From positions 1 through 48,365 of the forward strand of contig JAHQWL010000033.1 of NCBI GenBank assembly GCA_029856155.1: a DNA stretch of 48,365 bases. The letters are read 5' to 3'. This document shows positions 1 to 48,365 of the stretch, in pieces. The position numbers and the translations under genes were made by a program. The notes under the pieces are model-generated. The model was not told where the DNA came from. It ran no database searches and was given only the letters and a program-made list of their open reading frames with translations. The DNA comes from Promethearchaeia archaeon (GTDB taxonomy: Archaea > Asgardarchaeota > Lokiarchaeia > Sigyniarchaeales > SOKP01). The first letter of the stretch is position 1, and every line of letters starts with the position of its first letter.

Positions 1-57
1 GAGTTAGAGATATTATATTGGGCATTATTAGCTAGCTCTCAATATCCGTCTATCTAA
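1..57 (+). CDS. possible 3' end of a gene entering the window (ELEILYWALLASSQYPSI*)
   Basis: Frame +1 is open from base 1 to TAA at 55-57; too short to identify. Confidence 0.3.
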   Translation, partial: ELEILYWALLASSQYPSI

Positions 58-141
58 AATTAGTGAATTATTTTAACTAGTATTAGGTTTCAACTCAATA
101 AAAACAGGATTTGAAAAACTTAGTCAAAATTAAAATTATTA

Positions 142-753
142 TTATTTCTCAGTTAATTCGAAAATAGTGAGAAGAAACTTTTTCACAGTAGGTATCACTT
201 TCCCTTTTTTAACCGATTCATTCCATTTTATTATTACCTCATGATTATTTTTCAGATCATTCAAAGTGTTTTTACCTAACTGAATCCAATATTTTGTATC
301 AATTAGAGGTGCTTCATTATTAATTCCGGGACAATATTGTTTTCCCTTTTCAGTGTAAAATATATTTATTAAATTATTAGTTTCGCCTTTCTTCTCCTCT
401 AAAACTTTAAATGAAAATGGGAACGTTCGACAAAACATCGGCCTTAAGTTATAAATTAAACATTTCTTTTTTTCTGAACTATAAAAATAACAACCCCCCA
501 GACTGTTTTTGAGAAGGCCAACAAAAGCTAAACCTTGTTCTGTTTCTATAGGAGTAATAATCATTCTTTTTTTATCTTCATTAGTTAATGATTTTTCAAA
601 AATAAAAAATCCTAATATATCAACTACTTCATCAATATCTAGATCTAAACCTTTCTTAATTCTTAAAATATCTAAATATGTTAAAGTTACTAAAGTATTT
701 TTATCAGTACAGCAGTTACCACATCTAATGCAAGCAAATCTTAATTTTTTCAT
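142..753 (-). CDS. YkgJ-family CxxCxxCC zinc/Fe-S cluster protein
   Basis: FACIRCGNCC at the N-terminus, then GCYFY...CLIYNLRPMFCRTFPF and YCPG, the typical family pattern. Confidence 0.85.
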   Translation of the reverse strand: MKKLRFACIRCGNCCTDKNTLVTLTYLDILRIKKGLDLDIDEVVDILGFFIFEKSLTNEDKKRMIITPIETEQGLAFVGLLKNSLGGCYFYSSEKKKCLIYNLRPMFCRTFPFSFKVLEEKKGETNNLINIFYTEKGKQYCPGINNEAPLIDTKYWIQLGKNTLNDLKNNHEVIIKWNESVKKGKVIPTVKKFLLTIFELTEK

Positions 754-810
754 GTCATTTACAGAAAAAATAAGTGAAAAATAATAACAATTGAATTTTT
801 ATTAAGTAAT

Positions 811-3800
811 TTAATTACTTAATGGTATAATTAATTTTTGTTTGAGTAATGATTCAATTGCTTCGATAATTAAATCCTTATTTTCTTCGCTAACTAATTC
901 GACTATATTATTTAGATCAGCAATTTTATTATCTTCTGACATTGATTGAATAACATTTATTACTCGCATTTCCATCTTAGTTAATTTTCTTTCTTTTTTC
1001 ATAGTAATGAGGTTGATATCCTCCGATAATATAAATGAATCCTTGTAATATAGCTCAAAATATTCATTCAATATTTCTGGAACTAATATTTGAAAATCAT
1101 CTAAAGATCCATCCCAATCTTCTAATTTATTAGAAAGTTTTAGATTTAATGCTAAAATGAGATGAGAAATTTGACTTTTCAATCTTTCAGAGGAACGTTC
1201 TTTCAAAATAAAAACAGTTCGAATTTCTTCAATATCGGCAATTAAACAATAGAATTGCTTAAAATCTAATTCAATCATTTTTTCAATACCATACCCTTTA
1301 TCAAGTTCAGTAGATTCTAGCTCATTAATCTCTTTATCAATAAATTCTTCACCAATTGTAGTAATTGCTTGAATAAATCCTGAAAAAAGTTCTTTTTTAT
1401 GTTTCTCAAGAATTGAATAACTTTTCGAGTAAATTGGGATCCCACTTAACTTATGAACTACTACAATAGCTTGAATATTTTTGAGATCTTTAAATCTTTG
1501 AGTTTTCGAGAGTAACTCAGCTTCTTTTCTACGTCTTCTTGGTAAGAATACATAGGATCTTAAACTTAAAGCTCCGAGAGCACTAGCAACAATTAATAAT
1601 ACACCTATGATAATCCATAGTAAATAATTAGGGAGTCCTGATCCATTCACAGTAGGTTCTGCAATAACAACGATAAAAGAATATTGTAGAGTCTTATATA
1701 TTGAATTTTCAGGAGTAATTATAAGATTAAATTTAAAATTACCTTGTAAATTGTCGGGCAAATCAATAAGGACTTGATATAATTCAGATGTTGTTTCATT
1801 TAATGTACCTATTCCATATTCCCATGAATAACTTATATAAGCATGTTCTATAGAAATATTTGTTTTTGGGTCCAATAATTGTATCTGAATATTAATAGTT
1901 TCTCCGATTTCTGTTTCAATTGAATCCTCAAAACCAATAGGATTCAAGCGAAGTCCGATTTGAGTGATTAGTATTTGAAATGAAAAAACCGTCGTTGAGT
2001 AATTCTCCTTTTGAAATCTCAAATAAACATAATTAACTCCTAATGAAAAAATAGTAGGTGAACAAGAAATTGAAGTGTTATACCAATAATTTGCATAACC
2101 AGTACAGTTTTTTTCGTAATCACTGGCAACAAAAGTCATTAAACCATCTGCTAAATAAACCATTTCTGAGGTTGCCAAACTTTGGGCTGAAATTGAAAAA
2201 TCATCATTAAAGTCTAATTCTAATAGATAATTTTCAGTTACCTTCTCTGAATCTATCAGTACAGTCAAATTTATTTTTTGAGCACTAATTAAAAATTGAA
2301 ACGAAAATATATCAGTAGTATAATTTTCTAATTCAAATTTTAAATAAACGTAATTAATACCCGGATTAAAATATGAACCAGAAATCTCAATTGAAGTATT
2401 ATACCATAAAACTGTTGTTTCTTTTAACTCCTTATTAAAATTATCCTTAATAAATGTAACATTTGCTCCTGATAAATAGACTTTTTCACCGTTAGCATAT
2501 ACTCTAGCAGAAATATTTACCTCTTCCTTGAAAGTTAATTCTTTAATAGAATACTCAGCAATCTCTTTACCATTAACTAATGTTGATATATTAACAGTTT
2601 GCGCACTGATTAACAACTGAAATCCAAAGTTCTTTATCTGATAATTCTCTTGTTCAAATCTGATATATACAAAATTTAATCCTGCAGTAAAATTTGTACT
2701 AGTTATCGGAATTGTATCATTAAACCAAGCATTTCCCCCTTCGATAATAATCTTGTAATAATAATTAGAATTCCAAGTAATATTTCCACCTGTAAGATAT
2801 TTGCTATCAGTCTGACCGAAAATTCTAACAGATACATCGATATCTTCTTTGAACATAACTTCAATTAAAGAGTTTTCTTGGATTTTTTGAGAATTAATAT
2901 AAACTGAGATATTGACATTTTGTTCACTAATGAGTACCTGGAATCCAAAATTCGTAATTTGATAATTTTCTTGCTCAAACTTGATATATACAAAATTTAA
3001 TCCTGCAGTAAAATTTGTACTAGTTATCGGAATTGTATCATTAAACCAAGCATTTCCCCCTTCGATAATATTTTTGCGATAATAATTAGAATTCCAAGTA
3101 ACATTCCCACCTGTGAGATAAGAATTATCAATATTACCAAAGATCCTTATGGAGATATTTACATCTTCTTTAAAGACAGCCTCAATTAGTGAGTTCTCTT
3201 GGATCTTTTGAGAATTAATATAAACAGAGATATTTACAGATTGTTCAATTATCTCAAATTGAAAGATTGCGTTCTGAATTTCAAAAGCTAGAGCCGAGAA
3301 ATTCAATTTTATTTGATATGTTCCCAAATCATTAATATATGAAGTATCAAATTCGATTGTATAATTTCCATCAAAATGGTCGATTATATTATAATATTTA
3401 GTGTCAATGTTTACATTTACTTTCGCTCCTAAAATACCATCCCCTATAGAATCTGTATAGCTATACTTAATCGTACCGTTATCATTTAATTCAATATAAT
3501 ATTCTGAATCTAAACGTAATAAGTTAGTTTCTTCTAATAATATGATTTTTAATGTCATATTATAGGTTTTAAATCCAATCTTAGAACAACTAATTAATAT
3601 CTCATAAAAACCATTTTGTCCTAATTGAGAAGAATTCAAAATTGTATCATAGATTCCTAAAGATACTTCTTCAAACCTTATTAATTCAGTCGATAAATTG
3701 TAAGTAATAAGCGCATTGGAGATTTGTTTATTATTTTCAAAATCCATTAATTGAATCCTTAATGGAATAAGATCGCCAAAAAATGCTTCTGTAATTAAAT

Positions 3801-5976
3801 CTGAAATAGCATCTTTAGGTTGTAATAATATTAGTGAACTTTGATGATTAACAATGAAACTTGATTTTAAACCTCCTAATGCTGTACCATTACTCCAAAA
3901 TAGAGTGTATTCATAAAGACCTCCAGTTGTATTAATTGCACCAAAAGTAATTTCTGAAAAAGTAACATTTCCATTCACAGGAGATTTACTCTCTGTAAAG
4001 AAAATTGTTCCATTAGGATGATAAATTGTGAGATGTATTTCTCCAATATCATTTGGTATTCTAGTCTTATAATTTAGCAAAGTTGTTATTTGAGTAGACT
4101 CTCCCGTACTGAAGTTAGCAGTTTCAATCCATTGATTTTCTTTAAATAATTTTGTATTAGAAGAATTTAAATAATTTGGTGAAGAAGCTTTAAAATACCA
4201 CCATCCTGGAAAAATAGCATAAGTTTTATTAATCTTTAAGTAGGAATCTCCTACTTTTCCTTTCTCAAATGGAATGTTTTGTAAGGTTGAATCTTTTACA
4301 TTTAAAAATTCCCATTCCAATGGTTTTTCAATTATAAAATTGTTATCAGAATATTCAACTGGTACATATAAATTGTGATAAAATTCCCAATATATAGTAC
4401 CATTATTTAGTATTTTATAATTTACACCTTCTATGCCTTGTTGATTTACCGCTGAAATTGTTTTGTGATTTCCATAAATTGTAGTATTCATGTCAAATAT
4501 TAAATAAGGTGAAGAACAATTTAGAGTAAGGATTATTGGATTAGAATCCCACGTGTGTTTTAGAGTTTTATTCGAATATCCCCAAACTTCTTGATCACCA
4601 AAATTATTACCATTTATTTTTAAATCGATACCACTCTGGGATGAATTTGCCATTGTAGTTACTGTGAGAGAAATATTATCGAAATAAATTATATTCATTA
4701 GTCCTTCATTAGTTACTCCTGTATATGTATAACCTGCTCCGATCATAAATCCTAATGAAATATTAAATTCTTGTTGGTAAATATTTTTATTAAATATTTT
4801 AGTAAGATTATCCCATGAGTCTGTAAAACGTCTACCTGAAGTGAGCCATTTTCTTTTTCCTAATTCCGTAACGTCTAACATTCCTTTAGAAAATATTTTT
4901 TGATCATTTAATTTAACGTAAAAGTAATGATCATTGGTAGGTAGAGCATATTGGCAATAATAATCGAAACTTAAATAAGCTTCAACAACAGGTCCACTTG
5001 GAATTGTAAAGTTTTGATAAACTTCTGAGAAAGCACCTGTATCATAACTAAATACGTCTGGTGTGTCAGGATCATGTGCTCCCATTAATGCTACAAACAT
5101 TGCAGTTGTGTTCTTTACTTCAGCTGTTCCATGATAATTAAAGCCATCTGATTCTCCCACACCTCCACTAACAGATTGATATTTGAATCCCCACTCATTA
5201 GAATTAATGTCCCAATTTGACGTAGAATTCACATATTCATAATAATCTATTTCATATCCAAAATATTCGATTGACCCATCTGATTCATATAAAAATGCAA
5301 TCGTATCTCCGTGAATCCATGGAGAATAAAAATCATTATCTCCACTTGAATTTATATAATAAATATAATATGAACCATTACAAATATATAAGAAATCAAA
5401 ATCGGGTTCAAATGCTACTTTTCGAAAATGAACTCGGATAAAATTGGCTCCAGGAACAGTTATTTCATTATCAACATCAGGACCAGGGTTATTCCAATTT
5501 ACACTATGACTCGTGTCATAATGGGGATACGTGCTATAATTTTCATATACTCTATATATTATAGGTGAGAAAAATCCCGAATTATTTATCCAATTTCGTT
5601 TGTCTTGAATATTTTTTATCGATGTTTCTATTTTTGATGCTTCCCAATCATGAACGTCATCTAAATTATACGTAACATTCAGCTTTTCTTGATTTTCTAA
5701 AGAGATGTGATGATTTTTATTATAGAGATTACCATAATCAGTTATATTTAGAGGAGGTTCAGTTCCTTGAAAAAAATATGATTCTTCATTAGCATTTTTC
5801 AATGTTGGATTATAAAATTCAAAAGTATCTAAAGAGTTATTGATACAATTATGAGTTAGTCTTGGAATGAAAATTGAACAGATATTAAATAATAAAGTCA
5901 AAAAGAAAATGCAAGCTATTAATTTTAACTTATTAGCCTTCTTTTTAAAAATACCGTTTAAAATACCTCTGTACAA
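811..5976 (-). CDS. Large single-pass membrane protein: N-terminal signal/TM, CUB-like domain, beta-rich repeats, TM helix, cytoplasmic longin-like domain and short helical (possibly winged-helix) tail
   Basis: Hydrophobic LIACIFFLTLLFNICSIFI; CUB-like ITVPGANFIRVHF...EPDFDFLYI...SDGSIEYFGY; TM YLLWIIIGVLLIVASALGALSL followed by RRRRK; longin-like IQAIVVVHKLSGIPIYSKSY...LFSGFIQAITTIGEE. TTG start with upstream AAGGGGA. Confidence 0.8.
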   Translation of the reverse strand: MYRGILNGIFKKKANKLKLIACIFFLTLLFNICSIFIPRLTHNCINNSLDTFEFYNPTLKNANEESYFFQGTEPPLNITDYGNLYNKNHHISLENQEKLNVTYNLDDVHDWEASKIETSIKNIQDKRNWINNSGFFSPIIYRVYENYSTYPHYDTSHSVNWNNPGPDVDNEITVPGANFIRVHFRKVAFEPDFDFLYICNGSYYIYYINSSGDNDFYSPWIHGDTIAFLYESDGSIEYFGYEIDYYEYVNSTSNWDINSNEWGFKYQSVSGGVGESDGFNYHGTAEVKNTTAMFVALMGAHDPDTPDVFSYDTGAFSEVYQNFTIPSGPVVEAYLSFDYYCQYALPTNDHYFYVKLNDQKIFSKGMLDVTELGKRKWLTSGRRFTDSWDNLTKIFNKNIYQQEFNISLGFMIGAGYTYTGVTNEGLMNIIYFDNISLTVTTMANSSQSGIDLKINGNNFGDQEVWGYSNKTLKHTWDSNPIILTLNCSSPYLIFDMNTTIYGNHKTISAVNQQGIEGVNYKILNNGTIYWEFYHNLYVPVEYSDNNFIIEKPLEWEFLNVKDSTLQNIPFEKGKVGDSYLKINKTYAIFPGWWYFKASSPNYLNSSNTKLFKENQWIETANFSTGESTQITTLLNYKTRIPNDIGEIHLTIYHPNGTIFFTESKSPVNGNVTFSEITFGAINTTGGLYEYTLFWSNGTALGGLKSSFIVNHQSSLILLQPKDAISDLITEAFFGDLIPLRIQLMDFENNKQISNALITYNLSTELIRFEEVSLGIYDTILNSSQLGQNGFYEILISCSKIGFKTYNMTLKIILLEETNLLRLDSEYYIELNDNGTIKYSYTDSIGDGILGAKVNVNIDTKYYNIIDHFDGNYTIEFDTSYINDLGTYQIKLNFSALAFEIQNAIFQFEIIEQSVNISVYINSQKIQENSLIEAVFKEDVNISIRIFGNIDNSYLTGGNVTWNSNYYRKNIIEGGNAWFNDTIPITSTNFTAGLNFVYIKFEQENYQITNFGFQVLISEQNVNISVYINSQKIQENSLIEVMFKEDIDVSVRIFGQTDSKYLTGGNITWNSNYYYKIIIEGGNAWFNDTIPITSTNFTAGLNFVYIRFEQENYQIKNFGFQLLISAQTVNISTLVNGKEIAEYSIKELTFKEEVNISARVYANGEKVYLSGANVTFIKDNFNKELKETTVLWYNTSIEISGSYFNPGINYVYLKFELENYTTDIFSFQFLISAQKINLTVLIDSEKVTENYLLELDFNDDFSISAQSLATSEMVYLADGLMTFVASDYEKNCTGYANYWYNTSISCSPTIFSLGVNYVYLRFQKENYSTTVFSFQILITQIGLRLNPIGFEDSIETEIGETINIQIQLLDPKTNISIEHAYISYSWEYGIGTLNETTSELYQVLIDLPDNLQGNFKFNLIITPENSIYKTLQYSFIVVIAEPTVNGSGLPNYLLWIIIGVLLIVASALGALSLRSYVFLPRRRRKEAELLSKTQRFKDLKNIQAIVVVHKLSGIPIYSKSYSILEKHKKELFSGFIQAITTIGEEFIDKEINELESTELDKGYGIEKMIELDFKQFYCLIADIEEIRTVFILKERSSERLKSQISHLILALNLKLSNKLEDWDGSLDDFQILVPEILNEYFELYYKDSFILSEDINLITMKKERKLTKMEMRVINVIQSMSEDNKIADLNNIVELVSEENKDLIIEAIESLLKQKLIIPLSN
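1965..3250 (-). repeat. Four tandem ~107-aa (321-bp) extracellular repeats inside the large membrane protein
   Basis: Units begin EQSVNISVYINSQKIQEN / EQNVNISVYINSQKIQEN / AQTVNISTLVNGKEIAEY / AQKINLTVLIDSEKVTEN; bases 2661-2749 are identical to 2982-3070 (89 bp, period 321). Confidence 0.9.
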
Positions 5977-6103
5977 AAAAATCCCCTTATAAAAAGATAT
6001 TAATAAATCCGATTATGTAATAAAAATAAAGTTTCATAAATTTAAATGATTGTTTTAAATTTTTTAAAATAGATTTTTGAAGAATTAGGTCAAAAATTGT
6101 TAT

Positions 6104-6418
6104 TTAATTCGGCAAGAATTCTTCTTTTAAATCTTCAATAATAGATCTTTTATCTCTTTCTGAGATTCGATTTATGTTGACACCACGATTATTGTAAGTA
6201 TCAGGAGGGATATCCTTAAATAGAGATAATAATAAAATGAGGGCATTTGTTACTAAAGTCCGATTATGAGTACGTTCAAGATATTTCATAAGCTCTATTA
6301 TAGACTTACTTTTCCAAATTTCTGTCTCCTCTTGGCTAATTTTCTCTTTTTGGAAAAAATCAATAATTTTCAAATAACACTCTATTTCCAAATCATCGCT
6401 ATTAATGTTGATCTTCAT
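6104..6418 (-). CDS. hypothetical protein
   Basis: 104-aa ATG ORF with normal composition; no motif recognised. Confidence 0.65.
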   Translation of the reverse strand: MKININSDDLEIECYLKIIDFFQKEKISQEETEIWKSKSIIELMKYLERTHNRTLVTNALILLLSLFKDIPPDTYNNRGVNINRISERDKRSIIEDLKEEFLPN

Positions 6419-6839
6419 CTTTCCCTAGGTTTTTTTTTATTCTAATTATTTAAACTTAAAACTTATTTTTAAGCTCACTTATTTAATTGATTTTTTGTTC
6501 TGATATTTCGCACAAATTTATTATATATTATATTTATTCAACCCAAAGTACATACAAATCTTAATTCTCGAATGAAAATATTTTGTGTGTAAAAAAATTT
6601 ATAGTATCTTAATATTAAATCTTCCAGCTATTTTATCTTCCAGTATAATATATGGATATCATTTCAATTCAAAAAAACAAGAATTTATTAAAAAATGACG
6701 ACAAAAAAGATTTTAATTAAACCTTCTGTGAGAAATTTACAAAAAGAGATTATCAATCAAATTTACTAGAAACGATTATAAAACTAGATATATCAGAATG
6801 CTTTTAGTATTGAATATAGCTAAAAAAAGAGAAAAGGTT

Positions 6840-7949
6840 TTAGATTTTCCACTTTCCTTCTTCATAGATAACTTTATCATCAGCTAATATTTTTGAACCT
6901 TTTAGTTTCATATCTTTCAAAATATCCCAATGTATCCCACATTTATTTTTTGAACCTGCTTCCTCAATTCCAGATCCAAGGGCACAATGAATTGGCCCTC
7001 CCAATTTTTCATCGAAAAGCATATTTTTCGTAAATTGAGTTATACCATAATTAGTTCCAATAGCAAATTCACCCAATATATCAGCATTTTCAATTTTTAA
7101 TAATTCAATTAATAATTCTTCGCCCTTATCTGCTGTGGATTCTATTACTTTTCCATCCTTGAACTCTAAATATATATTCTGGATTTCTTTACCCTGATAT
7201 ATGCCAGGATATGTAAACCGAATATGACCACTTACAGAATTCTCAATCGGTGCAGTATATATCTCACCAGCAGGTAAATTAATATGACCACAATCATTTA
7301 GCCAAAGTCTCCCTTTAACAGACATTGTTAAATCAGTATCTTCACCAATTATTTGAATTTTCTCAGTATCTTTTAAGTGTTTACAGATTTCATCCTGTTT
7401 TTTCTCCATCGCTAGCCATTCTTTAACGGGGTCTTCTTGATCTAGGAATAATGCTTTCTTTATAAACTCAAAATAAGAGAATAAATCCATATTAGCTTCT
7501 TGGGCAAATGAATTGCATGGAAATGGTAATAGAAGATATTTTAATTCTTTTTTACCCATTCTTTCCATCAAGATGCCCCAAAGCTCTCTATTAGCGGGTG
7601 ATCCTTGAACTTTTGTTATTAATTTTGGATCAACTAAACTCATTTTACGGGTATTATAATCTCCAGATATTACAATATATGAATCAAATTCTTTCATAAT
7701 CGATTTTTGAATAGGATCTATATAAAGTAATTGTTCTTCAGATGAGTATTTCAATCTTAATTCTTGAATTCCTTCAATTTGAACATTAAGAAGAGGATGA
7801 CCTCCAGCTTTGATAATTTCGATATACATAGCTTGAAAAAGCTCTTCTGCTAAAGCAGGACCTGTAATGAAGATTCTCTCTCCCTTCTTTACGTTAACAG
7901 CATGATTAATTGCTATTTTTGCTAATTTTTTATAAAAAGTATTAATCAT
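6840..7949 (-). CDS. Aminopeptidase, peptidase family M29 (AmpS/PepS/AmpT type)
   Basis: NLPAGEIYTAP, GEFAIGTN, LFDEKLGGPIHCALG and IHWD metal-ligand motifs. Confidence 0.92.
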   Translation of the reverse strand: MINTFYKKLAKIAINHAVNVKKGERIFITGPALAEELFQAMYIEIIKAGGHPLLNVQIEGIQELRLKYSSEEQLLYIDPIQKSIMKEFDSYIVISGDYNTRKMSLVDPKLITKVQGSPANRELWGILMERMGKKELKYLLLPFPCNSFAQEANMDLFSYFEFIKKALFLDQEDPVKEWLAMEKKQDEICKHLKDTEKIQIIGEDTDLTMSVKGRLWLNDCGHINLPAGEIYTAPIENSVSGHIRFTYPGIYQGKEIQNIYLEFKDGKVIESTADKGEELLIELLKIENADILGEFAIGTNYGITQFTKNMLFDEKLGGPIHCALGSGIEEAGSKNKCGIHWDILKDMKLKGSKILADDKVIYEEGKWKI

Positions 7950-8048
7950 AATTAACCTAATTTTTCATCTTATTTTTATATTTATAAAAATTATATCCTT
8001 AAATAATTTAAACGAGTATTAGAATTGTCATATTATAATTTTAAAAAT

Positions 8049-8054
8049 AGGTGA
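8049..8054 (+). promoter_or_regulatory. Shine-Dalgarno-like AGGTGA upstream of acxA
   Basis: AGGTGA 6 nt before ATG 8061; GGAGGT motifs also precede acxB and acxC. Confidence 0.6.
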
Positions 8055-8060
8055 AATTTT

Positions 8061-10232
8061 ATGTCGAAATCAAAAAAACTAGTGGCTATGGCTTTTGATA
8101 CAGGAGGAACAATGTCAGATACTTTTATAATTGATGAGGGAGGAGATTTTATCGTAGGAAAAGCTCAAACAACACCAGATAACGAATCTGAGGGTATCTT
8201 AAATTCTGTTGGAGATGCATTGCAACAATGGAATACTTCTATAGGAGTATCTGGTCATTCTATAGAGGCATTAGTGTATTCTGGTACTGCTATGGTAAAT
8301 AGACTTTTAGAGCGACAAGGTAATAGTAACATAGGGGTAATTGTTAATGCGGGATTTGAGGATTTGCATAGACTTGGTCGAGCTTTACAATGTTGGATCT
8401 ATTTAGACTATGGAGGGCGTTTACATGCTAGAGAACACGAACATCCAGAACCATTAATACCAAGAAAACAAATTAAAGGTGTTCGTGGGAGAATAAATTT
8501 CTGGGGAGATGAATTGATACCTCTTTACAAAGAGGAAGCTAAGAAAGCTGTTGAAGAATTACTTGATATGAATGTAGACAGTATTTGTGTATGTTTGCTT
8601 TGTTCATACATGAATTCTAGCCATGAATTACAAGTAAAAATGATAGCTGAAAAGATAATGAAGGAAAAAGGAAAAGAGATTCCTATTATTTTATCATGTG
8701 AACACAACCCTGTGAGAGGTGAAACTCCAAGATTAAATGCTCTTATTATTGAACAATATGCTGCTGAACCTTCAAGAAAACAATTAATAAAAATTGCTAA
8801 AACAATGAAACAGAAGGGCATTTCTGCTCCCTTAAGAATCCTTACAACATATGGGGGAACAATATCTCCTTATCATAAAACTCTTATACCAACTATGGTT
8901 TCAGGTCCAATTGGTGGAATGATTGGAACTCAATTTATTGCTAGGGAATATGGAATAAAAAATTTAGTTTCCTCTGATGTTGGTGGCACTAGTTTTGATG
9001 TAGGTTTAGTGATGGAAAGATATGTACCAACTAAATGGGAGAGTTCTATGGGGAGATTTATTTTAAATATCCCTATGATCGCTTTAGATTCAATAGGCGC
9101 TGGGACAGGTATGTACGTAAAATACAACGAAATTTCAGGGCGGTTGGAATTTGGTCCTGAAAGTGCTGGTTATAAAATAGGTGTTTGTAATGAAGAATCT
9201 GATGTAGAAACCGTTACAATGACAGATTGTAGTTTAATATTGGGATATCTTAATCCAGAGTATTTTCTAGGTGGTAAAATTTTATTGAATAAGGATCGAG
9301 CTTTTAAATTTATTAGAGAACAACTGGCAGAACCTTTTAAAGCAGATCCTTATGACACAGCTCGAGGTGCTTTAGATCTCATTGAGATTAATATGAAAAA
9401 CCATCTCAATGGAATGATCCAAGGATTAGGATTTAGACCCGAAAATTACACATTAATATCATTTGGTGGGGGAGGTCCTTTACACGTAGCGGGATATTCA
9501 AGAGGTTTAAACTTTCAGAATATATTGATACCAGAATGGGCTCCTGCATTCTCCGCTTTTGGATGTGCCTGTGCAGACCATTCATATAGACATGAAAAAT
9601 CGGTAGATTTAGTTATACCACCAGATGGAAGTATGATAGGTTTTGTTGCTTCTATACTTAGCTCAACTTGGAATGAATTAAAAAATAGTATAATCAAAGA
9701 ATTTGAGGCTGAAGGAAGAGATCCTAGTGAAATGATTTTCAAACCATCTCTACGTCTACAATATTTCGGAATGTTAGATGATCTAGAAGTCCAATCTCCA
9801 GTAGAAGAATTAACTATTGATTATTCATCTGAACTTCAAAGATATGATTCAACTGAGCTAGAGGATATTACTCATCGTTATGATGATCTTTTTGAACAAA
9901 TTTTTAAAAGGGGAACTAAAAGCCCGGAGTTAGGTTATCATGTAACTAAATGTATCGGTACAGGAATAGTACCAGTACCTAAACCCAAGTTACCTGAACA
10001 TAAAATGGGTAAAGAAGAACCAAATATCATCGCATCTAAAGGAACAAGGGATATTTATTGGGAAAATAATTGGCATGGAGCTTCAATATGGGAGATGGCT
10101 TTACTTAATTCAGGGAATGTTATACAAGGGCCTGCGATTGTTGAAGCACCAGCTACAACTCTAGTCGTCCCTCCAGGTTATAAAGTTAAAATTGATAATC
10201 ATAGAATATTCCATATGGAGGTAAAATCATAA
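8061..10232 (+). CDS. acxA: Acetone carboxylase beta subunit (hydantoinase/oxoprolinase A family, ATP-binding)
   Basis: DTGGTMSD, GKAQTTP, YSGTAMVNRLLER, SGPIGG, SDVGGTSFD, DSIGAGTG; operon with alpha and gamma subunits. Confidence 0.88.
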   Translation: MSKSKKLVAMAFDTGGTMSDTFIIDEGGDFIVGKAQTTPDNESEGILNSVGDALQQWNTSIGVSGHSIEALVYSGTAMVNRLLERQGNSNIGVIVNAGFEDLHRLGRALQCWIYLDYGGRLHAREHEHPEPLIPRKQIKGVRGRINFWGDELIPLYKEEAKKAVEELLDMNVDSICVCLLCSYMNSSHELQVKMIAEKIMKEKGKEIPIILSCEHNPVRGETPRLNALIIEQYAAEPSRKQLIKIAKTMKQKGISAPLRILTTYGGTISPYHKTLIPTMVSGPIGGMIGTQFIAREYGIKNLVSSDVGGTSFDVGLVMERYVPTKWESSMGRFILNIPMIALDSIGAGTGMYVKYNEISGRLEFGPESAGYKIGVCNEESDVETVTMTDCSLILGYLNPEYFLGGKILLNKDRAFKFIREQLAEPFKADPYDTARGALDLIEINMKNHLNGMIQGLGFRPENYTLISFGGGGPLHVAGYSRGLNFQNILIPEWAPAFSAFGCACADHSYRHEKSVDLVIPPDGSMIGFVASILSSTWNELKNSIIKEFEAEGRDPSEMIFKPSLRLQYFGMLDDLEVQSPVEELTIDYSSELQRYDSTELEDITHRYDDLFEQIFKRGTKSPELGYHVTKCIGTGIVPVPKPKLPEHKMGKEEPNIIASKGTRDIYWENNWHGASIWEMALLNSGNVIQGPAIVEAPATTLVVPPGYKVKIDNHRIFHMEVKS

Positions 10233-12445
10233 TGGACAAAAAACTTGGGTGGAATGGTAAGACATTAAAAACTATGTTAGAAGAAAGTGAAAATTTGTTT
10301 GAAAAATCGGGGCGATATTATGCTCTTGAAAAATTATCATTAAAAGAAGAGGATCCTTTTAGATTTGAACGTAATTATGCTGCATTGAGGGGAGCACTCG
10401 TATCTGCAAGAGAAACGGCATTACATGTAGCTGCTTCTCCAATCGTTACCGAGATTGGAGAATTATGTTTTGCGTTATATACTCCTGAGGGCGATTCTAT
10501 AGTTGTTTCAACTGGAATTTTAGTCCATGTCCATACTATGAGTGAGGCTATCAAATTTATGATTCGAGAAGAATATGAAGATGATCCAGGTATCAATCCA
10601 GGAGATATTTTTCTCAATAATGATCCTGCATGCGGAAATGTTCATACTACTGATGTTCAAACATTATTACCTATTTTTTGGGAAAATAATTTGGTGGGGT
10701 GGGCAGGTGGAGTAACTCATCAAATTGATTGTGGAGGAATAACACCTGGACATGATTTAGTTCCTGCCATGCAAAGATTTGATGATGGAGTATATTATAC
10801 TTGTAGAAAAATTGGTTCAAATGATAAAATTTGGAAGGATCATATGATTAGTGCAAAAAGATCTGTTAGAACTCCTATGTACTGGGAGTTGGATGAAAAA
10901 TGTAGACTTGCTGGAAATTTAATGATTCGTGATGCATTATTGGAATTCATTGAACGAGAAGGATTAGACTACTACAAGCAATTTATTCGAGAAGCAATCG
11001 AAGAAGGTCGCCTAGTTTTTCAAGAAAGAGTAAAAGAACGGTTGATCCCTGGCAGATATAGAGCTGCTGCTTTTATGGATATGCCACAGAAAGAAGAAGC
11101 ATGGCAACCAAGAGCTAGAATGAATAAAATTTCAAACCAACCAATGGAGATCATTATTAAACAAGATGGTAAAATGTCTCTTTCTTTTGATGGAGCAAGT
11201 GGTCCTGGTCCTAATTGTATGAATGCAGATAAAGGCGCTATGGAGGGAGGTCAATGGGTTCTTTTAACGCAAATACTAATTTATGCAGATAAAGTAAATG
11301 ATGGTGCATACTTTGCTGTAGAGAAAGAATATCCTCTAGGGTCATGGTGCAATCCAGGTGATATCTACTTATCATACCAAGCTCCATGGGGTAATTTAAT
11401 TCCTGCTTATACTGGAATGATGAAGTGTATCTCTTATGGGTTATTTTCTCGGGGATATAGAGAGGAGGTCGTTTCAGGATATCCTTTTACTGGAGATGCT
11501 ATTCAAGGTGGCGGAATATATTCGGATGGACCATTAATGGGACAACGATGGTCCTTGTCGACTTTTGAAATTAGTGGTCAAGGTTTTGGTGCAAGTGCTG
11601 TTCGAGATGGTTTAAATTGGGGATATGCAATGTGGAATCCTGAATCAGACCTTGGTGATGTCGAAACATGGGAATTATTTCAAGGTGGTGTACCTTATCT
11701 ATCAAGACGAGTTAAACCCAATTTATCTGGGCATGGTAAATACAGAGGAGGAGCAAATTATGAAGGTGTAGGGATGGTAGCTTATTCGAAAGATGTGGAC
11801 TTTTTTGGAGCTAGAGAAGGATTGGTATTCCATGGAGCTGGAGGAATGCATGGAGGATATCCTAATGCAACTGGATATCGATTATATGCAAAAAATACGA
11901 ATATGGAAGAGATCATTAAAAATCAAAGTAAATATCCACTTGGAGACCCTGATCCTACTAATGGTGAATTTGAACGACTAATAAAGGGGGATATAACACG
12001 AAAACCTTATTGTAGTATTTATCCAATTACTTTAGAGAACTATGATATTTTCTATTATTTCTTGAGTGGTGGTCCTGGATATGGAGATCCTCTAGAGCGA
12101 GATATCGAGCATGTAAAAGAAGACCTTGACAATGGTTTTTATACAAAGGATATTGTTAAAAATGTCTATGGAGTAATTGCTAATTATAGTGAGATAAAGA
12201 AAGAATGGGAGATTGATGAAATAGCTACTAAGAAATATAAAGAAAATTTAAAAAAAGAGAGAAAAGAAAAGTCAATGACTTTTGAAGAATATTGGGAAAA
12301 AGAGAAAAAAAAAATAACTGAAAATAAATTAAGTGAACCTGTTAAATTAATGGTTACAGAAAGTCTCAAATTGTCAAATAATTGGGCTAAGGAATTTAAA
12401 AAATTCTGGAAATTACCTGAAGGTTTTAAAATGGAGGTGAAATAA
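10232..12445 (+). CDS. acxB: Acetone carboxylase alpha subunit (hydantoinase B family, metal-binding)
   Basis: AASPIVTEIGELCFALYTPEGDSI, STGILVHVHTMSEAIK, candidate metal ligands in HTTD and THQID, GGPGYGDPLER; TAATG overlap with acxA. Confidence 0.88.
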   Translation: MDKKLGWNGKTLKTMLEESENLFEKSGRYYALEKLSLKEEDPFRFERNYAALRGALVSARETALHVAASPIVTEIGELCFALYTPEGDSIVVSTGILVHVHTMSEAIKFMIREEYEDDPGINPGDIFLNNDPACGNVHTTDVQTLLPIFWENNLVGWAGGVTHQIDCGGITPGHDLVPAMQRFDDGVYYTCRKIGSNDKIWKDHMISAKRSVRTPMYWELDEKCRLAGNLMIRDALLEFIEREGLDYYKQFIREAIEEGRLVFQERVKERLIPGRYRAAAFMDMPQKEEAWQPRARMNKISNQPMEIIIKQDGKMSLSFDGASGPGPNCMNADKGAMEGGQWVLLTQILIYADKVNDGAYFAVEKEYPLGSWCNPGDIYLSYQAPWGNLIPAYTGMMKCISYGLFSRGYREEVVSGYPFTGDAIQGGGIYSDGPLMGQRWSLSTFEISGQGFGASAVRDGLNWGYAMWNPESDLGDVETWELFQGGVPYLSRRVKPNLSGHGKYRGGANYEGVGMVAYSKDVDFFGAREGLVFHGAGGMHGGYPNATGYRLYAKNTNMEEIIKNQSKYPLGDPDPTNGEFERLIKGDITRKPYCSIYPITLENYDIFYYFLSGGPGYGDPLERDIEHVKEDLDNGFYTKDIVKNVYGVIANYSEIKKEWEIDEIATKKYKENLKKERKEKSMTFEEYWEKEKKKITENKLSEPVKLMVTESLKLSNNWAKEFKKFWKLPEGFKMEVK

Positions 12446-12940
12446 ATGGTATCTTATGATAGAAAAACATTGGAAAGAATGATTGATGGAAAATTACTAT
12501 GGGATGAACTGAAACCAATAATTAGCGGAAGAAAAGATTCCAATAGATTCGATTTGATTATAGAAATATTACAAAAACGTATGCCATGGAAAGAAAAGAT
12601 AATATTACCCCTACATGAACACCTTCAAATCGTCTCGAAAGAAGGAGAGAGAATTGTAAAATGTGATTGTGGACATGAATTTGGAGATTATAGAGAGAAT
12701 TGGAAAACTAAATGTCGCATTAGAGTAAGAGAAACGTTTGAAGAAATTGAGGAGCTTTATCCTAGAGATATGGGTAGTGACCCAGAATGGATAGAATTAA
12801 GAGAATATTTATGTCCAGGATGTTTTACACTCTTGGATGTTGAAGCTGTACCTCCTGGTTATCCAACAATATTTAACTTTCTACCTGATATTGATACTTT
12901 CTATGAAAAATGGTTAGGTAGAAAAGCACCAGATAGGTAA
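12446..12940 (+). CDS. acxC: Acetone carboxylase gamma subunit
   Basis: KCDCGHEFGDYRENWK and REYLCPGCFTLLDVEA zinc-binding CxC/CxxC; C-terminal PDIDTFYEKWLG. Confidence 0.92.
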   Translation: MVSYDRKTLERMIDGKLLWDELKPIISGRKDSNRFDLIIEILQKRMPWKEKIILPLHEHLQIVSKEGERIVKCDCGHEFGDYRENWKTKCRIRVRETFEEIEELYPRDMGSDPEWIELREYLCPGCFTLLDVEAVPPGYPTIFNFLPDIDTFYEKWLGRKAPDR

Positions 12941-12945
12941 TATTA

Positions 12946-13224
12946 TTATATTATAGGTGGTTTTAATTCTTTTTTTGGCTTTTTTATATCATAATTTTTG
13001 TTCATTTTCCATGTATAAATCCCTAAACCTATTAAAAAAAAAGAAAACAATAAATAAGCCGTCCAAAATGTAATACTAACTGCGAACCATCCCATACTAA
13101 AAATCCTATTCGAAATCGCAGCAACAGCTAATCCCGTTAATGCTAAAACTGATGATAGAAGACCACAAATTATATCAAAATAAATTGCTATTCTTTCATC
13201 TTTTATTTCTCGTTCTGATTTCAT
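12946..13224 (-). CDS. small two-helix membrane protein, hypothetical
   Basis: Two long hydrophobic segments and a basic C-terminus. Confidence 0.7.
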   Translation of the reverse strand: MKSEREIKDERIAIYFDIICGLLSSVLALTGLAVAAISNRIFSMGWFAVSITFWTAYLLFSFFLIGLGIYTWKMNKNYDIKKPKKELKPPII

Positions 13225-13279
13225 TTAATTAATCATCTTAAATATAATATTTTAGTATTACAAGTAATATTAATGAGTT

Positions 13280-13561
13280 TTAGTTAAAAAAACTTTCAAG
13301 TAAATCATAATATACCTTTAAAATCTCCTTTTTCGTCAAAAATATAAATCGAAAATAATATTTTCCAAAATCTACAAATCCAAAACTATAAACACCACAA
13401 ATTCCTGTAGTTTTAAAAAGATCCATTCTAAACTCTTAGTTATCTTTTTAATCTTTAAATTCGTTTAAATCTAATTTTTGAAATAAATACAAGGCTCCAT
13501 AAGGTTTAACACAAGTTATACCCTCAACTTTCATTAAACGAGTATATGAGTAATCTCTTCT
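13280..13561 (-). pseudogene. C-terminal remnant of a class I/II PLP aminotransferase (alanine aminotransferase-like)
   Basis: Manual translation: RRDYSYTRLMKVEGITCVKPYGALYLFQKLDLNEFKD*KDN*EFRMDLFKTTGICGVYSFGFVDFGKYYFRFIFLTKKEILKVYYDLLESFFN*. It follows the family C-terminal pattern RRD...RL..I.G....P.GAFY.F...G.GF....FR..FL and has two internal stops. Confidence 0.82.
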
Positions 13562-13615
13562 TTATATTTGATAAAATAAGTTCTAGATAAAAAATTTATT
13601 TAGAGCTATAAATAG

Positions 13616-14731
13616 CTATAGAAGAGATTCTATAGGCTCATACGGATAATTGAAAGTCTCAGCAATTTCCTTTATTGTTATAGCTCCTTTTAGAAGATTT
13701 ACACCTCTTCTTAATGGGGGATTTTTTTTTAGTACTTCTATAATATCATCATCAGATATTAAATTTAATAGATATGGAAACAAACTTTCAGAAAGTGCTT
13801 CAGTAGCGGTCCTTGGATACGCTCCAGGCATATTTGATACACAATAATGAATTATATCCTCAACAATGTAAGTTGGATCTTCATGAGTTGTAGCTCTACT
13901 AGTTTCAATACAACCACCTTGGTCTATTGAAACATCTACAATTACAGCCCCCGGTTTCATGGATCTAACCATTTCTCTTGTAACTATCCTAGGTGCTTTT
14001 GCGTTTGGAATTAAAACTGTTCCTATCAGAATATCTGATTCTTTAACATTATTTCTTATATTTCTTATATTTGACACAAAGATATTAATTCCTTTAGGTA
14101 AAATGTCTTTTAAATATCTAATTCGTGTTATACTTTTTTCTAGAATTGTTACATTAGCTCCTAAACCATAACCTGCCAATGCAGCACTTAAACCTGCAGT
14201 GCCTCCACCTAATATAGTAACTCTACCCCTATAAACTCCAGCAACTCCTCCTAATAAAACACCTTTACCTTTATTATGTATTGTAAGCAAATTAGCTCCC
14301 TTAATTAATGCCATTCTTCCCGCAACTTCAGACATAGGTATTAAAATTGGTAAATGACCATTATCCAATTCAACTGATTCAAATGCAATTGCAGTTGATT
14401 TACCTCTCATAAAAACATCTGTTAATTCTTTAATTGCAGATAAGTGGAGGAAAGAAAATAATATTGGTCCAGGATTAAAATAATTTAATTCTTCTAAAAT
14501 AGGTTCTTTTACTTTAACAAGTATGTCTGAGTTTGAATAGATCTGCTTTTTATTTTCATAAATTTTAGCACCTGCTTTTATGTATTCTTCATCATTAAAT
14601 CCTGCGTTTTTTCCTGCATTGCGTTCCGTAATAATATTATGGCCTAAATGTATAAGTTCTTCAACATTATATGGAGTAAGGCTTACTCTTCCTTCTCCAA
14701 GCTTTATTTCTTTAGGAATTCCTATTATCAT
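13616..14731 (-). CDS. ald: Alanine dehydrogenase (bacterial AlaDh/PNT type)
   Basis: [36 protein letters not shown] Rossmann motif, [22 protein letters not shown]. Confidence 0.95.
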
Positions 14732-14810
14732 TTTTCTCTCAAAACTAAATAGTATAAATTAAATCTTTATAATTTGATTATAAAAAATATTTCAAATAAA
14801 TTTAAATTCA

Positions 14811-15032
14811 CTAATTAGAATCAATTTGCTAAAAGTTTTTTCCATCAAAAGAAGCATCTGTTAATGGTTTGGAAATTTATCATGGTGTTTGAAAATCATT
14901 TATAACAAGGTCTCTAATATTTGGATAATAAATTATTTTCCCACTCTTAGTAACTTCAGATGCTAAAGCAGCGATTTCACGGTTCGCATAAGAAATATCT
15001 CTAACTCTTTGCCAAATTATATTTATTCCCGT
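14811..15032 (-). pseudogene. N-terminal remnant of the same alanine aminotransferase-like gene
   Basis: Manual translation: TGINIIWQRVRDISYANREIAALASEVTKSGKIIYYPNIRDLVINDFQTP**ISKPLTDASFDGKNF*QIDSN. This is a degenerate version of the R...I.YAIR......A.E....G..I..LNIGDP...DF..P......G.N.Y.DS pattern; ACG sits at the probable former start. Confidence 0.78.
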
Positions 15033-15111
15033 ATGCTAAATCAATTTAATATATATCGTTTGCATGAAATATATTGAAAAATATACAATGAAAAAATTTA
15101 TAATAATAGAT

Positions 15112-16173
15112 CTATAATAATAGATCCCAATTCATATCTTTTTCCATTAATTCTAAAACTTTTTCTATTTCATCTTCCTGTATACCTGGTTTTAACCGCT
15201 CTAAATTTCTCATAGTAGTATATGTGTCAGAAGGGCTTAAGATAATTGGTATCCCTTTAGCATTAGCTGCTGTAATTACCCCTATATCAGGTTGAATGAA
15301 ACCTGTTAGTATCAATACTGAAACATCTTGCGCTAATGCTGCCATGGCTAAATCCGTTCTGTCGCCCCCTGTAATAAATGCTGCTCGTTTAATTTGCCTT
15401 AAATACTTTAACGCTGACTGTGCATTCATAGCACCAATAAGGAAAGTTTCCACTAAATTATTTAATCCAGAAGAAGCTTGTTCATTTATTAATTCTCCAC
15501 CAATTTGGGCTACGATTTCATTTACGCGAGGTGAAAATAACTCTATACTTTTTTCTATTATTCCTAATACAGGTATATCATATCTATTTATATGGTCTTC
15601 TGTAAGCTCTTTAATTCTTGCAACGTATTCATAATCTATTTTATTAAATAAAATACCTTTAATACCAATATTACGGAACTCAAAGTAATTTTTCGTAAAA
15701 AATATATTATCTATGCAATGATCTGACGATTCTGTAGAAACATATATCAACTCATTTATACCAAGAGTCTTTGCAATACTCACATCATCAAGTCCCACTC
15801 TAATGAATTTCCTAAGACTTGGATTACCTTCAATAATAACATAATCTACTTCCTTAGTAATTTTATCATAAGTATTTTTTATTTTTTGCATAAATTCTTC
15901 TTTTTTATCGGCATTAATCAAATCAACGTAATAGGAATCTGGAATAGAAACAGGTGAGATATAGTCATATGGAAAATCTGTTTGGTAAATAGTATTTAAA
16001 ATAAATCCAACATCTGGATCTGCTTTATTTGTAAAGGCACTTTTAGGAATACCAATAGGTTTGAAATAAACAAACTTTTTCCTTTCCTTTTTTAATTTTT
16101 GAATGAATCCTATAGAAAGAAAGCTTTTTCCAGCATGTTCTCGTAAAGAGCTTAAATAAAATATTTCTACCAT
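15112..16173 (-). CDS. Phosphotransacetylase N-terminal-like protein (AAA_26 P-loop plus DRTGG domain), no Pta catalytic domain
   Basis: AGKS, YFKPIG, VIIEG, ITGGDRTD, ILTG; directly downstream of the acyl-CoA synthetase. Confidence 0.85.
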   Translation of the reverse strand: MVEIFYLSSLREHAGKSFLSIGFIQKLKKERKKFVYFKPIGIPKSAFTNKADPDVGFILNTIYQTDFPYDYISPVSIPDSYYVDLINADKKEEFMQKIKNTYDKITKEVDYVIIEGNPSLRKFIRVGLDDVSIAKTLGINELIYVSTESSDHCIDNIFFTKNYFEFRNIGIKGILFNKIDYEYVARIKELTEDHINRYDIPVLGIIEKSIELFSPRVNEIVAQIGGELINEQASSGLNNLVETFLIGAMNAQSALKYLRQIKRAAFITGGDRTDLAMAALAQDVSVLILTGFIQPDIGVITAANAKGIPIILSPSDTYTTMRNLERLKPGIQEDEIEKVLELMEKDMNWDLLL

Positions 16174-16240
16174 TTTCTTCCCTTTTTTTTTTCCTTCCTT
16201 ATTATTATTATTATTATTTTAATTTTTACTTAATTATTTT

Positions 16241-18391
16241 TTATCTTCTTATGGTAATTTTTATATCCACAGCACTATATCCTCTCACAAAAGCAAGAAG
16301 AGGATTAATATCTAATTCAACTATCTCCGGAAAATCATTTACAAGTTGAGAAAGTCTAAGCATTACATCTATGATTGCCACAATATCTGAGGCAGGTTCA
16401 CCTCTTACTCCCTGTAAAAGGCTGAATATTTTAGTATTTTCAATTTGTAGCTTAGCATCTTCTCTTGTATATTTATATGCTAATGCAAATGATACATCTT
16501 TCATAAAATTAGCATATATTCCTCCCGTTCCGAACATAAGGATAGGTCCAAAACCAGGATCTTGAGACATACCAATGATTATCTCATTTATCTTTTCTTG
16601 CGATTTAAAATCAATCATCTCTTGGACTTCTACCCCGTAAATTTTAGCATTCTGTGGACCAAATTTTTTAGCGTTATTCACTATTTGTATATAAGCTTCA
16701 AAGGCATCTTGTTCGGTTTCAATATTTAATAGAATTCCCCCAACATCCGTTTTATGTATAATATGTGGACTTACTATTTTCATTACAGATTTACCAATTT
16801 CAGATTGTAATTTCATAGCTTGTTGGGGGGTTTGAGCTAATCGGGATTTGGGGGATTTTATTCCATAACAATCAAAAACCTCACTTGTTTCATAACTTAA
16901 TAAAACCATTCTGTCATCTTTTCGAACATTAGAGAAGATTTCTTTTACTCGTTTTTTGTTTACTTTAAATGAAGGAATTTCTAATTGATTTAATGGAGTA
17001 GTTGTTAAATAATTACTTCGCTTTGTTAAGGTTTTTAATGAATGAGCAGCTCTATCTGGAAAATGATAACATGGAATATGATTTTGTTTTAAATATTCTC
17101 TCCCCTCAAAAATATTTTTTCCTCCAATAAACGAACATACGATTGGTTTGGTTTCTAAATATTTTGATGAAATATTATGAATTAGTTTTGCAACTTCAGT
17201 AGGTTTAGTTTGAGCCTGGGGAGTTAAAATTATTAAGGCTCCTTCTGTTGTTATATCGTTAAAATTTTGTCCAGAATTTAGGCCAAAAACAGTTTTAATT
17301 GTAAATTCATATCTATTTGGTGTAGCATCTCCTACAATATCAATTGGGTTAAAGATTGCTGCTTCTAAAGGCAAATTTTCTCTTAAAGAATGAAGAATTG
17401 GTTCTGAAAAACTTGAAAATTTCAAACCTTCACGTTCAAAAGCGTCTGTAGCTATGATCCCTGGTCCTCCGGCATTTGTAATAATCGCAAAAGAATTTGT
17501 TTTAGGAATTGGCTGATAAAGAAAAGCTTCACCATAATCAAATAAATCTTCAATCGTTTTTGCTCTGATTACTCCACATTTCTCAAAAGCTAAATCATAA
17601 GCAATGTCTGCTCCTGCTAAAGCACCAGTGTGACTTGAAGCAGCTCTGGCACCAGCTTCACTTATTCCAGATTTTAACATTATAATTGGTTTTTTTCTTG
17701 TTGCTTTTGGTAAAACTTCAAGGAATCTATCACCATCCTTAATACTTTCTAAATAACATAAAATAACTTTTGTATTTTGATCATTAGCTAGATAATCTAT
17801 AAAATCTACAGCCCCTAAATCTGCTTTATTACCCAAACTTATATTACAGGAGAATCCATATGATTCATTCATACTGAGATCCATCATCGCAGTAAGCATA
17901 GCTCCTGACTGTGATATCATAGCTATACCTCCTTTTTTTGGAGTTTCTGCAGCGAATGAGCCATTATAGTTAAGACCGATAAAACCTAAACAGTTTGGAC
18001 CTAAAATTCTTATATTATACTTTTTACCTATTCTAATTAGTTCGTCTTCTCTTTCATGTCCTTCTCCTCCAATTTCTTTAAATCCCGCTGAAATGATGAT
18101 TAATCCTTTGATTCCTTTTTTACCACATTCCTCTGCTGTTTTATTAACAAATTTTCCTGGGATAACAAAAATAGCTATATCAATATCTTCAGGTACATCT
18201 AAAACGCTTTTATAGCAACGTAAATTACAAATCTCGTGAGCTTTTGGATTTATGGGGTATACTTTGCCGTTATAACCCGAATTTATTATATTATTTAAAA
18301 CGGTGTTGCCAACCTTCCCCTCTGTTTCACTAGCTCCAATTACAGCTATACTTTTAGGATTAAAGAAAAATGAGATATCGCTATTAGCCAT
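16241..18391 (-). CDS. acd: ADP-forming acetate/acyl-CoA ligase, fused alpha-beta subunits
   Basis: PKSIAVIGAS, LGPNCLG, SQSGA, phospho-His ASSHTGALAG, NAGGPG, NPIDIVGDA, HKTDVGG, ELDINP; no GNAT domain. Confidence 0.92.
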   Translation of the reverse strand: MANSDISFFFNPKSIAVIGASETEGKVGNTVLNNIINSGYNGKVYPINPKAHEICNLRCYKSVLDVPEDIDIAIFVIPGKFVNKTAEECGKKGIKGLIIISAGFKEIGGEGHEREDELIRIGKKYNIRILGPNCLGFIGLNYNGSFAAETPKKGGIAMISQSGAMLTAMMDLSMNESYGFSCNISLGNKADLGAVDFIDYLANDQNTKVILCYLESIKDGDRFLEVLPKATRKKPIIMLKSGISEAGARAASSHTGALAGADIAYDLAFEKCGVIRAKTIEDLFDYGEAFLYQPIPKTNSFAIITNAGGPGIIATDAFEREGLKFSSFSEPILHSLRENLPLEAAIFNPIDIVGDATPNRYEFTIKTVFGLNSGQNFNDITTEGALIILTPQAQTKPTEVAKLIHNISSKYLETKPIVCSFIGGKNIFEGREYLKQNHIPCYHFPDRAAHSLKTLTKRSNYLTTTPLNQLEIPSFKVNKKRVKEIFSNVRKDDRMVLLSYETSEVFDCYGIKSPKSRLAQTPQQAMKLQSEIGKSVMKIVSPHIIHKTDVGGILLNIETEQDAFEAYIQIVNNAKKFGPQNAKIYGVEVQEMIDFKSQEKINEIIIGMSQDPGFGPILMFGTGGIYANFMKDVSFALAYKYTREDAKLQIENTKIFSLLQGVRGEPASDIVAIIDVMLRLSQLVNDFPEIVELDINPLLAFVRGYSAVDIKITIRR

Positions 18392-18539
18392 TTTTTTATC
18401 TAAAGAATTAATGTATTCTAAAACTTGTATAAAATTCTATTATTGTGATTATTTTTAAATTTTTCATTGATTAAAAATACATCATAAAGAATAATTTTGA
18501 AACCATAATTATTAATAAATTTTCATCTTTCCTTTCTGT

Positions 18540-19016
18540 ATGACTAAGATTAATATTATAACAAATAAAGGTGAAATAAATCTTAATTTATTTGATGAAA
18601 ACGCCCCTCTCACAGTTGCTAGCTTTCTACACTTAATTCGTCAAAATTTCTATAATAATATTGTTTTTCACCGTGTAATCCCTGATTTTATGATCCAAGT
18701 CGGGTGTCCTTTAGGTCGTGGAACAGGTGGACCGAGAGATAAAGGTATTAATTCGTTTCCCTATAAAAATAAACAAATTAGTTATCCATTTGCAGATGAA
18801 TTTCAAAGTGGAAGAAAATTTGATAAACCAGGAATCTTAGCGATGGCCAATGCAGGACCTAATACTAATGGATCCCAAATTTTCATAACGCATGTACCTA
18901 CATTACACCTTAACAACAAACATACAATATTTGGGGAAGTCATCGGCGCTTCAGACCAAGATGTCGTTAATTCGATAGTTCAAGGTGATAAAATCATAGA
19001 AATTAGAGTATTATAA
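18540..19016 (+). CDS. Cyclophilin-type peptidyl-prolyl cis-trans isomerase
   Basis: FHRVIPDFMIQVGCP, LAMANAGPNTNGSQIFIT, HLNNKHTIFGEV. Confidence 0.95.
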   Translation: MTKINIITNKGEINLNLFDENAPLTVASFLHLIRQNFYNNIVFHRVIPDFMIQVGCPLGRGTGGPRDKGINSFPYKNKQISYPFADEFQSGRKFDKPGILAMANAGPNTNGSQIFITHVPTLHLNNKHTIFGEVIGASDQDVVNSIVQGDKIIEIRVL

Positions 19017-19160
19017 TTATAAGATTAAAGGATTTTTTTTAATTCTCTTTTACATATTTTTTTTAATCTCGTTTAATATACTAAAAATTTATAGATATTA
19101 TCTATTATTAATATTATTGAATTACCTATTTTTCTTATATAATAAAATCAATTGGATTAA

Positions 19161-20831
19161 TTGATCATGAGTAGAGATTTGAAAGATTTAATTGATACAG
19201 TTGAAAAGGAGACCCGCTCCCACGCAGAATTAGAACAGATAATATCATCCTTAAAAGAAGAAATAAATAAATTCAAGTTTACAGTAAAAGAACAGAAATT
19301 TTTAATTGAAAGTCTTAAAACTCAATTGGGGGACGAACAAATTGAAAGAGTTGTTCTTCCTAGTGAAATTGATATTTTAAAAGATATAATTTCTTCTCAA
19401 CGACAAGAATTGAATGAAAAACAGAGTGATATTGAAAAACTTTACGATAGGATTGATAATTTAGCAACAAGCATGGAGAGTAATGAGGATATAAGTGATC
19501 TAGAAATAAGGAATAAAGATCTACTCGAAAATCAGATGCAAATTGTCCAATTAAGTAATGAGAATCAAGAATACAGACACCAAATTAAATTTTTAAAAGA
19601 CCAAATCGAGGAGTTACGCTTAGAAAAGAGCGAAGTCAAGGAACTTATCGAAGAAATTGATGAAGAACCCGAAGTAAATGAAGAATTAATAAATGTTAAA
19701 AGATTAAACTTTCAATTGATGGAGGAAAATGGATTATTACGTTTGGAAGTGGAATCACTAAAAACAAAATTTCAAGAAAACTTAGAAAGGGCAATTTCAG
19801 AAGAACTAAAGTCTGCTCAAGAGAGAAATGCTGTATTATCATCCAAATTTGAGTCGCTTAAGAACAAATTACATGAACATATCGAAACAAGTTCAGAAGA
19901 ATTAGAGTCTGCTCAAGAGAGAAATGCTATTCTTTCAGCTGAATTGGAATCCTTAAAAGCTAAATTACAAGAACGTGAAGACTCAAGTTCAGAAGAATTA
20001 GAGTCTGCTCAAGAGAAAAATGCTATTCTATTAGCTGAATTGGAATTCTTAAAAGCTAAATTACAAGAACGTGAAGACTCAAGTTCAGAAGAATTAGAAT
20101 CTGCTCAAGAGAAAAATGCTATTCTATTAGCCGAAATGGAATCTTTAAAAGCTAAATTACAAGAACGTGGAGACATAGGTAAAGAAGAATTAAAATTAGC
20201 TAATGATAAAATTAGTATTTTAACTGTCGAGTTAGCAGATTATAAAGCTCAAGTAGATTATTTAAAGGTTCAATTAGAAGATATTCATGAACCAATAATA
20301 GTTACAACGGAAGATGCATTAGAATTTGCTGAAATGAGGGAAAAATTTGAAAATTTAAAGATAGAGTTATCCAACTATCAGATAGAAAACCAGAATCTTA
20401 ACAAGATGTTAAAACAATCAAAAGAGAAAGAAGTAGATATAAAGAATGAACAAATTTATGAACCAGAAATTTTAAAAAATATACCAAAACAATTACAACT
20501 CCCTCTTTTTAATAGAATATATCATTTGCTTGATAAAAATAACAAGGAAATAGTAATAAATTTACTGATACAGGATCTAAAGAGTAATAATAGTGAGATA
20601 AAAAGAAATGCTATAAAAATTTTAAGTCATATTAGATATAAAAAAGTTTATGATGCTTTGCTTGAATTGATTAATGATAAAGATTGGATTGTTAGATATA
20701 ATATCATTAAAGCATTAAGTAAGTTTGAGAAAAAAAATGAAGAGTTTACATCTTTTTTAAAAAAGCTTACTAAAGATGTTGATGTCGATGTTAGAGAGCT
20801 TGCAACAAAAATTTTAAGCGACATCACCTAA
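19161..20831 (+). CDS. Long coiled-coil protein with C-terminal HEAT/PBS-lyase-like repeats
   Basis: About 430 aa of E/K/L-rich heptads, then IKRNAIKILS, DKDWIVRYNIIKAL, DVDVDVRELATKIL. The start may be ATG 19167. Confidence 0.85.
   Translation: MIMSRDLKDLIDTVEKETRSHAELEQIISSLKEEINKFKFTVKEQKFLIESLKTQLGDEQIERVVLPSEIDILKDIISSQRQELNEKQSDIEKLYDRIDNLATSMESNEDISDLEIRNKDLLENQMQIVQLSNENQEYRHQIKFLKDQIEELRLEKSEVKELIEEIDEEPEVNEELINVKRLNFQLMEENGLLRLEVESLKTKFQENLERAISEELKSAQERNAVLSSKFESLKNKLHEHIETSSEELESAQERNAILSAELESLKAKLQEREDSSSEELESAQEKNAILLAELEFLKAKLQEREDSSSEELESAQEKNAILLAEMESLKAKLQERGDIGKEELKLANDKISILTVELADYKAQVDYLKVQLEDIHEPIIVTTEDALEFAEMREKFENLKIELSNYQIENQNLNKMLKQSKEKEVDIKNEQIYEPEILKNIPKQLQLPLFNRIYHLLDKNNKEIVINLLIQDLKSNNSEIKRNAIKILSHIRYKKVYDALLELINDKDWIVRYNIIKALSKFEKKNEEFTSFLKKLTKDVDVDVRELATKILSDIT
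19797..20180 (+). repeat. Four tandem 96-bp (32-aa) in-frame repeats
   Basis: SEEL(K/E)SAQE(R/K)NA(V/I)L...L(K)AKLQER units; DNA is near-identical at a 96-bp period (e.g. 19981 vs 20077). Confidence 0.93.
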
Positions 20832-20928
20832 TTATTCCATATTTTGACAAATTTGTATCTATTTTTAGACGTGTTCATAAGTTATTATTCAATAAAATTA
20901 TATAGGTCTCCTTTTAACAGGGTATTAA

Positions 20929-21195
20929 ATGATGGGTAGAAGATTATTTACACCGAATAGATGGAACTGGAGCCAAAAAGCGGAAAAATGGGTATATATT
21001 AAAATAAATAAAGATGGAAAAAAGCTATACCAATACCAAATAGATCCACCACAAGAATTTATCAACTTAACAATAAGAATGAAAGAGCTTAATAAAAAAT
21101 TATTAAAAACAACAGATCCAGATGAAAATGCAAAAATATTCAATGAATTAATGAAAGTATCTAAAAAAATGCAAGATATGGGCAAACCAAGTTAA
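20929..21195 (+). CDS. hypothetical protein
   Basis: 88-aa ORF with an aromatic N-terminus (RWNWSQKAEKWVYI) and a helical C-terminus. Confidence 0.7.
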   Translation: MMGRRLFTPNRWNWSQKAEKWVYIKINKDGKKLYQYQIDPPQEFINLTIRMKELNKKLLKTTDPDENAKIFNELMKVSKKMQDMGKPS

Positions 21196-21938
21196 CAATA
21201 ATTATTTAATTCTTTTCTAGAAAGATAATCTGCCAAATAAAGTGGTTCTGGTTGTCTATGTCCTTTAGTTATAGCTAAACACATTCTTAAAGCATCATTA
21301 AGTCTTATTTTATAGCCTTCACTTATAAATACTGGTTTTAAACCATCATTTAAACAGACAGCATATCCTAATATTTCATTTAATGATTTTTTAGATTGTA
21401 ATTTCGGATTTTTCGCCCATATTGATGTTTTATTGCCTCTTTTTCTCTCAATTTTTTGCCAATCTGAATATCCAATGAAAGGATTTTTAGCAATACCTAT
21501 ACTAGAAATATCTAAAGCTAACCCAAGTTGGGTAGCCTCTCCGAATCTTCTTGGGTGAACTTTACCATGACCATCACACATTATAAGATCTGGCATAACT
21601 GGGAGTTTTGAAATTACTTTTGCTAAAATTTTGCATTCTCTAAATCCAAGGAACCCTGGTCTATATGGAAATTTAATAAGCTCTTTAGTAAAAAAATGTT
21701 TTTCTTTTCTATTTTGATTTAAATCCCAAATTACCGCACAAGCAATTCCATATTCATAATTATCTTTATTAAAGTATGAGACGTCTACACCAACAATAGT
21801 TTTTATGTGTTCAATCTTTATTTTCTCTTTAGTTTTTGGAGATTCATCAATTAATTTTTGATATTTAATTTGGATAGCTTCTGCTTGTTCAAATGAATAA
21901 TTATCTCTCAATAACTCCTCAATAAATTGCATTCTCAT
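21192..21938 (-). CDS. nfi: Endonuclease V (deoxyinosine 3' endonuclease)
   Basis: GVDVSY, FPYRPGFLGFRE, MCDGHGKVHPRRFG, IGIAK, KPVFISEG, PEPLYLAD. Confidence 0.93.
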   Translation of the reverse strand: MRMQFIEELLRDNYSFEQAEAIQIKYQKLIDESPKTKEKIKIEHIKTIVGVDVSYFNKDNYEYGIACAVIWDLNQNRKEKHFFTKELIKFPYRPGFLGFRECKILAKVISKLPVMPDLIMCDGHGKVHPRRFGEATQLGLALDISSIGIAKNPFIGYSDWQKIERKRGNKTSIWAKNPKLQSKKSLNEILGYAVCLNDGLKPVFISEGYKIRLNDALRMCLAITKGHRQPEPLYLADYLSRKELNNYC

Positions 21939-22072
21939 ATTATAATTTTATAAAACTTATGTAATATTTAATTCAGATATCTTTATATTATCCTAGTTTT
22001 GTAATTTTTCCCAAATTATTTAGACTTATAAATAAAAAATTTAATTGATTTCAAATTATTATTAAATTAACA

Positions 22073-22876
22073 ATGAAGATTGCAATATCAGGCAAAGGAG
22101 GAGTTGGGAAAACCTTAGTAGCTGGAATTTTAGCAAGAATGTTTGCAAGAGATGGGTTTAAAGTTCTTGCAATCGATAACGATTCAGCAATGAATCTTAG
22201 CTACACATTAGGTATTGATGAGAAGACTAAAGCTCAAATAGTCCCAATTAAAGAGATGAAATCAATGATCGAAGAAAGAACATTAGTAAAAGGTGCAGGA
22301 TCGGGAGTTTATAATATTAATCCAACCGTCTCTGATATTCCAGATAAATATAAAGTTTCTGGTCCAGACGGTTTACAACTTTTGGTTTTAGGCGGAATTG
22401 AGGAACCCGCTACTGGATGTTTATGCCCAGAAAATGCGATAATAAGAACTCTATTATATAATTTATTTATTAAAAGAGACGAAGTAGTAATTGTCGATTT
22501 TGAAGCGGGAATCGAACATTTAGGTCGCGGTACAGCAAAAGGAATTGATTTAATGCTGGTTATTACTGAACCCTCTCAAAAATCTTTAGATCTATGCCAT
22601 AAAATAATTGAACTGTCTAAAAAATTAGGTGTTATTAACATTTATTTAATTGCAAATAAAATAACTGATGAATCACAACAAGAAATTATCAATAAAAAAA
22701 CACAAAATTGGAAAGTCCCACTTTATCATATTATTCCATTTGATCCTGATATTGGAAAAGCTGATTTAGAAGGTAGCTCACCAATTGATTATAATTCAAA
22801 TTCAGAAGGAATTTTGTCAATAAAATCTCTTTATGAAAAATTAAAGTTATTAAAACAGGAGTTATTTGACTTATAG
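22073..22876 (+). CDS. cooC: CooC-family nickel-insertion ATPase
   Basis: SGKGGVGKT Walker A, GCLCPEN Ni-binding CxC, DFEAGIEHLGRGTA. Confidence 0.93.
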   Translation: MKIAISGKGGVGKTLVAGILARMFARDGFKVLAIDNDSAMNLSYTLGIDEKTKAQIVPIKEMKSMIEERTLVKGAGSGVYNINPTVSDIPDKYKVSGPDGLQLLVLGGIEEPATGCLCPENAIIRTLLYNLFIKRDEVVIVDFEAGIEHLGRGTAKGIDLMLVITEPSQKSLDLCHKIIELSKKLGVINIYLIANKITDESQQEIINKKTQNWKVPLYHIIPFDPDIGKADLEGSSPIDYNSNSEGILSIKSLYEKLKLLKQELFDL

Positions 22877-22887
22877 ACTATTTCTTT

Positions 22888-23130
22888 TTAAATAATATCT
22901 GTTAGATTTAAATCTTGATCTTCAGCAATCTCTCTCCATTGCTCTATGGCTTCCATAGCTTCCTTTTCATTCATCATTTCTATGGCATAACCGGCATGAA
23001 CGATTATATACTTGCCAATCTCGGGATTTTGAATCAATGCGATAATTACATTTTGTTTTATCCCATCAAAATCTACTAATGCAGAATTACCATCGATTTT
23101 TAAAATTTTTCCCGGTATTGCTAAACACAT
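22888..23130 (-). CDS. hypC: Hydrogenase maturation chaperone HypC
   Basis: MCLAIPGKI N-terminus, IIVHAGYAI. Confidence 0.95.
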   Translation of the reverse strand: MCLAIPGKILKIDGNSALVDFDGIKQNVIIALIQNPEIGKYIIVHAGYAIEMMNEKEAMEAIEQWREIAEDQDLNLTDII

Positions 23131-23240
23131 GACAAATATCTGGTTTATAAAATAGTAAATAATTCTAATAATAATGTTGGTAAAATAAAATTATCTTTTT
23201 TATGATATAAAAGGCGAATATTGTTAAATGTTCAAAAAAA

Positions 23241-24035
23241 TTATTGCTTACCTGAATAGAAATTAATTAAATCATCCAGCCAATTAAATATTTCCTCTTT
23301 TGTAAGATTGTCAATATTGAACTTCAACCGTTCTAATTCCCTTAGAATATTCTTTGTGTCTAATGATACAGAAGTCTGACATAACTCAAATAAATACTCA
23401 TTACTTTTTGTAACTAAATTTTTTATTTCCGAATCCATTCCATAAAAAAGAGGGGTATTATCTAATTCATCTACAGTTTTATCTAGATCTACAAGTAGAT
23501 TTATTAAATCAAATAATCTCCCTGTTTCGTTTCCTTTAAATGAACTATTAAAGTGAAAGTAATAGCCCTTAAAATCATCTATAGGGATTAATTCTGAATA
23601 TTTATTGTCTATTTTAATAACAGATTTTAAATGTTTATATAGATTTGATGGCGCCCACGCATGCAACTCGAAGCTAGATTCTAGATCATCACTTCGTATA
23701 TTCAAATTAAATTTATGCTCATCTTTAAAATAACCAAAAGGAATTATAACAAAGTCTAATGAATTTGATGTGCCATTGTTCAATGCAAAATTTAGATTAG
23801 AAATTTCATAGGATTGATTAAGGGAATGTCTATGTAAGTCAAATTTTATTTTTTTAACATCTGGCATATACATATAGAATAATAATCCTTCAAATCCCTG
23901 AAGTGATAAGTCAATTGAAAAATTAACTACTTTTTTTATATTAGTTCCATTATTGAATCTTACATTAAGAAAAACATGATAATAATATTCAAGATATTGG
24001 AAAAACCAAGGAACGTCACGCTTTAAATTAAACAT
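23241..24035 (-). CDS. hypothetical protein
   Basis: 264-aa ORF with no recognised motif; start uncertain. Confidence 0.6.
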   Translation of the reverse strand: MFNLKRDVPWFFQYLEYYYHVFLNVRFNNGTNIKKVVNFSIDLSLQGFEGLLFYMYMPDVKKIKFDLHRHSLNQSYEISNLNFALNNGTSNSLDFVIIPFGYFKDEHKFNLNIRSDDLESSFELHAWAPSNLYKHLKSVIKIDNKYSELIPIDDFKGYYFHFNSSFKGNETGRLFDLINLLVDLDKTVDELDNTPLFYGMDSEIKNLVTKSNEYLFELCQTSVSLDTKNILRELERLKFNIDNLTKEEIFNWLDDLINFYSGKQ

Positions 24036-24237
24036 AATTATCTTAACTAAATCATATTATTTATTTCTTATCATGTAATAAACCCTAGGATAAATACAAT
24101 GGAATTCTATTGTTATACAAATTTCTAAAATTCCAATTTATAAAATAATTCTTTATTATTTAAACTTTACAATCGTAATAACAAAATACAATATATATTA
24201 TAGAATAACGAATATTTTTCTTATATTCAATAATACA

Positions 24238-24888
24238 TTATATTTCAATCTGGTTATAAGGATATCTTTTTACCCTATATAATTCAAAATTCAGCAATTT
24301 CGCTAGCTGAATGCATCTTTTATTTTCAATATAAATTTCAAATCTAAGTTCTTCAAAATTCATATTCTTTAAAAAGTTCCATGCTTTTAAACAAATAATC
24401 AGTCCTACTTTTCTTCCCTGAAGTTCTGGTAAAATTCCCATTCCAGCAATTACACCAAATTGTTTTCTTGGACCATCACAATCAAGAATAATATATCCTA
24501 TATTGATTCCATTTAAACGCGCTAGTAGTAATAGTGTTTCAGGATAATCAAATAATATTTCAAATATTTCTTTGCTTGTAGGAAAAAATAAAATATGGGA
24601 ATCCTCCCAAGCTCTCTTATGAATGGAAAAAATTGAATCTAAATCTTTCTTGGATGCTTCATTTATCTCAATATTTAAGTCAATAGATCCTATATGGTTT
24701 TTAATATTGGAAATATAATCCTGAGTAATTTTAGCTATTGGAAGTCTCATTTGAAGATAATATAATCCGTCTTCTATTAAAGCTGAATGAATTTTATCTA
24801 AATTATATTCATTTAACTTATTTTTATCCAAATTTATAAATAAATTCTTTATTATACTATTTTTTAATGAGATTTTTGATGCTACCAT
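24238..24888 (-). CDS. GNAT-family N-acetyltransferase
   Basis: MGILPELQGRKVG acetyl-CoA motif A; EIYIENKRCIQLAKLLNFE motif B. Confidence 0.8.
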   Translation of the reverse strand: MVASKISLKNSIIKNLFINLDKNKLNEYNLDKIHSALIEDGLYYLQMRLPIAKITQDYISNIKNHIGSIDLNIEINEASKKDLDSIFSIHKRAWEDSHILFFPTSKEIFEILFDYPETLLLLARLNGINIGYIILDCDGPRKQFGVIAGMGILPELQGRKVGLIICLKAWNFLKNMNFEELRFEIYIENKRCIQLAKLLNFELYRVKRYPYNQIEI

Positions 24889-24897
24889 AATAAGTTT

Positions 24898-24912
24898 TAT
24901 GAATAATTATTC
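24898..24912. promoter_or_regulatory. TATGAATAATTATTC motif copy 1 (palindromic core GAATAATTATTC)
   Basis: Exact 15-mer repeated at 25038, 29723 and 29759; about 10 bp upstream of the GNAT start. Confidence 0.7.
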
Positions 24913-25037
24913 GTTTTACAATAGTAAAATTATATTAAATAATTTAAATCTATCGAATAAACTTCGAGAGAAACTATACATTGCTGTATATTATTCAATA
25001 AAATTGAATTTTATTACTGTTTATTAGTGAGGATTAT

Positions 25038-25052
25038 TATGAATAATTATTC
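25038..25052. promoter_or_regulatory. TATGAATAATTATTC motif copy 2
   Basis: Exact 15-mer in intergenic sequence. Confidence 0.65.
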
Positions 25053-25204
25053 TTTTCATAATAATGAATTAAATTTAAGCAAGAATAATTTTCAAATGCA
25101 TAGATATTAAACTAAATGAATTATGTGAACTAATCAAAGAGGTATTTAAAAAATTATTAAATAATAAAGATGAACTATACTTGATATAAAAAAGAGTTAA
25201 ATGT

Positions 25205-25221
25205 AAAAAAAAAAAAAAAAA
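25205..25221 (-). terminator. 17-nt oligo-U tract downstream of hdrB; probable archaeal terminator
   Basis: A17 on the plus strand, 8 nt beyond the hdrB stop. Confidence 0.55.
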
Positions 25222-25229
25222 TATAGAAT

Positions 25230-26123
25230 TTATTTAATTAGGCCTCTCATTTCAATTCCTACATTTTCTAAGGCAAATTTCAATCGAATTCTGTGAAACA
25301 TAAGTCCAATTTCACTCGCATCAAGATCCATTGCTAATGCTAATAATTCAGTTAAATACATCACTGGTATATTATAGTCTTCTTCAAACATTTTTGAGAG
25401 ATTTCTCTGTTGTGTATCAAATTGCTGAAAACATGAAGGACAATTTACGCAGATTACATCTGCCCCAGATTTTCTAATACTATCCATTTTCTTTTTTAAA
25501 GTTGCCAATCCATATTCCTCATAAGCATTTGTTACTGCAGAACCACAACATAAAGCTTCTTCATCGTGATCTACAACAGTTGCTCCTAAAGCAGAAACGA
25601 TTTCTTTTAAATTAGTTGGGTGTAATGGGTCATCAGATTCCATCCATTCAGCAGGTCTCATATAATGACAACCAGGGTGACATGCAACTTTTAGATTCTT
25701 TAAATCTTTCACTACTGAAGATTTTATTTTATCTAAATTATTTTTCAAAACATCAACAAAGTGTTTAACATCGATAGATCCCCTGTATTCTTTACCTATT
25801 TTAGCTAATTCTGCATTAATTTTTTCTTTTTTTAGCGAATCGTGCATTAATTGATGTTTCACTCCTCTTAATGTATTAGCACACCCATTACATAATGAAA
25901 TGATATCCTTACCTTCTGCTTCAGCTAAACAAAGGTTTCTTGCACCCATTGCTAACCAAGTATCGTTATCAAAGCATTTAACACCTGTTGGATCTGGACA
26001 ACAAGAAAATGGTGCTTGAGATGTTTCAATTCCTAACTTTTCAAAAACCTTTCTTGAAGCCGCTTCTACAAAAGGAATTCGATTTCCTATAACGCAACCT
26101 TCAAACATTTTATATTCTGTCAT
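25230..26123 (-). CDS. hdrB: Heterodisulfide reductase subunit B (copy 1)
   Basis: Two CCG domains: GC..SCCP..LCNGC and HPGCH..LCCG..NCPSC. Confidence 0.93.
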   Translation of the reverse strand: MTEYKMFEGCVIGNRIPFVEAASRKVFEKLGIETSQAPFSCCPDPTGVKCFDNDTWLAMGARNLCLAEAEGKDIISLCNGCANTLRGVKHQLMHDSLKKEKINAELAKIGKEYRGSIDVKHFVDVLKNNLDKIKSSVVKDLKNLKVACHPGCHYMRPAEWMESDDPLHPTNLKEIVSALGATVVDHDEEALCCGSAVTNAYEEYGLATLKKKMDSIRKSGADVICVNCPSCFQQFDTQQRNLSKMFEEDYNIPVMYLTELLALAMDLDASEIGLMFHRIRLKFALENVGIEMRGLIK

Positions 26124-26138
26124 TTTTTTACCCTCGAA

Positions 26139-26648
26139 TTATTTTAGTTTTTTTGTTATCCCTATATTTTTCAATAATGTTTGTACCTCATTTATATCTG
26201 GTGTTACTATAGATGGTAAACCTAATTGTTCTCTTCGCCTCTCAATTGCAGGTTGTGAAGGAATTGCTTTTGCGTTTTCGAAAACTGTCTTTGCTTGAGA
26301 ATAAAGGTAATCTGGTCCCTTCCCTAAAGCAATGCTTTGGTTTTTTAGAAAAGTAAAAATTTCTGTGAGCTCAATATTCTGAGGACATACTTCATCACAA
26401 GTATCACAAACAGTACAACCCCAAATTGTTAGGTCATCAGCTTCAAGTAGTAAATCTTTATACCCTAAAAGAGCCAGTAAGATATTTTTTCTAGGATTAT
26501 AACCCTTATCTGGGTCATAAAAATCCATAGATACTTCAGTTACCGGACAATTATCAGCACATCTACTACATTGATAACAGTATTTAATTACATCAGGCCC
26601 AATATGATAATCCATTATTTGTTTTCTAAATTCAAAATTTGTTTCCAT
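26139..26648 (-). CDS. hdrC: Heterodisulfide reductase subunit C (copy 1)
   Basis: CYQCSRCADNCP and WGCTVCDTCDEVCPQ 2x[4Fe-4S] motifs; RREQLGLP. Confidence 0.92.
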   Translation of the reverse strand: METNFEFRKQIMDYHIGPDVIKYCYQCSRCADNCPVTEVSMDFYDPDKGYNPRKNILLALLGYKDLLLEADDLTIWGCTVCDTCDEVCPQNIELTEIFTFLKNQSIALGKGPDYLYSQAKTVFENAKAIPSQPAIERRREQLGLPSIVTPDINEVQTLLKNIGITKKLK

Positions 26649-26694
26649 TTTTTTTCCACTTTTTTCCTAATTTTTTGAATGAATTTTTTTATAA

Positions 26695-26768
26695 TAGGCT
26701 TTAACCCCACGCAAGGGGCAGTCATATCCAATTTCTATTATTTTTATTGAACATTCATCCTAAGCCTA
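26695..26768 (-). promoter_or_regulatory. Eukaryote-type SECIS element of vhuU
   Basis: Minus strand reads AUGA-A-UGUUCAAU-AAAAAUAAUAGAA-AUUGGAUA-U-GA-C: AUGA/GA core, about 9-bp helix, A-rich apical loop. The lower helix is UAGGCUU/AAGCCUA. The core lies about 80 nt 3' of the in-frame UGA. Confidence 0.8.
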
Positions 26769-26904
26769 CGTTTAAATTTCGAGAGTAAATCTCAGTGCCC
26801 TCTTCATCAACAACTGTGATGTGAGCTGCACACGATAGTCAACAGTCAAAGCAGCGAACTATCATCTCTAAGAGATTTACCACGCCTTCTGGTACATCAC
26901 TCAT
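26755..26904 (-). CDS. vhuU: Selenocysteine-containing hydrogenase subunit VhuU (49 aa; absent from the ORF track)
   Basis: MSDVPEGVVNLLEMIVRCFDC-U-LSCAAHITVVDEEGTEIYSRNLNVGLG*. The TGA at 26841-26839 falls on the first ligand of the C-terminal DxCxxCxxH motif that the upstream large subunit lacks. Confidence 0.93.
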
Positions 26905-26946
26905 CTTTTTTGTTCACTTTTTTATTTAATTCTCAATATATTTAAT

Positions 26947-28254
26947 TTATTTAATCCATGGGTCTGGTAATTTTAAACTGTCAAGTGCCTTGTCCTCGAA
27001 AACTTGTTTAGCTACATGCATAAGTGTCTTTTCGATCCCTGCAATATTATGGTTTGTTGCCACTAAGAGATTTGCTTTTTTACATATTCCATCAGCATCA
27101 GACCATATGTTATATAAGAGTAATCCTCGAGGAGCTTCAGTTATGCCAACACCATTTCCTTCTCTAGGTTGAACATCCAAAGTTTTACAATCTGGATTAA
27201 CAACATCATCATCTTGAAGAAGTGTTGCTATTACTTCAATAGATTCGACTAATTCAATTAATCGAGCCCAATGATAAGCAAATGTATGATGAATAACATT
27301 AGTACCGACTTTCGCTCTCATTGCCTGTAATGCTTCGTCAGCTAAGGGAGTAGCCATTTTATCAGCACAATTAATCATCGCCAATGTATTTGCTCGATAT
27401 ATCCCTTCAGGATATCCGGCAGGTTTATAATACATGTGAGTTGCATATGAGTGCTCTGGAATATGTTCACCTAAAACGTCTAGATATTTTTGAGGTGGAT
27501 AATCGAATTTTTGCCCATCAGGAGAAACAATACGAATATTTCCATCATAAATATCGTGAACACCATTTTTAGTCATCCCAACATAGTAAGTAGGAACTAC
27601 TCCTACATTAGCTACTACATCCCAATAATCTTCGACTACTTTTAAGCCAATTTCAACAGTCTTTTTTGACCATTCTACTTGATCTTCAATTTGTTTTAAG
27701 AATAAATCTCGGACATCTTCATCTAAAGGCTTTTTCATACCTCCTACAATTGCTGATATTGGATGTACTGATTTACCACCAACAGCCTGGCATAGTTTTT
27801 GACCAAAATCCATCATTTTTAATGCCATCTTACCCACATCTGGCATTTGATTAATTATATGCACTACGTTCCTTAACGCAGGGTCTGCAAAAGGTCCTAA
27901 TAAGAAATCAGGCGCGGCGAGTGCATAGAAATGCAACGCATGTGATGAATATTGCTTTGCATTTTGCAGCAATTGACGTAATTTATATGCAGCAGGAGGA
28001 ATTTGTACGCCCCATGCATCTTCTACCGCTTTTGTAGGCGTTAAATGATGAGGAATTGGACATATACCACAAATTCTAGGAGTAATCCTTGGAATATGCT
28101 CACAATAACGTCCTTCAAGAAATTTTTCAAAAAATCTTGTTGAGGTAATGTTAAATTGAACATCTTGTACTTTTCCATCATCACCTAGAACTACTCTCAA
28201 ACCACCATGCCCTTCTAATCGAGTTACAGGTTCTACAACTATTTCTTTTACCAT
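26947..28254 (-). CDS. vhuA: Group 3c (F420-non-reducing) [NiFe(Se)] hydrogenase large subunit, C-terminally split
   Basis: TRLEGHG, RFFEKFLEGR, RICGICPIPH, EAPRG, NLLVATNHN; ends LPDPWIK with no DPCxxC motif. Confidence 0.93.
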   Translation of the reverse strand: MVKEIVVEPVTRLEGHGGLRVVLGDDGKVQDVQFNITSTRFFEKFLEGRYCEHIPRITPRICGICPIPHHLTPTKAVEDAWGVQIPPAAYKLRQLLQNAKQYSSHALHFYALAAPDFLLGPFADPALRNVVHIINQMPDVGKMALKMMDFGQKLCQAVGGKSVHPISAIVGGMKKPLDEDVRDLFLKQIEDQVEWSKKTVEIGLKVVEDYWDVVANVGVVPTYYVGMTKNGVHDIYDGNIRIVSPDGQKFDYPPQKYLDVLGEHIPEHSYATHMYYKPAGYPEGIYRANTLAMINCADKMATPLADEALQAMRAKVGTNVIHHTFAYHWARLIELVESIEVIATLLQDDDVVNPDCKTLDVQPREGNGVGITEAPRGLLLYNIWSDADGICKKANLLVATNHNIAGIEKTLMHVAKQVFEDKALDSLKLPDPWIK

Positions 28255-28257
28255 TTT

Positions 28258-29580
28258 TTATTCGCCTCCTTTAAAATTTCTATTTGCTGCTAGTGTAAAT
28301 TTCTCAAAAGTACCGATGTGGTCTTTTACTTGACTAAGCAATTCGTCTTTTGATAGACTCACATTAAATCCTTTAAGTACAGTATCTGCAAATCTCTCCG
28401 CTTGATTAACTCCCCATTCAGTTTGGCCAAAACAGCCAGTACAGGGTGAATTAACCTTTATACACATTCCACCGCAACCAGCTTTAGTAATAGGGCCTGC
28501 ACATATGTAGCCTTGTTCAATAAAACAATCCTCCATATTAGGAAGACCCTCGTAATCTCTTTTTACTCTAGTCATTGTTGATTTACTTCCGATAATTCTT
28601 GGACAGGTATCACAAACAGTTGAAATTTCAGTGAAATCACGATTATCTCTTAAGAATCCCATTAACTTTCCTGCTATTTCTTCTGTTGTAGGAGGAAGAT
28701 TCGCTAGAGGTGTTTCAGGAGAACCACGTTTCTTTATTTGTTTTAAAATATCTCCTGCTAGATCAAATCCCGCCATGAGAGGAATATTTAAAAATAATGG
28801 TAAAAATTCATAGAGACTCTTTTTATCACCCGAACTGAGAGCACCAAGATTATTTGCCATATTATTTAATTTGTCGGCTCTGGAATCAACAGTCTTAGCA
28901 GGTCCAAAGCAGCCAACACAAGGTTTGCCGTCACTAGTACATTTTAAACTACAACCGATACTAGTGATTGGACCAAAGCATAGTGTGCCTTTATCCAATA
29001 AACAATTATCTTTGATACTACAATCATTACAAAATGCTATATCATTCATCGGAAATGGTTTTTGACCTAATAAGAAGACAATTGCGCTTGCAATCGCTTC
29101 TGGTTTTGGAGGACAACCAGACATATACGCATCAACTTTAATAATATCATCAACAGGTACTATTTTATCTGCAAACCCTGGTGTATTCACCATTGGTTCT
29201 CCACCACTACCATCAGCTATACTTTCAACTTCAGAAAACTTGCGTTTTACTAGGTTATCTTTACTCCATTGGTTAGCTAATCCATGCACGTTACCATAAC
29301 ATGAGCAGCTACCAAAAGCCACGATTAAAGCACACTTTTGACGTAGTAATTTAGTTTGTGCTAAATCATGTTTAGTACGTAAACTTCCCTCAACGAATCC
29401 TACAAGAATTTCTCCGTCTTCTCTCGCTTTCAATGAATCATATTTGAAATCTACTACAGCCGGCCAATAGACAATCTCTAATGCTGGGAGAATATTAAGT
29501 AAACCTAAATGCAAATTAAGTAGACTTTGATGACAACCCCAGCAATCAGAATTTTGTAAGAATGCTACTTTTACAGCCAT
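28258..29580 (-). CDS. vhuG: Hydrogenase small subunit (MvhG/VhuG) with duplicated C-terminal Fe-S module
   Basis: DCWGCH, VEGS, AFGSCSCYG, SGCPP; two C..C...C...C.GPIT..GC...C...PC.GCFG modules. ATG 29580 is preferred over GTG 29589 because GGTGA then forms the SD. Confidence 0.9.
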   Translation of the reverse strand: MAVKVAFLQNSDCWGCHQSLLNLHLGLLNILPALEIVYWPAVVDFKYDSLKAREDGEILVGFVEGSLRTKHDLAQTKLLRQKCALIVAFGSCSCYGNVHGLANQWSKDNLVKRKFSEVESIADGSGGEPMVNTPGFADKIVPVDDIIKVDAYMSGCPPKPEAIASAIVFLLGQKPFPMNDIAFCNDCSIKDNCLLDKGTLCFGPITSIGCSLKCTSDGKPCVGCFGPAKTVDSRADKLNNMANNLGALSSGDKKSLYEFLPLFLNIPLMAGFDLAGDILKQIKKRGSPETPLANLPPTTEEIAGKLMGFLRDNRDFTEISTVCDTCPRIIGSKSTMTRVKRDYEGLPNMEDCFIEQGYICAGPITKAGCGGMCIKVNSPCTGCFGQTEWGVNQAERFADTVLKGFNVSLSKDELLSQVKDHIGTFEKFTLAANRNFKGGE

Positions 29581-29722
29581 ATTTTTCACCTAAAAATATA
29601 ATCATATTTCTTTATTTTTCTCATATTTTTTTTTAAAAAAATGAATTTTTAATTATATTCAGAAAATTACTTAATTATTTAATTCTTATTGATTATCTAA
29701 TATAAGTTTTATAAATAACTGA

Positions 29723-29782
29723 TATGAATAATTATTCAAAAATAAAAACAGTTAAATCTATGAATAATTATTCAAAAATAAA
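29723..29782. promoter_or_regulatory. Two 24-bp direct repeats (TATGAATAATTATTCAAAAATAAA), each containing the 14-bp palindrome TGAATAATTATTCA, upstream of the hydrogenase operon
   Basis: Copies at 29723-29746 and 29759-29782, 36-bp period, 140-200 bp upstream of vhuG. Confidence 0.75.
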
Positions 29783-30130
29783 TTTAAATGAACCTAGGAA
29801 TTTGAGATTTTGGAATAATATAATAATGTATTTTGTAAAATGAAGTATTGCATAAAATGAATTAAGTTAGCAGAATTAATTAAATTGGATTTAACCTGGA
29901 ATAAGTTAACAAGATTACCCTATACAATAACACATTTAAAATCTTTGGAAACATTAATTATATATGATAATGAATTGATTTATATCCCCGAATCAATAAG
30001 CAATCTTCAATCACTAACACATTTAAATTTATGCGGTAATAATTTATATAAAATCTCTGCTTCTGTTCAAAATATTGTTAACCTAGAAAAACTCATAATT
30101 TAGTATAATTATATAACACACGCTTCTTAA
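29781..30130 (+). pseudogene. Degraded leucine-rich-repeat protein fragment
   Basis: LDLTWNKLTRLP..LKSLETLIIYDNELIYIPESISNLQSLTHLNLCGNNL are LxxLxLxxNxL repeats. The pattern continues past stops and a frameshift on both sides of ORF 29885-30103. Confidence 0.7.
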
Positions 30131-30177
30131 GACGTATAAATAATATTATAATTACTTATCATTCAATTATAGTTCTT

Positions 30178-30594
30178 TTAGAATGTTTTCATAAAATCAG
30201 ATAAGCTTATTCTTTTCAACCCTGGAATAGAATTAAACTCGTCATCTTCAGATATGATTGAATTATCTAAGTTAATAGCAATCCCCGCATGTAGGCAATT
30301 ATAAAAACTCATATTATGTGTTCTATATAAATTTAAAGCTGTTAAAAAATTTTTTATATTTAAAGGTGCCCAATCAATATTTTTTATACCTTGTAAATTT
30401 CCAACATCATTTTCAAACTCACTTTCAATATCATGCTTCTTATAAATATAGTTTAATTCTAACAGAGAAATTATAGAAAGTTTAGCAGTAAAAATCCCTT
30501 CATGAATCTTTTTAAATAGAAAACTAGCACATTCATGGTTTTTATCGTTTTTATTCAAAAATGCATATATAGTATCTGTCTCAACTAAAGGCAT
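30178..30594 (-). CDS. PIN-domain VapC-like toxin
   Basis: LVETDTIYAFLNKNDKNH, SLLEL, SFYNCLHAGIA, IISEDDEF; probable start ATG 30594, just after the antitoxin stop. Confidence 0.85.
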   Translation of the reverse strand: MPLVETDTIYAFLNKNDKNHECASFLFKKIHEGIFTAKLSIISLLELNYIYKKHDIESEFENDVGNLQGIKNIDWAPLNIKNFLTALNLYRTHNMSFYNCLHAGIAINLDNSIISEDDEFNSIPGLKRISLSDFMKTF

Positions 30595-30598
30595 ATGA

Positions 30599-30841
30599 TT
30601 ACACAATATTAAAGTCATCTAAAGCTAATTTTTCTAAATTCTTTTTTAGGATTTTTAATGGTCTCTCCCAATTATATTTACCATTTAAACATTCAAATGG
30701 ATTCCTGCTCAATGGAATAATTGCTATATGATCACCAGCATCAAATTGAAGTACTTCTTGGCCTGGGTCTATATTATATTTTTTTCTTAATTTATTTTTA
30801 ATAACTATTTCCCCATGTTTACCTATTTTTGCATTAGGCAT
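30599..30841 (-). CDS. AbrB/MazE/SpoVT-family antitoxin
   Basis: KIGKHGEIVIKNKLRKKYNIDPGQEV; directly upstream of the PIN gene. Confidence 0.85.
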   Translation of the reverse strand: MPNAKIGKHGEIVIKNKLRKKYNIDPGQEVLQFDAGDHIAIIPLSRNPFECLNGKYNWERPLKILKKNLEKLALDDFNIV

Positions 30842-31097
30842 ATGTATTCTCCGATTTTATTCACTTTATTATTAATACTAAAAGTTAAAAACATAAAAAT
30901 ATTGTTTTTTAATTATTAGATACACAGTATACAACAATAATATTTTTAAAAATGGTAAAGCGTATTATCAATAATATCTATTTTTGTTAAAATTTTACAA
31001 AATTATGTTTTAGATTATAAATACTTCCTTCAATAATTGTCTTTTTAAAAACTTTTAGGAACATCTATCATTATTAATATCAAATAATCTAAAATAA

Positions 31098-31127
31098 TTC
31101 GAACTTTTTTCAAGTAAGAAGTTCGAA
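31098..31127. promoter_or_regulatory. Inverted repeat TTCGAACTT-N12-AAGTTCGAA
   Basis: Perfect 9-bp arms in the divergent region between the antitoxin and the Lrp gene. Confidence 0.45.
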
Positions 31128-31249
31128 AATAGAAAAAAGATTTGAGAATAATAATGAATAATGAATAAAAAGATTAATAATGTATAATAAAAGAATTTTT
31201 TTAAAGAATAAGCTAAAATTTTAATGATAACTTATTTAAAATTACATAA

Positions 31250-31266
31250 TTTTGTTCAGAACAAAA
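31250..31266. promoter_or_regulatory. Palindrome TTTTGTTC-A-GAACAAAA upstream of the Lrp/AsnC gene
   Basis: Perfect 8-bp arms about 70 bp before ATG 31335. Confidence 0.5.
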
Positions 31267-31334
31267 AGTTAGAGTACGGAGGCATATTTCTCCTTTAAAA
31301 ATATTTAAATAGATAAGTTTATTCCATTAATTAC

Positions 31335-31865
31335 ATGAACACTAAATTAGATAAGACAGATCGTGAAATTCTTGACATTTTAACTCAAGATGGCAGGGAA
31401 GCTTTTACGAAAATCTCAGAGAAATTATCCTTTAGTGATACGGGAGTTAAGAAGAGATTATCTAAACTAAATAAAGATGGAATATTAAAGGTACAAGGGA
31501 ATCTTAGTCTTGATGCATTACATTTCAAAGCGTGCTTAATACTTCTCGAGATTAGAACAAATGAAGATTTGAATAATATAATCAAAGCTTATGAATCTTG
31601 CCCTTATTTATTTTTAACATTAGAATTATTAGGGAGTTTTAACCTTCTGATAGGGTTCTATGGGCATAATATAGAAGACCTAGATAAAAAAATAAAATAT
31701 TGTGGCCCCAGGCGTATGCAAGGTGTTTTACATTCAAAATTAATATTAATTTCAAGTTTTAAAATACCTCAATTTTTACCGCTTAAAATAATTAGTGAAA
31801 ATAACTTTCAAAAAGAAAGCCTCCATATCTGTGAAAAATGTCAGAGATACAAATTAGAAAGGTAA
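31335..31865 (+). CDS. Lrp/AsnC-family transcriptional regulator with Cys-containing C-terminal tail
   Basis: LDKTDREILDILTQDGR...ISEKL.....VKKRLSKL HTH; CP, CGP and CEKC cysteines. Confidence 0.88.
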   Translation: MNTKLDKTDREILDILTQDGREAFTKISEKLSFSDTGVKKRLSKLNKDGILKVQGNLSLDALHFKACLILLEIRTNEDLNNIIKAYESCPYLFLTLELLGSFNLLIGFYGHNIEDLDKKIKYCGPRRMQGVLHSKLILISSFKIPQFLPLKIISENNFQKESLHICEKCQRYKLER

Positions 31866-31973
31866 TCAACATCTGATTATATTGTCTATTTATATCTATT
31901 TATTAGTATAGTTTCTAAACTAGTCAATAGATGTTATGTAAATAAAAAAGAAAAAAAAAGAAAATTAGTATAA

Positions 31974-34040
31974 TTAAATCTTTTCAATTTTTGCTGCGCA
32001 TACTTTATATTCTGGGATTTTCGCTATGGGATCGACAGCATTTATCGTAAGAACATTAGCTGGAGCTTCTTCAAAGTGGAATGGAATAAATATTAAACCT
32101 TTTTTAACCCGATCTGTTACTTTCGTTTTAATTGTAATTTCTCCACGGCGAGTCTTAACTTTAACTTTCTGTCCATCTACGATATTCATATCAACCGCAT
32201 CTTGAGGAGAAACTTCAACATATCCTTCAGGAACTCTTGCATTTAAAGTTGCGGATCTTCTACTCATTGTTCCCGTATGATAATGCCAGAGCATCCTTCC
32301 CGTCGACAAGATTAGAGGATAATCATTATCAGGTAATTCTGCTGGTTCTTTAAATGAGATTGCATGAAAATGCCCTTTGCCTCTCGAGAATTTGCCGTCT
32401 TTATGTAAATAAATAGTTCCAGGGTGATTTTCATCAGGACAAGGCCATTGAAAACCTTCATCTGTAGCATTTAACCTTTCCCATGTAATTCCACAATATA
32501 TAGGGGTCACTCTATTTATTTCTGAAAGAATTTCTTTTGGATGGGAATATGATAGTCCATCATAACCCATAGCTTTCGCAATTAAGCCAATAATTTCCCA
32601 ATCATGTTTAGAATTTCCTACAGGAGGAATTACTTGTCTTATCAATTGAATTCTTCTTTCAGTACTGGTGAAAGTTCCATCGGTTTCAGCAAAAGAAGCA
32701 GCAGGTAAGACTACATCAGCTAATTCTGTTGTAGGGGTTGGAAAAATATCTTGCACAACGAGGAATACCTTTTTTAAGCCTTTTCTTACATGATTAATGT
32801 CGGGATCGCTCATCATGGGATTTTCTCCCATTACGTACAATCCTTTTAAATTACCATCACAGGCTTCATTTATCATCTCAGTAACGGTGAGACCAACTTT
32901 ATCATCCATTTCATTTACATCAATCCCCCATTCTTTTGCCATCTTTTCACGTTTATCAGCTTCAACAACCTTTTGATAACCAGAAAATACATTCGATAAT
33001 GCTCCAAGATCACACGCACCTTGAACATTTTGTTGTCCCCGTAAAGGATTGACACCCGTACCCCATTTTCCCATATTTCCGCATAACATTTGAAGATTTG
33101 CAGTGCTTTTAACATTGTCTACACCTGTAGTGTGCTGTGTTATTCCCATCGAATATATCAAGGATACTGCTTTTCCGTTTCCAATAATTCTTGCTGCATC
33201 AATAATCTTTTCTTTTTTAACACCAGTTATTTCAGCTGCTTTCTCTGGAGTCATTTTCATGACTTCTTCTTTAAATTCTTCAAAATTCTCACAGTAATTG
33301 TCAATAAATTCTTTATCATAAAGATTTTCTTTTATAATAACATTCATCATGCCATTCATAAGTGCTACATCCGTTCCAGGTCTCTGGTTCATCTCAATAC
33401 CATCATGATCTGTTGCCAATTCAGATAAAGGAATGGTACGAGGATCTGCGACAATGATTTTTGCGCCTTTAGATAAAGCGGTTAATACTCTTTTTCCTAT
33501 GAGGGGATGTTGTTCATTAGTATTAGATCCAGTAATGAAAATAACATCAGCATCTGCAATTTCATCAATGGAATTAGTCATGGCACCAGATCCAAAAGCA
33601 GCAGCTAATCCAGCAACTGTGGAAGAGTGACATAGCCTTGCACAGTGATCTATATTATTAGTTTTGAATACGGTTCTAGCAAATTTTTGCATAACATAAT
33701 TTTCTTCATTTGTGCATTTTGCAGAACTTAAAAATCCGAGTACCCTCTTATTTCCGGGATTTTCCTCCATTATCTTTTTAAAGTTCTCAGCAATGTAGCT
33801 TATCGCCTCATCCCAACTTACTTCTACTAACGTTCCATTTTTTCTGATCATGGGTTCAATAAGCCTATCCGGATGATGGATGAATTCATGGACATTCCAC
33901 CCTTTGATACACAATTTTCCTAGTCCCGGATTAAATCCATCTCGGACTGGTTTGGTATCAACAATTTTTCCATCCTGAACTTTTAAATATATTTGGCAAC
34001 CTGTACCACAATACACACAAGTCGTTTTTACTTTCTCCAC
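31974..34040 (-). CDS. fdhA: Mo/W-bisPGD formate dehydrogenase alpha subunit, Cys form
   Basis: TCVYCGTGC...LCIKG [4Fe-4S], HCARLCHSST, LRGQQNVQG, IPEYKVCA; GTG start with GGAGG SD. Confidence 0.95.
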   Translation of the reverse strand: MEKVKTTCVYCGTGCQIYLKVQDGKIVDTKPVRDGFNPGLGKLCIKGWNVHEFIHHPDRLIEPMIRKNGTLVEVSWDEAISYIAENFKKIMEENPGNKRVLGFLSSAKCTNEENYVMQKFARTVFKTNNIDHCARLCHSSTVAGLAAAFGSGAMTNSIDEIADADVIFITGSNTNEQHPLIGKRVLTALSKGAKIIVADPRTIPLSELATDHDGIEMNQRPGTDVALMNGMMNVIIKENLYDKEFIDNYCENFEEFKEEVMKMTPEKAAEITGVKKEKIIDAARIIGNGKAVSLIYSMGITQHTTGVDNVKSTANLQMLCGNMGKWGTGVNPLRGQQNVQGACDLGALSNVFSGYQKVVEADKREKMAKEWGIDVNEMDDKVGLTVTEMINEACDGNLKGLYVMGENPMMSDPDINHVRKGLKKVFLVVQDIFPTPTTELADVVLPAASFAETDGTFTSTERRIQLIRQVIPPVGNSKHDWEIIGLIAKAMGYDGLSYSHPKEILSEINRVTPIYCGITWERLNATDEGFQWPCPDENHPGTIYLHKDGKFSRGKGHFHAISFKEPAELPDNDYPLILSTGRMLWHYHTGTMSRRSATLNARVPEGYVEVSPQDAVDMNIVDGQKVKVKTRRGEITIKTKVTDRVKKGLIFIPFHFEEAPANVLTINAVDPIAKIPEYKVCAAKIEKI

Positions 34041-34041
34041 T

Positions 34042-34932
34042 TTACATTACCTCCCATACTTTTATTTCTGGTTTAATTCTATGTGTTTTATATCCAATTT
34101 CATCCAAACTCTTACCCATGGCTAATCCTATCAATTCAACCGCGTACATTACAGGAATTTTAGAATCTTTGAGTTCAGGATAATCCCTCGATGCCATAAT
34201 CTGTCCCATATCAAATTGTATAAAGCAAAAAGGACATCCAGTACTTAAAATGTGTGCTCCAGTATGATTTTTTATATCGAGTAGTTTATTTGCAATACAT
34301 TTATTATTAGCTTCTTTATCACCAACTAAATTTAATGCAACACCACAGCAATCCACCTTAGTTATATAATCGACTGCGGTGGCTCCCAACGCTGAAACAA
34401 ATTTATCGTATTCTTGTGGATCAGTGGGGTCATCATATTTAAGAATCTCATCTGGCATCAGTAAATGGCACCCAGGATGACTCGCAACTTTTAAACCATG
34501 TAAAGGCTTTTTAACTTTACTCTTTAAATTCTCATATCCTAGATCTTCCTTAATTACCTGCATTAGATGTTTAACCTTAACGGTACCTTTATACTCTTTA
34601 CCGATTTCCTTTAATACATTATTTACAGCAGCTTTTAATTCTGCACTCTTTTGTAATTTTGCGTTAGTTATTGCTAAGGTATTTAAACAACCGTTACAAA
34701 GCGTCATAATGTCCATTCCTTTCTCTTCAGCAATTGCTAAATTTCTTGCAGCAACAGCTAACCAGAAATAATGATTTGCCCCTTCAAGCTGAACTGGATC
34801 TGGACAACAAGAAAACTGTTCTTCTTCCTGCAGCTCGATCCCTATTTCAGGAAGAATATCTAAAGCAAGTTTTTCCACATTTGGTAACTTAGCTGGTATA
34901 GTACACCCTTTAAAAAATAGATATTTAGGCAT
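34042..34932 (-). CDS. hdrB: Heterodisulfide reductase subunit B (copy 2)
   Basis: GC..SCCP..LCNGC and HPGCH..DCCG..GCPFC. Confidence 0.93.
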   Translation of the reverse strand: MPKYLFFKGCTIPAKLPNVEKLALDILPEIGIELQEEEQFSCCPDPVQLEGANHYFWLAVAARNLAIAEEKGMDIMTLCNGCLNTLAITNAKLQKSAELKAAVNNVLKEIGKEYKGTVKVKHLMQVIKEDLGYENLKSKVKKPLHGLKVASHPGCHLLMPDEILKYDDPTDPQEYDKFVSALGATAVDYITKVDCCGVALNLVGDKEANNKCIANKLLDIKNHTGAHILSTGCPFCFIQFDMGQIMASRDYPELKDSKIPVMYAVELIGLAMGKSLDEIGYKTHRIKPEIKVWEVM

Positions 34933-34935
34933 AAT

Positions 34936-35418
34936 TTAAGCAACCTCCGTTTTAAAAGCAGTTCTTTCTGCAATTATTCTTAATTCTTTAATTACATTCT
35001 CATTTGCAGATAATTCTTTTAAGCCTATTTTTTTCCTGTCAGCATTAACTTTAGCACCAGTTTCATACGCAATGCCCGTATTTAAGACTTGTTTTGCTAA
35101 AGCATAAACAGAACTTGGAGCTAAACCTCTCTGATAAGATAACTGTTTCAAGTTCGTAAATACTTCAGCGGGTTCCGCATCTTGAGGGCATACCATGATG
35201 CATTTTTCACAATTACTACACATCCACACATCTTTCAATGTTGTAGATTCTTCTGCTCCATAGAGCTGTGAAATGAAAGCATCTTCAATATTATATCTAC
35301 TGACATTCATAGTGACGGGACAAAATAAAGCACAGGCCGAACATTTAAAACAGACAGCAACTTCAGGGTTTTTTTCTATTATTTCATCCTTATCGTATTT
35401 TATTCTAATTACTTCCAT
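34936..35418 (-). CDS. hdrC: Heterodisulfide reductase subunit C (copy 2)
   Basis: CFKCSACALFCP and WMCSNCEKCIMVCPQ. Confidence 0.9.
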   Translation of the reverse strand: MEVIRIKYDKDEIIEKNPEVAVCFKCSACALFCPVTMNVSRYNIEDAFISQLYGAEESTTLKDVWMCSNCEKCIMVCPQDAEPAEVFTNLKQLSYQRGLAPSSVYALAKQVLNTGIAYETGAKVNADRKKIGLKELSANENVIKELRIIAERTAFKTEVA

Positions 35419-35603
35419 AAAATTTCTACACTTCTTTAATGTGATTTTTTGTTAAAATATTTAATATGTATTCTAATAAGTAATCCAATTTAAGCTATTA
35501 GATTAGACCATTCAGTTAGACAAGTTTATAGGATACTGATAACTTCTAAATTTGAACCAAAAATTTTTTACTGCTAGAATTTTCTATCCTTTCTCTTCAT
35601 GAG

Positions 35604-35646
35604 AGTTCGGATTTCGAACTATTGAATAATTATCGGTTCGATAATT
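35604..35646. promoter_or_regulatory. Adjacent palindromes AGTTCG-N5-CGAACT and AATTATCG-GTT-CGATAATT in the fdh/FNT divergent promoter
   Basis: At 35604-35620 and 35628-35646; they also overlap TGAATAATTAT, a partial copy of the hydrogenase-operon motif. Confidence 0.55.
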
Positions 35647-35769
35647 TTGAATTTTCTAAGAGCCGTTATCAAAATTCTGGTAAAAAAATTTAAAAATAAA
35701 CCATAATTCCTTTTTGCATTCTTTAATAAAAGAATAATTAAAAAAAAAAAAATAAAAAGAGGATAAATT

Positions 35770-36882
35770 ATGTCTTGTATAGATCCTACAATTAATGCTA
35801 TTTCGAATGCGGGATCTGGTAAAACCAAACAATCATTTGCAGTTAACTTACTTACGGGTTGGAATGCAGGAGCGTTCATTGCTATAGGTGCCACACTAGC
35901 AACTATTTCGGCCATAAAAGTAAGTGCGGCTTGGAGTAATTTTATCTTTGCGGCAGTGTTCCCCATTGGTCTTATCGGTATTATCTTTATGGGAGGAGCC
36001 GATCTCTTTACTGGAGATTGCATGATTACCCCTTTAGCATGTTACACGCGAAAGTCAAAAATGAATGAAGTATTTAGAAATTGGTTTTTAGCTCTTGGAG
36101 GAAATCTGATAGGATCCATTTGTTGGGCTTGGATTGTTGCCTTTTCTTTAATATATGGAGGGAGTATAACGGCAGGTGCTGCTACTAAAGCGATCGCTGT
36201 GGCAAATGGAAAAGTTGCATTAGTGGGGCAAGATTTCATTGGTGGATTTTCCGTGATGGTATTTAAAGGTATAATCTGTAATTTATTGGTTAATTTTGCG
36301 ATATATCAAGCCACTAAATCTAATGAAAATCTAATGGCAAAAGTGTTCAACATATGGTTTCCTATAATGGCATTCGTCATGGTTGGATCCGAGCACCTTA
36401 TAGCGAATATGTTCTTCATACCTGTTGGAATCTTCTCAGGAGCTCCGATAACGTGGACTCAGACCTTCATTTCCAATTTTCTACCAGTCTTATTAGGAAA
36501 CATGATTGGGGGATATGTATTCATGGGATTGAATTATTGGTTTACAACTGGAAGCCATGATGTCAACGATCCCGAAGGAACCGTACATTCTGATGCAAAA
36601 CGTATAGGGAGAGCTATTAAAATGTTAGTTCCCTTAATAATCGGTTTTGTAATTTTAGCTTTAGCCTATATCATTGTACCCGCAGGAATCTCCATGATTA
36701 TGGAAATAGGTATTACACCAACTGATGGCTATGCACGTATAGACTTAATGCAACCTGCAAATCTAATGCTAGGTAATGTGATGACAACTGTCATAATTCC
36801 GGTTGTAATTATTGTATATACGATTCTAATAAGTATAGTATTAAGAATAGTGTTCAGAAAAGCCGTAAAACTTAGAAAATAG
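35770..36882 (+). CDS. fdhC: Formate/nitrite transporter (FNT, FocA/FdhC family) with C-terminal extension
   Basis: FPIGLI, GADLFTG, GNLIG, KGIICNLLV, EHLIANM, LGNMIGG; divergent from the fdhA operon. Confidence 0.9.
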   Translation: MSCIDPTINAISNAGSGKTKQSFAVNLLTGWNAGAFIAIGATLATISAIKVSAAWSNFIFAAVFPIGLIGIIFMGGADLFTGDCMITPLACYTRKSKMNEVFRNWFLALGGNLIGSICWAWIVAFSLIYGGSITAGAATKAIAVANGKVALVGQDFIGGFSVMVFKGIICNLLVNFAIYQATKSNENLMAKVFNIWFPIMAFVMVGSEHLIANMFFIPVGIFSGAPITWTQTFISNFLPVLLGNMIGGYVFMGLNYWFTTGSHDVNDPEGTVHSDAKRIGRAIKMLVPLIIGFVILALAYIIVPAGISMIMEIGITPTDGYARIDLMQPANLMLGNVMTTVIIPVVIIVYTILISIVLRIVFRKAVKLRK

Positions 36883-36943
36883 AAAAGAAATACTACAACA
36901 TTTTTTTTTATTATTATCTTAAAAATTAAATATAGGATGCATT

Positions 36944-37396
36944 ATGTCGCAAGAAACAAAAGATAGGAAACAAGCTTTTAAAAAGATATCTATGATTTTA
37001 ATAATTTTACTTGCAATCTTTATTATTCTCTCCGTTATCCTAGGTCTGATTTTTCCATTAGAAAAGGTCACCGCATTAATTATAACTTGCACAATAATTA
37101 TTGGGGTTATAGTTATTGGATACTTGTATTACGGTCTTTTTAGGTTTGAGATTGTAAAGGCAACATCTGTAAACAAAATTATTGAAAAAAATTATAGAAT
37201 TATCTTTATTTTGATAACAATTTTGACGTTAGTCGGTACAGGTTGTTTTTTTCTGGACTTATATCTAGTCGCAGGTGATATGACCCTACTTACTTGGGGA
37301 AGTTTTATATTAGGATTCATGGCTTTAATAATTTTAGGAATAGTAGCTGTTATCGGATTCTTTAAAATAGCGGAGGAAATAAAAGCGCAATTGTAA
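36944..37396 (+). CDS. Four-helix membrane protein, hypothetical
   Basis: Four hydrophobic segments; followed by an oligo-T tract. Confidence 0.75.
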   Translation: MSQETKDRKQAFKKISMILIILLAIFIILSVILGLIFPLEKVTALIITCTIIIGVIVIGYLYYGLFRFEIVKATSVNKIIEKNYRIIFILITILTLVGTGCFFLDLYLVAGDMTLLTWGSFILGFMALIILGIVAVIGFFKIAEEIKAQL

Positions 37397-37513
37397 TTTT
37401 TTTTTTTTAACATTATCTTTTTAAATATTTTTTATTTTATCTATCTAAAATTATTGTTTTTAATACAACCACTGGGATTAATTAAGAGTTATTTATTTAT
37501 TTAAACAACATAA

Positions 37514-38392
37514 ATGATTATAATGATGGAAAATATTAAAACTCGAAATGCCATTGTTCAACAATCGATAAAAGAATATCAGGTTCTTTTTAGATATCGC
37601 CCTGAGGATTATGGTTATTGGAATGAAAAAAGTGAAAAAGGTTTAACTCACTGTTATATTAAAGACGATGGGGAATTAATACCTTGGGTGGGGGAAAATA
37701 TTTTAAAATCCTTTAATGAGGTCACATTAAACATTAAAGATGATACTTTTGACTCAAAATTTAAGAAAATGAGAGTTGCAAAGCGCGCTCCAAATTATTG
37801 GAGATTTTATTATACCACTGAACGAATAGTTGCAACCATTCCTTATGGAAAAACCTTAAAGATAGGAGATGCCGCCGAATTGTTTAAAAACACGTTAAAG
37901 CGACAACTTCACAAAAATCAGTATATTGTCACTCACTTACCTCATTCCATGCTCGCTGGGATTGTATTAAGGTTACAAGTGGGAAAATCGAAATGCAAAC
38001 ATATCGCTTTCGTGTATAAAAATAAATTAGTATCTCAAGATAGAATAGTCAATTATACATTGTATTTTTTTGAATATGGGGACTCAATTCAATCAGAAAA
38101 ATTTTGTTTAAAAGTTAAAAATTTAGCATGTAATCTCCAACTAAAATTACTTCCAATAGCTAAAGAAAATAAGTTAATTTCTAACACTGATATGGAACTT
38201 ATTCGATCCGAGGTATCTAAAAACTTAAAAAACAATAAGTTTGAAATAAGCTCAAGTAGAGAAAAATTTAGAGATTTTACGATAAAAACATTGTATGTTG
38301 GGGGAATCCCAAATCCAATTTTTCCTAGATCAAGCAGTAATATACCCTCCTTTCAAAGTGTTTATCGAGATAAATATCATCGTTATTCTTAA
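37514..38392 (+). CDS. hypothetical protein
   Basis: 292-aa basic ORF; no family recognised. Confidence 0.65.
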   Translation: MIIMMENIKTRNAIVQQSIKEYQVLFRYRPEDYGYWNEKSEKGLTHCYIKDDGELIPWVGENILKSFNEVTLNIKDDTFDSKFKKMRVAKRAPNYWRFYYTTERIVATIPYGKTLKIGDAAELFKNTLKRQLHKNQYIVTHLPHSMLAGIVLRLQVGKSKCKHIAFVYKNKLVSQDRIVNYTLYFFEYGDSIQSEKFCLKVKNLACNLQLKLLPIAKENKLISNTDMELIRSEVSKNLKNNKFEISSSREKFRDFTIKTLYVGGIPNPIFPRSSSNIPSFQSVYRDKYHRYS

Positions 38393-38770
38393 ACCATTAT
38401 TGTTAAATCATATTATTTGATTCACCTGAACTATAGGTTTGTTCATTGCTTCTAATAACTAATAAATTATAACTCAAATTTATTTAATTAGATTAACTCA
38501 TTAAGCAAAATGTGAAAAAATCTTTATTTATTATTCTCTCTAATTAAATGTGGAGATCTTATCAATTATCCTGTAAAGTTATAGGAAAAAGTTGCTAGCT
38601 GGAATTTAATTGCAACAAAAGAAAGGATAAAATCTTCCTATTTTTTCATTTTTTATTAATATTTCAATTATAGAATTTAATTTTAATCATTAATCTTGAA
38701 AACAATGCATAATGTTTGAAATTAAAACAAAAACATAAATTCTTATAATATTTGAATCCTATTTCTCCTT

Positions 38771-39823
38771 ATGAGTATGAAGAAAGTGAGTTCGAGTGTT
38801 ATTCGATTAGCACATGGAGCTGGAGGGGTATTACAAGAAGAACTGATTAATTTCATTACGCGTAACATTACTTATAAGAAGATAGGTAAAGGAATCGGAG
38901 TAGAAGAATTGGATGATGGTGCTACCATTCCTTTAGAAGATTATGATCAAGAAATTGTAGTTACTGCTGATGGGCATACTATTTATCCTCTATTTTTTCC
39001 CGGAGGAGACTTAGGAACATTAAGTGTTTGTGGAACTGTTAATGATCTGATAATGATGGGTGCTGAACCCTTAGCTTTGACATCGATGGTAATCATAGAA
39101 GAAGGATTCAAATTTAGTCAATTGGAAAGAATAGTTAATTCAATGAATTTAATGGCAAAAGAGGCTAATATTGCGATAATTGCGGGGGATACTAAAGTAA
39201 TGCCGAGGGGAACATTAAATGAGTTAATTATTGCGACAACTGGCATTGGAATTAAGGATAAAAACATAAAAGTTTTAGACAACAACATTAGAACTGGAGA
39301 TCATATCATCCTAACTGGAAGTATTGGAGATCATGGGACAGCATTAATCGCTTCACGAGAAGGATTGAATATATCTACTGATTTGAAATCAGATGTCTCA
39401 CTACTACTCGAAATCTATAATGTATTGAAGTCTGATATTAGTAATAATTATATCCATGCAATGAAGGATCCCACACGCGGAGGAATAGCTGCTGCTTTGA
39501 ATAATTGGGCAGTAAAATCAAATATTAGTATTTGGATTGATGAAGAAAAAATCCCGATTAAAAAACAAGTTGAAGCAATATGCGATATGTTAGGTTTAGA
39601 TCCTTACAACATTGCAAGTGAAGGAAGAGCTCTCTTGGCAGTAGATCCAAATCATTCTGAAAGTATCTTAGAGAAAATAAAGGCAACCCAGATTGGCAAA
39701 GAAGCGGAAATAATTGGTGAAGTAAGAGCTGAAAATCCTAAACGAGTGTTCTTAAAAACAATTGTTGGTGGTACTCGATTTGTAGATATGCCACTAGGAG
39801 AACCAATCCCCAGAATTTGTTAA
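38771..39823 (+). CDS. hypE: Hydrogenase maturation carbamoyl dehydratase HypE
   Basis: LAHGAGG, FPGGDLG, GTVNDL, GDTKV, KDPTRGG, C-terminal PRIC. Confidence 0.96.
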   Translation: MSMKKVSSSVIRLAHGAGGVLQEELINFITRNITYKKIGKGIGVEELDDGATIPLEDYDQEIVVTADGHTIYPLFFPGGDLGTLSVCGTVNDLIMMGAEPLALTSMVIIEEGFKFSQLERIVNSMNLMAKEANIAIIAGDTKVMPRGTLNELIIATTGIGIKDKNIKVLDNNIRTGDHIILTGSIGDHGTALIASREGLNISTDLKSDVSLLLEIYNVLKSDISNNYIHAMKDPTRGGIAAALNNWAVKSNISIWIDEEKIPIKKQVEAICDMLGLDPYNIASEGRALLAVDPNHSESILEKIKATQIGKEAEIIGEVRAENPKRVFLKTIVGGTRFVDMPLGEPIPRIC

Positions 39824-39834
39824 TAGGTGAAAAT

Positions 39835-40929
39835 ATGGATATTCCCGGTTTGGATGTTTTAAGAAACAAAGAATTTACCAATAAAATTATTAAGTCAATT
39901 ATTAAAACTTTTAAAGAAATAGGTAAACCAGTTAAATTGATGCATGTTTGTGGAACTCATGAACATACAATTTCTAAATATGGATTAAGAACTCTATTAC
40001 CTAAAGAAATTGAAATATTATCGGGTCCAGGATGCCCAGTATGTGTATGTCCTGCTGCTGATATTGATAAAGCGATTGAGCTTGGAAAACGAAATGATAC
40101 GATAATAACAACTTTTGGAGATATGATCAGAGTTCCTGCTACAAATATCTCTCTTGCTGAACTTAAAGCAAGAGGTTCTGATGTACGTATTATATATGGG
40201 CCAAATGATGCTGTTAAAATAGCTAAGGAAAATCCAGATAAAGAGGTGATATTTTTTGCAATAGGATTTGAAACAACAGTCCCATTAATAGGATACGAAT
40301 TACAATCTGGGCCGCCTTCAAATTTTTCAGTAATATGTGCTCATAAGTTAATACCGGCGGCTTTAGAACTTTTAATGAGTCAATCTCAATTAAAAATTGA
40401 TGGTTTTATTTCCCCTGGGCACGTATCAACCATAATAGGTTTAAAACCATATGAAATATTTTCTCAGGGCTATCACATTCCTAATGTCATTACGGGATTT
40501 GAGCCAAATGATGTATTACTCTCAATCCTAATGCTTTTGAAGCAGGTGAGAGATAAAAAATATGATACTTTAAATGAATACTCTAGAGTTGTGAAACCCG
40601 AAGGGAATATAATCGCTCAAAAGATAATAGAAGATGTGTTTGAACCTGTCTCATCTCCATGGAGAGGTATCGGGAGAGTTAATGATGGTGGATTGATTAT
40701 TAGAGAGGAATACAGCCAATTTGACGCTGACCAAAAGTATAATATAAAAATCTCAAAATCTCAAGATATTCCTCCTGGCTGTTCTTGTCATCTTGTTATG
40801 GTTGGAAAATTATATCCTTATGAGTGTAAATTGTTTAGGAAAGAATGCACTCCAATTAATCCGATTGGACCATGTATGGTTTCAATGGAAGGAACTTGTA
40901 GTATTTATTACAAATTTCATGAAAGATAA
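39835..40929 (+). CDS. hypD: Hydrogenase maturation protein HypD
   Basis: VCGTH, GPGCPVCV, GFETT, PGHVS, GPCMVSMEGTC; ATG 39835 follows an AGGTGA SD. Confidence 0.96.
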   Translation: MDIPGLDVLRNKEFTNKIIKSIIKTFKEIGKPVKLMHVCGTHEHTISKYGLRTLLPKEIEILSGPGCPVCVCPAADIDKAIELGKRNDTIITTFGDMIRVPATNISLAELKARGSDVRIIYGPNDAVKIAKENPDKEVIFFAIGFETTVPLIGYELQSGPPSNFSVICAHKLIPAALELLMSQSQLKIDGFISPGHVSTIIGLKPYEIFSQGYHIPNVITGFEPNDVLLSILMLLKQVRDKKYDTLNEYSRVVKPEGNIIAQKIIEDVFEPVSSPWRGIGRVNDGGLIIREEYSQFDADQKYNIKISKSQDIPPGCSCHLVMVGKLYPYECKLFRKECTPINPIGPCMVSMEGTCSIYYKFHER

Positions 40930-41017
40930 TAATAGTCTTGTAGAAGAATGTCAAAAACAACAAAACTATATTTTAAATTAGAGATGAAAAATCTTAAACT
41001 GAACATGGAAAACATGA

Positions 41018-41426
41018 TTAATATTTGTCAGTTCCCCACGAATCTATAGCAGGAAAATTACATCGATATCCTTTTCTATAATTTTTATTAAAATATGTTT
41101 TTACATACATTCCTCATATTTTTTTATCGAGATCTACCCGAGTTAGTCCTTGGGATTTAGAATTTGAAGAAAAATTTTCAGTGTTATAATCGAGACTACA
41201 TTTCCAAAAATAAGGTTTTTTTTTAAGGTATAAAGATCTATCTTCTACATACTCTTGCATCCAAGGTACAAGATAAATATCATCTTTCCCTTCAAAATAA
41301 TTAATCAGATATTTTAGTCCAGATTCAAAAATTCCTTCACTTGCTGCCCAATATCCCCCCAATAACTTACGAGCACAATTAAAATACACCCTTTTAAATC
41401 TCTTACTGTTGGCTATTTATAGTCAT
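41018..41426 (-). pseudogene. Probable disrupted hypothetical gene including ORF 41114-41389
   Basis: The frame stays open for about 30 codons beyond TGA 41116-41114 (GMYVKTYFNKNYRKGYRCNFPAIDSWGTDKY*). The nearest upstream ATG (41426) is out of frame by one base. Confidence 0.4.
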
Positions 41427-41540
41427 TTCTAAAACAAAAGCATAATTTAATAATATTTAACATAATAAAATATTAGTTTTTTTAGTGATTATTTAATTAA
41501 TTAAATTTGAAAAAGAAATAGAAAACTTGAAGGCAATTAT

Positions 41541-43937
41541 TTGAAAAGTTTTAAAACTATAGAAATTAGGATTACTGGAATTGTTCAAGGAGTAGGTTTT
41601 AGGCCATTTTTATATAATCTAGCACATAATCTAAATCTTAAAGGCTATATATTAAATCAAGGAAATGCTGGAGTAAGATTGATTTTACAAGGGAATTCTC
41701 AAAATATTAAAAAATTTTTAAAAAATATTGATATAGAGAAACCAAAAATTTCTTTCATTGAAGAGATTAAGACTAATTATTTAGATTTTCAAAAAGAATT
41801 TAATAAATTAGAGATAAGGAAAAGTGAAAAAGGACGCGGAGTTAGTCTAACTCTTCCACCAGATATAGCAATCTGTAATGAATGCCTAAAAGATATGAAT
41901 GATCCTCAAAAAAGGAAATATTATCAATATCCTTTTACCGCATGTGCCGTATGTGGTCCTAGATATACTACTGTAACTGAATTACCTTATGATAGAGAAA
42001 GAAGTACAATGATTAAATTTCCTTTCTGCAAGAAAGCTGACCCTGAATCCTGTATTCAAGAATATTCAGATTTTAAGAATCGAAGGTTTCATGCTCAAAC
42101 ATTTGCGTGCTCAGTTTGTGGACCTAATTATACATTATATAACAAACAAGGAGAAATAGTTAATGATGAGTCTTTAGATTCAATTTTAAAAGAAACAGCC
42201 AAGATGATTAATGAAGGAGAAATAATTGCTGTAAAAGGTATTGGAGGTACTCATCTCGTTTGTTTAGCAAATGATAACACCATCCTAAAACTTCGTGAAA
42301 GAAAAGGAGAAAGAAAATATAAGCCTTTTGCTATAATGATTCCTAATTTAAAAATGATTGAAAATGATATAATAATTTCAACTAAGGAAAAGGAATTAAT
42401 AACTTCGTTTCGAAGGCCTATAGTTCTTTTAGAAAGAAAAGAATTAATTGATAAATCATTAATTAGTGAAAAAGTAGCTCCTGGGTTAAATAATGTAGGA
42501 ATATTACTTCCATATTCGGGTATCCATCATTTGCTATTCCAATATATTGGTGAAAAACCTTTAATATATACAAGTGGGAATAAATCCTATATGCCTATGT
42601 CTATTGATAATAAAGACATATTCAGCCAACTTAAAGATTTAGCAGAATTATTTCTTCTTCATAATAGACCAATTTATCAAAGAGCTGATGATAGTGTTTT
42701 AAGAATTCATAACAATAAAGTGAAATTAATTAGAAGATCGAGAGGATATGTTCCAGAATATTTACCATTACCATTTGAAGTAGAAATACCTAGTGCTTTA
42801 GCTATGGGCCCCGAATTATCAGTCACAGGAGCAGTTTTAAGGAGAAATCGAATATTTCCTACTCAACATATCGGAAATGTTACTCATTTAGAAACGTACA
42901 ATTTTCTTAAGGATGCTCTTTTTCATATGAAAAATCTTTTGCAAGTGAAAGATTCTGAATTAAAATTTATTGTTTGTGATGCCCATCCAGCTTTTATAAC
43001 AACAAAATTAGGGAATGAAATAGCGAATCAATTTAATATTCCTCTATATTCAGTGCAACATCACTACGCTCATATTTTAGGTCTTATGGCAGAGAATAAA
43101 ATCGGACCGGATGAAAAAATAATGGGTATAAGTACTGATGGTGTTGGTTATGGAGATGATGGTAATATTTGGGGTGGAGAAATTTTGCTAAGTTCTTATA
43201 ATGATTATGAGCGGCTTGGTTTTTTAGAATATCAACCAATGATTGGAGGAGATCGTTGTACAAAATATCCTGCTCGGATGGTTGCTTCTATTATCCTTAA
43301 TACTTTAGGTATAGATGATTCTGTAAAAATTTTCAAACATATTGGTTTAGAAAATGATTTAGAATATAAAGAGAATGAATTGAAAACATTAATTTCTCAA
43401 TTTAGCAATGCAAATCAAAATTTTCCATCCGAGAATATACCTTTATCCAGTTCAACTGGTAGAATATTTGATGCCGTTTCTTATCTTTTAGGAGCCGCAA
43501 ATATTAAAACATATAGAGGAGAACCTGCTATGAGACTTGAAGGTTTAGCCTCAAAAGGCAATCCTAATAATATAGATTTAGAAATCAAATATTCTAGAAA
43601 AAATGGAATACGTGTAATAGATACTTCAAAGATAATAACTGATATTTTAAAATTATCAGAAAAACCGACTTCGATAAAAGAAGATATAGCTGCTGCTTTT
43701 CAAGTTGAATTTGGAAAGTCTTTTGCTAATGTAGCTATTGAATGCGCTAGAGAATATAATATAGAGAAGATAGGATTATCTGGAGGTGTTGCTTACAATT
43801 ACTCATTTTCGAAAGCTTTAAAGGATGAAATTATTAAAAATGGTTTCATTTTTTTAGAAAATAATCACATTGCTCCAGGAGATGCAGGAATTAGCACGGG
43901 GCAGTTAGTTGGAGGAATTTTCAAACATGGATTTTAA
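41541..43937 (+). CDS. hypF: Hydrogenase maturation carbamoyltransferase HypF
   Basis: GIVQGVGFRPF acylphosphatase domain, CNEC/CAVCGPRY zinc fingers, RRFHAQ, KGIGG, QHHYAH, DGVGYG, GDAGISTGQ. Confidence 0.96.
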   Translation: MKSFKTIEIRITGIVQGVGFRPFLYNLAHNLNLKGYILNQGNAGVRLILQGNSQNIKKFLKNIDIEKPKISFIEEIKTNYLDFQKEFNKLEIRKSEKGRGVSLTLPPDIAICNECLKDMNDPQKRKYYQYPFTACAVCGPRYTTVTELPYDRERSTMIKFPFCKKADPESCIQEYSDFKNRRFHAQTFACSVCGPNYTLYNKQGEIVNDESLDSILKETAKMINEGEIIAVKGIGGTHLVCLANDNTILKLRERKGERKYKPFAIMIPNLKMIENDIIISTKEKELITSFRRPIVLLERKELIDKSLISEKVAPGLNNVGILLPYSGIHHLLFQYIGEKPLIYTSGNKSYMPMSIDNKDIFSQLKDLAELFLLHNRPIYQRADDSVLRIHNNKVKLIRRSRGYVPEYLPLPFEVEIPSALAMGPELSVTGAVLRRNRIFPTQHIGNVTHLETYNFLKDALFHMKNLLQVKDSELKFIVCDAHPAFITTKLGNEIANQFNIPLYSVQHHYAHILGLMAENKIGPDEKIMGISTDGVGYGDDGNIWGGEILLSSYNDYERLGFLEYQPMIGGDRCTKYPARMVASIILNTLGIDDSVKIFKHIGLENDLEYKENELKTLISQFSNANQNFPSENIPLSSSTGRIFDAVSYLLGAANIKTYRGEPAMRLEGLASKGNPNNIDLEIKYSRKNGIRVIDTSKIITDILKLSEKPTSIKEDIAAAFQVEFGKSFANVAIECAREYNIEKIGLSGGVAYNYSFSKALKDEIIKNGFIFLENNHIAPGDAGISTGQLVGGIFKHGF

Positions 43938-43994
43938 GATATACCTTTATAATTCTTTATCTCATAATATTTAGTAAAAAAAAAGGTAATCTTA

Positions 43995-44150
43995 ATGAAA
44001 TGTAAAATACTTGAAACTCCAATTAGAACTAAAAAAGCAGAACCAATAATTAATGAACGTTTAGCAGGGAATAGTCATCTAAATATTAAATTTATTCAAG
44101 AACTAGTAGTAGGAAATATGTTAAGAATAAGATACTACTATAAAGATTAG
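43995..44150 (+). CDS. Small 51-aa protein below the ORF-track cutoff
   Basis: MKCKILETPIRTKKAEPIINERLAGNSHLNIKFIQELVVGNMLRIRYYYKD*; ATG preceded by AAGGT; fills the hypF-purF gap. Confidence 0.55.
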   Translation: MKCKILETPIRTKKAEPIINERLAGNSHLNIKFIQELVVGNMLRIRYYYKD

Positions 44151-44297
44151 TGAAGATAGCAAAGAAATCTAACTCAAATCAATCTTATTTTTTTTATAAT
44201 TAAAAAGTGTAGTTTTTTTGACTTTTTATTCAAATCATAATAGATTAACAATTTGATTTAATAATATTTTTCCATTTAAATTAATTGTGAAGGTATA

Positions 44298-45695
44298 ATG
44301 GGTGGTCTTTTTGGAGTTTTTTCAAATTCAGATTGTTTAGAAGATCTTTTCTTTGGGACAGATTATCATTCTCATTTAGGAACTAGAAGAGGAGGATTGG
44401 CAGTAAAAAACTCGGGTGGGTTTCAACGGTTTATTAAAAACATAACAACAACTCAATTTAGGTCTAAATTCGAGAAAGATATAAAGAAAATGCATGGAAA
44501 TAAAGGTATAGGTGTAATCAGTGATTATGATGACCAACCATTAATAATCAATTCTCATTTAGGCGTTTTTGCTATTGTTACTGTGGGAAAAATTAATAAT
44601 TTAGAAGATTTAGCAAATGACGCATTAAAGAATGGCTCTCATTTCTCAGAGATGCATGGGGGAGAAATTAATCCTACTGAAATGGTAGCAACAATTATTA
44701 GTCAGGGTGCTACATTTGAAGAAGGAATTCAGAAAGTTCAAGATATGGTTGATGGATCATGTACAATGCTTATATTAACAAATGAAGGAATCTACGCTGT
44801 TCGAGATAAATTAGGGAGAACTCCGCTCATTATAGGGGAGAAATCAGGGGCTTATGCCATAACGATGGAAACTTGTGCATTTCCTAATTTACGTTATAAA
44901 ACAACAAAATACCTTGGACCGGGTGAAGTCATTTTTATAAGTAAAAATGGTCTCGAACAAAAAATCAGACCAAGAGACCGACTGCAAATTTGCGCGTTTC
45001 TATGGGTGTATTATGGATATCCCGCATCTAGTTATGAGGGTATTAACGTAGAATCGGTTCGATATAAGTGTGGATCTTATTTGGCAAAAAATGATAATAT
45101 TGAAATTGATCTGGTAGCAGGTATCCCTGACTCAGGAACAGCACATGGTTTAGGGTATGCTAATGAAGCTAAAATTCCTTTTTCACGACCATATGTAAAA
45201 TACACCCCAACATGGCCTAGAAGCTTCATGCCACAAGTTCAATCCATTAGAGACCAAGTTGCGAAAATGAAATTAATACCTATTAAAGATCTTATTGATA
45301 ACAAACGTTTATTATTTTGTGAAGATTCAATTGTGAGGGGTACTCAACTGCGAAAAACAATTCAACGATTATATGAATATGGGGCTAAGGAAGTGCATAT
45401 GCGACCAGCATGTCCTCCACTTGTTTATAGTTGTAAATTTCTAAATTTTTCTCGATCTCGTTCTGAATTGGATTTAGCTGGACGATGGGCTATAAAAGAA
45501 CTACTTGGAAAGAATATCGAGGATCCTGCAGAATATACCGATCCAGAATCGGATAACTATAAAGCTATGGTTGAAGTCATTCGCAAAAAATTACAATTGA
45601 CAACTTTGCAATATCAGAGACTTGAAAACTTAATTAAAGCTATTGGGTTACCAAAAGAAAGGTTATGTACATATTGTTGGGATGGTGTAGAATAG
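44298..45695 (+). CDS. Amidophosphoribosyltransferase paralog lacking the N-terminal catalytic Cys
   Basis: Begins MGGLFG instead of C-G-x-x-G; keeps IPDSG, EDSIVRGT and the Fe-S cysteines (ICAF, ACPP..YSC, CTYC). Confidence 0.85.
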   Translation: MGGLFGVFSNSDCLEDLFFGTDYHSHLGTRRGGLAVKNSGGFQRFIKNITTTQFRSKFEKDIKKMHGNKGIGVISDYDDQPLIINSHLGVFAIVTVGKINNLEDLANDALKNGSHFSEMHGGEINPTEMVATIISQGATFEEGIQKVQDMVDGSCTMLILTNEGIYAVRDKLGRTPLIIGEKSGAYAITMETCAFPNLRYKTTKYLGPGEVIFISKNGLEQKIRPRDRLQICAFLWVYYGYPASSYEGINVESVRYKCGSYLAKNDNIEIDLVAGIPDSGTAHGLGYANEAKIPFSRPYVKYTPTWPRSFMPQVQSIRDQVAKMKLIPIKDLIDNKRLLFCEDSIVRGTQLRKTIQRLYEYGAKEVHMRPACPPLVYSCKFLNFSRSRSELDLAGRWAIKELLGKNIEDPAEYTDPESDNYKAMVEVIRKKLQLTTLQYQRLENLIKAIGLPKERLCTYCWDGVE

Positions 45696-45709
45696 AAAGA
45701 AACTAAAAA

Positions 45710-47233
45710 TCAAATTCTACTCTTAACAATAGATTCTTCTAATTCTGCTAACTTTTGTACAGATTTTAATTGGTATTCACCTGTTAAACAAGCTAAACAT
45801 AATTCATTTCTACTCTTTCCTATAGCTTGAGTTAGATTATTTATTGTTTGATATAACAATGTATCCGGTCCTATTGTTCTTTGAATTTCATCTATATACC
45901 TCTTACCATACTGGCTTTGAAATCTTCCTGCGATTAATTCGCCTTTAGTAGGAAAATCAATTCCCATATAGCATGGACTAACTATTGGAGGACAACTTAC
46001 TCTTAAATGAACCCGTTTAGCTCCTCCTTTTTCTTTTAATAATGATACTATTTGTTGGGTTGTTGTACCTCTTACAATTGAATCATCTAAAAGAATAACG
46101 TCTTTATCCTTTACAATGCTTTTTATAGGATTTAATTTCTCTTTTACAGCAATTTTGCGTTTTGCTTGACCAGGCATAATAAATGTCCTATGTACATACC
46201 GATTTTTCATTAAACCCTCTACATAAGGAAGTTTAGCTTCTTTTGCGTACCCTACTGCGACACTTCGGCCTGAATCGGGAACAGGGACTACAATTGCATT
46301 TTCCCTTATCTCAGAGTTTTTTAAAATAGGATCATTCTTAGCTAAATGCATACCTAATTGTAATCTTGCTTCAGCGACTGAAACTCCATCAATAATAGAG
46401 TCTGGTCGTGCGAAATATACATATTCAAATTGACAAATGGCTGTTCGGTCTGCTTTAATTACCAATTCTGAATGAATATCTTTTTGATGACTCAGATGTA
46501 CAATTTCTCCCGGTTTTACATCTCTTAAAAAGTCCCCTCCAACAGCATCAATAGCACATGATTCAGAAGCAACAAAATACAGATTTCGTTGTTCCGTTTT
46601 CAATTCCCCGATACATAAAGGTTTAAATCCTAATGGATCTCTTATAGCATAAATATCTCCTTCAGAGGTCATTAATATTAAAGAATAAGAGCCATCTAAT
46701 AATCTGCTAGTTAACTTAAGGATTTCAGGCCAATCCTCAGTTCCTAAGGCAATTGATCCGATTAGTTGCGCTAAAACCTCTGTATCTGTATCAGTGATAA
46801 AAATTCGTCCCATTTCGTCCATTCTTTTTTTGATTTCATCAAAATTAGCTATGGTTCCATTGAAAGCCATAGAAAATTCAATTTCATTGTTTTTGAAATG
46901 AAATGGTTGCATATAAAGAGAGGATTTAAATCCAACAGCACCAGTTGTTGCATATCTGTTGTGTCCAATACCTACATTTCCCCAATATTGTGAAATAATT
47001 CTTTCCTTTAAAACTTTTGAAACTAATCCATTTTTTTTATATGTAAAAATTTTGCCCCCTGTTTTCAAAATAGATATTCCTGTAGATTCTTGTCCTCGAT
47101 GTTGTAGTGCAATTAATCCTTTATATAAAATATTTGAGACAGAGTACCCAAGATCATCACAAGTTACACCAAAAATAGCACAATGCTCTCTTGGTTTTTC
47201 TCTCATTTGTTTTATTTTTTTTTTAAGAAGCAT
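45710..47233 (-). CDS. purF: Amidophosphoribosyltransferase (canonical, propeptide plus Fe-S type)
   Basis: REHCAIFG, LQHRGQES, GHNRYAT, CQFEYVYFARPDS, LDDSIVRGTT, CYMGIDF, CLACLTG. Confidence 0.96.
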   Translation of the reverse strand: MLLKKKIKQMREKPREHCAIFGVTCDDLGYSVSNILYKGLIALQHRGQESTGISILKTGGKIFTYKKNGLVSKVLKERIISQYWGNVGIGHNRYATTGAVGFKSSLYMQPFHFKNNEIEFSMAFNGTIANFDEIKKRMDEMGRIFITDTDTEVLAQLIGSIALGTEDWPEILKLTSRLLDGSYSLILMTSEGDIYAIRDPLGFKPLCIGELKTEQRNLYFVASESCAIDAVGGDFLRDVKPGEIVHLSHQKDIHSELVIKADRTAICQFEYVYFARPDSIIDGVSVAEARLQLGMHLAKNDPILKNSEIRENAIVVPVPDSGRSVAVGYAKEAKLPYVEGLMKNRYVHRTFIMPGQAKRKIAVKEKLNPIKSIVKDKDVILLDDSIVRGTTTQQIVSLLKEKGGAKRVHLRVSCPPIVSPCYMGIDFPTKGELIAGRFQSQYGKRYIDEIQRTIGPDTLLYQTINNLTQAIGKSRNELCLACLTGEYQLKSVQKLAELEESIVKSRI

Positions 47234-47341
47234 GATATTAGATAGATTGAGAGAATCCGTTTTATTAACTTCAATTAATTTAAATCATATATGATTTTTA
47301 ATTATTAGTTTAATAGAATATTAAATATTCCAACGATAAAA

Positions 47342-48025
47342 TTGTTAAAAATAAGAAAAAAATCTAAATTTATAGCAATTGCGGTTTTAATTGGAGGTAA
47401 AAGCAGTCGATTTGGAAGTGATAAAGGACTTTTCGAAGTTTCAGGAAAACCTCTTATATCTTATTTAATTGATACTTTAAGTGATCTTAAATATGATATA
47501 TTTTTAGTGACTAATTCCATTGAACAAATGCAAGATTATATCAAAAAAGTTGATATTGAAAATCTTACCGCTTTTATCATCGATGAAAAAGATATCATCC
47601 CTGATAAAACTCTACAAACACCTATGATTGGTTTATATTCTGCATTTAACGAATTAAAGGGATTATGCTACAGAAAAGTGTTGATTTTATCATGTGATTC
47701 TCCTTTAATTAAAAAAGAAGTATTGGAATATTTAATTGAAAAATGTGAAAATTCAGATTGTTGCATCCCTAAATGGGAAAATGGTTTTTTAGAACCATTA
47801 ATAGCAATTTATCCTATTAAAAAGGCACTAAAGACAATAAAAAGGAATTTTAAAAATAAATTATACAAACTAACAAATATATTAAGTACACATTGGAAAA
47901 TAAATTTTATTTCCATTGAAAAAGAGATAAAACAAATAGATAGTGAACTTTCTACTTTTATTAATATAAATGAACTAAAAGATATTGAAGAACTAAAAAA
48001 AAAATACAAAAAAAAAAAGGATTAG
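47342..48025 (+). CDS. mobA: Molybdenum cofactor guanylyltransferase
   Basis: LIGGKSSRFGSDKG, PMIGLYSA, SCDSP, EPLIAIY, FININELKD. Confidence 0.9.
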   Translation: MLKIRKKSKFIAIAVLIGGKSSRFGSDKGLFEVSGKPLISYLIDTLSDLKYDIFLVTNSIEQMQDYIKKVDIENLTAFIIDEKDIIPDKTLQTPMIGLYSAFNELKGLCYRKVLILSCDSPLIKKEVLEYLIEKCENSDCCIPKWENGFLEPLIAIYPIKKALKTIKRNFKNKLYKLTNILSTHWKINFISIEKEIKQIDSELSTFININELKDIEELKKKYKKKKD

Positions 48026-48035
48026 CTTTTTAAAT

Positions 48036-48365
48036 TTAAAAGTCGTCTGGTCCCATTATTCCACCGATTAAGCCTAAGACTCCACCACCAAGAAAAATAA
48101 AAGTTCCGAGTGAAGCAATACCAAGAGAAATGTCTAAGGGAATGATTCCTTCAACTAGCGCATCGTTAAAGAAGAAAATAATGTATACAGCAACATCAGG
48201 TGGCAAGACTTGATAAAATGCTAATAAGAAGAATCCACCAAGTAAGATTGCAAGTATAGCACCTATTATTGCGAGTGCCCGACTTTTTACCCCGATTAAT
48301 ATAAAAATACCAGAAAGCATGCATACCAAAAACACAATTCCAACGATTATTATTACCATATCACC
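48036..48365 (-). CDS. Membrane protein, probably 5'-truncated by the window edge
   Basis: Three hydrophobic segments; the frame is still open upstream of ATG 48359. Confidence 0.65.
   Translation of the reverse strand, partial: GDMVIIIVGIVFLVCMLSGIFILIGVKSRALAIIGAILAILLGGFFLLAFYQVLPPDVAVYIIFFFNDALVEGIIPLDISLGIASLGTFIFLGGGVLGLIGGIMGPDDF

Follow-up and report, generated by a model that had tools for sequence, protein, structure and literature searches.

An alanine dehydrogenase cassette between the remnants of an alanine aminotransferase-like gene in Lokiarchaeia: evidence for displacement in situ and for movement between species

Introduction

How does an intact alanine dehydrogenase gene come to lie between the two broken ends of an aminotransferase gene? 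This arrangement occurs in the window analyzed here, i.e., the whole stretch of 48,365 nucleotides of DNA from a Lokiarchaeial MAG, which is labeled G000 among the genomes compared. An earlier note made from the sequence had read it as non-orthologous displacement in situ. The alanine dehydrogenase (AlaDH) and alanine aminotransferase (AlaAT) families both link alanine and pyruvate. They are unrelated families, with PF01262/PF05222 on one side and the class I aminotransferase fold on the other.

Omelchenko, Makarova, Wolf, Rogozin and Koonin reportedly described in 2003 (Genome Biol 4:R55) how genes of conserved operons are displaced in situ. When a gene is displaced from its slot by an unrelated enzyme, the end states are usually the only basis for inferring the event. 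In the genus to which G000 belongs, the whole series is found: aminotransferase only, the alanine dehydrogenase gene (ald) beside the aminotransferase, ald inside it with two stubs left, ald with one stub, and ald with none. Since this series of states has survived, it can be measured in what order the events took place and how fast the remnants decay. The locus clearly exemplifies a kind of event that is already known.

The comparisons covered 54 genomes of the genus. All the genomes compared are MAGs, and the decisive comparisons use genes located on the same contigs. The species tree was represented by one gene (rpoB) plus the flanks of the locus.

The alanine dehydrogenase gene and its cassette

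The ald gene (13616..14731, minus strand) is intact and encodes a protein of 371 amino acids. Against the TIGR00518 alaDH equivalog model the protein scored 423.6 bits (cut-off, 391.85), with an alignment covering positions 1–368 of 370, and the Pfam domains PF05222 (AlaDh_PNT_N) and PF01262 (AlaDh_PNT_C) were both complete. A full-length match was obtained with the solved alanine dehydrogenase 8HYE (E 5e-112), with the 'GGGTAG' sequence of ald (Rossmann GxGxxG) aligned to the same motif of 8HYE. Other conserved positions were R15 in 'GEGRV', the lysine of 'VKVKEP', the histidine of 'FLHLSA' and the aspartate of 'SIDQGG', which we take to be the catalytic Arg15, Lys74/75, His95/96 and Asp269/270 of the P. 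lapideum and M. tuberculosis enzymes. It seems reasonable to interpret the product as a bacterial-type NAD-dependent L-alanine dehydrogenase, since it shares with that group (TIGR00518; 8HYE, 2EEZ, 1PJB, 2VHW) both domains and the catalytic and NAD-binding motifs.

The gene forms part of a self-contained cassette of about 1.27 kb, composed of an upstream block, ald itself and a T-rich tail. The upstream block (14732..14832, minus strand; about 100 nt) could be aligned in all nine ald-bearing genomes of the genus, regardless of the sequence located further upstream, and is presumed to be an archaeal promoter and 5′ leader. The tail (13565..13615, minus strand) contains a T6 run (13586–13597 region) and is a putative terminator; these approximately 50 nt past the ald stop are common to G000 and G001, and are not shared by G018 or G012. 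The junctions of the cassette with the aminotransferase remnants are located at about 14832–14835 (left) and about 13562–13565 (right). An insertion by a mobile element was discarded, as neither terminal inverted repeats nor a target duplication nor a transposase were found around the cassette.

The aminotransferase remnants

The sequences flanking ald were compared by tblastn with an intact aminotransferase ortholog of the same genus (G005, L021:1859-3055) and, in the case of the N-terminal remnant, also inspected at the codon level. The N-terminal stub (14835..15020, minus strand; ~63 codons) corresponds to residues 2–65 of the ortholog, with 64% identity (E 2.9e-17), and the C-terminal stub (13277..13561, minus strand; ~95 codons) corresponds to residues 304–398, with 70.5% identity (E 1.9e-36). 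The best PDB match of the C-terminal stub was 1XI9, the AlaAT of Pyrococcus furiosus (residues 312–400, E 9.7e-14). The N-terminal one (compared as 14832–15023) matched the same structure weakly (residues 14–70, E 0.23), this being still its top PDB match. Both stubs thus map in register to one family member, either the G005 ortholog or 1XI9, on one strand and in N-then-C order. A Pfam scan alone, run with the stops masked, gave no match in either fragment. The earlier note had recognized the two flanks of ald as the ends of a single aminotransferase, at 14811–15032 and 13280–13561, which is right within a few codons.

The note had also assigned the remnants to the AlaA/Thermococcales AlaAT group, and the intact ortholog bears this out. 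Its best NCBIfam model was NF006230 'alanine aminotransferase' (the next model scored 272 bits), and its alignment with 1XI9 spans the whole protein (E 1e-129), with E. coli AlaA (4CVQ) as the next structure. The score on NF006230 was below the equivalog cut-off (507.6 versus 534 bits), and the aminotransferase of the genus is best described, from its sequence, as AlaAT-like. The likeness to the P. furiosus enzyme, which belongs to the Thermococcales route composed of AlaAT and glutamate dehydrogenase, and to AlaA extends along the whole protein; the differences are that the substrate of the genus enzyme is a predicted one, and that the window copy lacks residues ~66–303 and contains stops.

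In the window, the ancestral ATG start codon has become ATA (15018–15020). The N-terminal stub contains adjacent TGA and TAA stops (14877–14882) and the C-terminal stub contains TAA at 13448–13450 and at 13436–13438, which makes four internal stops in total; no frameshift was found within either stub. The segment absent from G000 (~710 bp), whose place is taken by the ald cassette, includes the PLP lysine of 'NGFSKS' (K237 in the G005 frame). Stops in both remnants and the loss of the central PLP-lysine region had already been seen in the earlier note. As there is neither a continuous ORF nor a PLP-binding lysine (SxK motif), the aminotransferase of the window is, as judged from these lesions, a pseudogene and not a functional member of the family.

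Concerning the origin of the stubs, they derive from the aminotransferase of their own lineage. Their nucleotide sequences were 76–81% identical to the aminotransferase genes of the sister species G005, G045 and G066 (81% for the C-terminal stub), versus 66–71% to the stubs of other species. On the G000 branch, substitutions were counted at 54 of 504 stub sites (10.7%), to be compared with 10.1% at four-fold sites of the flanks; first and second codon positions had changed at 1.25%. The stubs of G000 therefore decay at the neutral rate. In the G066 assembly, the aminotransferase gene is divided over two contig ends.

The locus in other genomes of the genus

The gene cluster starts with ACD (16241..18391, minus strand), a fused alpha-beta ADP-forming acyl/acetyl-CoA synthetase of 716 amino acids with the Pfam domains CoA_binding, Succ_CoA_lig and ATP-grasp_5 and a TIGR02717 score of 567.8, at the cut-off. 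The second gene (15112..16173, minus strand) encodes a DRTGG/Pta-N-terminal-like protein of 353 amino acids with the Pfam domains AAA_26 and DRTGG, which matches the N-terminal half of the phosphate acetyltransferase model NF004167. On the other side of the remnants there is a small conserved ORF, orf92 (12946..13224, minus strand), which gave no Pfam or NCBIfam match and was used, through its tblastn matches, as the right-hand synteny anchor. ACD keeps its position in all the relatives whose retrieved sequence around the locus extends there, the DRTGG gene comes directly after it in all the loci inspected, and orf92 lies downstream of the aminotransferase, or of ald, wherever the fetched stretch passes its position. 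The order ACD, DRTGG, aminotransferase, orf92, with the aminotransferase intact and without ald, was found at all 19 aminotransferase-only loci inspected. The earlier note had expected relatives to have such an intact gene downstream of ACD and of the Pta-like gene, and no ald.

An intact aminotransferase is present in 36 of the 54 genomes. The ald gene is present in nine, always at the ACD-DRTGG-aminotransferase locus, and eight of these nine genomes are without an intact aminotransferase. The displacement event is thus not private to G000, as ald is found at the locus in nine species of the genus. In phylogenetically independent contrasts, ald and the aminotransferase changed in opposite directions in a median of 6 out of 7 pairs. 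In other genera of the family, whose contexts were read from loci with 1.5-kb flanks, ald adjoins neither DRTGG nor the aminotransferase.

The ald-bearing genomes represent different states of the locus. In G018, the DRTGG gene is followed by ald and then by an intact aminotransferase of 395 amino acids. This is an "addition" stage, so addition can precede the loss of the aminotransferase; in G067, the sister of G018, the aminotransferase has been lost. Aminotransferase stubs are retained in G000, G041, G042 and G001, and in some of the remaining ald-bearing genomes one or both are gone. No similarity to a decayed N-terminal stub was found when the 260 nt between DRTGG and ald in G018, G067, G012 and G043 were searched for one. 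G042 and G003 carry ald alleles that are sisters, yet the left-hand contexts of the two differ, which means that the history of the locus includes rearrangements that could not be put in order. A mosaic ald in G042, considered as a way to reconcile the left context, was ruled out, as the gene is G003-like over its entire length.

Phylogeny of ald and movement between species

The ald genes of the genus are monophyletic (support 97) within a Lokiarchaeial ald clade, with G018/G067 branching first. A recent bacterial donor was ruled out by this nested position and by the fact that the nearest bacterial proteins are only ~50% identical to the Lokiarchaeia-specific clade. Concerning the donor lineage, for which the earlier note had proposed looking at the ald phylogeny, the results support another species of the same genus as the immediate source and the Lokiarchaeial ald clade as the deeper one. 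In comparison with the bacterial-type alanine dehydrogenases, the window ald differs in belonging to this separate clade, and within the genus ald also differs in its behavior, which is that of a small allele that is mobile but bound to a single locus.

The presence of ald requires at least seven changes on a 50-genome rpoB tree. A clade formed by G000, G041 and G001 was supported by the ald tree (99) and rejected by rpoB (p-AU 0.002). The identity at four-fold sites between G000 and G041 was 0.76 for ald, 0.51 for rpoB and 0.47 for the flanks; between G000 and G001, the corresponding values were 0.77, 0.49 and 0.53. The ald tree is thus in conflict with both rpoB and the flanks, and the gene has a history different from that of its neighbors. 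These data support that the ald cassette has moved between species of the genus.

Discussion

The non-orthologous displacement in situ proposed in the earlier note is supported by the data, with the added element that the cassette spreads between species. Very likely, the ald cassette replaced the middle of the aminotransferase gene in G000 after having entered the locus once and spread between species by recombination. In the history that we propose, ald would have entered the locus of the genus at first beside the aminotransferase, as in the state of G018, and a derived allele, in which the aminotransferase encloses the cassette, would have arisen later. Both forms of the allele would then have moved between species by recombination, probably by way of homologous flanks or of the aminotransferase arms. 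The transfer into the G000 lineage may have occurred soon after its split from G005, G045 and G066.

A different course of events would be separate insertions of ald, one per lineage, at a hotspot within the aminotransferase gene, for example by microhomology, and not the arrival of an allele with arms. In its favor, the stubs of each recipient lineage are of native origin. Besides, the 5′ edge of G012/G043-type cassettes and the break point in intact aminotransferase genes have an 11-nt sequence (AAAATTTTTAT) in common, although such a match carries little weight in DNA so AT-rich. The junctions, however, argue against separate insertions. The left junction and the N-terminal stub are common to G000, G041 and G042: the left junctions of G000 and G041 are the same to the base region, and that of G042 derives from this form by a deletion between TGGAAAA repeats. 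The right junction is in turn common to G000 and G001, together with the 3′ tail, which is 50 nt of non-aminotransferase sequence. Terminal repeats, target-site duplication and transposase are all absent. Independent insertion is thus considered unlikely.

It could also be thought that the allele with ald inside the aminotransferase is old and was inherited vertically, and that the many species with only the aminotransferase, among them the sisters of G000, got an intact gene back by recombination with aminotransferase-bearing relatives. Homologous flanks would permit allele replacement both ways, and the ald tree tracks in part the species groups (one rpoB clade contains G042 and G003, a second one G041 and G001). 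Against this, the ald genes of G000, G041 and G001 are much younger than the species split, as seen in the contrast between 0.76–0.77 and 0.49–0.51 at four-fold sites. Moreover, the stubs of G000 are closest to the intact aminotransferase of its sisters, and their lineage-specific changes only match what neutral sites have gained since G000 and its sisters split. Finally, G062 and G056, which are aminotransferase-only sisters of ald-bearing pairs, have a compact DRTGG-aminotransferase spacer with no trace of ald. The old vertical allele is already disfavored, and we regard it as decidedly unlikely.

It is very improbable that the stubs are kept for a function, such as encoding a leader peptide or regulating ald. 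In G041, the N-terminal stub is indeed still an open reading frame of ~78 codons, which starts at an ATG and extends without interruption into the upstream block of ald, but in G000 the start codon is lost, stops are present and substitutions accumulate at the neutral rate, while other ald-bearing genomes are without one or both stubs. As for an assembly or binning artefact, it can practically be dismissed in spite of the MAG nature of all the genomes and of the split gene of G066, because four genomes assembled independently of one another show the same architecture, within contigs of 17–53 kb, with conserved genes on both sides and with stub decay that is genome-specific.

Returning to the replacement by a cassette that entered the locus once, it resembles the known displacement in situ in that a horizontally acquired gene, here of putatively equivalent function, takes the same slot and the neighbors stay. 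It differs from it in several respects. Both ends of the displaced gene are still visible around ald; an addition intermediate (G018) and several stages of loss coexist in one genus; and the donor is a congener and not a distant lineage. Besides, ald is unrelated to the aminotransferase in fold and cofactor, and the displacement is therefore non-orthologous and not xenologous.

Concerning function, the enzyme families predict that a 2-oxoglutarate-dependent link between alanine and pyruvate would have given way to a one-step link coupled to NAD(H) and ammonia, with flux possible both toward deamination, as proposed in the earlier note, and toward alanine formation. The new link would sit beside ACD, which is acetate-forming and ATP-yielding. 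In metabolic reconstructions of these organisms, a single alanine-pyruvate route should not be taken for granted genus-wide. The loss of glutamate dehydrogenase as a general partner of ald gain was unsupported across the genus. In G000 itself, the switch to ald may accompany such a loss.

As a tentative extension of this account, the AlaAT and AlaDH alleles may possibly constitute a trans-species polymorphism in this Lokiarchaeial genus. Homologous recombination, frequent between its species, would move the 1.3-kb cassette, with the ends of the dead gene or the neighboring genes acting as arms, and selection on the coupling of alanine and pyruvate (NADH/ammonia versus glutamate/2-oxoglutarate) would fix one allele or the other. 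If this were true, it would amount to directly traceable gene flow between species and to rewiring at the pathway level in Asgard archaea.

The locus provides concrete, single-contig evidence that Lokiarchaeial species exchange short chromosomal segments, and this bears on the mapping of Asgard metabolic traits onto species trees. Even as far as the right junction, the arms of G000 have a native appearance, so that the crossover points within them cannot be placed, there being too few informative sites after ~10% neutral decay. No donor tract reaching into the DRTGG gene of G000 was visible. A minor observation on this gene is that in G000 its 5′ half is, oddly, no closer to that of the sister than to that of other species.

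Gene content of the locus and identity of ald

In the window, which has a G+C content of 30%, the minus strand carries an intact fused ADP-forming acyl-CoA synthetase gene (ACD, 16241-18391), an intact DRTGG/Pta-N-like gene (DRTGG, 15112-16173), an intact 371-aa ORF (ald, 13616-14731) and, after it, a small conserved ORF (orf92, 12946-13224); an acetone-carboxylase-like operon (acx) on the plus strand converges on the ACD-DRTGG-ald genes. The 371-aa ORF contained both AlaDh_PNT domains (Pfam) and scored 423.6 bits against TIGR00518 (cut-off 391.85). Its alignment with the solved alanine dehydrogenase 8HYE runs from end to end (E 5e-112) and preserves the catalytic residues (Arg, Lys, His and Asp) as well as the dinucleotide motif GGGTAG. 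Judged by its sequence, the product is predicted to be a bacterial-type alanine dehydrogenase.

Remnants of an aminotransferase gene on both sides of ald

The two apparently intergenic stretches beside ald were translated with stops masked and then searched. The downstream one (13283-13561) matched residues 312-400 of Pyrococcus furiosus AlaAT (1XI9, E 9.7e-14), with Escherichia coli AlaA in second place. The upstream one also gave 1XI9 as top match (residues 14-70), but weakly (E 0.23), and this was settled by tblastn with the intact ortholog of the congener genome G005 (AT; locus L021:1859-3055), whose residues 2-65 corresponded to the upstream piece (64% identity, E 2.9e-17) and residues 304-398 to the downstream piece (70.5% identity, E 1.9e-36). 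The proposal of the earlier note that ald is flanked by the two ends of one aminotransferase, resembling AlaA and the Thermococcales AlaAT, was thus borne out. Both pieces carry stops, as it had reported: upstream, ATA replaces the ATG of the relatives and two stops are adjacent, and downstream there are two internal TAA. The PLP-lysine region is indeed gone, as the lysine falls in the AT middle segment, absent from the genome of the window (G000). Intact AT aligned over its full length with 1XI9 (E 1e-129), and its best NCBIfam model was "alanine aminotransferase" (507.6 bits, slightly below the cut-off of 534). No second copy of AT was found in G000, where the next aminotransferase is 33% identical. 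Among the ald-bearing genomes of the genus, both stubs are well preserved in G000 only.

Two minor features may be mentioned. The G005 gene lacks an ATG around its 5' end; its start codon is apparently TTG, at the position where most congeners have ATG. A 13-nt inverted repeat (12/13 complementary; 13552-13564 and 13617-13629) would let the final codons of ald pair with the opening codons of the C-terminal stub, on the other side of the 52-nt tail, and may be due to chance.

Distribution of ald and AT in the genus

Among 54 species genomes of the genus, intact AT was found in 36 and ald in nine, in all nine at this locus; only one of these nine also has an intact AT. Both genes are absent from another nine genomes, of which at least four are without DRTGG too. 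In seven phylogenetically independent pairs differing in ald, taken on the rpoB tree, AT was opposite to ald in a median of six and changed in the same direction in none. Every AT-only locus examined keeps the order ACD, DRTGG, AT, orf92, acx, that is, with the aminotransferase where the earlier note expected it in relatives.

In G062 and G056 the DRTGG-AT spacer is compact, at about 115-140 nt; otherwise it is a variable stretch of 0.6-1.3 kb. Counting the ald loci as well, most relatives have a variable stretch of 0.6-1.9 kb between DRTGG and AT or ald (e.g., L022:5358-6595, L024:5712-6977 and L037:6346-8292). Its ORFs are small (76-250 aa) and very hydrophobic, and in AT-only genomes they are read from the opposite strand; gene turnover seems to be locally concentrated in this slot. 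In G008 (L024:8516-9032), intact AT and orf92 are followed by a decayed tandem AT 3' end (residues ~297-397, with stops) and a second orf92, and the start of this copy within AT nearly coincides with the right junction of G000. In G066, an intact-looking AT is split on two contig ends (residues 1-246 in L100:1-738 and 270-399 in L101:5932-6321), a break that might stem from a mixture of alleles in the population sampled.

Two contexts of ald and its likely entry into the locus

About 100 nt upstream of ald could be aligned in all nine ald-bearing genomes, so ald moves with its own upstream block; together with a T-rich tail they form a cassette of ~1.27 kb. The first context is that of G018, G067, G012 and G043 and, in the vicinity of ald, also of G003: ald follows DRTGG after ~260 nt (1.9 kb in G003), and no aminotransferase sequence was found upstream of it. 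Downstream, G018 has an intact 395-aa AT after ~200 nt, G067 has orf92 almost directly after ald, faint C-terminal AT traces are left in G043 and G003, and a 23-nt trace remains in G012. In the second context (G000, G041, G042 and G001), the cassette is inside AT. The N-terminal 63 AT codons of G041 meet the upstream block at a junction placed as in G000; G042 has this left junction too, but a deletion between two TGGAAAA strings has shortened it; and G001 shares with G000 a 50-nt tail after ald, its C-terminal stub being more decayed. In G041 (L045:8036-8270), the stub is an uninterrupted ATG-started ORF of ~78 codons reading into the upstream block, which suggests an insertion younger than that of G000, or possibly a translated leader.

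Concerning the origin of ald, its homologues form an unbroken Lokiarchaeial series with identities between 90% and about 60%, separated by a gap from bacterial proteins at about 50%. The names that public sources give to near-identical ald proteins assign the window to Lokiarchaeota/Promethearchaeota. In the rooted tree, the ald genes of the genus are monophyletic (support 97) and nested within Lokiarchaeial sequences that themselves form a clade (support 100), with G018/G067 as the first branch of the genus group. Of 81 genomes from the family's other genera, 16 carry ald, which there adjoins neither DRTGG nor this AT. This, together with the single clade, points to one entry of ald into the locus within the genus. 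From the root of the ald tree and the working AT kept in G018, the early form would likely have been ald beside a working AT.

Probable transfer of the cassette and decay of the stubs

The species framework was an rpoB nucleotide tree of 50 genomes, on which ald presence requires at least seven changes. The closest relatives of G000 (G045, G005 and G066, support 100) all have intact AT and lack ald. The ald tree grouped G000 with G041 and G001 (support 99), but rpoB rejects such a clade (p-AU 0.002; its log-likelihood is 470 lower). Identity at four-fold degenerate sites was 0.76 in ald, against 0.51 in rpoB and 0.47 in flanking genes of the same contigs, for G000-G041; 0.77, against 0.49 and 0.53, for G000-G001; and 0.82, against 0.57 in rpoB, for G042-G003. 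A general constraint on ald synonymous sites is not the cause, since in distant pairs ald is saturated to the same degree as other genes. The cassette has very probably moved between species of the genus. In the near-identical species G012 (L036) and G043 (L046), the ald alleles are clearly less alike than rpoB (0.75 against 0.96), and ald was probably replaced recently in one of them.

At the DNA level, the C-terminal stub of G000 has 81% identity with AT of the three sisters and only 66% with the G001 stub; for the N-terminal stub the figures are 76-77% with the sisters' AT and 71% with the G041 stub. The G041 and G001 stubs are likewise nearer to AT of their own relatives. After outgroup polarisation, G000-branch changes amounted to 54/504 sites (10.7%) in the stubs, 68/676 (10.1%) at four-fold sites of flanking genes and 62/4950 (1.25%) at first and second codon positions. 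The stubs of G000 are native and decay neutrally and, given the similar rates in stubs and four-fold sites, AT has been free to drift since roughly the time at which G000 and its sisters separated. This matches the age of the G000 ald allele (rpoB four-fold identity of G000-G045, 0.77; ald of G000 versus G041/G001, 0.76-0.77).

The simplest reading is the transfer of an ald allele by homologous recombination, with the AT ends or neighbouring genes as arms, which would put identical junctions into different native AT genes. The right arm is sister-like up to the junction; crossover points in the arms were not placeable and no donor tract was seen in DRTGG of G000. Independent, microhomology-guided insertions of the cassette are less likely, as they agree poorly with junctions that are identical and a tail that is shared without being AT sequence. 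Around the cassette, neither inverted repeats nor target duplications nor a transposase were found. The synonymous-site data contradict a scenario in which ald within AT descended vertically and AT was repeatedly "repaired". The displacement in situ proposed earlier is supported, and the locus reads as a clear multi-stage case of non-orthologous gene displacement in situ, itself a known process. It also adds evidence that short chromosomal segments are exchanged among Lokiarchaeial species. As a separate observation, the 5' half of DRTGG in G000 is at least as near to more distant species (e.g., 0.93 to G046 in the first segment compared) as it is to G045 (0.82-0.87), while the adjoining ACD is 0.89-0.98 identical to G045 throughout, which hints at a second recombination tract.

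Possible metabolic meaning

AlaAT interconverts alanine plus 2-oxoglutarate and pyruvate plus glutamate, so that net (de)amination requires glutamate dehydrogenase (GDH), while alanine dehydrogenase performs the net reaction in a single NAD(H)-linked step. With ACD as a neighbour, both would connect alanine with pyruvate, acetyl-CoA, acetate and ATP, and both could just as well form alanine as a sink for reducing equivalents, the sequence fitting both directions. Outside the window, the only recognisable GDH of G000 is the last ~126 codons of a gene (contig C22:35871-36236; L126:1501-1878, minus strand). They share 89% identity with residues 330-455 of the G045 gene (455 aa), and the DNA homology with G045 ends at the truncation point. 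No other GDH was found in this genome, which is 97% complete. The truncation fits a pathway-level switch in G000 and is kept as a lead because of that completeness figure and because GDH loss is not a general pattern among ald carriers. The sisters G005, G045 and G066 have three or four intact GDH paralogues.

Follow-up and report, generated by a model that had tools for sequence, protein, structure and literature searches.

Where would electrons from H2 and formate go in an archaeon whose hydrogenase and formate dehydrogenase genes each sit beside their own pair of hdrC and hdrB genes, with no HdrA, MvhD or FdhB gene on the same piece of DNA? The window analysed here is the whole of contig C33 (JAHQWL010000033.1; 48,365 nucleotides) of a Lokiarchaeia (Asgard) genome that is 97% complete. 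Its reported lack of these three genes was borne out by genome-wide searches with PF02662 (MvhD), PF04432 (FrhB/FdhB) and NF041778 (HdrA), none of which placed a gene on this contig. The same searches located about 15 MvhD, about 15 FrhB-like and more than 12 HdrA genes elsewhere in the genome. Most of the MvhD and HdrA genes have no HdrBC of their own, and contig C98 carries a stand-alone Sec-HdrA/Sec-MvhD pair with neither donor nor HdrBC genes around it. Neither McrA (PF02249) nor ComA (PF02679; the one route to CoM that was searched) was found in the genome, in line with the original prediction of a non-methanogen, and a search for DsrC also found none.

Two donor operons on one contig

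The hydrogenase module runs on the minus strand in the order mvhG-vhuA-vhuU(Sec)-hdrC-hdrB (29589-25230). It comprises the small-subunit gene mvhG (28258-29589; 443 aa; PF01058, NF045875 VhuG), vhuA for a [NiFe(Se)] large subunit without the C-terminal ligand pair (26947-28254; 435 aa; NF041785, PF00374), vhuU for a 49-codon selenopeptide (26755-26904), hdrC with two [4Fe-4S] motifs (26139-26648; Fer4_8; TIGR03290 71.5 bits, below the cut-off of 160) and hdrB with two CCG domains (25230-26123; PF02754). The in-frame TGA (Sec) codon of vhuU was read directly at 26839-26841; this reading frame was not in the earlier gene listing.

The formate module, also on the minus strand, consists of hdrC (34936-35418; Fer4 families; TIGR03290 63.9 bits), hdrB with two CCG domains (34042-34932; PF02754) and fdhA (31974-34040; 688 aa). 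The last encodes a cytoplasmic Mo/W-bis-PGD formate dehydrogenase alpha subunit with one N-terminal [4Fe-4S] cluster, which scores 843.7 bits against TIGR01591 (cut-off 666.25), contains PF04879, PF00384 and PF01568, and has Cys rather than Sec in HCARLCH. A gene for a focA-type formate channel (35770-36882, plus strand; PF01226, 195 bits) diverges from the trio, and a gene for an Lrp/AsnC-type regulator with a Cys-containing tail (31335-31865, plus strand; PF13404/PF13412) converges with fdhA. Further along the plus strand are the [NiFe] maturation genes hypE (38771-39823; AIRS/AIRS_C), hypD (39817-40929; HypD, 479.7 bits) and hypF (41541-43937; HypF domains), and a gene for a MobA-like nucleotidyltransferase (47342-48025; PF12804, 88 bits), a predicted candidate for guanylylation of the FdhA cofactor.

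All genes lie where they had been placed, with one of two divergent hdrCB pairs in each operon. The spacing of about 8 kb given for the pairs holds for the two hdrB genes (8.8 kb) and not for the operons, which are 2.4 kb apart from the end of fdhA to the start of mvhG. Gaps between genes are 1-3 nt in the fdh operon, where the fdhA start codon lies 1 nt past the hdrB stop, and 3-106 nt in the vhu operon; such short gaps fit co-transcription. Contigs from four RNA libraries bridge vhuU/hdrC and mvhG/vhuA at 100% identity and hdrC/hdrB/fdhA at 97-98% identity; parts without coverage (for example 29684-32532) are not taken as silence. The palindrome ATGAATAATTATTCA occurs in four copies, with 0-1 mismatch, bracketing the vhu operon. 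A shared operator for both operons was considered and rejected, as the hdrC-focA spacer holds a copy with 3 mismatches, no better than expected by chance (24 matches vs 17 expected).

Each HdrB keeps two complete CCG motifs and each HdrC two CxxCxxCxxxCP motifs, and between the modules the paralogs are 42% (HdrB) and 31% (HdrC) identical. The hydrogenase-linked HdrB matches the HdrB of 8RVU/5ODC over its full length (E 1e-64), and the formate-linked HdrB matches PDB HdrB at E 1e-61. With TIGR03288 scores of 260.4 (hydrogenase-linked) and 261.8 bits (formate-linked) under the equivalog cut-off of 345.15, both are homologs, not equivalogs, of CoB-CoM HdrB. Next best among the NCBIfam models, for either protein, comes the SdhE membrane anchor belonging to methylmenaquinol:fumarate reductase, at 149 and 164 bits. 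Membership of TfrB/HdrD is ruled out by scores far under the cut-off of model NF004898 (44.6 and 52.9 vs 385 bits), and the likeness there is one of architecture only. That each donor has an HdrBC of its own is upheld by the HdrB phylogeny, in which an Fdh-linked clade (100/99 support) and a hydrogenase-linked clade (100/98) are separate from each other and distinct from the canonical HdrB adjoining hdrA-mvhD. However, the hydrogenase-linked clade is sister to the HdrB of two HdrA-containing superclusters of the same genome (C4 and C97), which counts against an HdrA-free reading of that module.

The formate module

The order hdrC-hdrB-fdhA recurs at 30 loci from Promethearchaeota, Atribacterota and Desulfobacterota, some of which end at a contig edge, with FdhA identities of 71-75% in Atribacterota and 46-56% in Desulfobacterota. 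Only the trio itself is conserved across phyla: no match to HdrA, MvhD or FrhB seeds was found in the 2-17 kb available per locus, nor any redox or thiol-protein neighbour common to several phyla. The pairing is a portable three-gene module and not a product of local chance. Its neighbours vary by group, with an FMN_red flavoprotein after fdhA in five Atribacterota loci, focA kept beside the trio in Asgard loci L063-L069 and L085, and a homolog of the Lrp/AsnC-type regulator in the same place in L063, L064, L065 and L085.

The original prediction offered two alternatives, either donor-specific HdrBC pairs sharing a remote HdrA and MvhD or non-bifurcating donor:disulfide oxidoreductases, and for the formate module the second is strongly favoured. 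Thirteen Atribacterota genomes (MAGs of unreported completeness) carry this trio; MvhD was not found in 11 of them, and in 10 HdrA was either not found or represented by a ferredoxin-domain match only. As real HdrA and MvhD were both not found in 10 of the 13 carriers, the trio most likely works alone in Atribacterota. Comparative genomics thus provides good support for regarding the formate module as a putative non-bifurcating donor:disulfide oxidoreductase. In a single MAG (L077), loss of a stop codon has produced one continuous HdrB-FdhA protein with a linker of about 5 residues. A search for longer HdrB proteins returned no second fusion of this kind; the fusions it did return, about 540 aa long, were all HdrC-HdrB, so the L077 case is anecdotal.

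Of 61 sampled relatives only 3 gave an FdhA ortholog; the fdh module is a rare accessory that has probably moved horizontally. It lies within about 1-2.5 kb of vhu genes in three different arrangements: in tandem in the window and in L063, L064 and L085, with its focA side towards them in L066, and convergent in L058. This adjacency is the one observation suggesting that H2 and formate might be interconverted through a thiol pool. It is possible, though I rather doubt it, that insertion of a mobile fdh cassette explains both the adjacency and the shared architecture, with no coupling of H2 to formate. The rarity of FdhA beside VhuA (51 of the 61) fits such an insertion, as do the distance of more than 500 kb between trio and vhuA in G045/L068 and the lack of a significant copy of the vhu-bracketing palindrome at the fdh promoter; the recurrence of the adjacency in three arrangements speaks against it, as does the presence of hypEDF and the mobA-like gene on the same contig.

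The hydrogenase module

The hydrogenase module is the core, class-wide Lokiarchaeia form of the group 3c enzyme, and its pairing with hdrCB is likewise no local accident. VhuA aligns with positions 3-417 of the 418 in NF041785 (473 bits, under the cut-off of 800), and the Ni-Fe ligand motifs are split between RICGICPIPH in VhuA and D-C-U-L-S-C-A-A-H on the separate VhuU, whose Sec occupies the first C-terminal Ni-ligand position. The vhuU gene stands beside vhuA in every relative examined, and this gene type has already been published for Lokiarchaeota (PMC4989117).

MvhG has all the canonical Cys residues for three [4Fe-4S] clusters, and the structure closest to its AF2 model (pLDDT 77) is MvhG in chain E of 5ODC/5ODI, with a TM-score on the target of 0.86. 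It also carries an internal insertion of about 140 aa (about aa 178-320) with a second 8-Cys, two-cluster module; in the alignment this insertion follows the proximal-cluster domain and precedes the canonical medial/distal module. Since only 4 of these 8 Cys are kept in families f2, f6 and f7, a simple picture of a longer wire is uncertain. No long MvhG of this type was found outside the order and class to which the window belongs. Extended mvhG, hdrC and hdrB stay together across families f1, f2, f5, f6 and f7 even as other parts shift: in f2 and f6 hdrCB separates the small-subunit gene from the large-subunit gene, vhuA-vhuU is elsewhere in f5 and f7, and the hydrogenase-linked hdrC comes after mvhG or vhuU in relatives. 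Other Asgard families have the canonical mvhD-mvhG-vhuA, with mvhD directly upstream of a normal-length mvhG in all 11 operons sampled, whereas mvhD directly precedes a long mvhG in only one examined locus (G059). Most relatives have no hdrA within 10 kb of the module.

These features have to be weighed against the other alternative, that both HdrCB pairs are donor-specific docks for a remote HdrA-MvhD, giving bifurcating or confurcating MvhADG-HdrABC and Fdh-MvhD-HdrABC complexes with scattered genes. I consider this doubtful for the two modules taken together. Many HdrA and MvhD genes are present in all Lokiarchaeia sampled, those in this genome that have no HdrBC of their own, and its Sec pair on C98, could supply partners, and the corresponding enzyme of Prometheoarchaeum syntrophicum MK-D1 has been named MvhADG-HdrABC (PMC7015854). 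In G053 and G059 the hydrogenase module has a canonical hdrC'-hdrB'-hdrA-mvhD operon as its immediate neighbour, and such an operon also adjoins paralogous long-MvhG genes in G060 and G147; the arrangements differ, and this adjacency hints at a functional link. On the other side, the Atribacterota carriers and the 30 trio loci speak against docking for the formate module, and the displacement of mvhD from beside mvhG speaks against it for the hydrogenase. No single HdrA type strictly co-occurs with VhuA. For the HdrA type of C51, all four combinations of presence and absence with VhuA occur among the 61 relatives, so no partner was assigned. The MvhD that adjoins the hydrogenase in relatives has no clear ortholog in this genome, where the best match is 57-61% identical and belongs to another cluster. 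Thus, for the hydrogenase module, the originally proposed remote HdrA/MvhD partner keeps some standing through the neighbouring operons in relatives and the C98 pair, and this module may or may not be non-bifurcating and HdrA-independent.

Possible mechanism and comparison with known systems

I lean, if only slightly, towards the reading that in both modules the donor enzyme connects straight to an HdrC and HdrB of its own, without HdrA or MvhD, as a non-bifurcating donor:disulfide oxidoreductase, a proposal drawn from gene content and sequence. FdhA-HdrC-HdrB would be a self-contained three-subunit enzyme in which the Mo/W-pterin of FdhA is the site of formate oxidation and electrons pass from the FdhA [4Fe-4S] cluster through the two HdrC clusters to the two noncubane clusters of HdrB. 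The latter would reduce a disulfide, or the chain might run in reverse for CO2 reduction, by two-electron transfer with no bifurcation, while FocA would move formate across the membrane. The VhuA/VhuU(Sec)-MvhG-HdrC-HdrB module may descend from a canonical mvhD-mvhG-vhuA-vhuU/hdrABC system in which MvhG gained its internal Fe-S insertion, hdrCB became fixed beside mvhG, and mvhD left the operon; it would most likely link H2 without intermediary to a disulfide/dithiol couple of the same kind. On textbook potentials, a soluble enzyme that used H2 to reduce a CoM-S-S-CoB-like disulfide without bifurcation would waste energy, and its reverse reaction would be strongly uphill, so the model needs a disulfide of lower potential.

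It is improbable that HdrC and HdrB instead act as electron output or anchor for a lipid-soluble carrier, a protein-bound persulfide or disulfide, or polysulfide: the second-best match to SdhE (whose acceptor in type E succinate dehydrogenases is a lipid-soluble carrier), the sub-equivalog HdrB scores, the failure to find ComA, McrA and DsrC, and the existence of CCG proteins with other acceptors (GlcF, GlpC, LutA, SdhE) all fit this, but each HdrB can be aligned over its whole length (about 280 residues) with methanogen HdrB of solved structure and has every CCG cysteine, the best family match of both is HdrB and not SdhE, and the module carriers are considered fermenters without quinones.

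A wider picture can be offered tentatively, as one that I think less likely than not. A classical bifurcating Mvh-Hdr hydrogenase may be missing altogether from Lokiarchaeia, the MK-D1 lineage included, and a soluble thiol/disulfide carrier could link H2 and formate to metabolism. Hydrogenase-HdrCB and FdhA-HdrCB would then be two-electron plugs into a pool also used by HdrA complexes without HdrBC of their own, the two together, in genomes that have both, could act as a soluble, thiol-mediated formate-hydrogen lyase, and FdhA-HdrCB would be a new enzyme class, formate:disulfide oxidoreductase, common to Asgard archaea and Atribacterota. Atribacterota have been described as widespread in the subsurface, and in them the trio would represent a further, simple disulfide reductase linked to formate. 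It would also provide a tractable three-gene handle on the long-standing question of HdrBC substrates in organisms that have neither coenzyme M nor coenzyme B.

A literature search returned no paper on FdhA-HdrBC, MvhAG-HdrBC or HdrBC without HdrA, and the formate module is probably a simple enzyme that I met in no paper. The hydrogenase gene set, however, is on record, uninterpreted, for MK-D1, whose sole NiFe hydrogenase comprises DSAG12_03951 (MvhA), 03952 (HdrB), 03953 (HdrC) and 03954 (MvhG), all expressed (PMC7015854, Supplementary Table 4), in the same gene order as in the sister family f2. That study treats the enzyme as a canonical confurcating MvhADG-HdrABC, with the operon's lack of hdrA and mvhD and the MvhG insertion undiscussed, and lists FdhA as a single stand-alone locus (PMC7015854); I found no close ortholog of the present FdhA in f2 genomes. 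Syntrophy models of eukaryote origins lean on Lokiarchaeia H2/formate metabolism and assume the confurcating complex (PMC7015854). If the hydrogenase were an HdrA-free hydrogenase:disulfide oxidoreductase, its energetics, its reversibility and the identity of its electron carrier would need rethinking.

The MvhAGD-HdrABC of Methanothermococcus thermolithotrophicus (5ODC) and the related methanococcal Vhu/Hdr have the same split VhuA and Sec VhuU, and the 5ODC system shares the MvhG fold and full-length HdrB and HdrC with all cluster ligands. Here, by contrast, there is no mvhD or hdrA in operon or contig, MvhG is extended, and hdrCB is locked to mvhG; CoM-S-S-CoB is an unlikely substrate, since neither Mcr nor ComA was found. 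The FdhAB-MvhD-HdrABC of Methanococcus and Methanospirillum and the bacterial HdrBCA-MvhD-FdhBA clusters (e.g. PMC5736913) likewise have a cytoplasmic molybdopterin FdhA genetically tied to HdrB and HdrC. Unlike these, the trio has no FdhB, MvhD or HdrA adjoining it in 30 of 30 loci, and HdrC stands in place of the electron-transfer subunit. HdrA-independent enzymes of the HdrBC type include thiol:fumarate reductase TfrAB, HdrDE and HdrD fusions. These are alike in principle to the proposed modules: HdrC-like clusters connect a catalytic donor or acceptor subunit with an HdrB-like CCG site, and the chemistry is two-electron with no flavin bifurcation, whereas the modules described here have no membrane subunit and would take as partner a formate dehydrogenase or a [NiFeSe] hydrogenase.

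The two operons and their HdrB phylogeny

The hydrogenase operon runs along the minus strand from mvhG (28258-29589) through vhuA (26947-28254), vhuU (26755-26904) and hdrC (26139-26648) to hdrB (25230-26123). The formate operon, on the same strand, comprises hdrC (34936-35418), hdrB (34042-34932) and fdhA (31974-34040), and a focA-type channel gene (35770-36882) diverges from it. Absent from the operon members listed in the original prediction was vhuU, whose 49 codons include an in-frame TGA where the C-terminal motif (D-C-U-L-S-C-A-A-H) has its first Ni ligand. Sec-containing VhuU and its SECIS are already published for Lokiarchaeota, including, for a Loki VhuU, a eukaryote-like element whose AUGA takes in the vhuU stop codon (PMC4989117). 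In the active-site peptide of the window, R-C-F-D-C-U-L-S-C (26839-26856), Cys directly precedes Sec, whereas the canonical motif has Pro; the putative SECIS region lies in the vhuU-hdrC spacer (26649-26768).

FdhA scores 843.7 bits against a curated TIGR01591 cut-off of 666 and carries Cys at the Sec/Cys site. Each HdrB has two complete CCG motifs and aligns end to end with the HdrB of solved methanogen complexes, and both fall under the CoB-CoM equivalog cut-off (about 260 versus 345 bits). Between the formate-linked and hydrogenase-linked pairs, HdrB is 42% and HdrC 31% identical; judged from these sequences, the two hdrCB pairs are old paralogs. In a maximum likelihood tree of 66 HdrB sequences, rooted only at the midpoint, all Fdh-linked HdrB form one clade (100/99) and all hydrogenase-linked HdrB another (100/98), while canonical HdrB encoded next to hdrA-mvhD fall outside both. 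Because the two sets form separate clades, the term donor-specific is justified, and the tree bears out the original prediction that each donor has its own HdrBC. The sister of the hydrogenase-linked clade is the HdrB of two HdrA-rich superclusters in the same genome. Atribacterota sequences are nested among the Asgard Fdh-linked HdrB, a placement that under midpoint rooting gives no direction of transfer.

The genome is 4.1 Mb in size and 97% complete, with a G+C content of about 30%, and the closest protein homologs of the window's genes carry the database names Promethearchaeota and Lokiarchaeota. Since hypE, hypD, hypF and a mobA-like gene share the contig with both operons, it can be regarded as a small H2/formate island. 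A trio of hydantoinase A, hydantoinase B and an acetone-carboxylase-gamma-like gene (8061-12940) has a clearly higher G+C (0.35-0.37 versus about 0.28-0.30) and may be acquired DNA. Between the operons lie a PIN-domain gene and a leucine-rich-repeat gene fragment (30178-30841 and 29885-30103), probably an insertion, since the matching spacer in three other loci (L063, L064, L085) is only about 1.1 kb; a small ORF upstream of the PIN-domain gene resembles AbrB/VapB and has no Pfam match.

Contigs from four public metatranscriptome libraries could be placed on the window. Two salt-marsh libraries, at 100% identity, cover hdrB, the vhuU-hdrC junction (26602-26866, spanning the whole spacer), the mvhG-vhuA junction and mvhG, and two soil libraries, at 97-98% identity, extend over fdhA-hdrB-hdrC, crossing the two junctions between these genes. 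These contigs are compatible with carried-over DNA and cannot prove a single transcript. A 15-nt palindrome, ATGAATAATTATTCA, occurs in four copies with 0-1 mismatch (24899-25054 and 29724-29775), two of them 5' of mvhG at a distance of about 135-185 nt and the other two downstream of hdrB; it might serve the vhu-hdr operon as an operator. A copy near focA (35623) has three mismatches, which is chance level.

A formate module that probably works without HdrA

A pattern scan with one genome per species recovered 30 loci with the trio hdrC-hdrB-fdhA, in constant order wherever the contig allows. Its carriers are Promethearchaeota, at least 13 Atribacterota (FdhA 71-75% and HdrB 61-66% identical to those of the window), and Desulfobacterota and Syntrophaceae (FdhA 46-56%). 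Clustering of all flanking ORFs leaves the trio as the sole cross-phylum common set, and HdrA, MvhD and FrhB seeds have no match within the 2-17 kb examined around each of the 30 loci. Just two of the 60 relatives sampled yielded a close ortholog of FdhA, so the module is an accessory one in this lineage.

The whole-genome census of the 13 Atribacterota carriers, MAGs whose completeness is not reported, found no MvhD in 11, and in 10 HdrA had no match or only a ferredoxin-domain one. Ten independent misses of both proteins are hard to explain by gaps. I conclude that in Atribacterota, if not more widely, FdhA-HdrC-HdrB most likely functions on its own as an enzyme, and the same is very probable in the window's organism because the Asgard trio proteins fall within the same tight clade. 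Of the two alternatives originally offered, a shared remote HdrA or non-bifurcating donor:disulfide oxidoreductases, the second is thus strongly favoured for formate, and I regard it as likely for this module. In one MAG (L077) a mutated hdrB stop codon joins HdrB and FdhA in a single 989-aa frame with a five-residue linker, but this is only a hint, since a search for longer HdrB fusions revealed no second case.

Asgard trio loci additionally contain focA and, just downstream of fdhA, an Lrp/AsnC-type regulator gene with a Cys-rich C-terminal tail (31335-31865 in the window; L063:11014-11571), a candidate formate or redox regulator. Directly after fdhA in five of the 13 Atribacterota loci (L071:11090-11674 and four more) is a gene for a 194-aa FMN_red flavoprotein with a CxxC motif, a possible additional partner or acceptor for the trio in these bacteria. 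Two loci are oddly filed: L085 is assigned to Nanopelagicaceae (Actinomycetota), yet its vhu and fdh operons are Asgard (82-88% identity), which probably reflects mis-binning, and L076 is assigned to Promethearchaeota, yet its HdrB lies inside the Atribacterota clade, through either mis-binning or recent transfer.

The hydrogenase module and its possible partners

Genome-wide family searches identified 15 genes for MvhD, about 15 for FrhB/FdhB-like proteins and over 12 for HdrA, several containing an in-frame TGA, but none on contig C33, all of which is taken up by the window; the originally noted local absence of HdrA, MvhD and FdhB therefore stands, with hdrA and mvhD abundant elsewhere in the genome. 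Against about seven HdrBC pairs, the genome encodes just two [NiFe] hydrogenases. The one outside the window (C22:50329-54570, L117) adjoins an 850-aa HdrA-MvhD fusion without hdrBC, and with its normal-length MvhG and MvhA it is the mirror image of the first.

VhuA has an ortholog in 51 of 61 relatives. The order mvhG-vhuA-vhuU-hdrC-hdrB is that of the window's genus; in the sister family f2 (closed genomes included) and in family f6 it is mvhG-hdrC-hdrB-vhuA-vhuU, with hdrCB between the small- and large-subunit genes, and families f5 and f7 keep mvhG-hdrC-hdrB together with vhuA-vhuU elsewhere. Where mvhG is linked to hdrCB (lineages of the f1, f2 and f5-f7 type), MvhG measures 435-510 aa versus about 305-345 aa elsewhere. 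In the alignment, about 140 inserted residues separate the proximal-cluster domain from the canonical medial/distal module, with eight Cys in f1 and only four in f2, f6 and f7; the rest superposes on MvhG of 5ODC (AF2 model, pLDDT 77). Across 201 sampled genomes of the phylum, the long form turned up in f1 and f2 alone; further searches added f4, f5 and f7, which belong to the same order or class. Several relatives also carry extra long-MvhG paralogs (37-55% identical, 455-511 aa) without adjacent vhuA or hdrCB (L108-L112, L095, L096).

The 11 loci retrieved for other families all have mvhD immediately 5' of a normal-length mvhG; hdrA adjoins in five, hdrCB too in four, and their VhuA is 54-62% identical to that of the window. 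The simplest history therefore starts from a canonical ancestral hdrCBA-mvhD-mvhG-vhuA-vhuU. In Lokiarchaeia, mvhD would then have disappeared from this locus, MvhG would have acquired its insertion and hdrCB would have become fixed to mvhG.

The hydrogenase module may still use a remote HdrA. A canonical hdrC'-hdrB'-hdrA-mvhD operon immediately adjoins it in two relatives (downstream in G053, upstream in G059) and lies beside paralogous long-MvhG genes in two more (3 kb upstream in G060, divergent in G147), and this repeated adjacency in varied arrangements suggests a functional tie. The window's genome has an ortholog of that HdrA on contig C51, with its own hdrC'B' and without mvhD, and a lone Sec-HdrA/Sec-MvhD pair on contig C98. 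An obligate partnership with the C51-type HdrA is counted against by the occurrence, among the 61 relatives, of all four combinations of its presence or absence with VhuA. That the hydrogenase module is a stand-alone donor:disulfide oxidoreductase is accordingly a tentative reading, at best an even call, and that both modules are such enzymes I favour only slightly.

Proposed electron flow and comparison with known systems

In the formate module, electrons would pass from formate to the FdhA pterin, the FdhA [4Fe-4S] cluster, two HdrC clusters, two noncubane HdrB clusters and finally a disulfide. In the hydrogenase module they would pass from H2 to the VhuA/U Ni-Fe-Se site, the MvhG clusters (insertion included), HdrC, HdrB and a disulfide. 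Presumably each chain can also run in reverse; I infer how the electrons travel from HdrC on, what substrate they reach and in which direction the reaction goes. By textbook potentials, production of H2 or formate needs a carrier far more negative than CoM-S-S-CoB. McrA, ComA and DsrC were not found in the 97% complete genome; this marks the organism as a non-methanogen, in agreement with the original prediction, and makes the usual substrates of Hdr improbable.

A literature search found no paper on an enzyme of the FdhA-HdrBC or MvhAG-HdrBC type, nor on an HdrA-free HdrBC with these donors. For the hydrogenase, the gene order has a single prior record, in Supplementary Table 4 of PMC7015854, where the only NiFe hydrogenase of cultured MK-D1 is listed as DSAG12_03951 MvhA, 03952 HdrB, 03953 HdrC and 03954 MvhG, with an expression value for each. 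In its main text that paper describes the MK-D1 enzyme as an electron-confurcating MvhADG-HdrABC.

Follow-up and report, generated by a model that had tools for sequence, protein, structure and literature searches.

The SECIS elements closest to the one analyzed here are those of Lokiarchaeota, for which the current NCBI names are Promethearchaeota and Promethearchaeia. Mariotti et al. (2016, Mol Biol Evol, PMC4989117) defined the lokiSECIS as a 9-bp stem that is preceded by AUGA, carries an 11-nt loop starting A-rich and ending in G, and is followed by GA, or by AA in VhuU; within the loop the first five positions are A-rich and the last G is preceded by an A. The same study described the AUGA motif of the Loki VhuU.1 gene as doubling as the stop codon, gave a minimal-distance argument for why nearby UGA stops escape recoding, and noted that standard SECIS tools miss lokiSECIS elements. 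SBP2 is reported to be absent from archaea, Asgard included. According to Huang, Xiao and Zhang (2024, ISME J, PMC11227280), the UGA stops of Lokiarchaeia often overlap the AUGA, and Asgard elements can be described by a type I/II model with a lower stem and an internal loop, type I having a GA_[G/A]A core, an upper stem of 7-15 bp and an apical loop of 8-20 nt. A lokiarchaeal vhuU.2 SECIS was found to be non-functional in Methanococcus maripaludis (Peiter and Rother 2025, PMC11881835).

The DNA studied here (the window) is a contig of 48,365 nt, in which a preliminary description had pointed out a eukaryote-type SECIS at the end of a short selenoprotein gene. The elements described there exist at the places given for them on the minus strand, and RNAfold returned the same topology (Table 1). 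The gene lies in a series of five, vhuG-like, vhuA, vhuU, hdrC-like and hdrB-like, all on the minus strand. Judged by alignment, the short ORF is VhuU, the separate Sec-bearing end of a split [NiFeSe] hydrogenase, because residues 3-35 of its translation align to the C-terminal end of [NiFe] large subunits, solved MvhA among them, with U22 falling on the first Cys of the DPCLSCxxH nickel-ligand motif in the solved MvhA chains. The translation, which terminates in ...GLG when TGA is read as Sec (U, residue 22), carries the pattern D-x-(C/U)-x-x-C-x-x-H on a separate ORF of ~50 residues behind a truncated large subunit.

Table 1. Features of the vhuU locus and its SECIS element (positions in the window; arms and loops are listed in the order in which the minus strand is read)
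Feature	Position	Strand	Remarks
vhuG-like small subunit	29589-28258	-	Gene upstream of vhuA
vhuA, hydrogenase large subunit without C-terminal ligand motif	26947..28254	-	PF00374 match
vhuU CDS	26755..26904	-	50 codons including stop (150 nt): 49 sense codons + UGA stop, ending GGA-UGA; C-terminal nickel-ligand piece, split [NiFeSe] hydrogenase large subunit; translated with TGA=U
Sec-UGA, codon 22 of vhuU	26839..26841	-	84 nt upstream of stop/core UGA
Lower helix H1, 5' arm GUAGGCUU	26762..26769	-	Inside codons Val-Gly-Leu; MFE fold
K-turn C-stem, 5' strand A26761, G26760; G26759 is the first of three bulge nt (G, A, U)	26759..26761	-	
AUGA of SECIS core	26755..26758	-	Gly-49 (GGA) contributes its final base, A26758; the stop codon spans U26757-A26755
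Upper helix H2, 5' arm AUGUUCAAU	26746..26754	-	MFE fold; 9/9 pairs vary on both sides in the orthologue alignment
Apical loop AAAAAUAAUAGAA, 13 nt	26733..26745	-	Five A at start; AG, then two extra A
Upper helix H2, 3' arm AUUGGAUAU	26724..26732	-	MFE fold and covariation
3' core GA (G26723, A26722), then C26721 and U26720 (C-stem 3' strand)	26720..26723	-	
Side hairpin H3, GCCCC-UUGCGU-GGGGU	26704..26719	-	MFE fold; third arm of three-way junction
Lower helix H1, 3' arm AAGCCUAU	26694..26701	-	MFE fold and covariation
hdrC-like gene (2x[4Fe-4S])	26139..26648	-	Start 46 nt past SECIS structure; no U-run between
hdrB-like gene	26123-25230	-	Downstream of hdrC-like

The SECIS extends over the stop codon of vhuU and into the 5 codons before it. 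As had been proposed, the AUGA is supplied by GGA-UGA, with A26758 followed by the stop at 26757-26755, which thus lies inside the core. The two helices named in the preliminary description are also present, but each had been given one pair short: H2 comprises 9 bp (26754-26746 with 26732-26724, A26754-U26724 also pairing) and H1 comprises 8 bp (26769-26762 with 26701-26694, one G.U included). That the lower helix uses vhuU coding sequence and encloses a GC hairpin (26719-26704) matches the MFE fold. A feature absent from the earlier list is a short K-turn C-stem, G26760-C26721 and A26761-U26720, between H1 and the core. Taken as a whole, the structure is a K-turn core under H2 and a three-way junction closed by H1, with H3 as the third arm. 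For 26775..26690 the MFE was -22.3 kcal/mol, compared with -14.6 +/- 3.0 for 200 dinucleotide shuffles (z = -2.57), of which two were as good. At the level of sequence, the parts of a K-turn were found in the form of the C-stem, the bulge G-A-U, the G.A/A.G positions and an NC-stem, and in the modelled core the AUGA and the GA would form tandem sheared G.A/A.G pairs on a C-stem of 2-3 bp. The apical loop consists of AAAAAUAAUAG and two extra A; it has both the A-rich start and the AG, but not the AG as its last two positions. The 3' GA of the core also belongs to the next in-frame UGA (26722-26724, minus strand), 11 codons past the stop, where relatives of the AA type have UAA; this overlap is probably incidental.

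Compared with the VhuU.1 lokiSECIS of Lokiarchaeum, the element is alike in its gene, the archaeal class, the AUGA directly before a 9-bp stem and the A-rich loop start, but it has GA and a 13-nt loop where AA and an 11-nt loop were published; H1, H3 and the C-stem are unmentioned in the text of the 2016 paper, to which this comparison applies. The Asgard eukaryote-like (eSECIS-like) type I model agrees in core, upper stem and loop size, the 13-nt loop falling in its range of 8-20 nt (Huang et al. 2024, PMC11227280), whereas the model, as described in the text, has an internal loop between core and lower stem where a conserved hairpin is found here. With eukaryotic SECIS elements (RF00031, SECIS_1) the vhuU element shares the AUGA/GA non-Watson-Crick core, the A-rich loop and the lower helix, and like them it would act from a distance on a UGA lying upstream; in contrast to them, it has an H2 of 9 bp, shorter than the eukaryotic helix II, a three-way junction and an overlap with the CDS, and SBP2 is not known from archaea. 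In the VhuD SECIS of Methanococcales and Methanopyrus (Mariotti et al. 2016) the 3' side resembles the GAC found here (AAC in relatives), but the methanogen elements have a GAA_A bulge and GC clamps, neither of which is seen in this locus: no GAA/A asymmetric bulge with G-C clamps was identified in the fold or the sequence, and the sole GC-rich helix is the side hairpin. What was found are features of the lokiSECIS and type I elements, namely a position at the 3' end of a selenoprotein gene, AUGA at 26758-26755, GA at 26723-26722, a 9-bp stem and covariation. We are highly confident that the element is the vhuU SECIS of the published lokiSECIS, or Asgard eukaryote-like type I, class.

The view that Lokiarchaeota use eukaryote-like AUGA/GA SECIS elements is in agreement with Mariotti et al. 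2016 (PMC4989117). The proposal that one gene uses UGA both as Sec and as stop is correct for vhuU, but it is not a novelty: the layout with the stop in the core is real and conserved, and had already been published (Mariotti et al. 2016, Huang et al. 2024). A covariance-model scan, which had been suggested as a check, did not pick out the element, since Rfam gave no SECIS match, RF00031 included, either at the gathering score across the whole window or at E<=10 within 26500-27000. Two sub-threshold Rfam matches, DLEU2_1 and snoR41, were rejected as chance matches. The latter, resembling a C/D-box snoRNA, lies inside the hdrC-like CDS (26507-26605, minus strand) and scored 20 bits (E 0.55) against a threshold of 40 bits, and is most likely due to chance. 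For annotation, the element is of value in that it marks a selenoprotein gene missed by standard pipelines, and vhuU, a gene of 150 nt, offers a clean case of a codon that carries two meanings at sites separated by 84 nt.

In order to compare the element among relatives, the vhuA-vhuU locus was taken from 30 relatives and from 80 further named contigs, the latter mostly titled Promethearchaeota or Promethearchaeia. Orthologues of vhuA were present in 39 of 41 relatives and those of vhuU in the loci of 28 of 30, and nearly all of the relatives' loci sampled have a vhuU with an in-frame UGA. The covariation anticipated across Asgard vhuU loci was borne out for H1, H2 and H3. When 27 vhuU elements of four families were aligned with MAFFT, blind to structure, and scored on the window's own fold, 81.4% of cells were paired compared with 66.6% in shuffles, 19 of the 22 pairs varied on both sides, and none of 500 shuffles attained any of the five measures; when the 3' partners were slid by 1-3 columns as a control, pairing fell to 35-52%. 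Covarying pairs numbered seven of eight in H1, nine of nine in H2 and three of five in H3. Where H1 is coding, its synonymous changes (GUA GGC to GUU GGU) had compensating changes in the non-coding 3' arm. A second alignment fitted to a model (A2) misplaced H1 and H3 in divergent rows and was excluded from the counts.

Among 73 distinct vhuU elements, the stop lies within the core in 61, the -1b:-1n pair of the K-turn is G-C in 66, C-G in six and U.G in one, and the -2b:-2n position is paired in 65. In natural variants with an intact element the stop has moved ahead of the core, by 5 nt in the case of a TAG and by 45 nt in that of an early TAA, and in family f2 the stop is TAA or TAG and the element follows 9-27 nt downstream. 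In five further Asgard families (f9, f10, f15, f18 and f21) vhuU mostly ends in G-UGA, with another final residue in one case, and has an NUGA core; the VhuU tail is 21 residues long in all of them, giving an 84-nt spacing where the stop is in the core, and the same three-way junction was found in most. The 84-nt distance between Sec codon and core, spanned by a post-His tail of 21 residues, is kept throughout the sampled Asgard families that have the stop in the core. Because the structure is both conserved and covarying in the orthologues, we consider from these comparisons that it is more than chance, and because the stop moves while the RNA element stays intact, the alignments argue that the RNA is selected for itself.

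Many vhuU relatives have AA in place of the core GA, and apical loops are of 11 nt (ending in AG) or of 13 nt, the longer form occurring in 15 of the 73 distinct elements. Two co-varying subtypes were apparent in the genus: in the first, with 23 distinct elements, AUGA comes with an extra A and the loop of 11 nt with GA, and in the second, with 33, AUGA lacks the extra A and is combined with AA. The combination in the window (AUGA, no extra A, 13-nt loop, GA) occurs in one of the 73. Two relatives of genus g2 (L022:2998-3089 and L023:3001-3092) have the core AUGC...AA, not AUGA...GA, keep the helices and the junction, and still encode Sec-VhuU. In L011:2967-3058, L016:2971-3062 and their relatives the H3 loop reads ACGCAA, which is the usual UUGCGU reverse-complemented, on a retained stem, and the palindromic side hairpin of these relatives looks inverted.

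The same element was identified behind other selenoprotein genes of this genome. A covariance model built solely from vhuU elements scored 48 bits on vhuD, 41 on an hdrA-like gene and 31 on a second vhuD. A motif scan of the genome returned ~20 AUGA-stem-GA/AA matches, seven of them behind ORFs with an in-frame UGA: vhuU, three vhuD (one confirmed as PF02662), the hdrA-like gene and two ORFs without a Pfam family. The genome list of SECIS elements is a lower bound, as the strict scan missed at least two real ones, behind selD and behind a fourth vhuD (contig C98), which were recognised by eye and show the same junction. Six of the seven scanned elements fold as a three-way junction, and in the seventh the hairpin is present and the lower helix uncertain. 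With H2 held fixed, the flanks of the seven real elements had z-scores of -3.2 to -0.3 (mean ~-2), compared with an average of ~0 for the 13 chance matches (Mann-Whitney p 2.5e-4), which lack the junction. Among 24 vhuD orthologues the junction is retained, with 91.5% of cells paired. The genome also has the machinery for Sec: a tRNA-Sec, SepSecS (483 bits), a SelB-like factor (239 bits, slightly below the cut-off of the bacterial model) and a selD with one TGA.

Based on these findings, the element would direct Sec insertion at UGA-22. With a ribosome on UGA-22, the folded element would begin ~72 nt downstream (72-84 nt) and would recruit Sec-tRNASec and the archaeal Sec elongation factor, directly or via a K-turn binder, which we propose to be other than SBP2 because SBP2 is absent in archaea; UGA-22 would then be decoded as Sec. 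Further translation, of codons 46-48 for H1 and of 46-49 with the core, would unwind the lower helix and the core, such that when the second UGA entered the A site the core would be inside the ribosome. This UGA would be read as a stop because no SECIS would be left, a release factor would terminate, and the element could refold after termination. The residues encoded by the coding arm of the SECIS are probably absent from mature VhuU, because [NiFe] hydrogenase maturation cuts off the tail after the His and the solved VhuU chain 9sfi_M, of 27 residues, ends at the position matching residue 29. The earlier suggestion that the terminating ribosome must melt the element amounts to the same minimal-distance argument as that of Mariotti et al. 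2016.

An alternative is that the second UGA is itself partly read as Sec to give a C-terminally extended VhuU, the overlap being a programmed read-through device. The next in-frame stop, the UGA at 26724-26722 that contains the 3' GA of the core, is just 11 codons on, and given the removal of the post-His tail at maturation and the end of 9sfi_M an extension would be harmless. We nevertheless regard programmed read-through as very unlikely, because the frame past the stop is not conserved, ending at UAA 4 codons on in relatives with the extra A, and others having their TAG or TAA ahead of the core; in addition, no selection on an extended product is visible, and the SECIS could not fold with its core in the A site. 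Less probable still, to the point that we give it hardly any weight, is that the structure is a general 3'-end element (a transcript stabiliser, processing site or terminator hairpin) in which AUGA and GA are coincidental. Family f2 and some others do have a U-run, an archaeal terminator signal, right after the element, but neither a plain terminator nor a stabilising hairpin is likely, because the window's genus is without this run, hdrC coming next, and because the set of AUGA, 9-bp helix, A-rich loop and GA/AA tracks genes with an in-frame UGA; that the 13 AUGA-stem matches arising by chance at other places of the genome have no junction also argues against it. Decoding at UGA-22 by a SECIS of the lokiSECIS class is the reading that we retain.

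An H3-type hairpin was found at the same place in vhuU of every sampled family with a parsable element, and also behind vhuD, the hdrA-like gene and selD of this genome; stated by family, vhuU of nine families was sampled and the arm was seen in eight. A covariance model of order-level vhuU elements (R1) was too AT-rich and lineage-specific, giving 10-27 bits in distant families, and therefore a grammar search with shuffled flanks was used. This search located H3 together with H1 in 21 of the 23 elements with a placeable H2, and, depending on the lineage, 0.2-15% of trials with shuffled flanks scored as high for H3+H1 as the real flanks. H3 occurs with 31 distinct stem sequences, and its loop contains GC in 79 of 86 cases. 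A kissing contact was sought as complementarity between the H3 loop and the apical loop of H2, and none was consistent across lineages. Reportedly, a K-turn can be elaborated into a three-way junction, termed a k-junction by the Lilley laboratory; in the vhuU element it is likewise the C-helix side of the K-turn that opens into a three-way junction, a likeness of topology only.

Our tentative proposal, which we hold as a possibility rather than as the expected outcome, is that the Asgard SECIS is a K-turn in a three-way junction of which the GC-hairpin arm is a required second recognition element, phylum-wide and lost toward the eukaryotic SECIS. The arm might be recognised, for example, by the archaeal Sec elongation factor or by another stand-in for the missing SBP2. 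It is also conceivable, if unlikely in our judgement, that H3 is not part of the SECIS and is an independent neighbour, such as a protein-binding or RNase-blocking hairpin inside the lower helix. The H3 stem is nearly invariant among close vhuD orthologues, where covariation is weak as a result, and the published SECIS models leave it out. Against an independent neighbour, however, H3 invariably lies enclosed by the core on one side and the H1 3' arm on the other, it recurs across the sampled families and the other selenoprotein genes with its 31 different stems, and shuffled flanks match the H3+H1 score in the 0.2-15% of trials given above. A further candidate, that H3 and H1 together are a relic euryarchaeal SECIS with a GC upper stem over a lower stem, was rejected because no GAA_A bulge is present.

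In the running texts of the Asgard SECIS papers, neither "hairpin" nor "junction" is applied to a side hairpin, and a full-text search combining SECIS, Asgard and three-way junction returned nothing. We provisionally consider the side hairpin with its three-way junction, and the covarying C-stem, to be undescribed in those texts. The potential importance of the vhuU element would lie in its structural context. The covarying C-stem and the three-way junction, conserved across the sampled Asgard lineages and the selenoprotein families of this genome, are left out of the published models as their texts present them. If the H3 arm is needed for function, this would change the minimal element for reporter and binding experiments, and it would add a step to the proposed transition from the archaeal to the eukaryotic SECIS.

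The preliminary description had the element acting inside a polycistronic mRNA, and co-transcription of vhuU and hdrC is plausible: the sequence between the vhuU SECIS and hdrC has no oligo-U run, and at 26602-26866 and 26647-26831 the window is identical to two contigs of salt-marsh metatranscriptomes, which places the locus in RNA libraries. The longer contig bridges the Sec codon, the SECIS, the spacer and 47 nt of hdrC, which is compatible with co-transcription. Such RNA-library contigs may include DNA carry-over, and a single transcript, its starts, ends and strand are not readable from them; parts of the operon without a contig are uninformative, and the RNA runs X3 and X4 are represented by small shares only. 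An A/T-rich, TATA-like box lies at 26683-26693 (minus strand), ~40 nt before the hdrC-like start, and is conserved at the same place in relatives, and a Shine-Dalgarno-like GUGG/GUGA is found 8-9 nt ahead of the hdrC ATG. Because the TATA-like box sits between the SECIS and hdrC, hdrC may have its own internal promoter besides read-through from vhuU.

Several additional observations were made on the Sec genes of this genome. A Sec-machinery cluster was noted on contig C44 (151825-158373), with SepSecS at 151825-153126 (minus strand) and the SelB-like gene at 157330-158373 (plus strand). The tRNA-Sec was placed by aragorn at 153205-153297 of its contig; if that contig is C44, the tRNA gene directly adjoins SepSecS. 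The vhuD/FlpD family is strongly expanded, with 15 matches in the genome, at least five of which have two in-frame TGA, and with similar numbers in relatives of the genus. On contig C103 (L042:2055-2279, minus strand) a predicted membrane protein of 75 residues has one in-frame UGA (...G-T-V-S-U-R-I...) and no significant Pfam match, and is followed by a lokiSECIS-like element with its core 19 nt past the stop. Finally, an ORF of 164 residues on contig C26 (~63546-64037, plus strand; L040:2546-3037), belonging to no Pfam family, has two adjacent in-frame UGA codons (...S-G-C-U-U-E...) and a full lokiSECIS three-way junction from 14 nt past its stop, with the core at L040:3052, and is a candidate for an unnamed selenoprotein.

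Follow-up and report, generated by a model that had tools for sequence, protein, structure and literature searches.

The roles of the metal ligands, the insertion of the metal centre by Hyp proteins and the maturation by an endopeptidase are established for the [NiFe(Se)] hydrogenases. In group 3c, the unsplit MvhA (PDB 5odc_F, 9sw2_F and 7t2r_D) is one polypeptide with Cys at the first C-terminal ligand position, whereas the methanococcal large subunit is split into VhuA and the small VhuU (NF041786; PDB 9sfi chain M), which carries Sec at this position in a D-P-U motif and in which a His and a tail come after the motif. In the solved structure, the methanococcal VhuU chain has 27 listed residues, the last of them one past the His. 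The VhuU of M. voltae is reportedly cut after the His, and its gene lies in the order vhuD-G-A-U-B. The SECIS of the methanococcal genes is of the GAA_A type, with a GC-rich stem of 10 bp and an asymmetric GAA/A bulge that separates two GC-rich stems in the 3' UTR.

In Asgard archaea, vhuU and its recoding signal are already known, first from Lokiarchaeota (Mariotti et al., 2016; PMC4989117) and then from Asgard archaea at large (Huang, 2024; PMC11227280). According to the former, VhuU is among the five selenoprotein families of Lokiarchaeota, the AUGA of the SECIS of VhuU.1 doubles as its UGA stop codon and no SBP2 homologue was found in Lokiarchaeota (PMC4989117). The latter gives FrhA/MvhA/VhuU selenoproteins in 68.3% of the Sec-using Asgard archaea and mentions lower-stem pairs that are specific to FrhA/MvhA/VhuU genes (PMC11227280).

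The window analyzed here is a contig of 48,365 nt (JAHQWL010000033.1) of the Promethearchaeia archaeon assembly GCA_029856155.1, and all positions without a contig name refer to it. An initial annotation, made from the raw sequence, had called a hidden vhuU in this window, and the call was correct. The vhuU of the window is a further ortholog of VhuU.1 of Lokiarchaeota, found in a related Asgard MAG, and its host is an Asgard archaeon, unlike the hosts of methanococcal Vhu. We consider it very probable that vhuU is a genuine selenoprotein gene that completes a two-piece large subunit of a group-3c-type hydrogenase. Annotation pipelines that stop at the TGA would call this hydrogenase truncated and miss vhuU, and the resulting annotation underestimates H2 metabolism in Asgard archaea, a key element of syntrophy models for eukaryogenesis. 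The window provides a clean and independently verified example of VhuU.

Like VhuU.1 of Lokiarchaeota, the VhuU of the window is a protein of about 50 residues with a single Sec, and its gene is located beside vhuA and vhuG (PMC4989117). With methanococcal VhuU it shares the position of the split, Sec at the first C-terminal ligand and the His and tail after the motif, but the motif reads D-C-U instead of D-P-U and is preceded by an invariant Cys three residues earlier, and the SECIS is eukaryote-like instead of being of the GAA_A type. VhuA and VhuU together cover the unsplit MvhA, with which their ligand motifs align, although two polypeptides and Sec take the place of one polypeptide with Cys.

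The split large subunit and the vhuU gene

The coding sequence of vhuU (26755-26904, minus strand) starts with ATG at 26904, contains 49 sense codons including that for Sec22 and ends with a TGA stop at 26757-26755. It was identified as an ORF, by its match to the NCBIfam VhuU model and by its presence in 99 loci. As annotated initially, this 49-codon ORF lies in a gap of about 300 bp: 298 nt separate the stop of vhuA (26947) from the start of the hdrC-like gene (26648), of which 42 nt lie between vhuA and vhuU and 106 nt between vhuU and the hdrC-like gene. The local gene order on the minus strand is vhuG-vhuA-vhuU-hdrC-hdrB, where vhuG (28258-29589) encodes the small subunit, vhuA (26947-28254) encodes the [NiFe] hydrogenase large subunit that lacks the C-terminal ligand motif, and profile searches revealed an hdrC-like gene directly downstream of the SECIS (26139-26648) and an hdrB-like gene with two CCG domains (25230-26123).

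The 435-aa VhuA matches positions 3-417 of the 418 positions of the NCBIfam VhuA model with 473 bits, and it matches the 418-aa split VhuA of PDB 9sfi_g, its most similar solved chain, over the full length with 424 bits, so that the split is located at the position of the methanococcal VhuA/VhuU split, as had been claimed. In the unsplit MvhA 5odc_F (473 aa), the match of VhuA is limited to residues 4-416, and the end of VhuA corresponds to about residue 417 of MvhA. The N-terminal ligand pair is kept in the motif R-I-C-G-I-C, while the C-terminal Ni/Fe ligand pair is missing from VhuA, as the initial annotation had noted.

This pair is supplied by the small ORF, which aligns with residues 424-455 of 5odc_F. 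Its in-frame TGA at codon 22 (26839-26841, minus strand) is found opposite the first Cys of the DPCxxCxxH motif in 5odc_F, 7t2r_D and 9sw2_F and opposite X (Sec) in 9sfi_M, a VhuU chain of 27 residues, in agreement with the earlier placement of the TGA at the first ligand position, where comparison with VhuU and MvhA C-termini had been proposed as a check. The match of such a small ORF to the part of MvhA that VhuA lacks is far beyond chance. With the TGA read as Sec, the conserved part of the protein ends with R-C-F-D-C-U-L-S-C-A-A-H, in which the ligand motif D20-C21-U22-L-S-C25-A-A-H28 (26821-26847, minus strand) has a Cys in place of the usual Pro; by homology, codon 22 would specify the terminal Ni ligand. 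Exactly 21 residues follow His28, which is the tail length given initially, and this C-terminal extension (26758-26820, minus strand) is presumably removed in maturation.

The NCBIfam VhuU model (NF041786) matches vhuU over positions 4-38 of 45 with an E value of 2.5e-13. The scores of vhuU (49.6 bits vs. a curated cut-off of 70) and VhuA (473 bits vs. 800) are below the cut-offs of their respective models, which appear to represent methanococcal sequences. Judging from its sequence, vhuU is a diverged VhuU ortholog that lies outside the clade of NF041786 and that displays all the structural features of VhuU and probably works like it. In support of a group 3c [NiFe] hydrogenase, both subunits are closest to MvhA/MvhG or VhuA/VhuG, and the N-terminal RxCGxC motif is present. 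No second copy of vhuA or vhuU was found in the genome, whose sole other [NiFe] large subunit, encoded on contig C22, is unsplit and 23% identical.

Conservation of the TGA and of the codons that follow it

By six-frame search, the vhuU ORF was detected in 34 of 40 related genomes (35 of 41 when the source genome is counted), and nearly every strong match contains exactly one in-frame TGA. With 80 further loci that were fetched via VhuA, the combined set consists of 99 vhuU loci with 79 distinct nucleotide sequences. All 79 have TGA as codon 22, and TGT or TGC is never found there. The six residues after the TGA, L-S-C-A-A-H, are invariant in all 79, while 4, 5, 2, 4, 4 and 2 different codons are used at the respective positions. 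Fixed amino acids with synonymous variation indicate that translation runs past the TGA, and the pattern is the hallmark of purifying selection on a protein whose translation includes the TGA.

The codon itself was also checked in Logan contigs of one RNA run and of three DNA runs, each of which belongs to a different study (runs X2, X5, X6 and X12 in all). TGT or TGC, sought at 26841-26839 as the initial annotation had suggested, was not encountered: the contigs, with a summed depth of up to about 780, list no variant at these positions, and neighbouring synonymous sites do vary among the contigs. One contig of 265 nt from a salt-marsh metatranscriptome covers 26602-26866 with 0 differences, from codon 13 of vhuU through the SECIS into the start of hdrC. 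This contig from an RNA library, which could stem from contaminating DNA, is a weak hint of co-transcription of vhuU and hdrC.

Variants of the locus were found among the relatives. In one of them (L026; G012:C49:18799-18945), vhuU is interrupted by a premature TAA six codons past the His, and the rest of the tail sequence and the SECIS remain intact downstream, which fits a dispensable tail. A split VhuU-like ORF without an in-frame stop that belongs to a different family within the order (L143; G027:C117, about 2998-3150, minus strand) encodes D-C-C-L-S-C-A-A-H, which indicates that Cys is tolerated at this site and that the split outlasts the replacement of Sec by Cys. In eight related loci (L082, L110, L113, L116, L122, L124, L133 and L134, at about 2800-3000 in each), vhuA ends with ...LPDPWIK and is followed within about 50-100 nt by hdrC, without vhuU. 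At least three genomes with such a locus (isolates DZ1B.199, AMARA_5S and Yap150.bin8.212) also have a vhuA-vhuU locus, and one VhuU may serve two VhuA paralogs in these genomes.

The SECIS element and the Sec machinery

A SECIS with a three-way junction fold was identified at 26694-26769 (minus strand) from folds, covariation and a covariance model. Its helix I pairs 26769-26762 with 26701-26694, and the 5' strand of this helix consists of the codons for V-G-L. The AUGA core (26758-26755), located 83 nt downstream of the Sec codon, is formed by the last base of the Gly49 codon and the UGA stop. It is followed by helix II, in which 9 bp (26754-26746 with 26732-26724) enclose a 13-nt A-rich loop that opens with five A's, by the GA dinucleotide (26723-26722) and by helix III, a GC hairpin (26719-26704).

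The features of a type I lokiSECIS, i.e., AUGA, a helix of about 9 bp, an A-rich loop ending with AG and GA or AA near the end of the coding sequence, are all found, and the AUGA provides the UGA stop as in lokiSECIS (PMC4989117). The dinucleotide after the stem is GA, unlike the AA of Lokiarchaeota VhuU, and close relatives have either GA or AA; the apical loop is 13 nt long, unlike the 11-nt loop of lokiSECIS, from an insertion of AA. Similar to eukaryotic SECIS elements with their kink-turn AUGA/GA core, AUGA and GA flank a helix, unpaired A's are found in the apical loop and the UGA on which the element acts lies some distance upstream. Unlike in eukaryotic SECIS elements, helix II is shorter, the element overlaps with the coding sequence and an extra hairpin is located on the 3' side of the internal loop. 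In more distant relatives with a TAA or TAG stop, the AUGA is found 25-35 nt further downstream.

Support for this structure comes from covariation and not from folding energy, as the single-sequence fold energy of the region is not unusually stable (z = -1.0). In an alignment of 66 distinct sequences fitted to the model, 96.9% of the cells pair and eight pairs are changed on both sides; the covariation score was reached by none of 500 shuffles, and the signal was lost when the pairing partners were slid. A genus-level set was analyzed likewise. A lower helix and, between it and helix II, a small GC hairpin are further parts of the minimum-energy fold of nearly every relative. Relatives at a greater distance share the arrangement but differ considerably in the sequences of their helices. 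Alignment by MAFFT with RNAalifold for 29 sequences of mixed distance recovered only three pairs because distant sequences were misaligned, and it was replaced by a structure written by hand for the genus-level alignment and by a covariance model. This covariance model (R1), which has the full three-helix layout, also matches the SECIS after a VhuD gene (C11:27842-27920) with 42.6 bits; it is too sequence-specific for the SECIS elements of a more distant family, whose structures were read from individual folds. An Rfam scan of 26000-27500 yielded only chance-level matches and no SECIS family. The methanococcal GAA_A bulge structure is absent from the folds of 26649-26770, where the sole GC hairpin has 5 bp and lacks GAA_A.

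The same SECIS architecture is present after other UGA-containing genes of the genome. A GC hairpin follows the GA or AA in all eight SECIS elements located there, i.e., those of vhuU, four VhuD genes, two other genes and SPS, a count of located elements and not a census, given that a strict pattern scan of the genome (at least two GC pairs) missed the SECIS of vhuU. These hairpins have 3-6 bp and loops similar to UUGC, GUGC or UGUGA, begin 2-6 nt past the GA or AA, and are found at 26704-26719 (minus strand) of the window, near C11:27860, C21:29540, C22:47480, C30:1060, C98:55040 and C103:54490, and on C63 downstream of SPS; 8.7% of random windows of the genome contain a hairpin of this kind. 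Wherever an element folds with a lower helix, as that of vhuU does, this helix encloses the GC hairpin, which results in a three-way junction. The main texts of both earlier studies contain no description of the GC hairpin or of its combination with a lower helix formed by coding sequence (PMC4989117; PMC11227280). It is conceivable that the Asgard SECIS forms a three-way junction, in contrast to the single stem-loop of the literature, and that the GC hairpin is recognized, for example, by a factor that replaces SBP2.

The host genome is a MAG of 4.1 Mb in 104 contigs with 30% GC and an estimated contamination of 5.7%. The contigs with Sec genes have 28-32% GC, like the window, and the nearest relatives of its VhuA (81-95% identity) are almost all from MAGs of Promethearchaeota/Promethearchaeia (Asgard, Lokiarchaeia lineage). 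The Sec machinery, for which the initial annotation had recommended a search, was located in this genome. The tRNA-Sec scores 62 bits, above the Rfam cut-off, and has the 9/4 acceptor/T fold of archaea and eukaryotes and a long D-stem; it is adjoined by the gene for SepSecS (386 bits). A PSTK-like gene is present, as is selD/SPS (C63:7561-8400), which has one in-frame TGA of its own. An EF-Tu-like gene 4 kb from the tRNA-Sec is the candidate for EFsec, on the basis of this position and of its score against the bacterial selB model (238.7 bits vs. a cut-off of 242, over the GTPase part only). SepSecS, tRNA-Sec and the EFsec candidate lie within 6.5 kb (C44:151825-158373).

TGA ends 190 of the 1519 ORFs of at least 300 aa in the genome. 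Genome-wide reassignment of TGA was thus rejected, as TGA is an ordinary stop elsewhere.

Other explanations of the TGA have to be weighed against its decoding as Sec. If it were a true stop, the ORF would be a decayed C-terminus of the large subunit and the hydrogenase would be inactive or would use other ligands. Standard translation indeed ends at codon 22, and vhuA directly precedes hdrC without vhuU in the eight related loci described above, but at least three genomes with such a locus also have a vhuU locus. The invariance of the amino acids past the TGA with synonymous variation in 79 sequences, the conserved SECIS with its covariation and the complete Sec machinery of the genome likewise argue against decay, and we regard a true stop as extremely improbable.

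Alternatively, the UGA could be read through without tRNA-Sec, e.g., by near-cognate insertion of Cys or Trp, either constitutively or only when selenium is scarce. The split Cys form in the same order suggests that Cys is chemically acceptable at this site; however, neither TGT nor TGC occurs at codon 22 in the 79 sequences of the clade, a dedicated SECIS lies downstream of the gene, tRNA-Sec, SepSecS, PSTK, SPS and EFsec are all present and TGA otherwise serves as a normal stop in this genome, all of which make such read-through highly unlikely. Nothing was found in favor of a sequencing or assembly error that turned TGT or TGC into TGA, and its probability is practically nil given that the same codon is found in 99 independently assembled loci and that runs from three studies, with a summed depth of up to about 780, list no variant at 26839-26841.

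Proposed assembly of the hydrogenase and associated features

We propose that the large subunit of a cytoplasmic group-3c-type hydrogenase is made in two pieces, in which VhuA would contribute the N-terminal Cys pair and the 49-residue VhuU precursor the C-terminal pair, with Sec22 as the predicted terminal Ni ligand and Cys25 as the predicted bridging ligand by homology. UGA22 would be translated as Sec by tRNA-Sec and an EFsec-type factor under the direction of the downstream eukaryote-like SECIS, and the second UGA would end translation, presumably because it is inside the SECIS, which fits the minimal-distance idea (PMC4989117). Hyp proteins, of which HypE, HypD and HypF are encoded in the window at 38771-43937, would insert the Ni-Fe centre. 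An endopeptidase of the HycI type, such as that encoded at C52:104285-104620, would then presumably cut off the 21 residues after His28, and the remaining 28-residue peptide would stay bound to VhuA and VhuG.

The order of the genes in the operon (vhuG-vhuA-vhuU-hdrC-hdrB) points to electron transfer to an HdrBC-type module. Probable electron acceptors of the enzyme are the HdrC/HdrB-like proteins encoded next to it and HdrA and VhuD, whose genes lie elsewhere; neither a VhuD gene nor an HdrA gene is found in the window. The genome has 15 matches to FlpD/MvhD, of which eleven are without an in-frame stop and four, the VhuD/MvhD paralogs at C21:29673-30041, C98:54542-54910, C30:571-936 and C11:27940-28305, contain two in-frame TGA codons each. 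Elsewhere in the window (31974-36882), hdrC, hdrB and fdhA are arranged in tandem on the minus strand, and a formate/nitrite transporter gene is divergent from this group. The FdhA is without an in-frame stop, and no FdhB-like gene was detected among the ORFs scanned.

Position 21 of VhuU, next to Sec22, is Cys in 76 of the 79 distinct sequences, Pro in two and Phe in one, and a further D-F-U form is found in the same order (L144 of genome G027). Cys18, three residues before Cys21, is invariant in the 79 sequences (codons 18-21, 26842-26853, minus strand). The D-C-U motif could form a selenenylsulfide with a protective or regulatory role at the active site. The proposals that the Asgard SECIS is a three-way junction with the GC hairpin as an obligatory recognition element and, separately, that the Cys-Sec pair forms a reversible selenenylsulfide are speculative, and we consider them rather doubtful. 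The SECIS hairpin and the Cys-Sec pair offer modest leads, and the side observations could guide work on the recognition of archaeal and eukaryote-like SECIS elements.

The VhuG of the window is 443 aa long, as compared with 288-308 aa for the solved VhuG and MvhG chains. An insert of about 146 aa (residues 178-323; 28621-29058, minus strand) lies between its two VhuG-matching parts. The insert resembles the C-terminal Fe-S module of the same protein, which it partly repeats (35% identity over 48 residues, E value of 2e-11).
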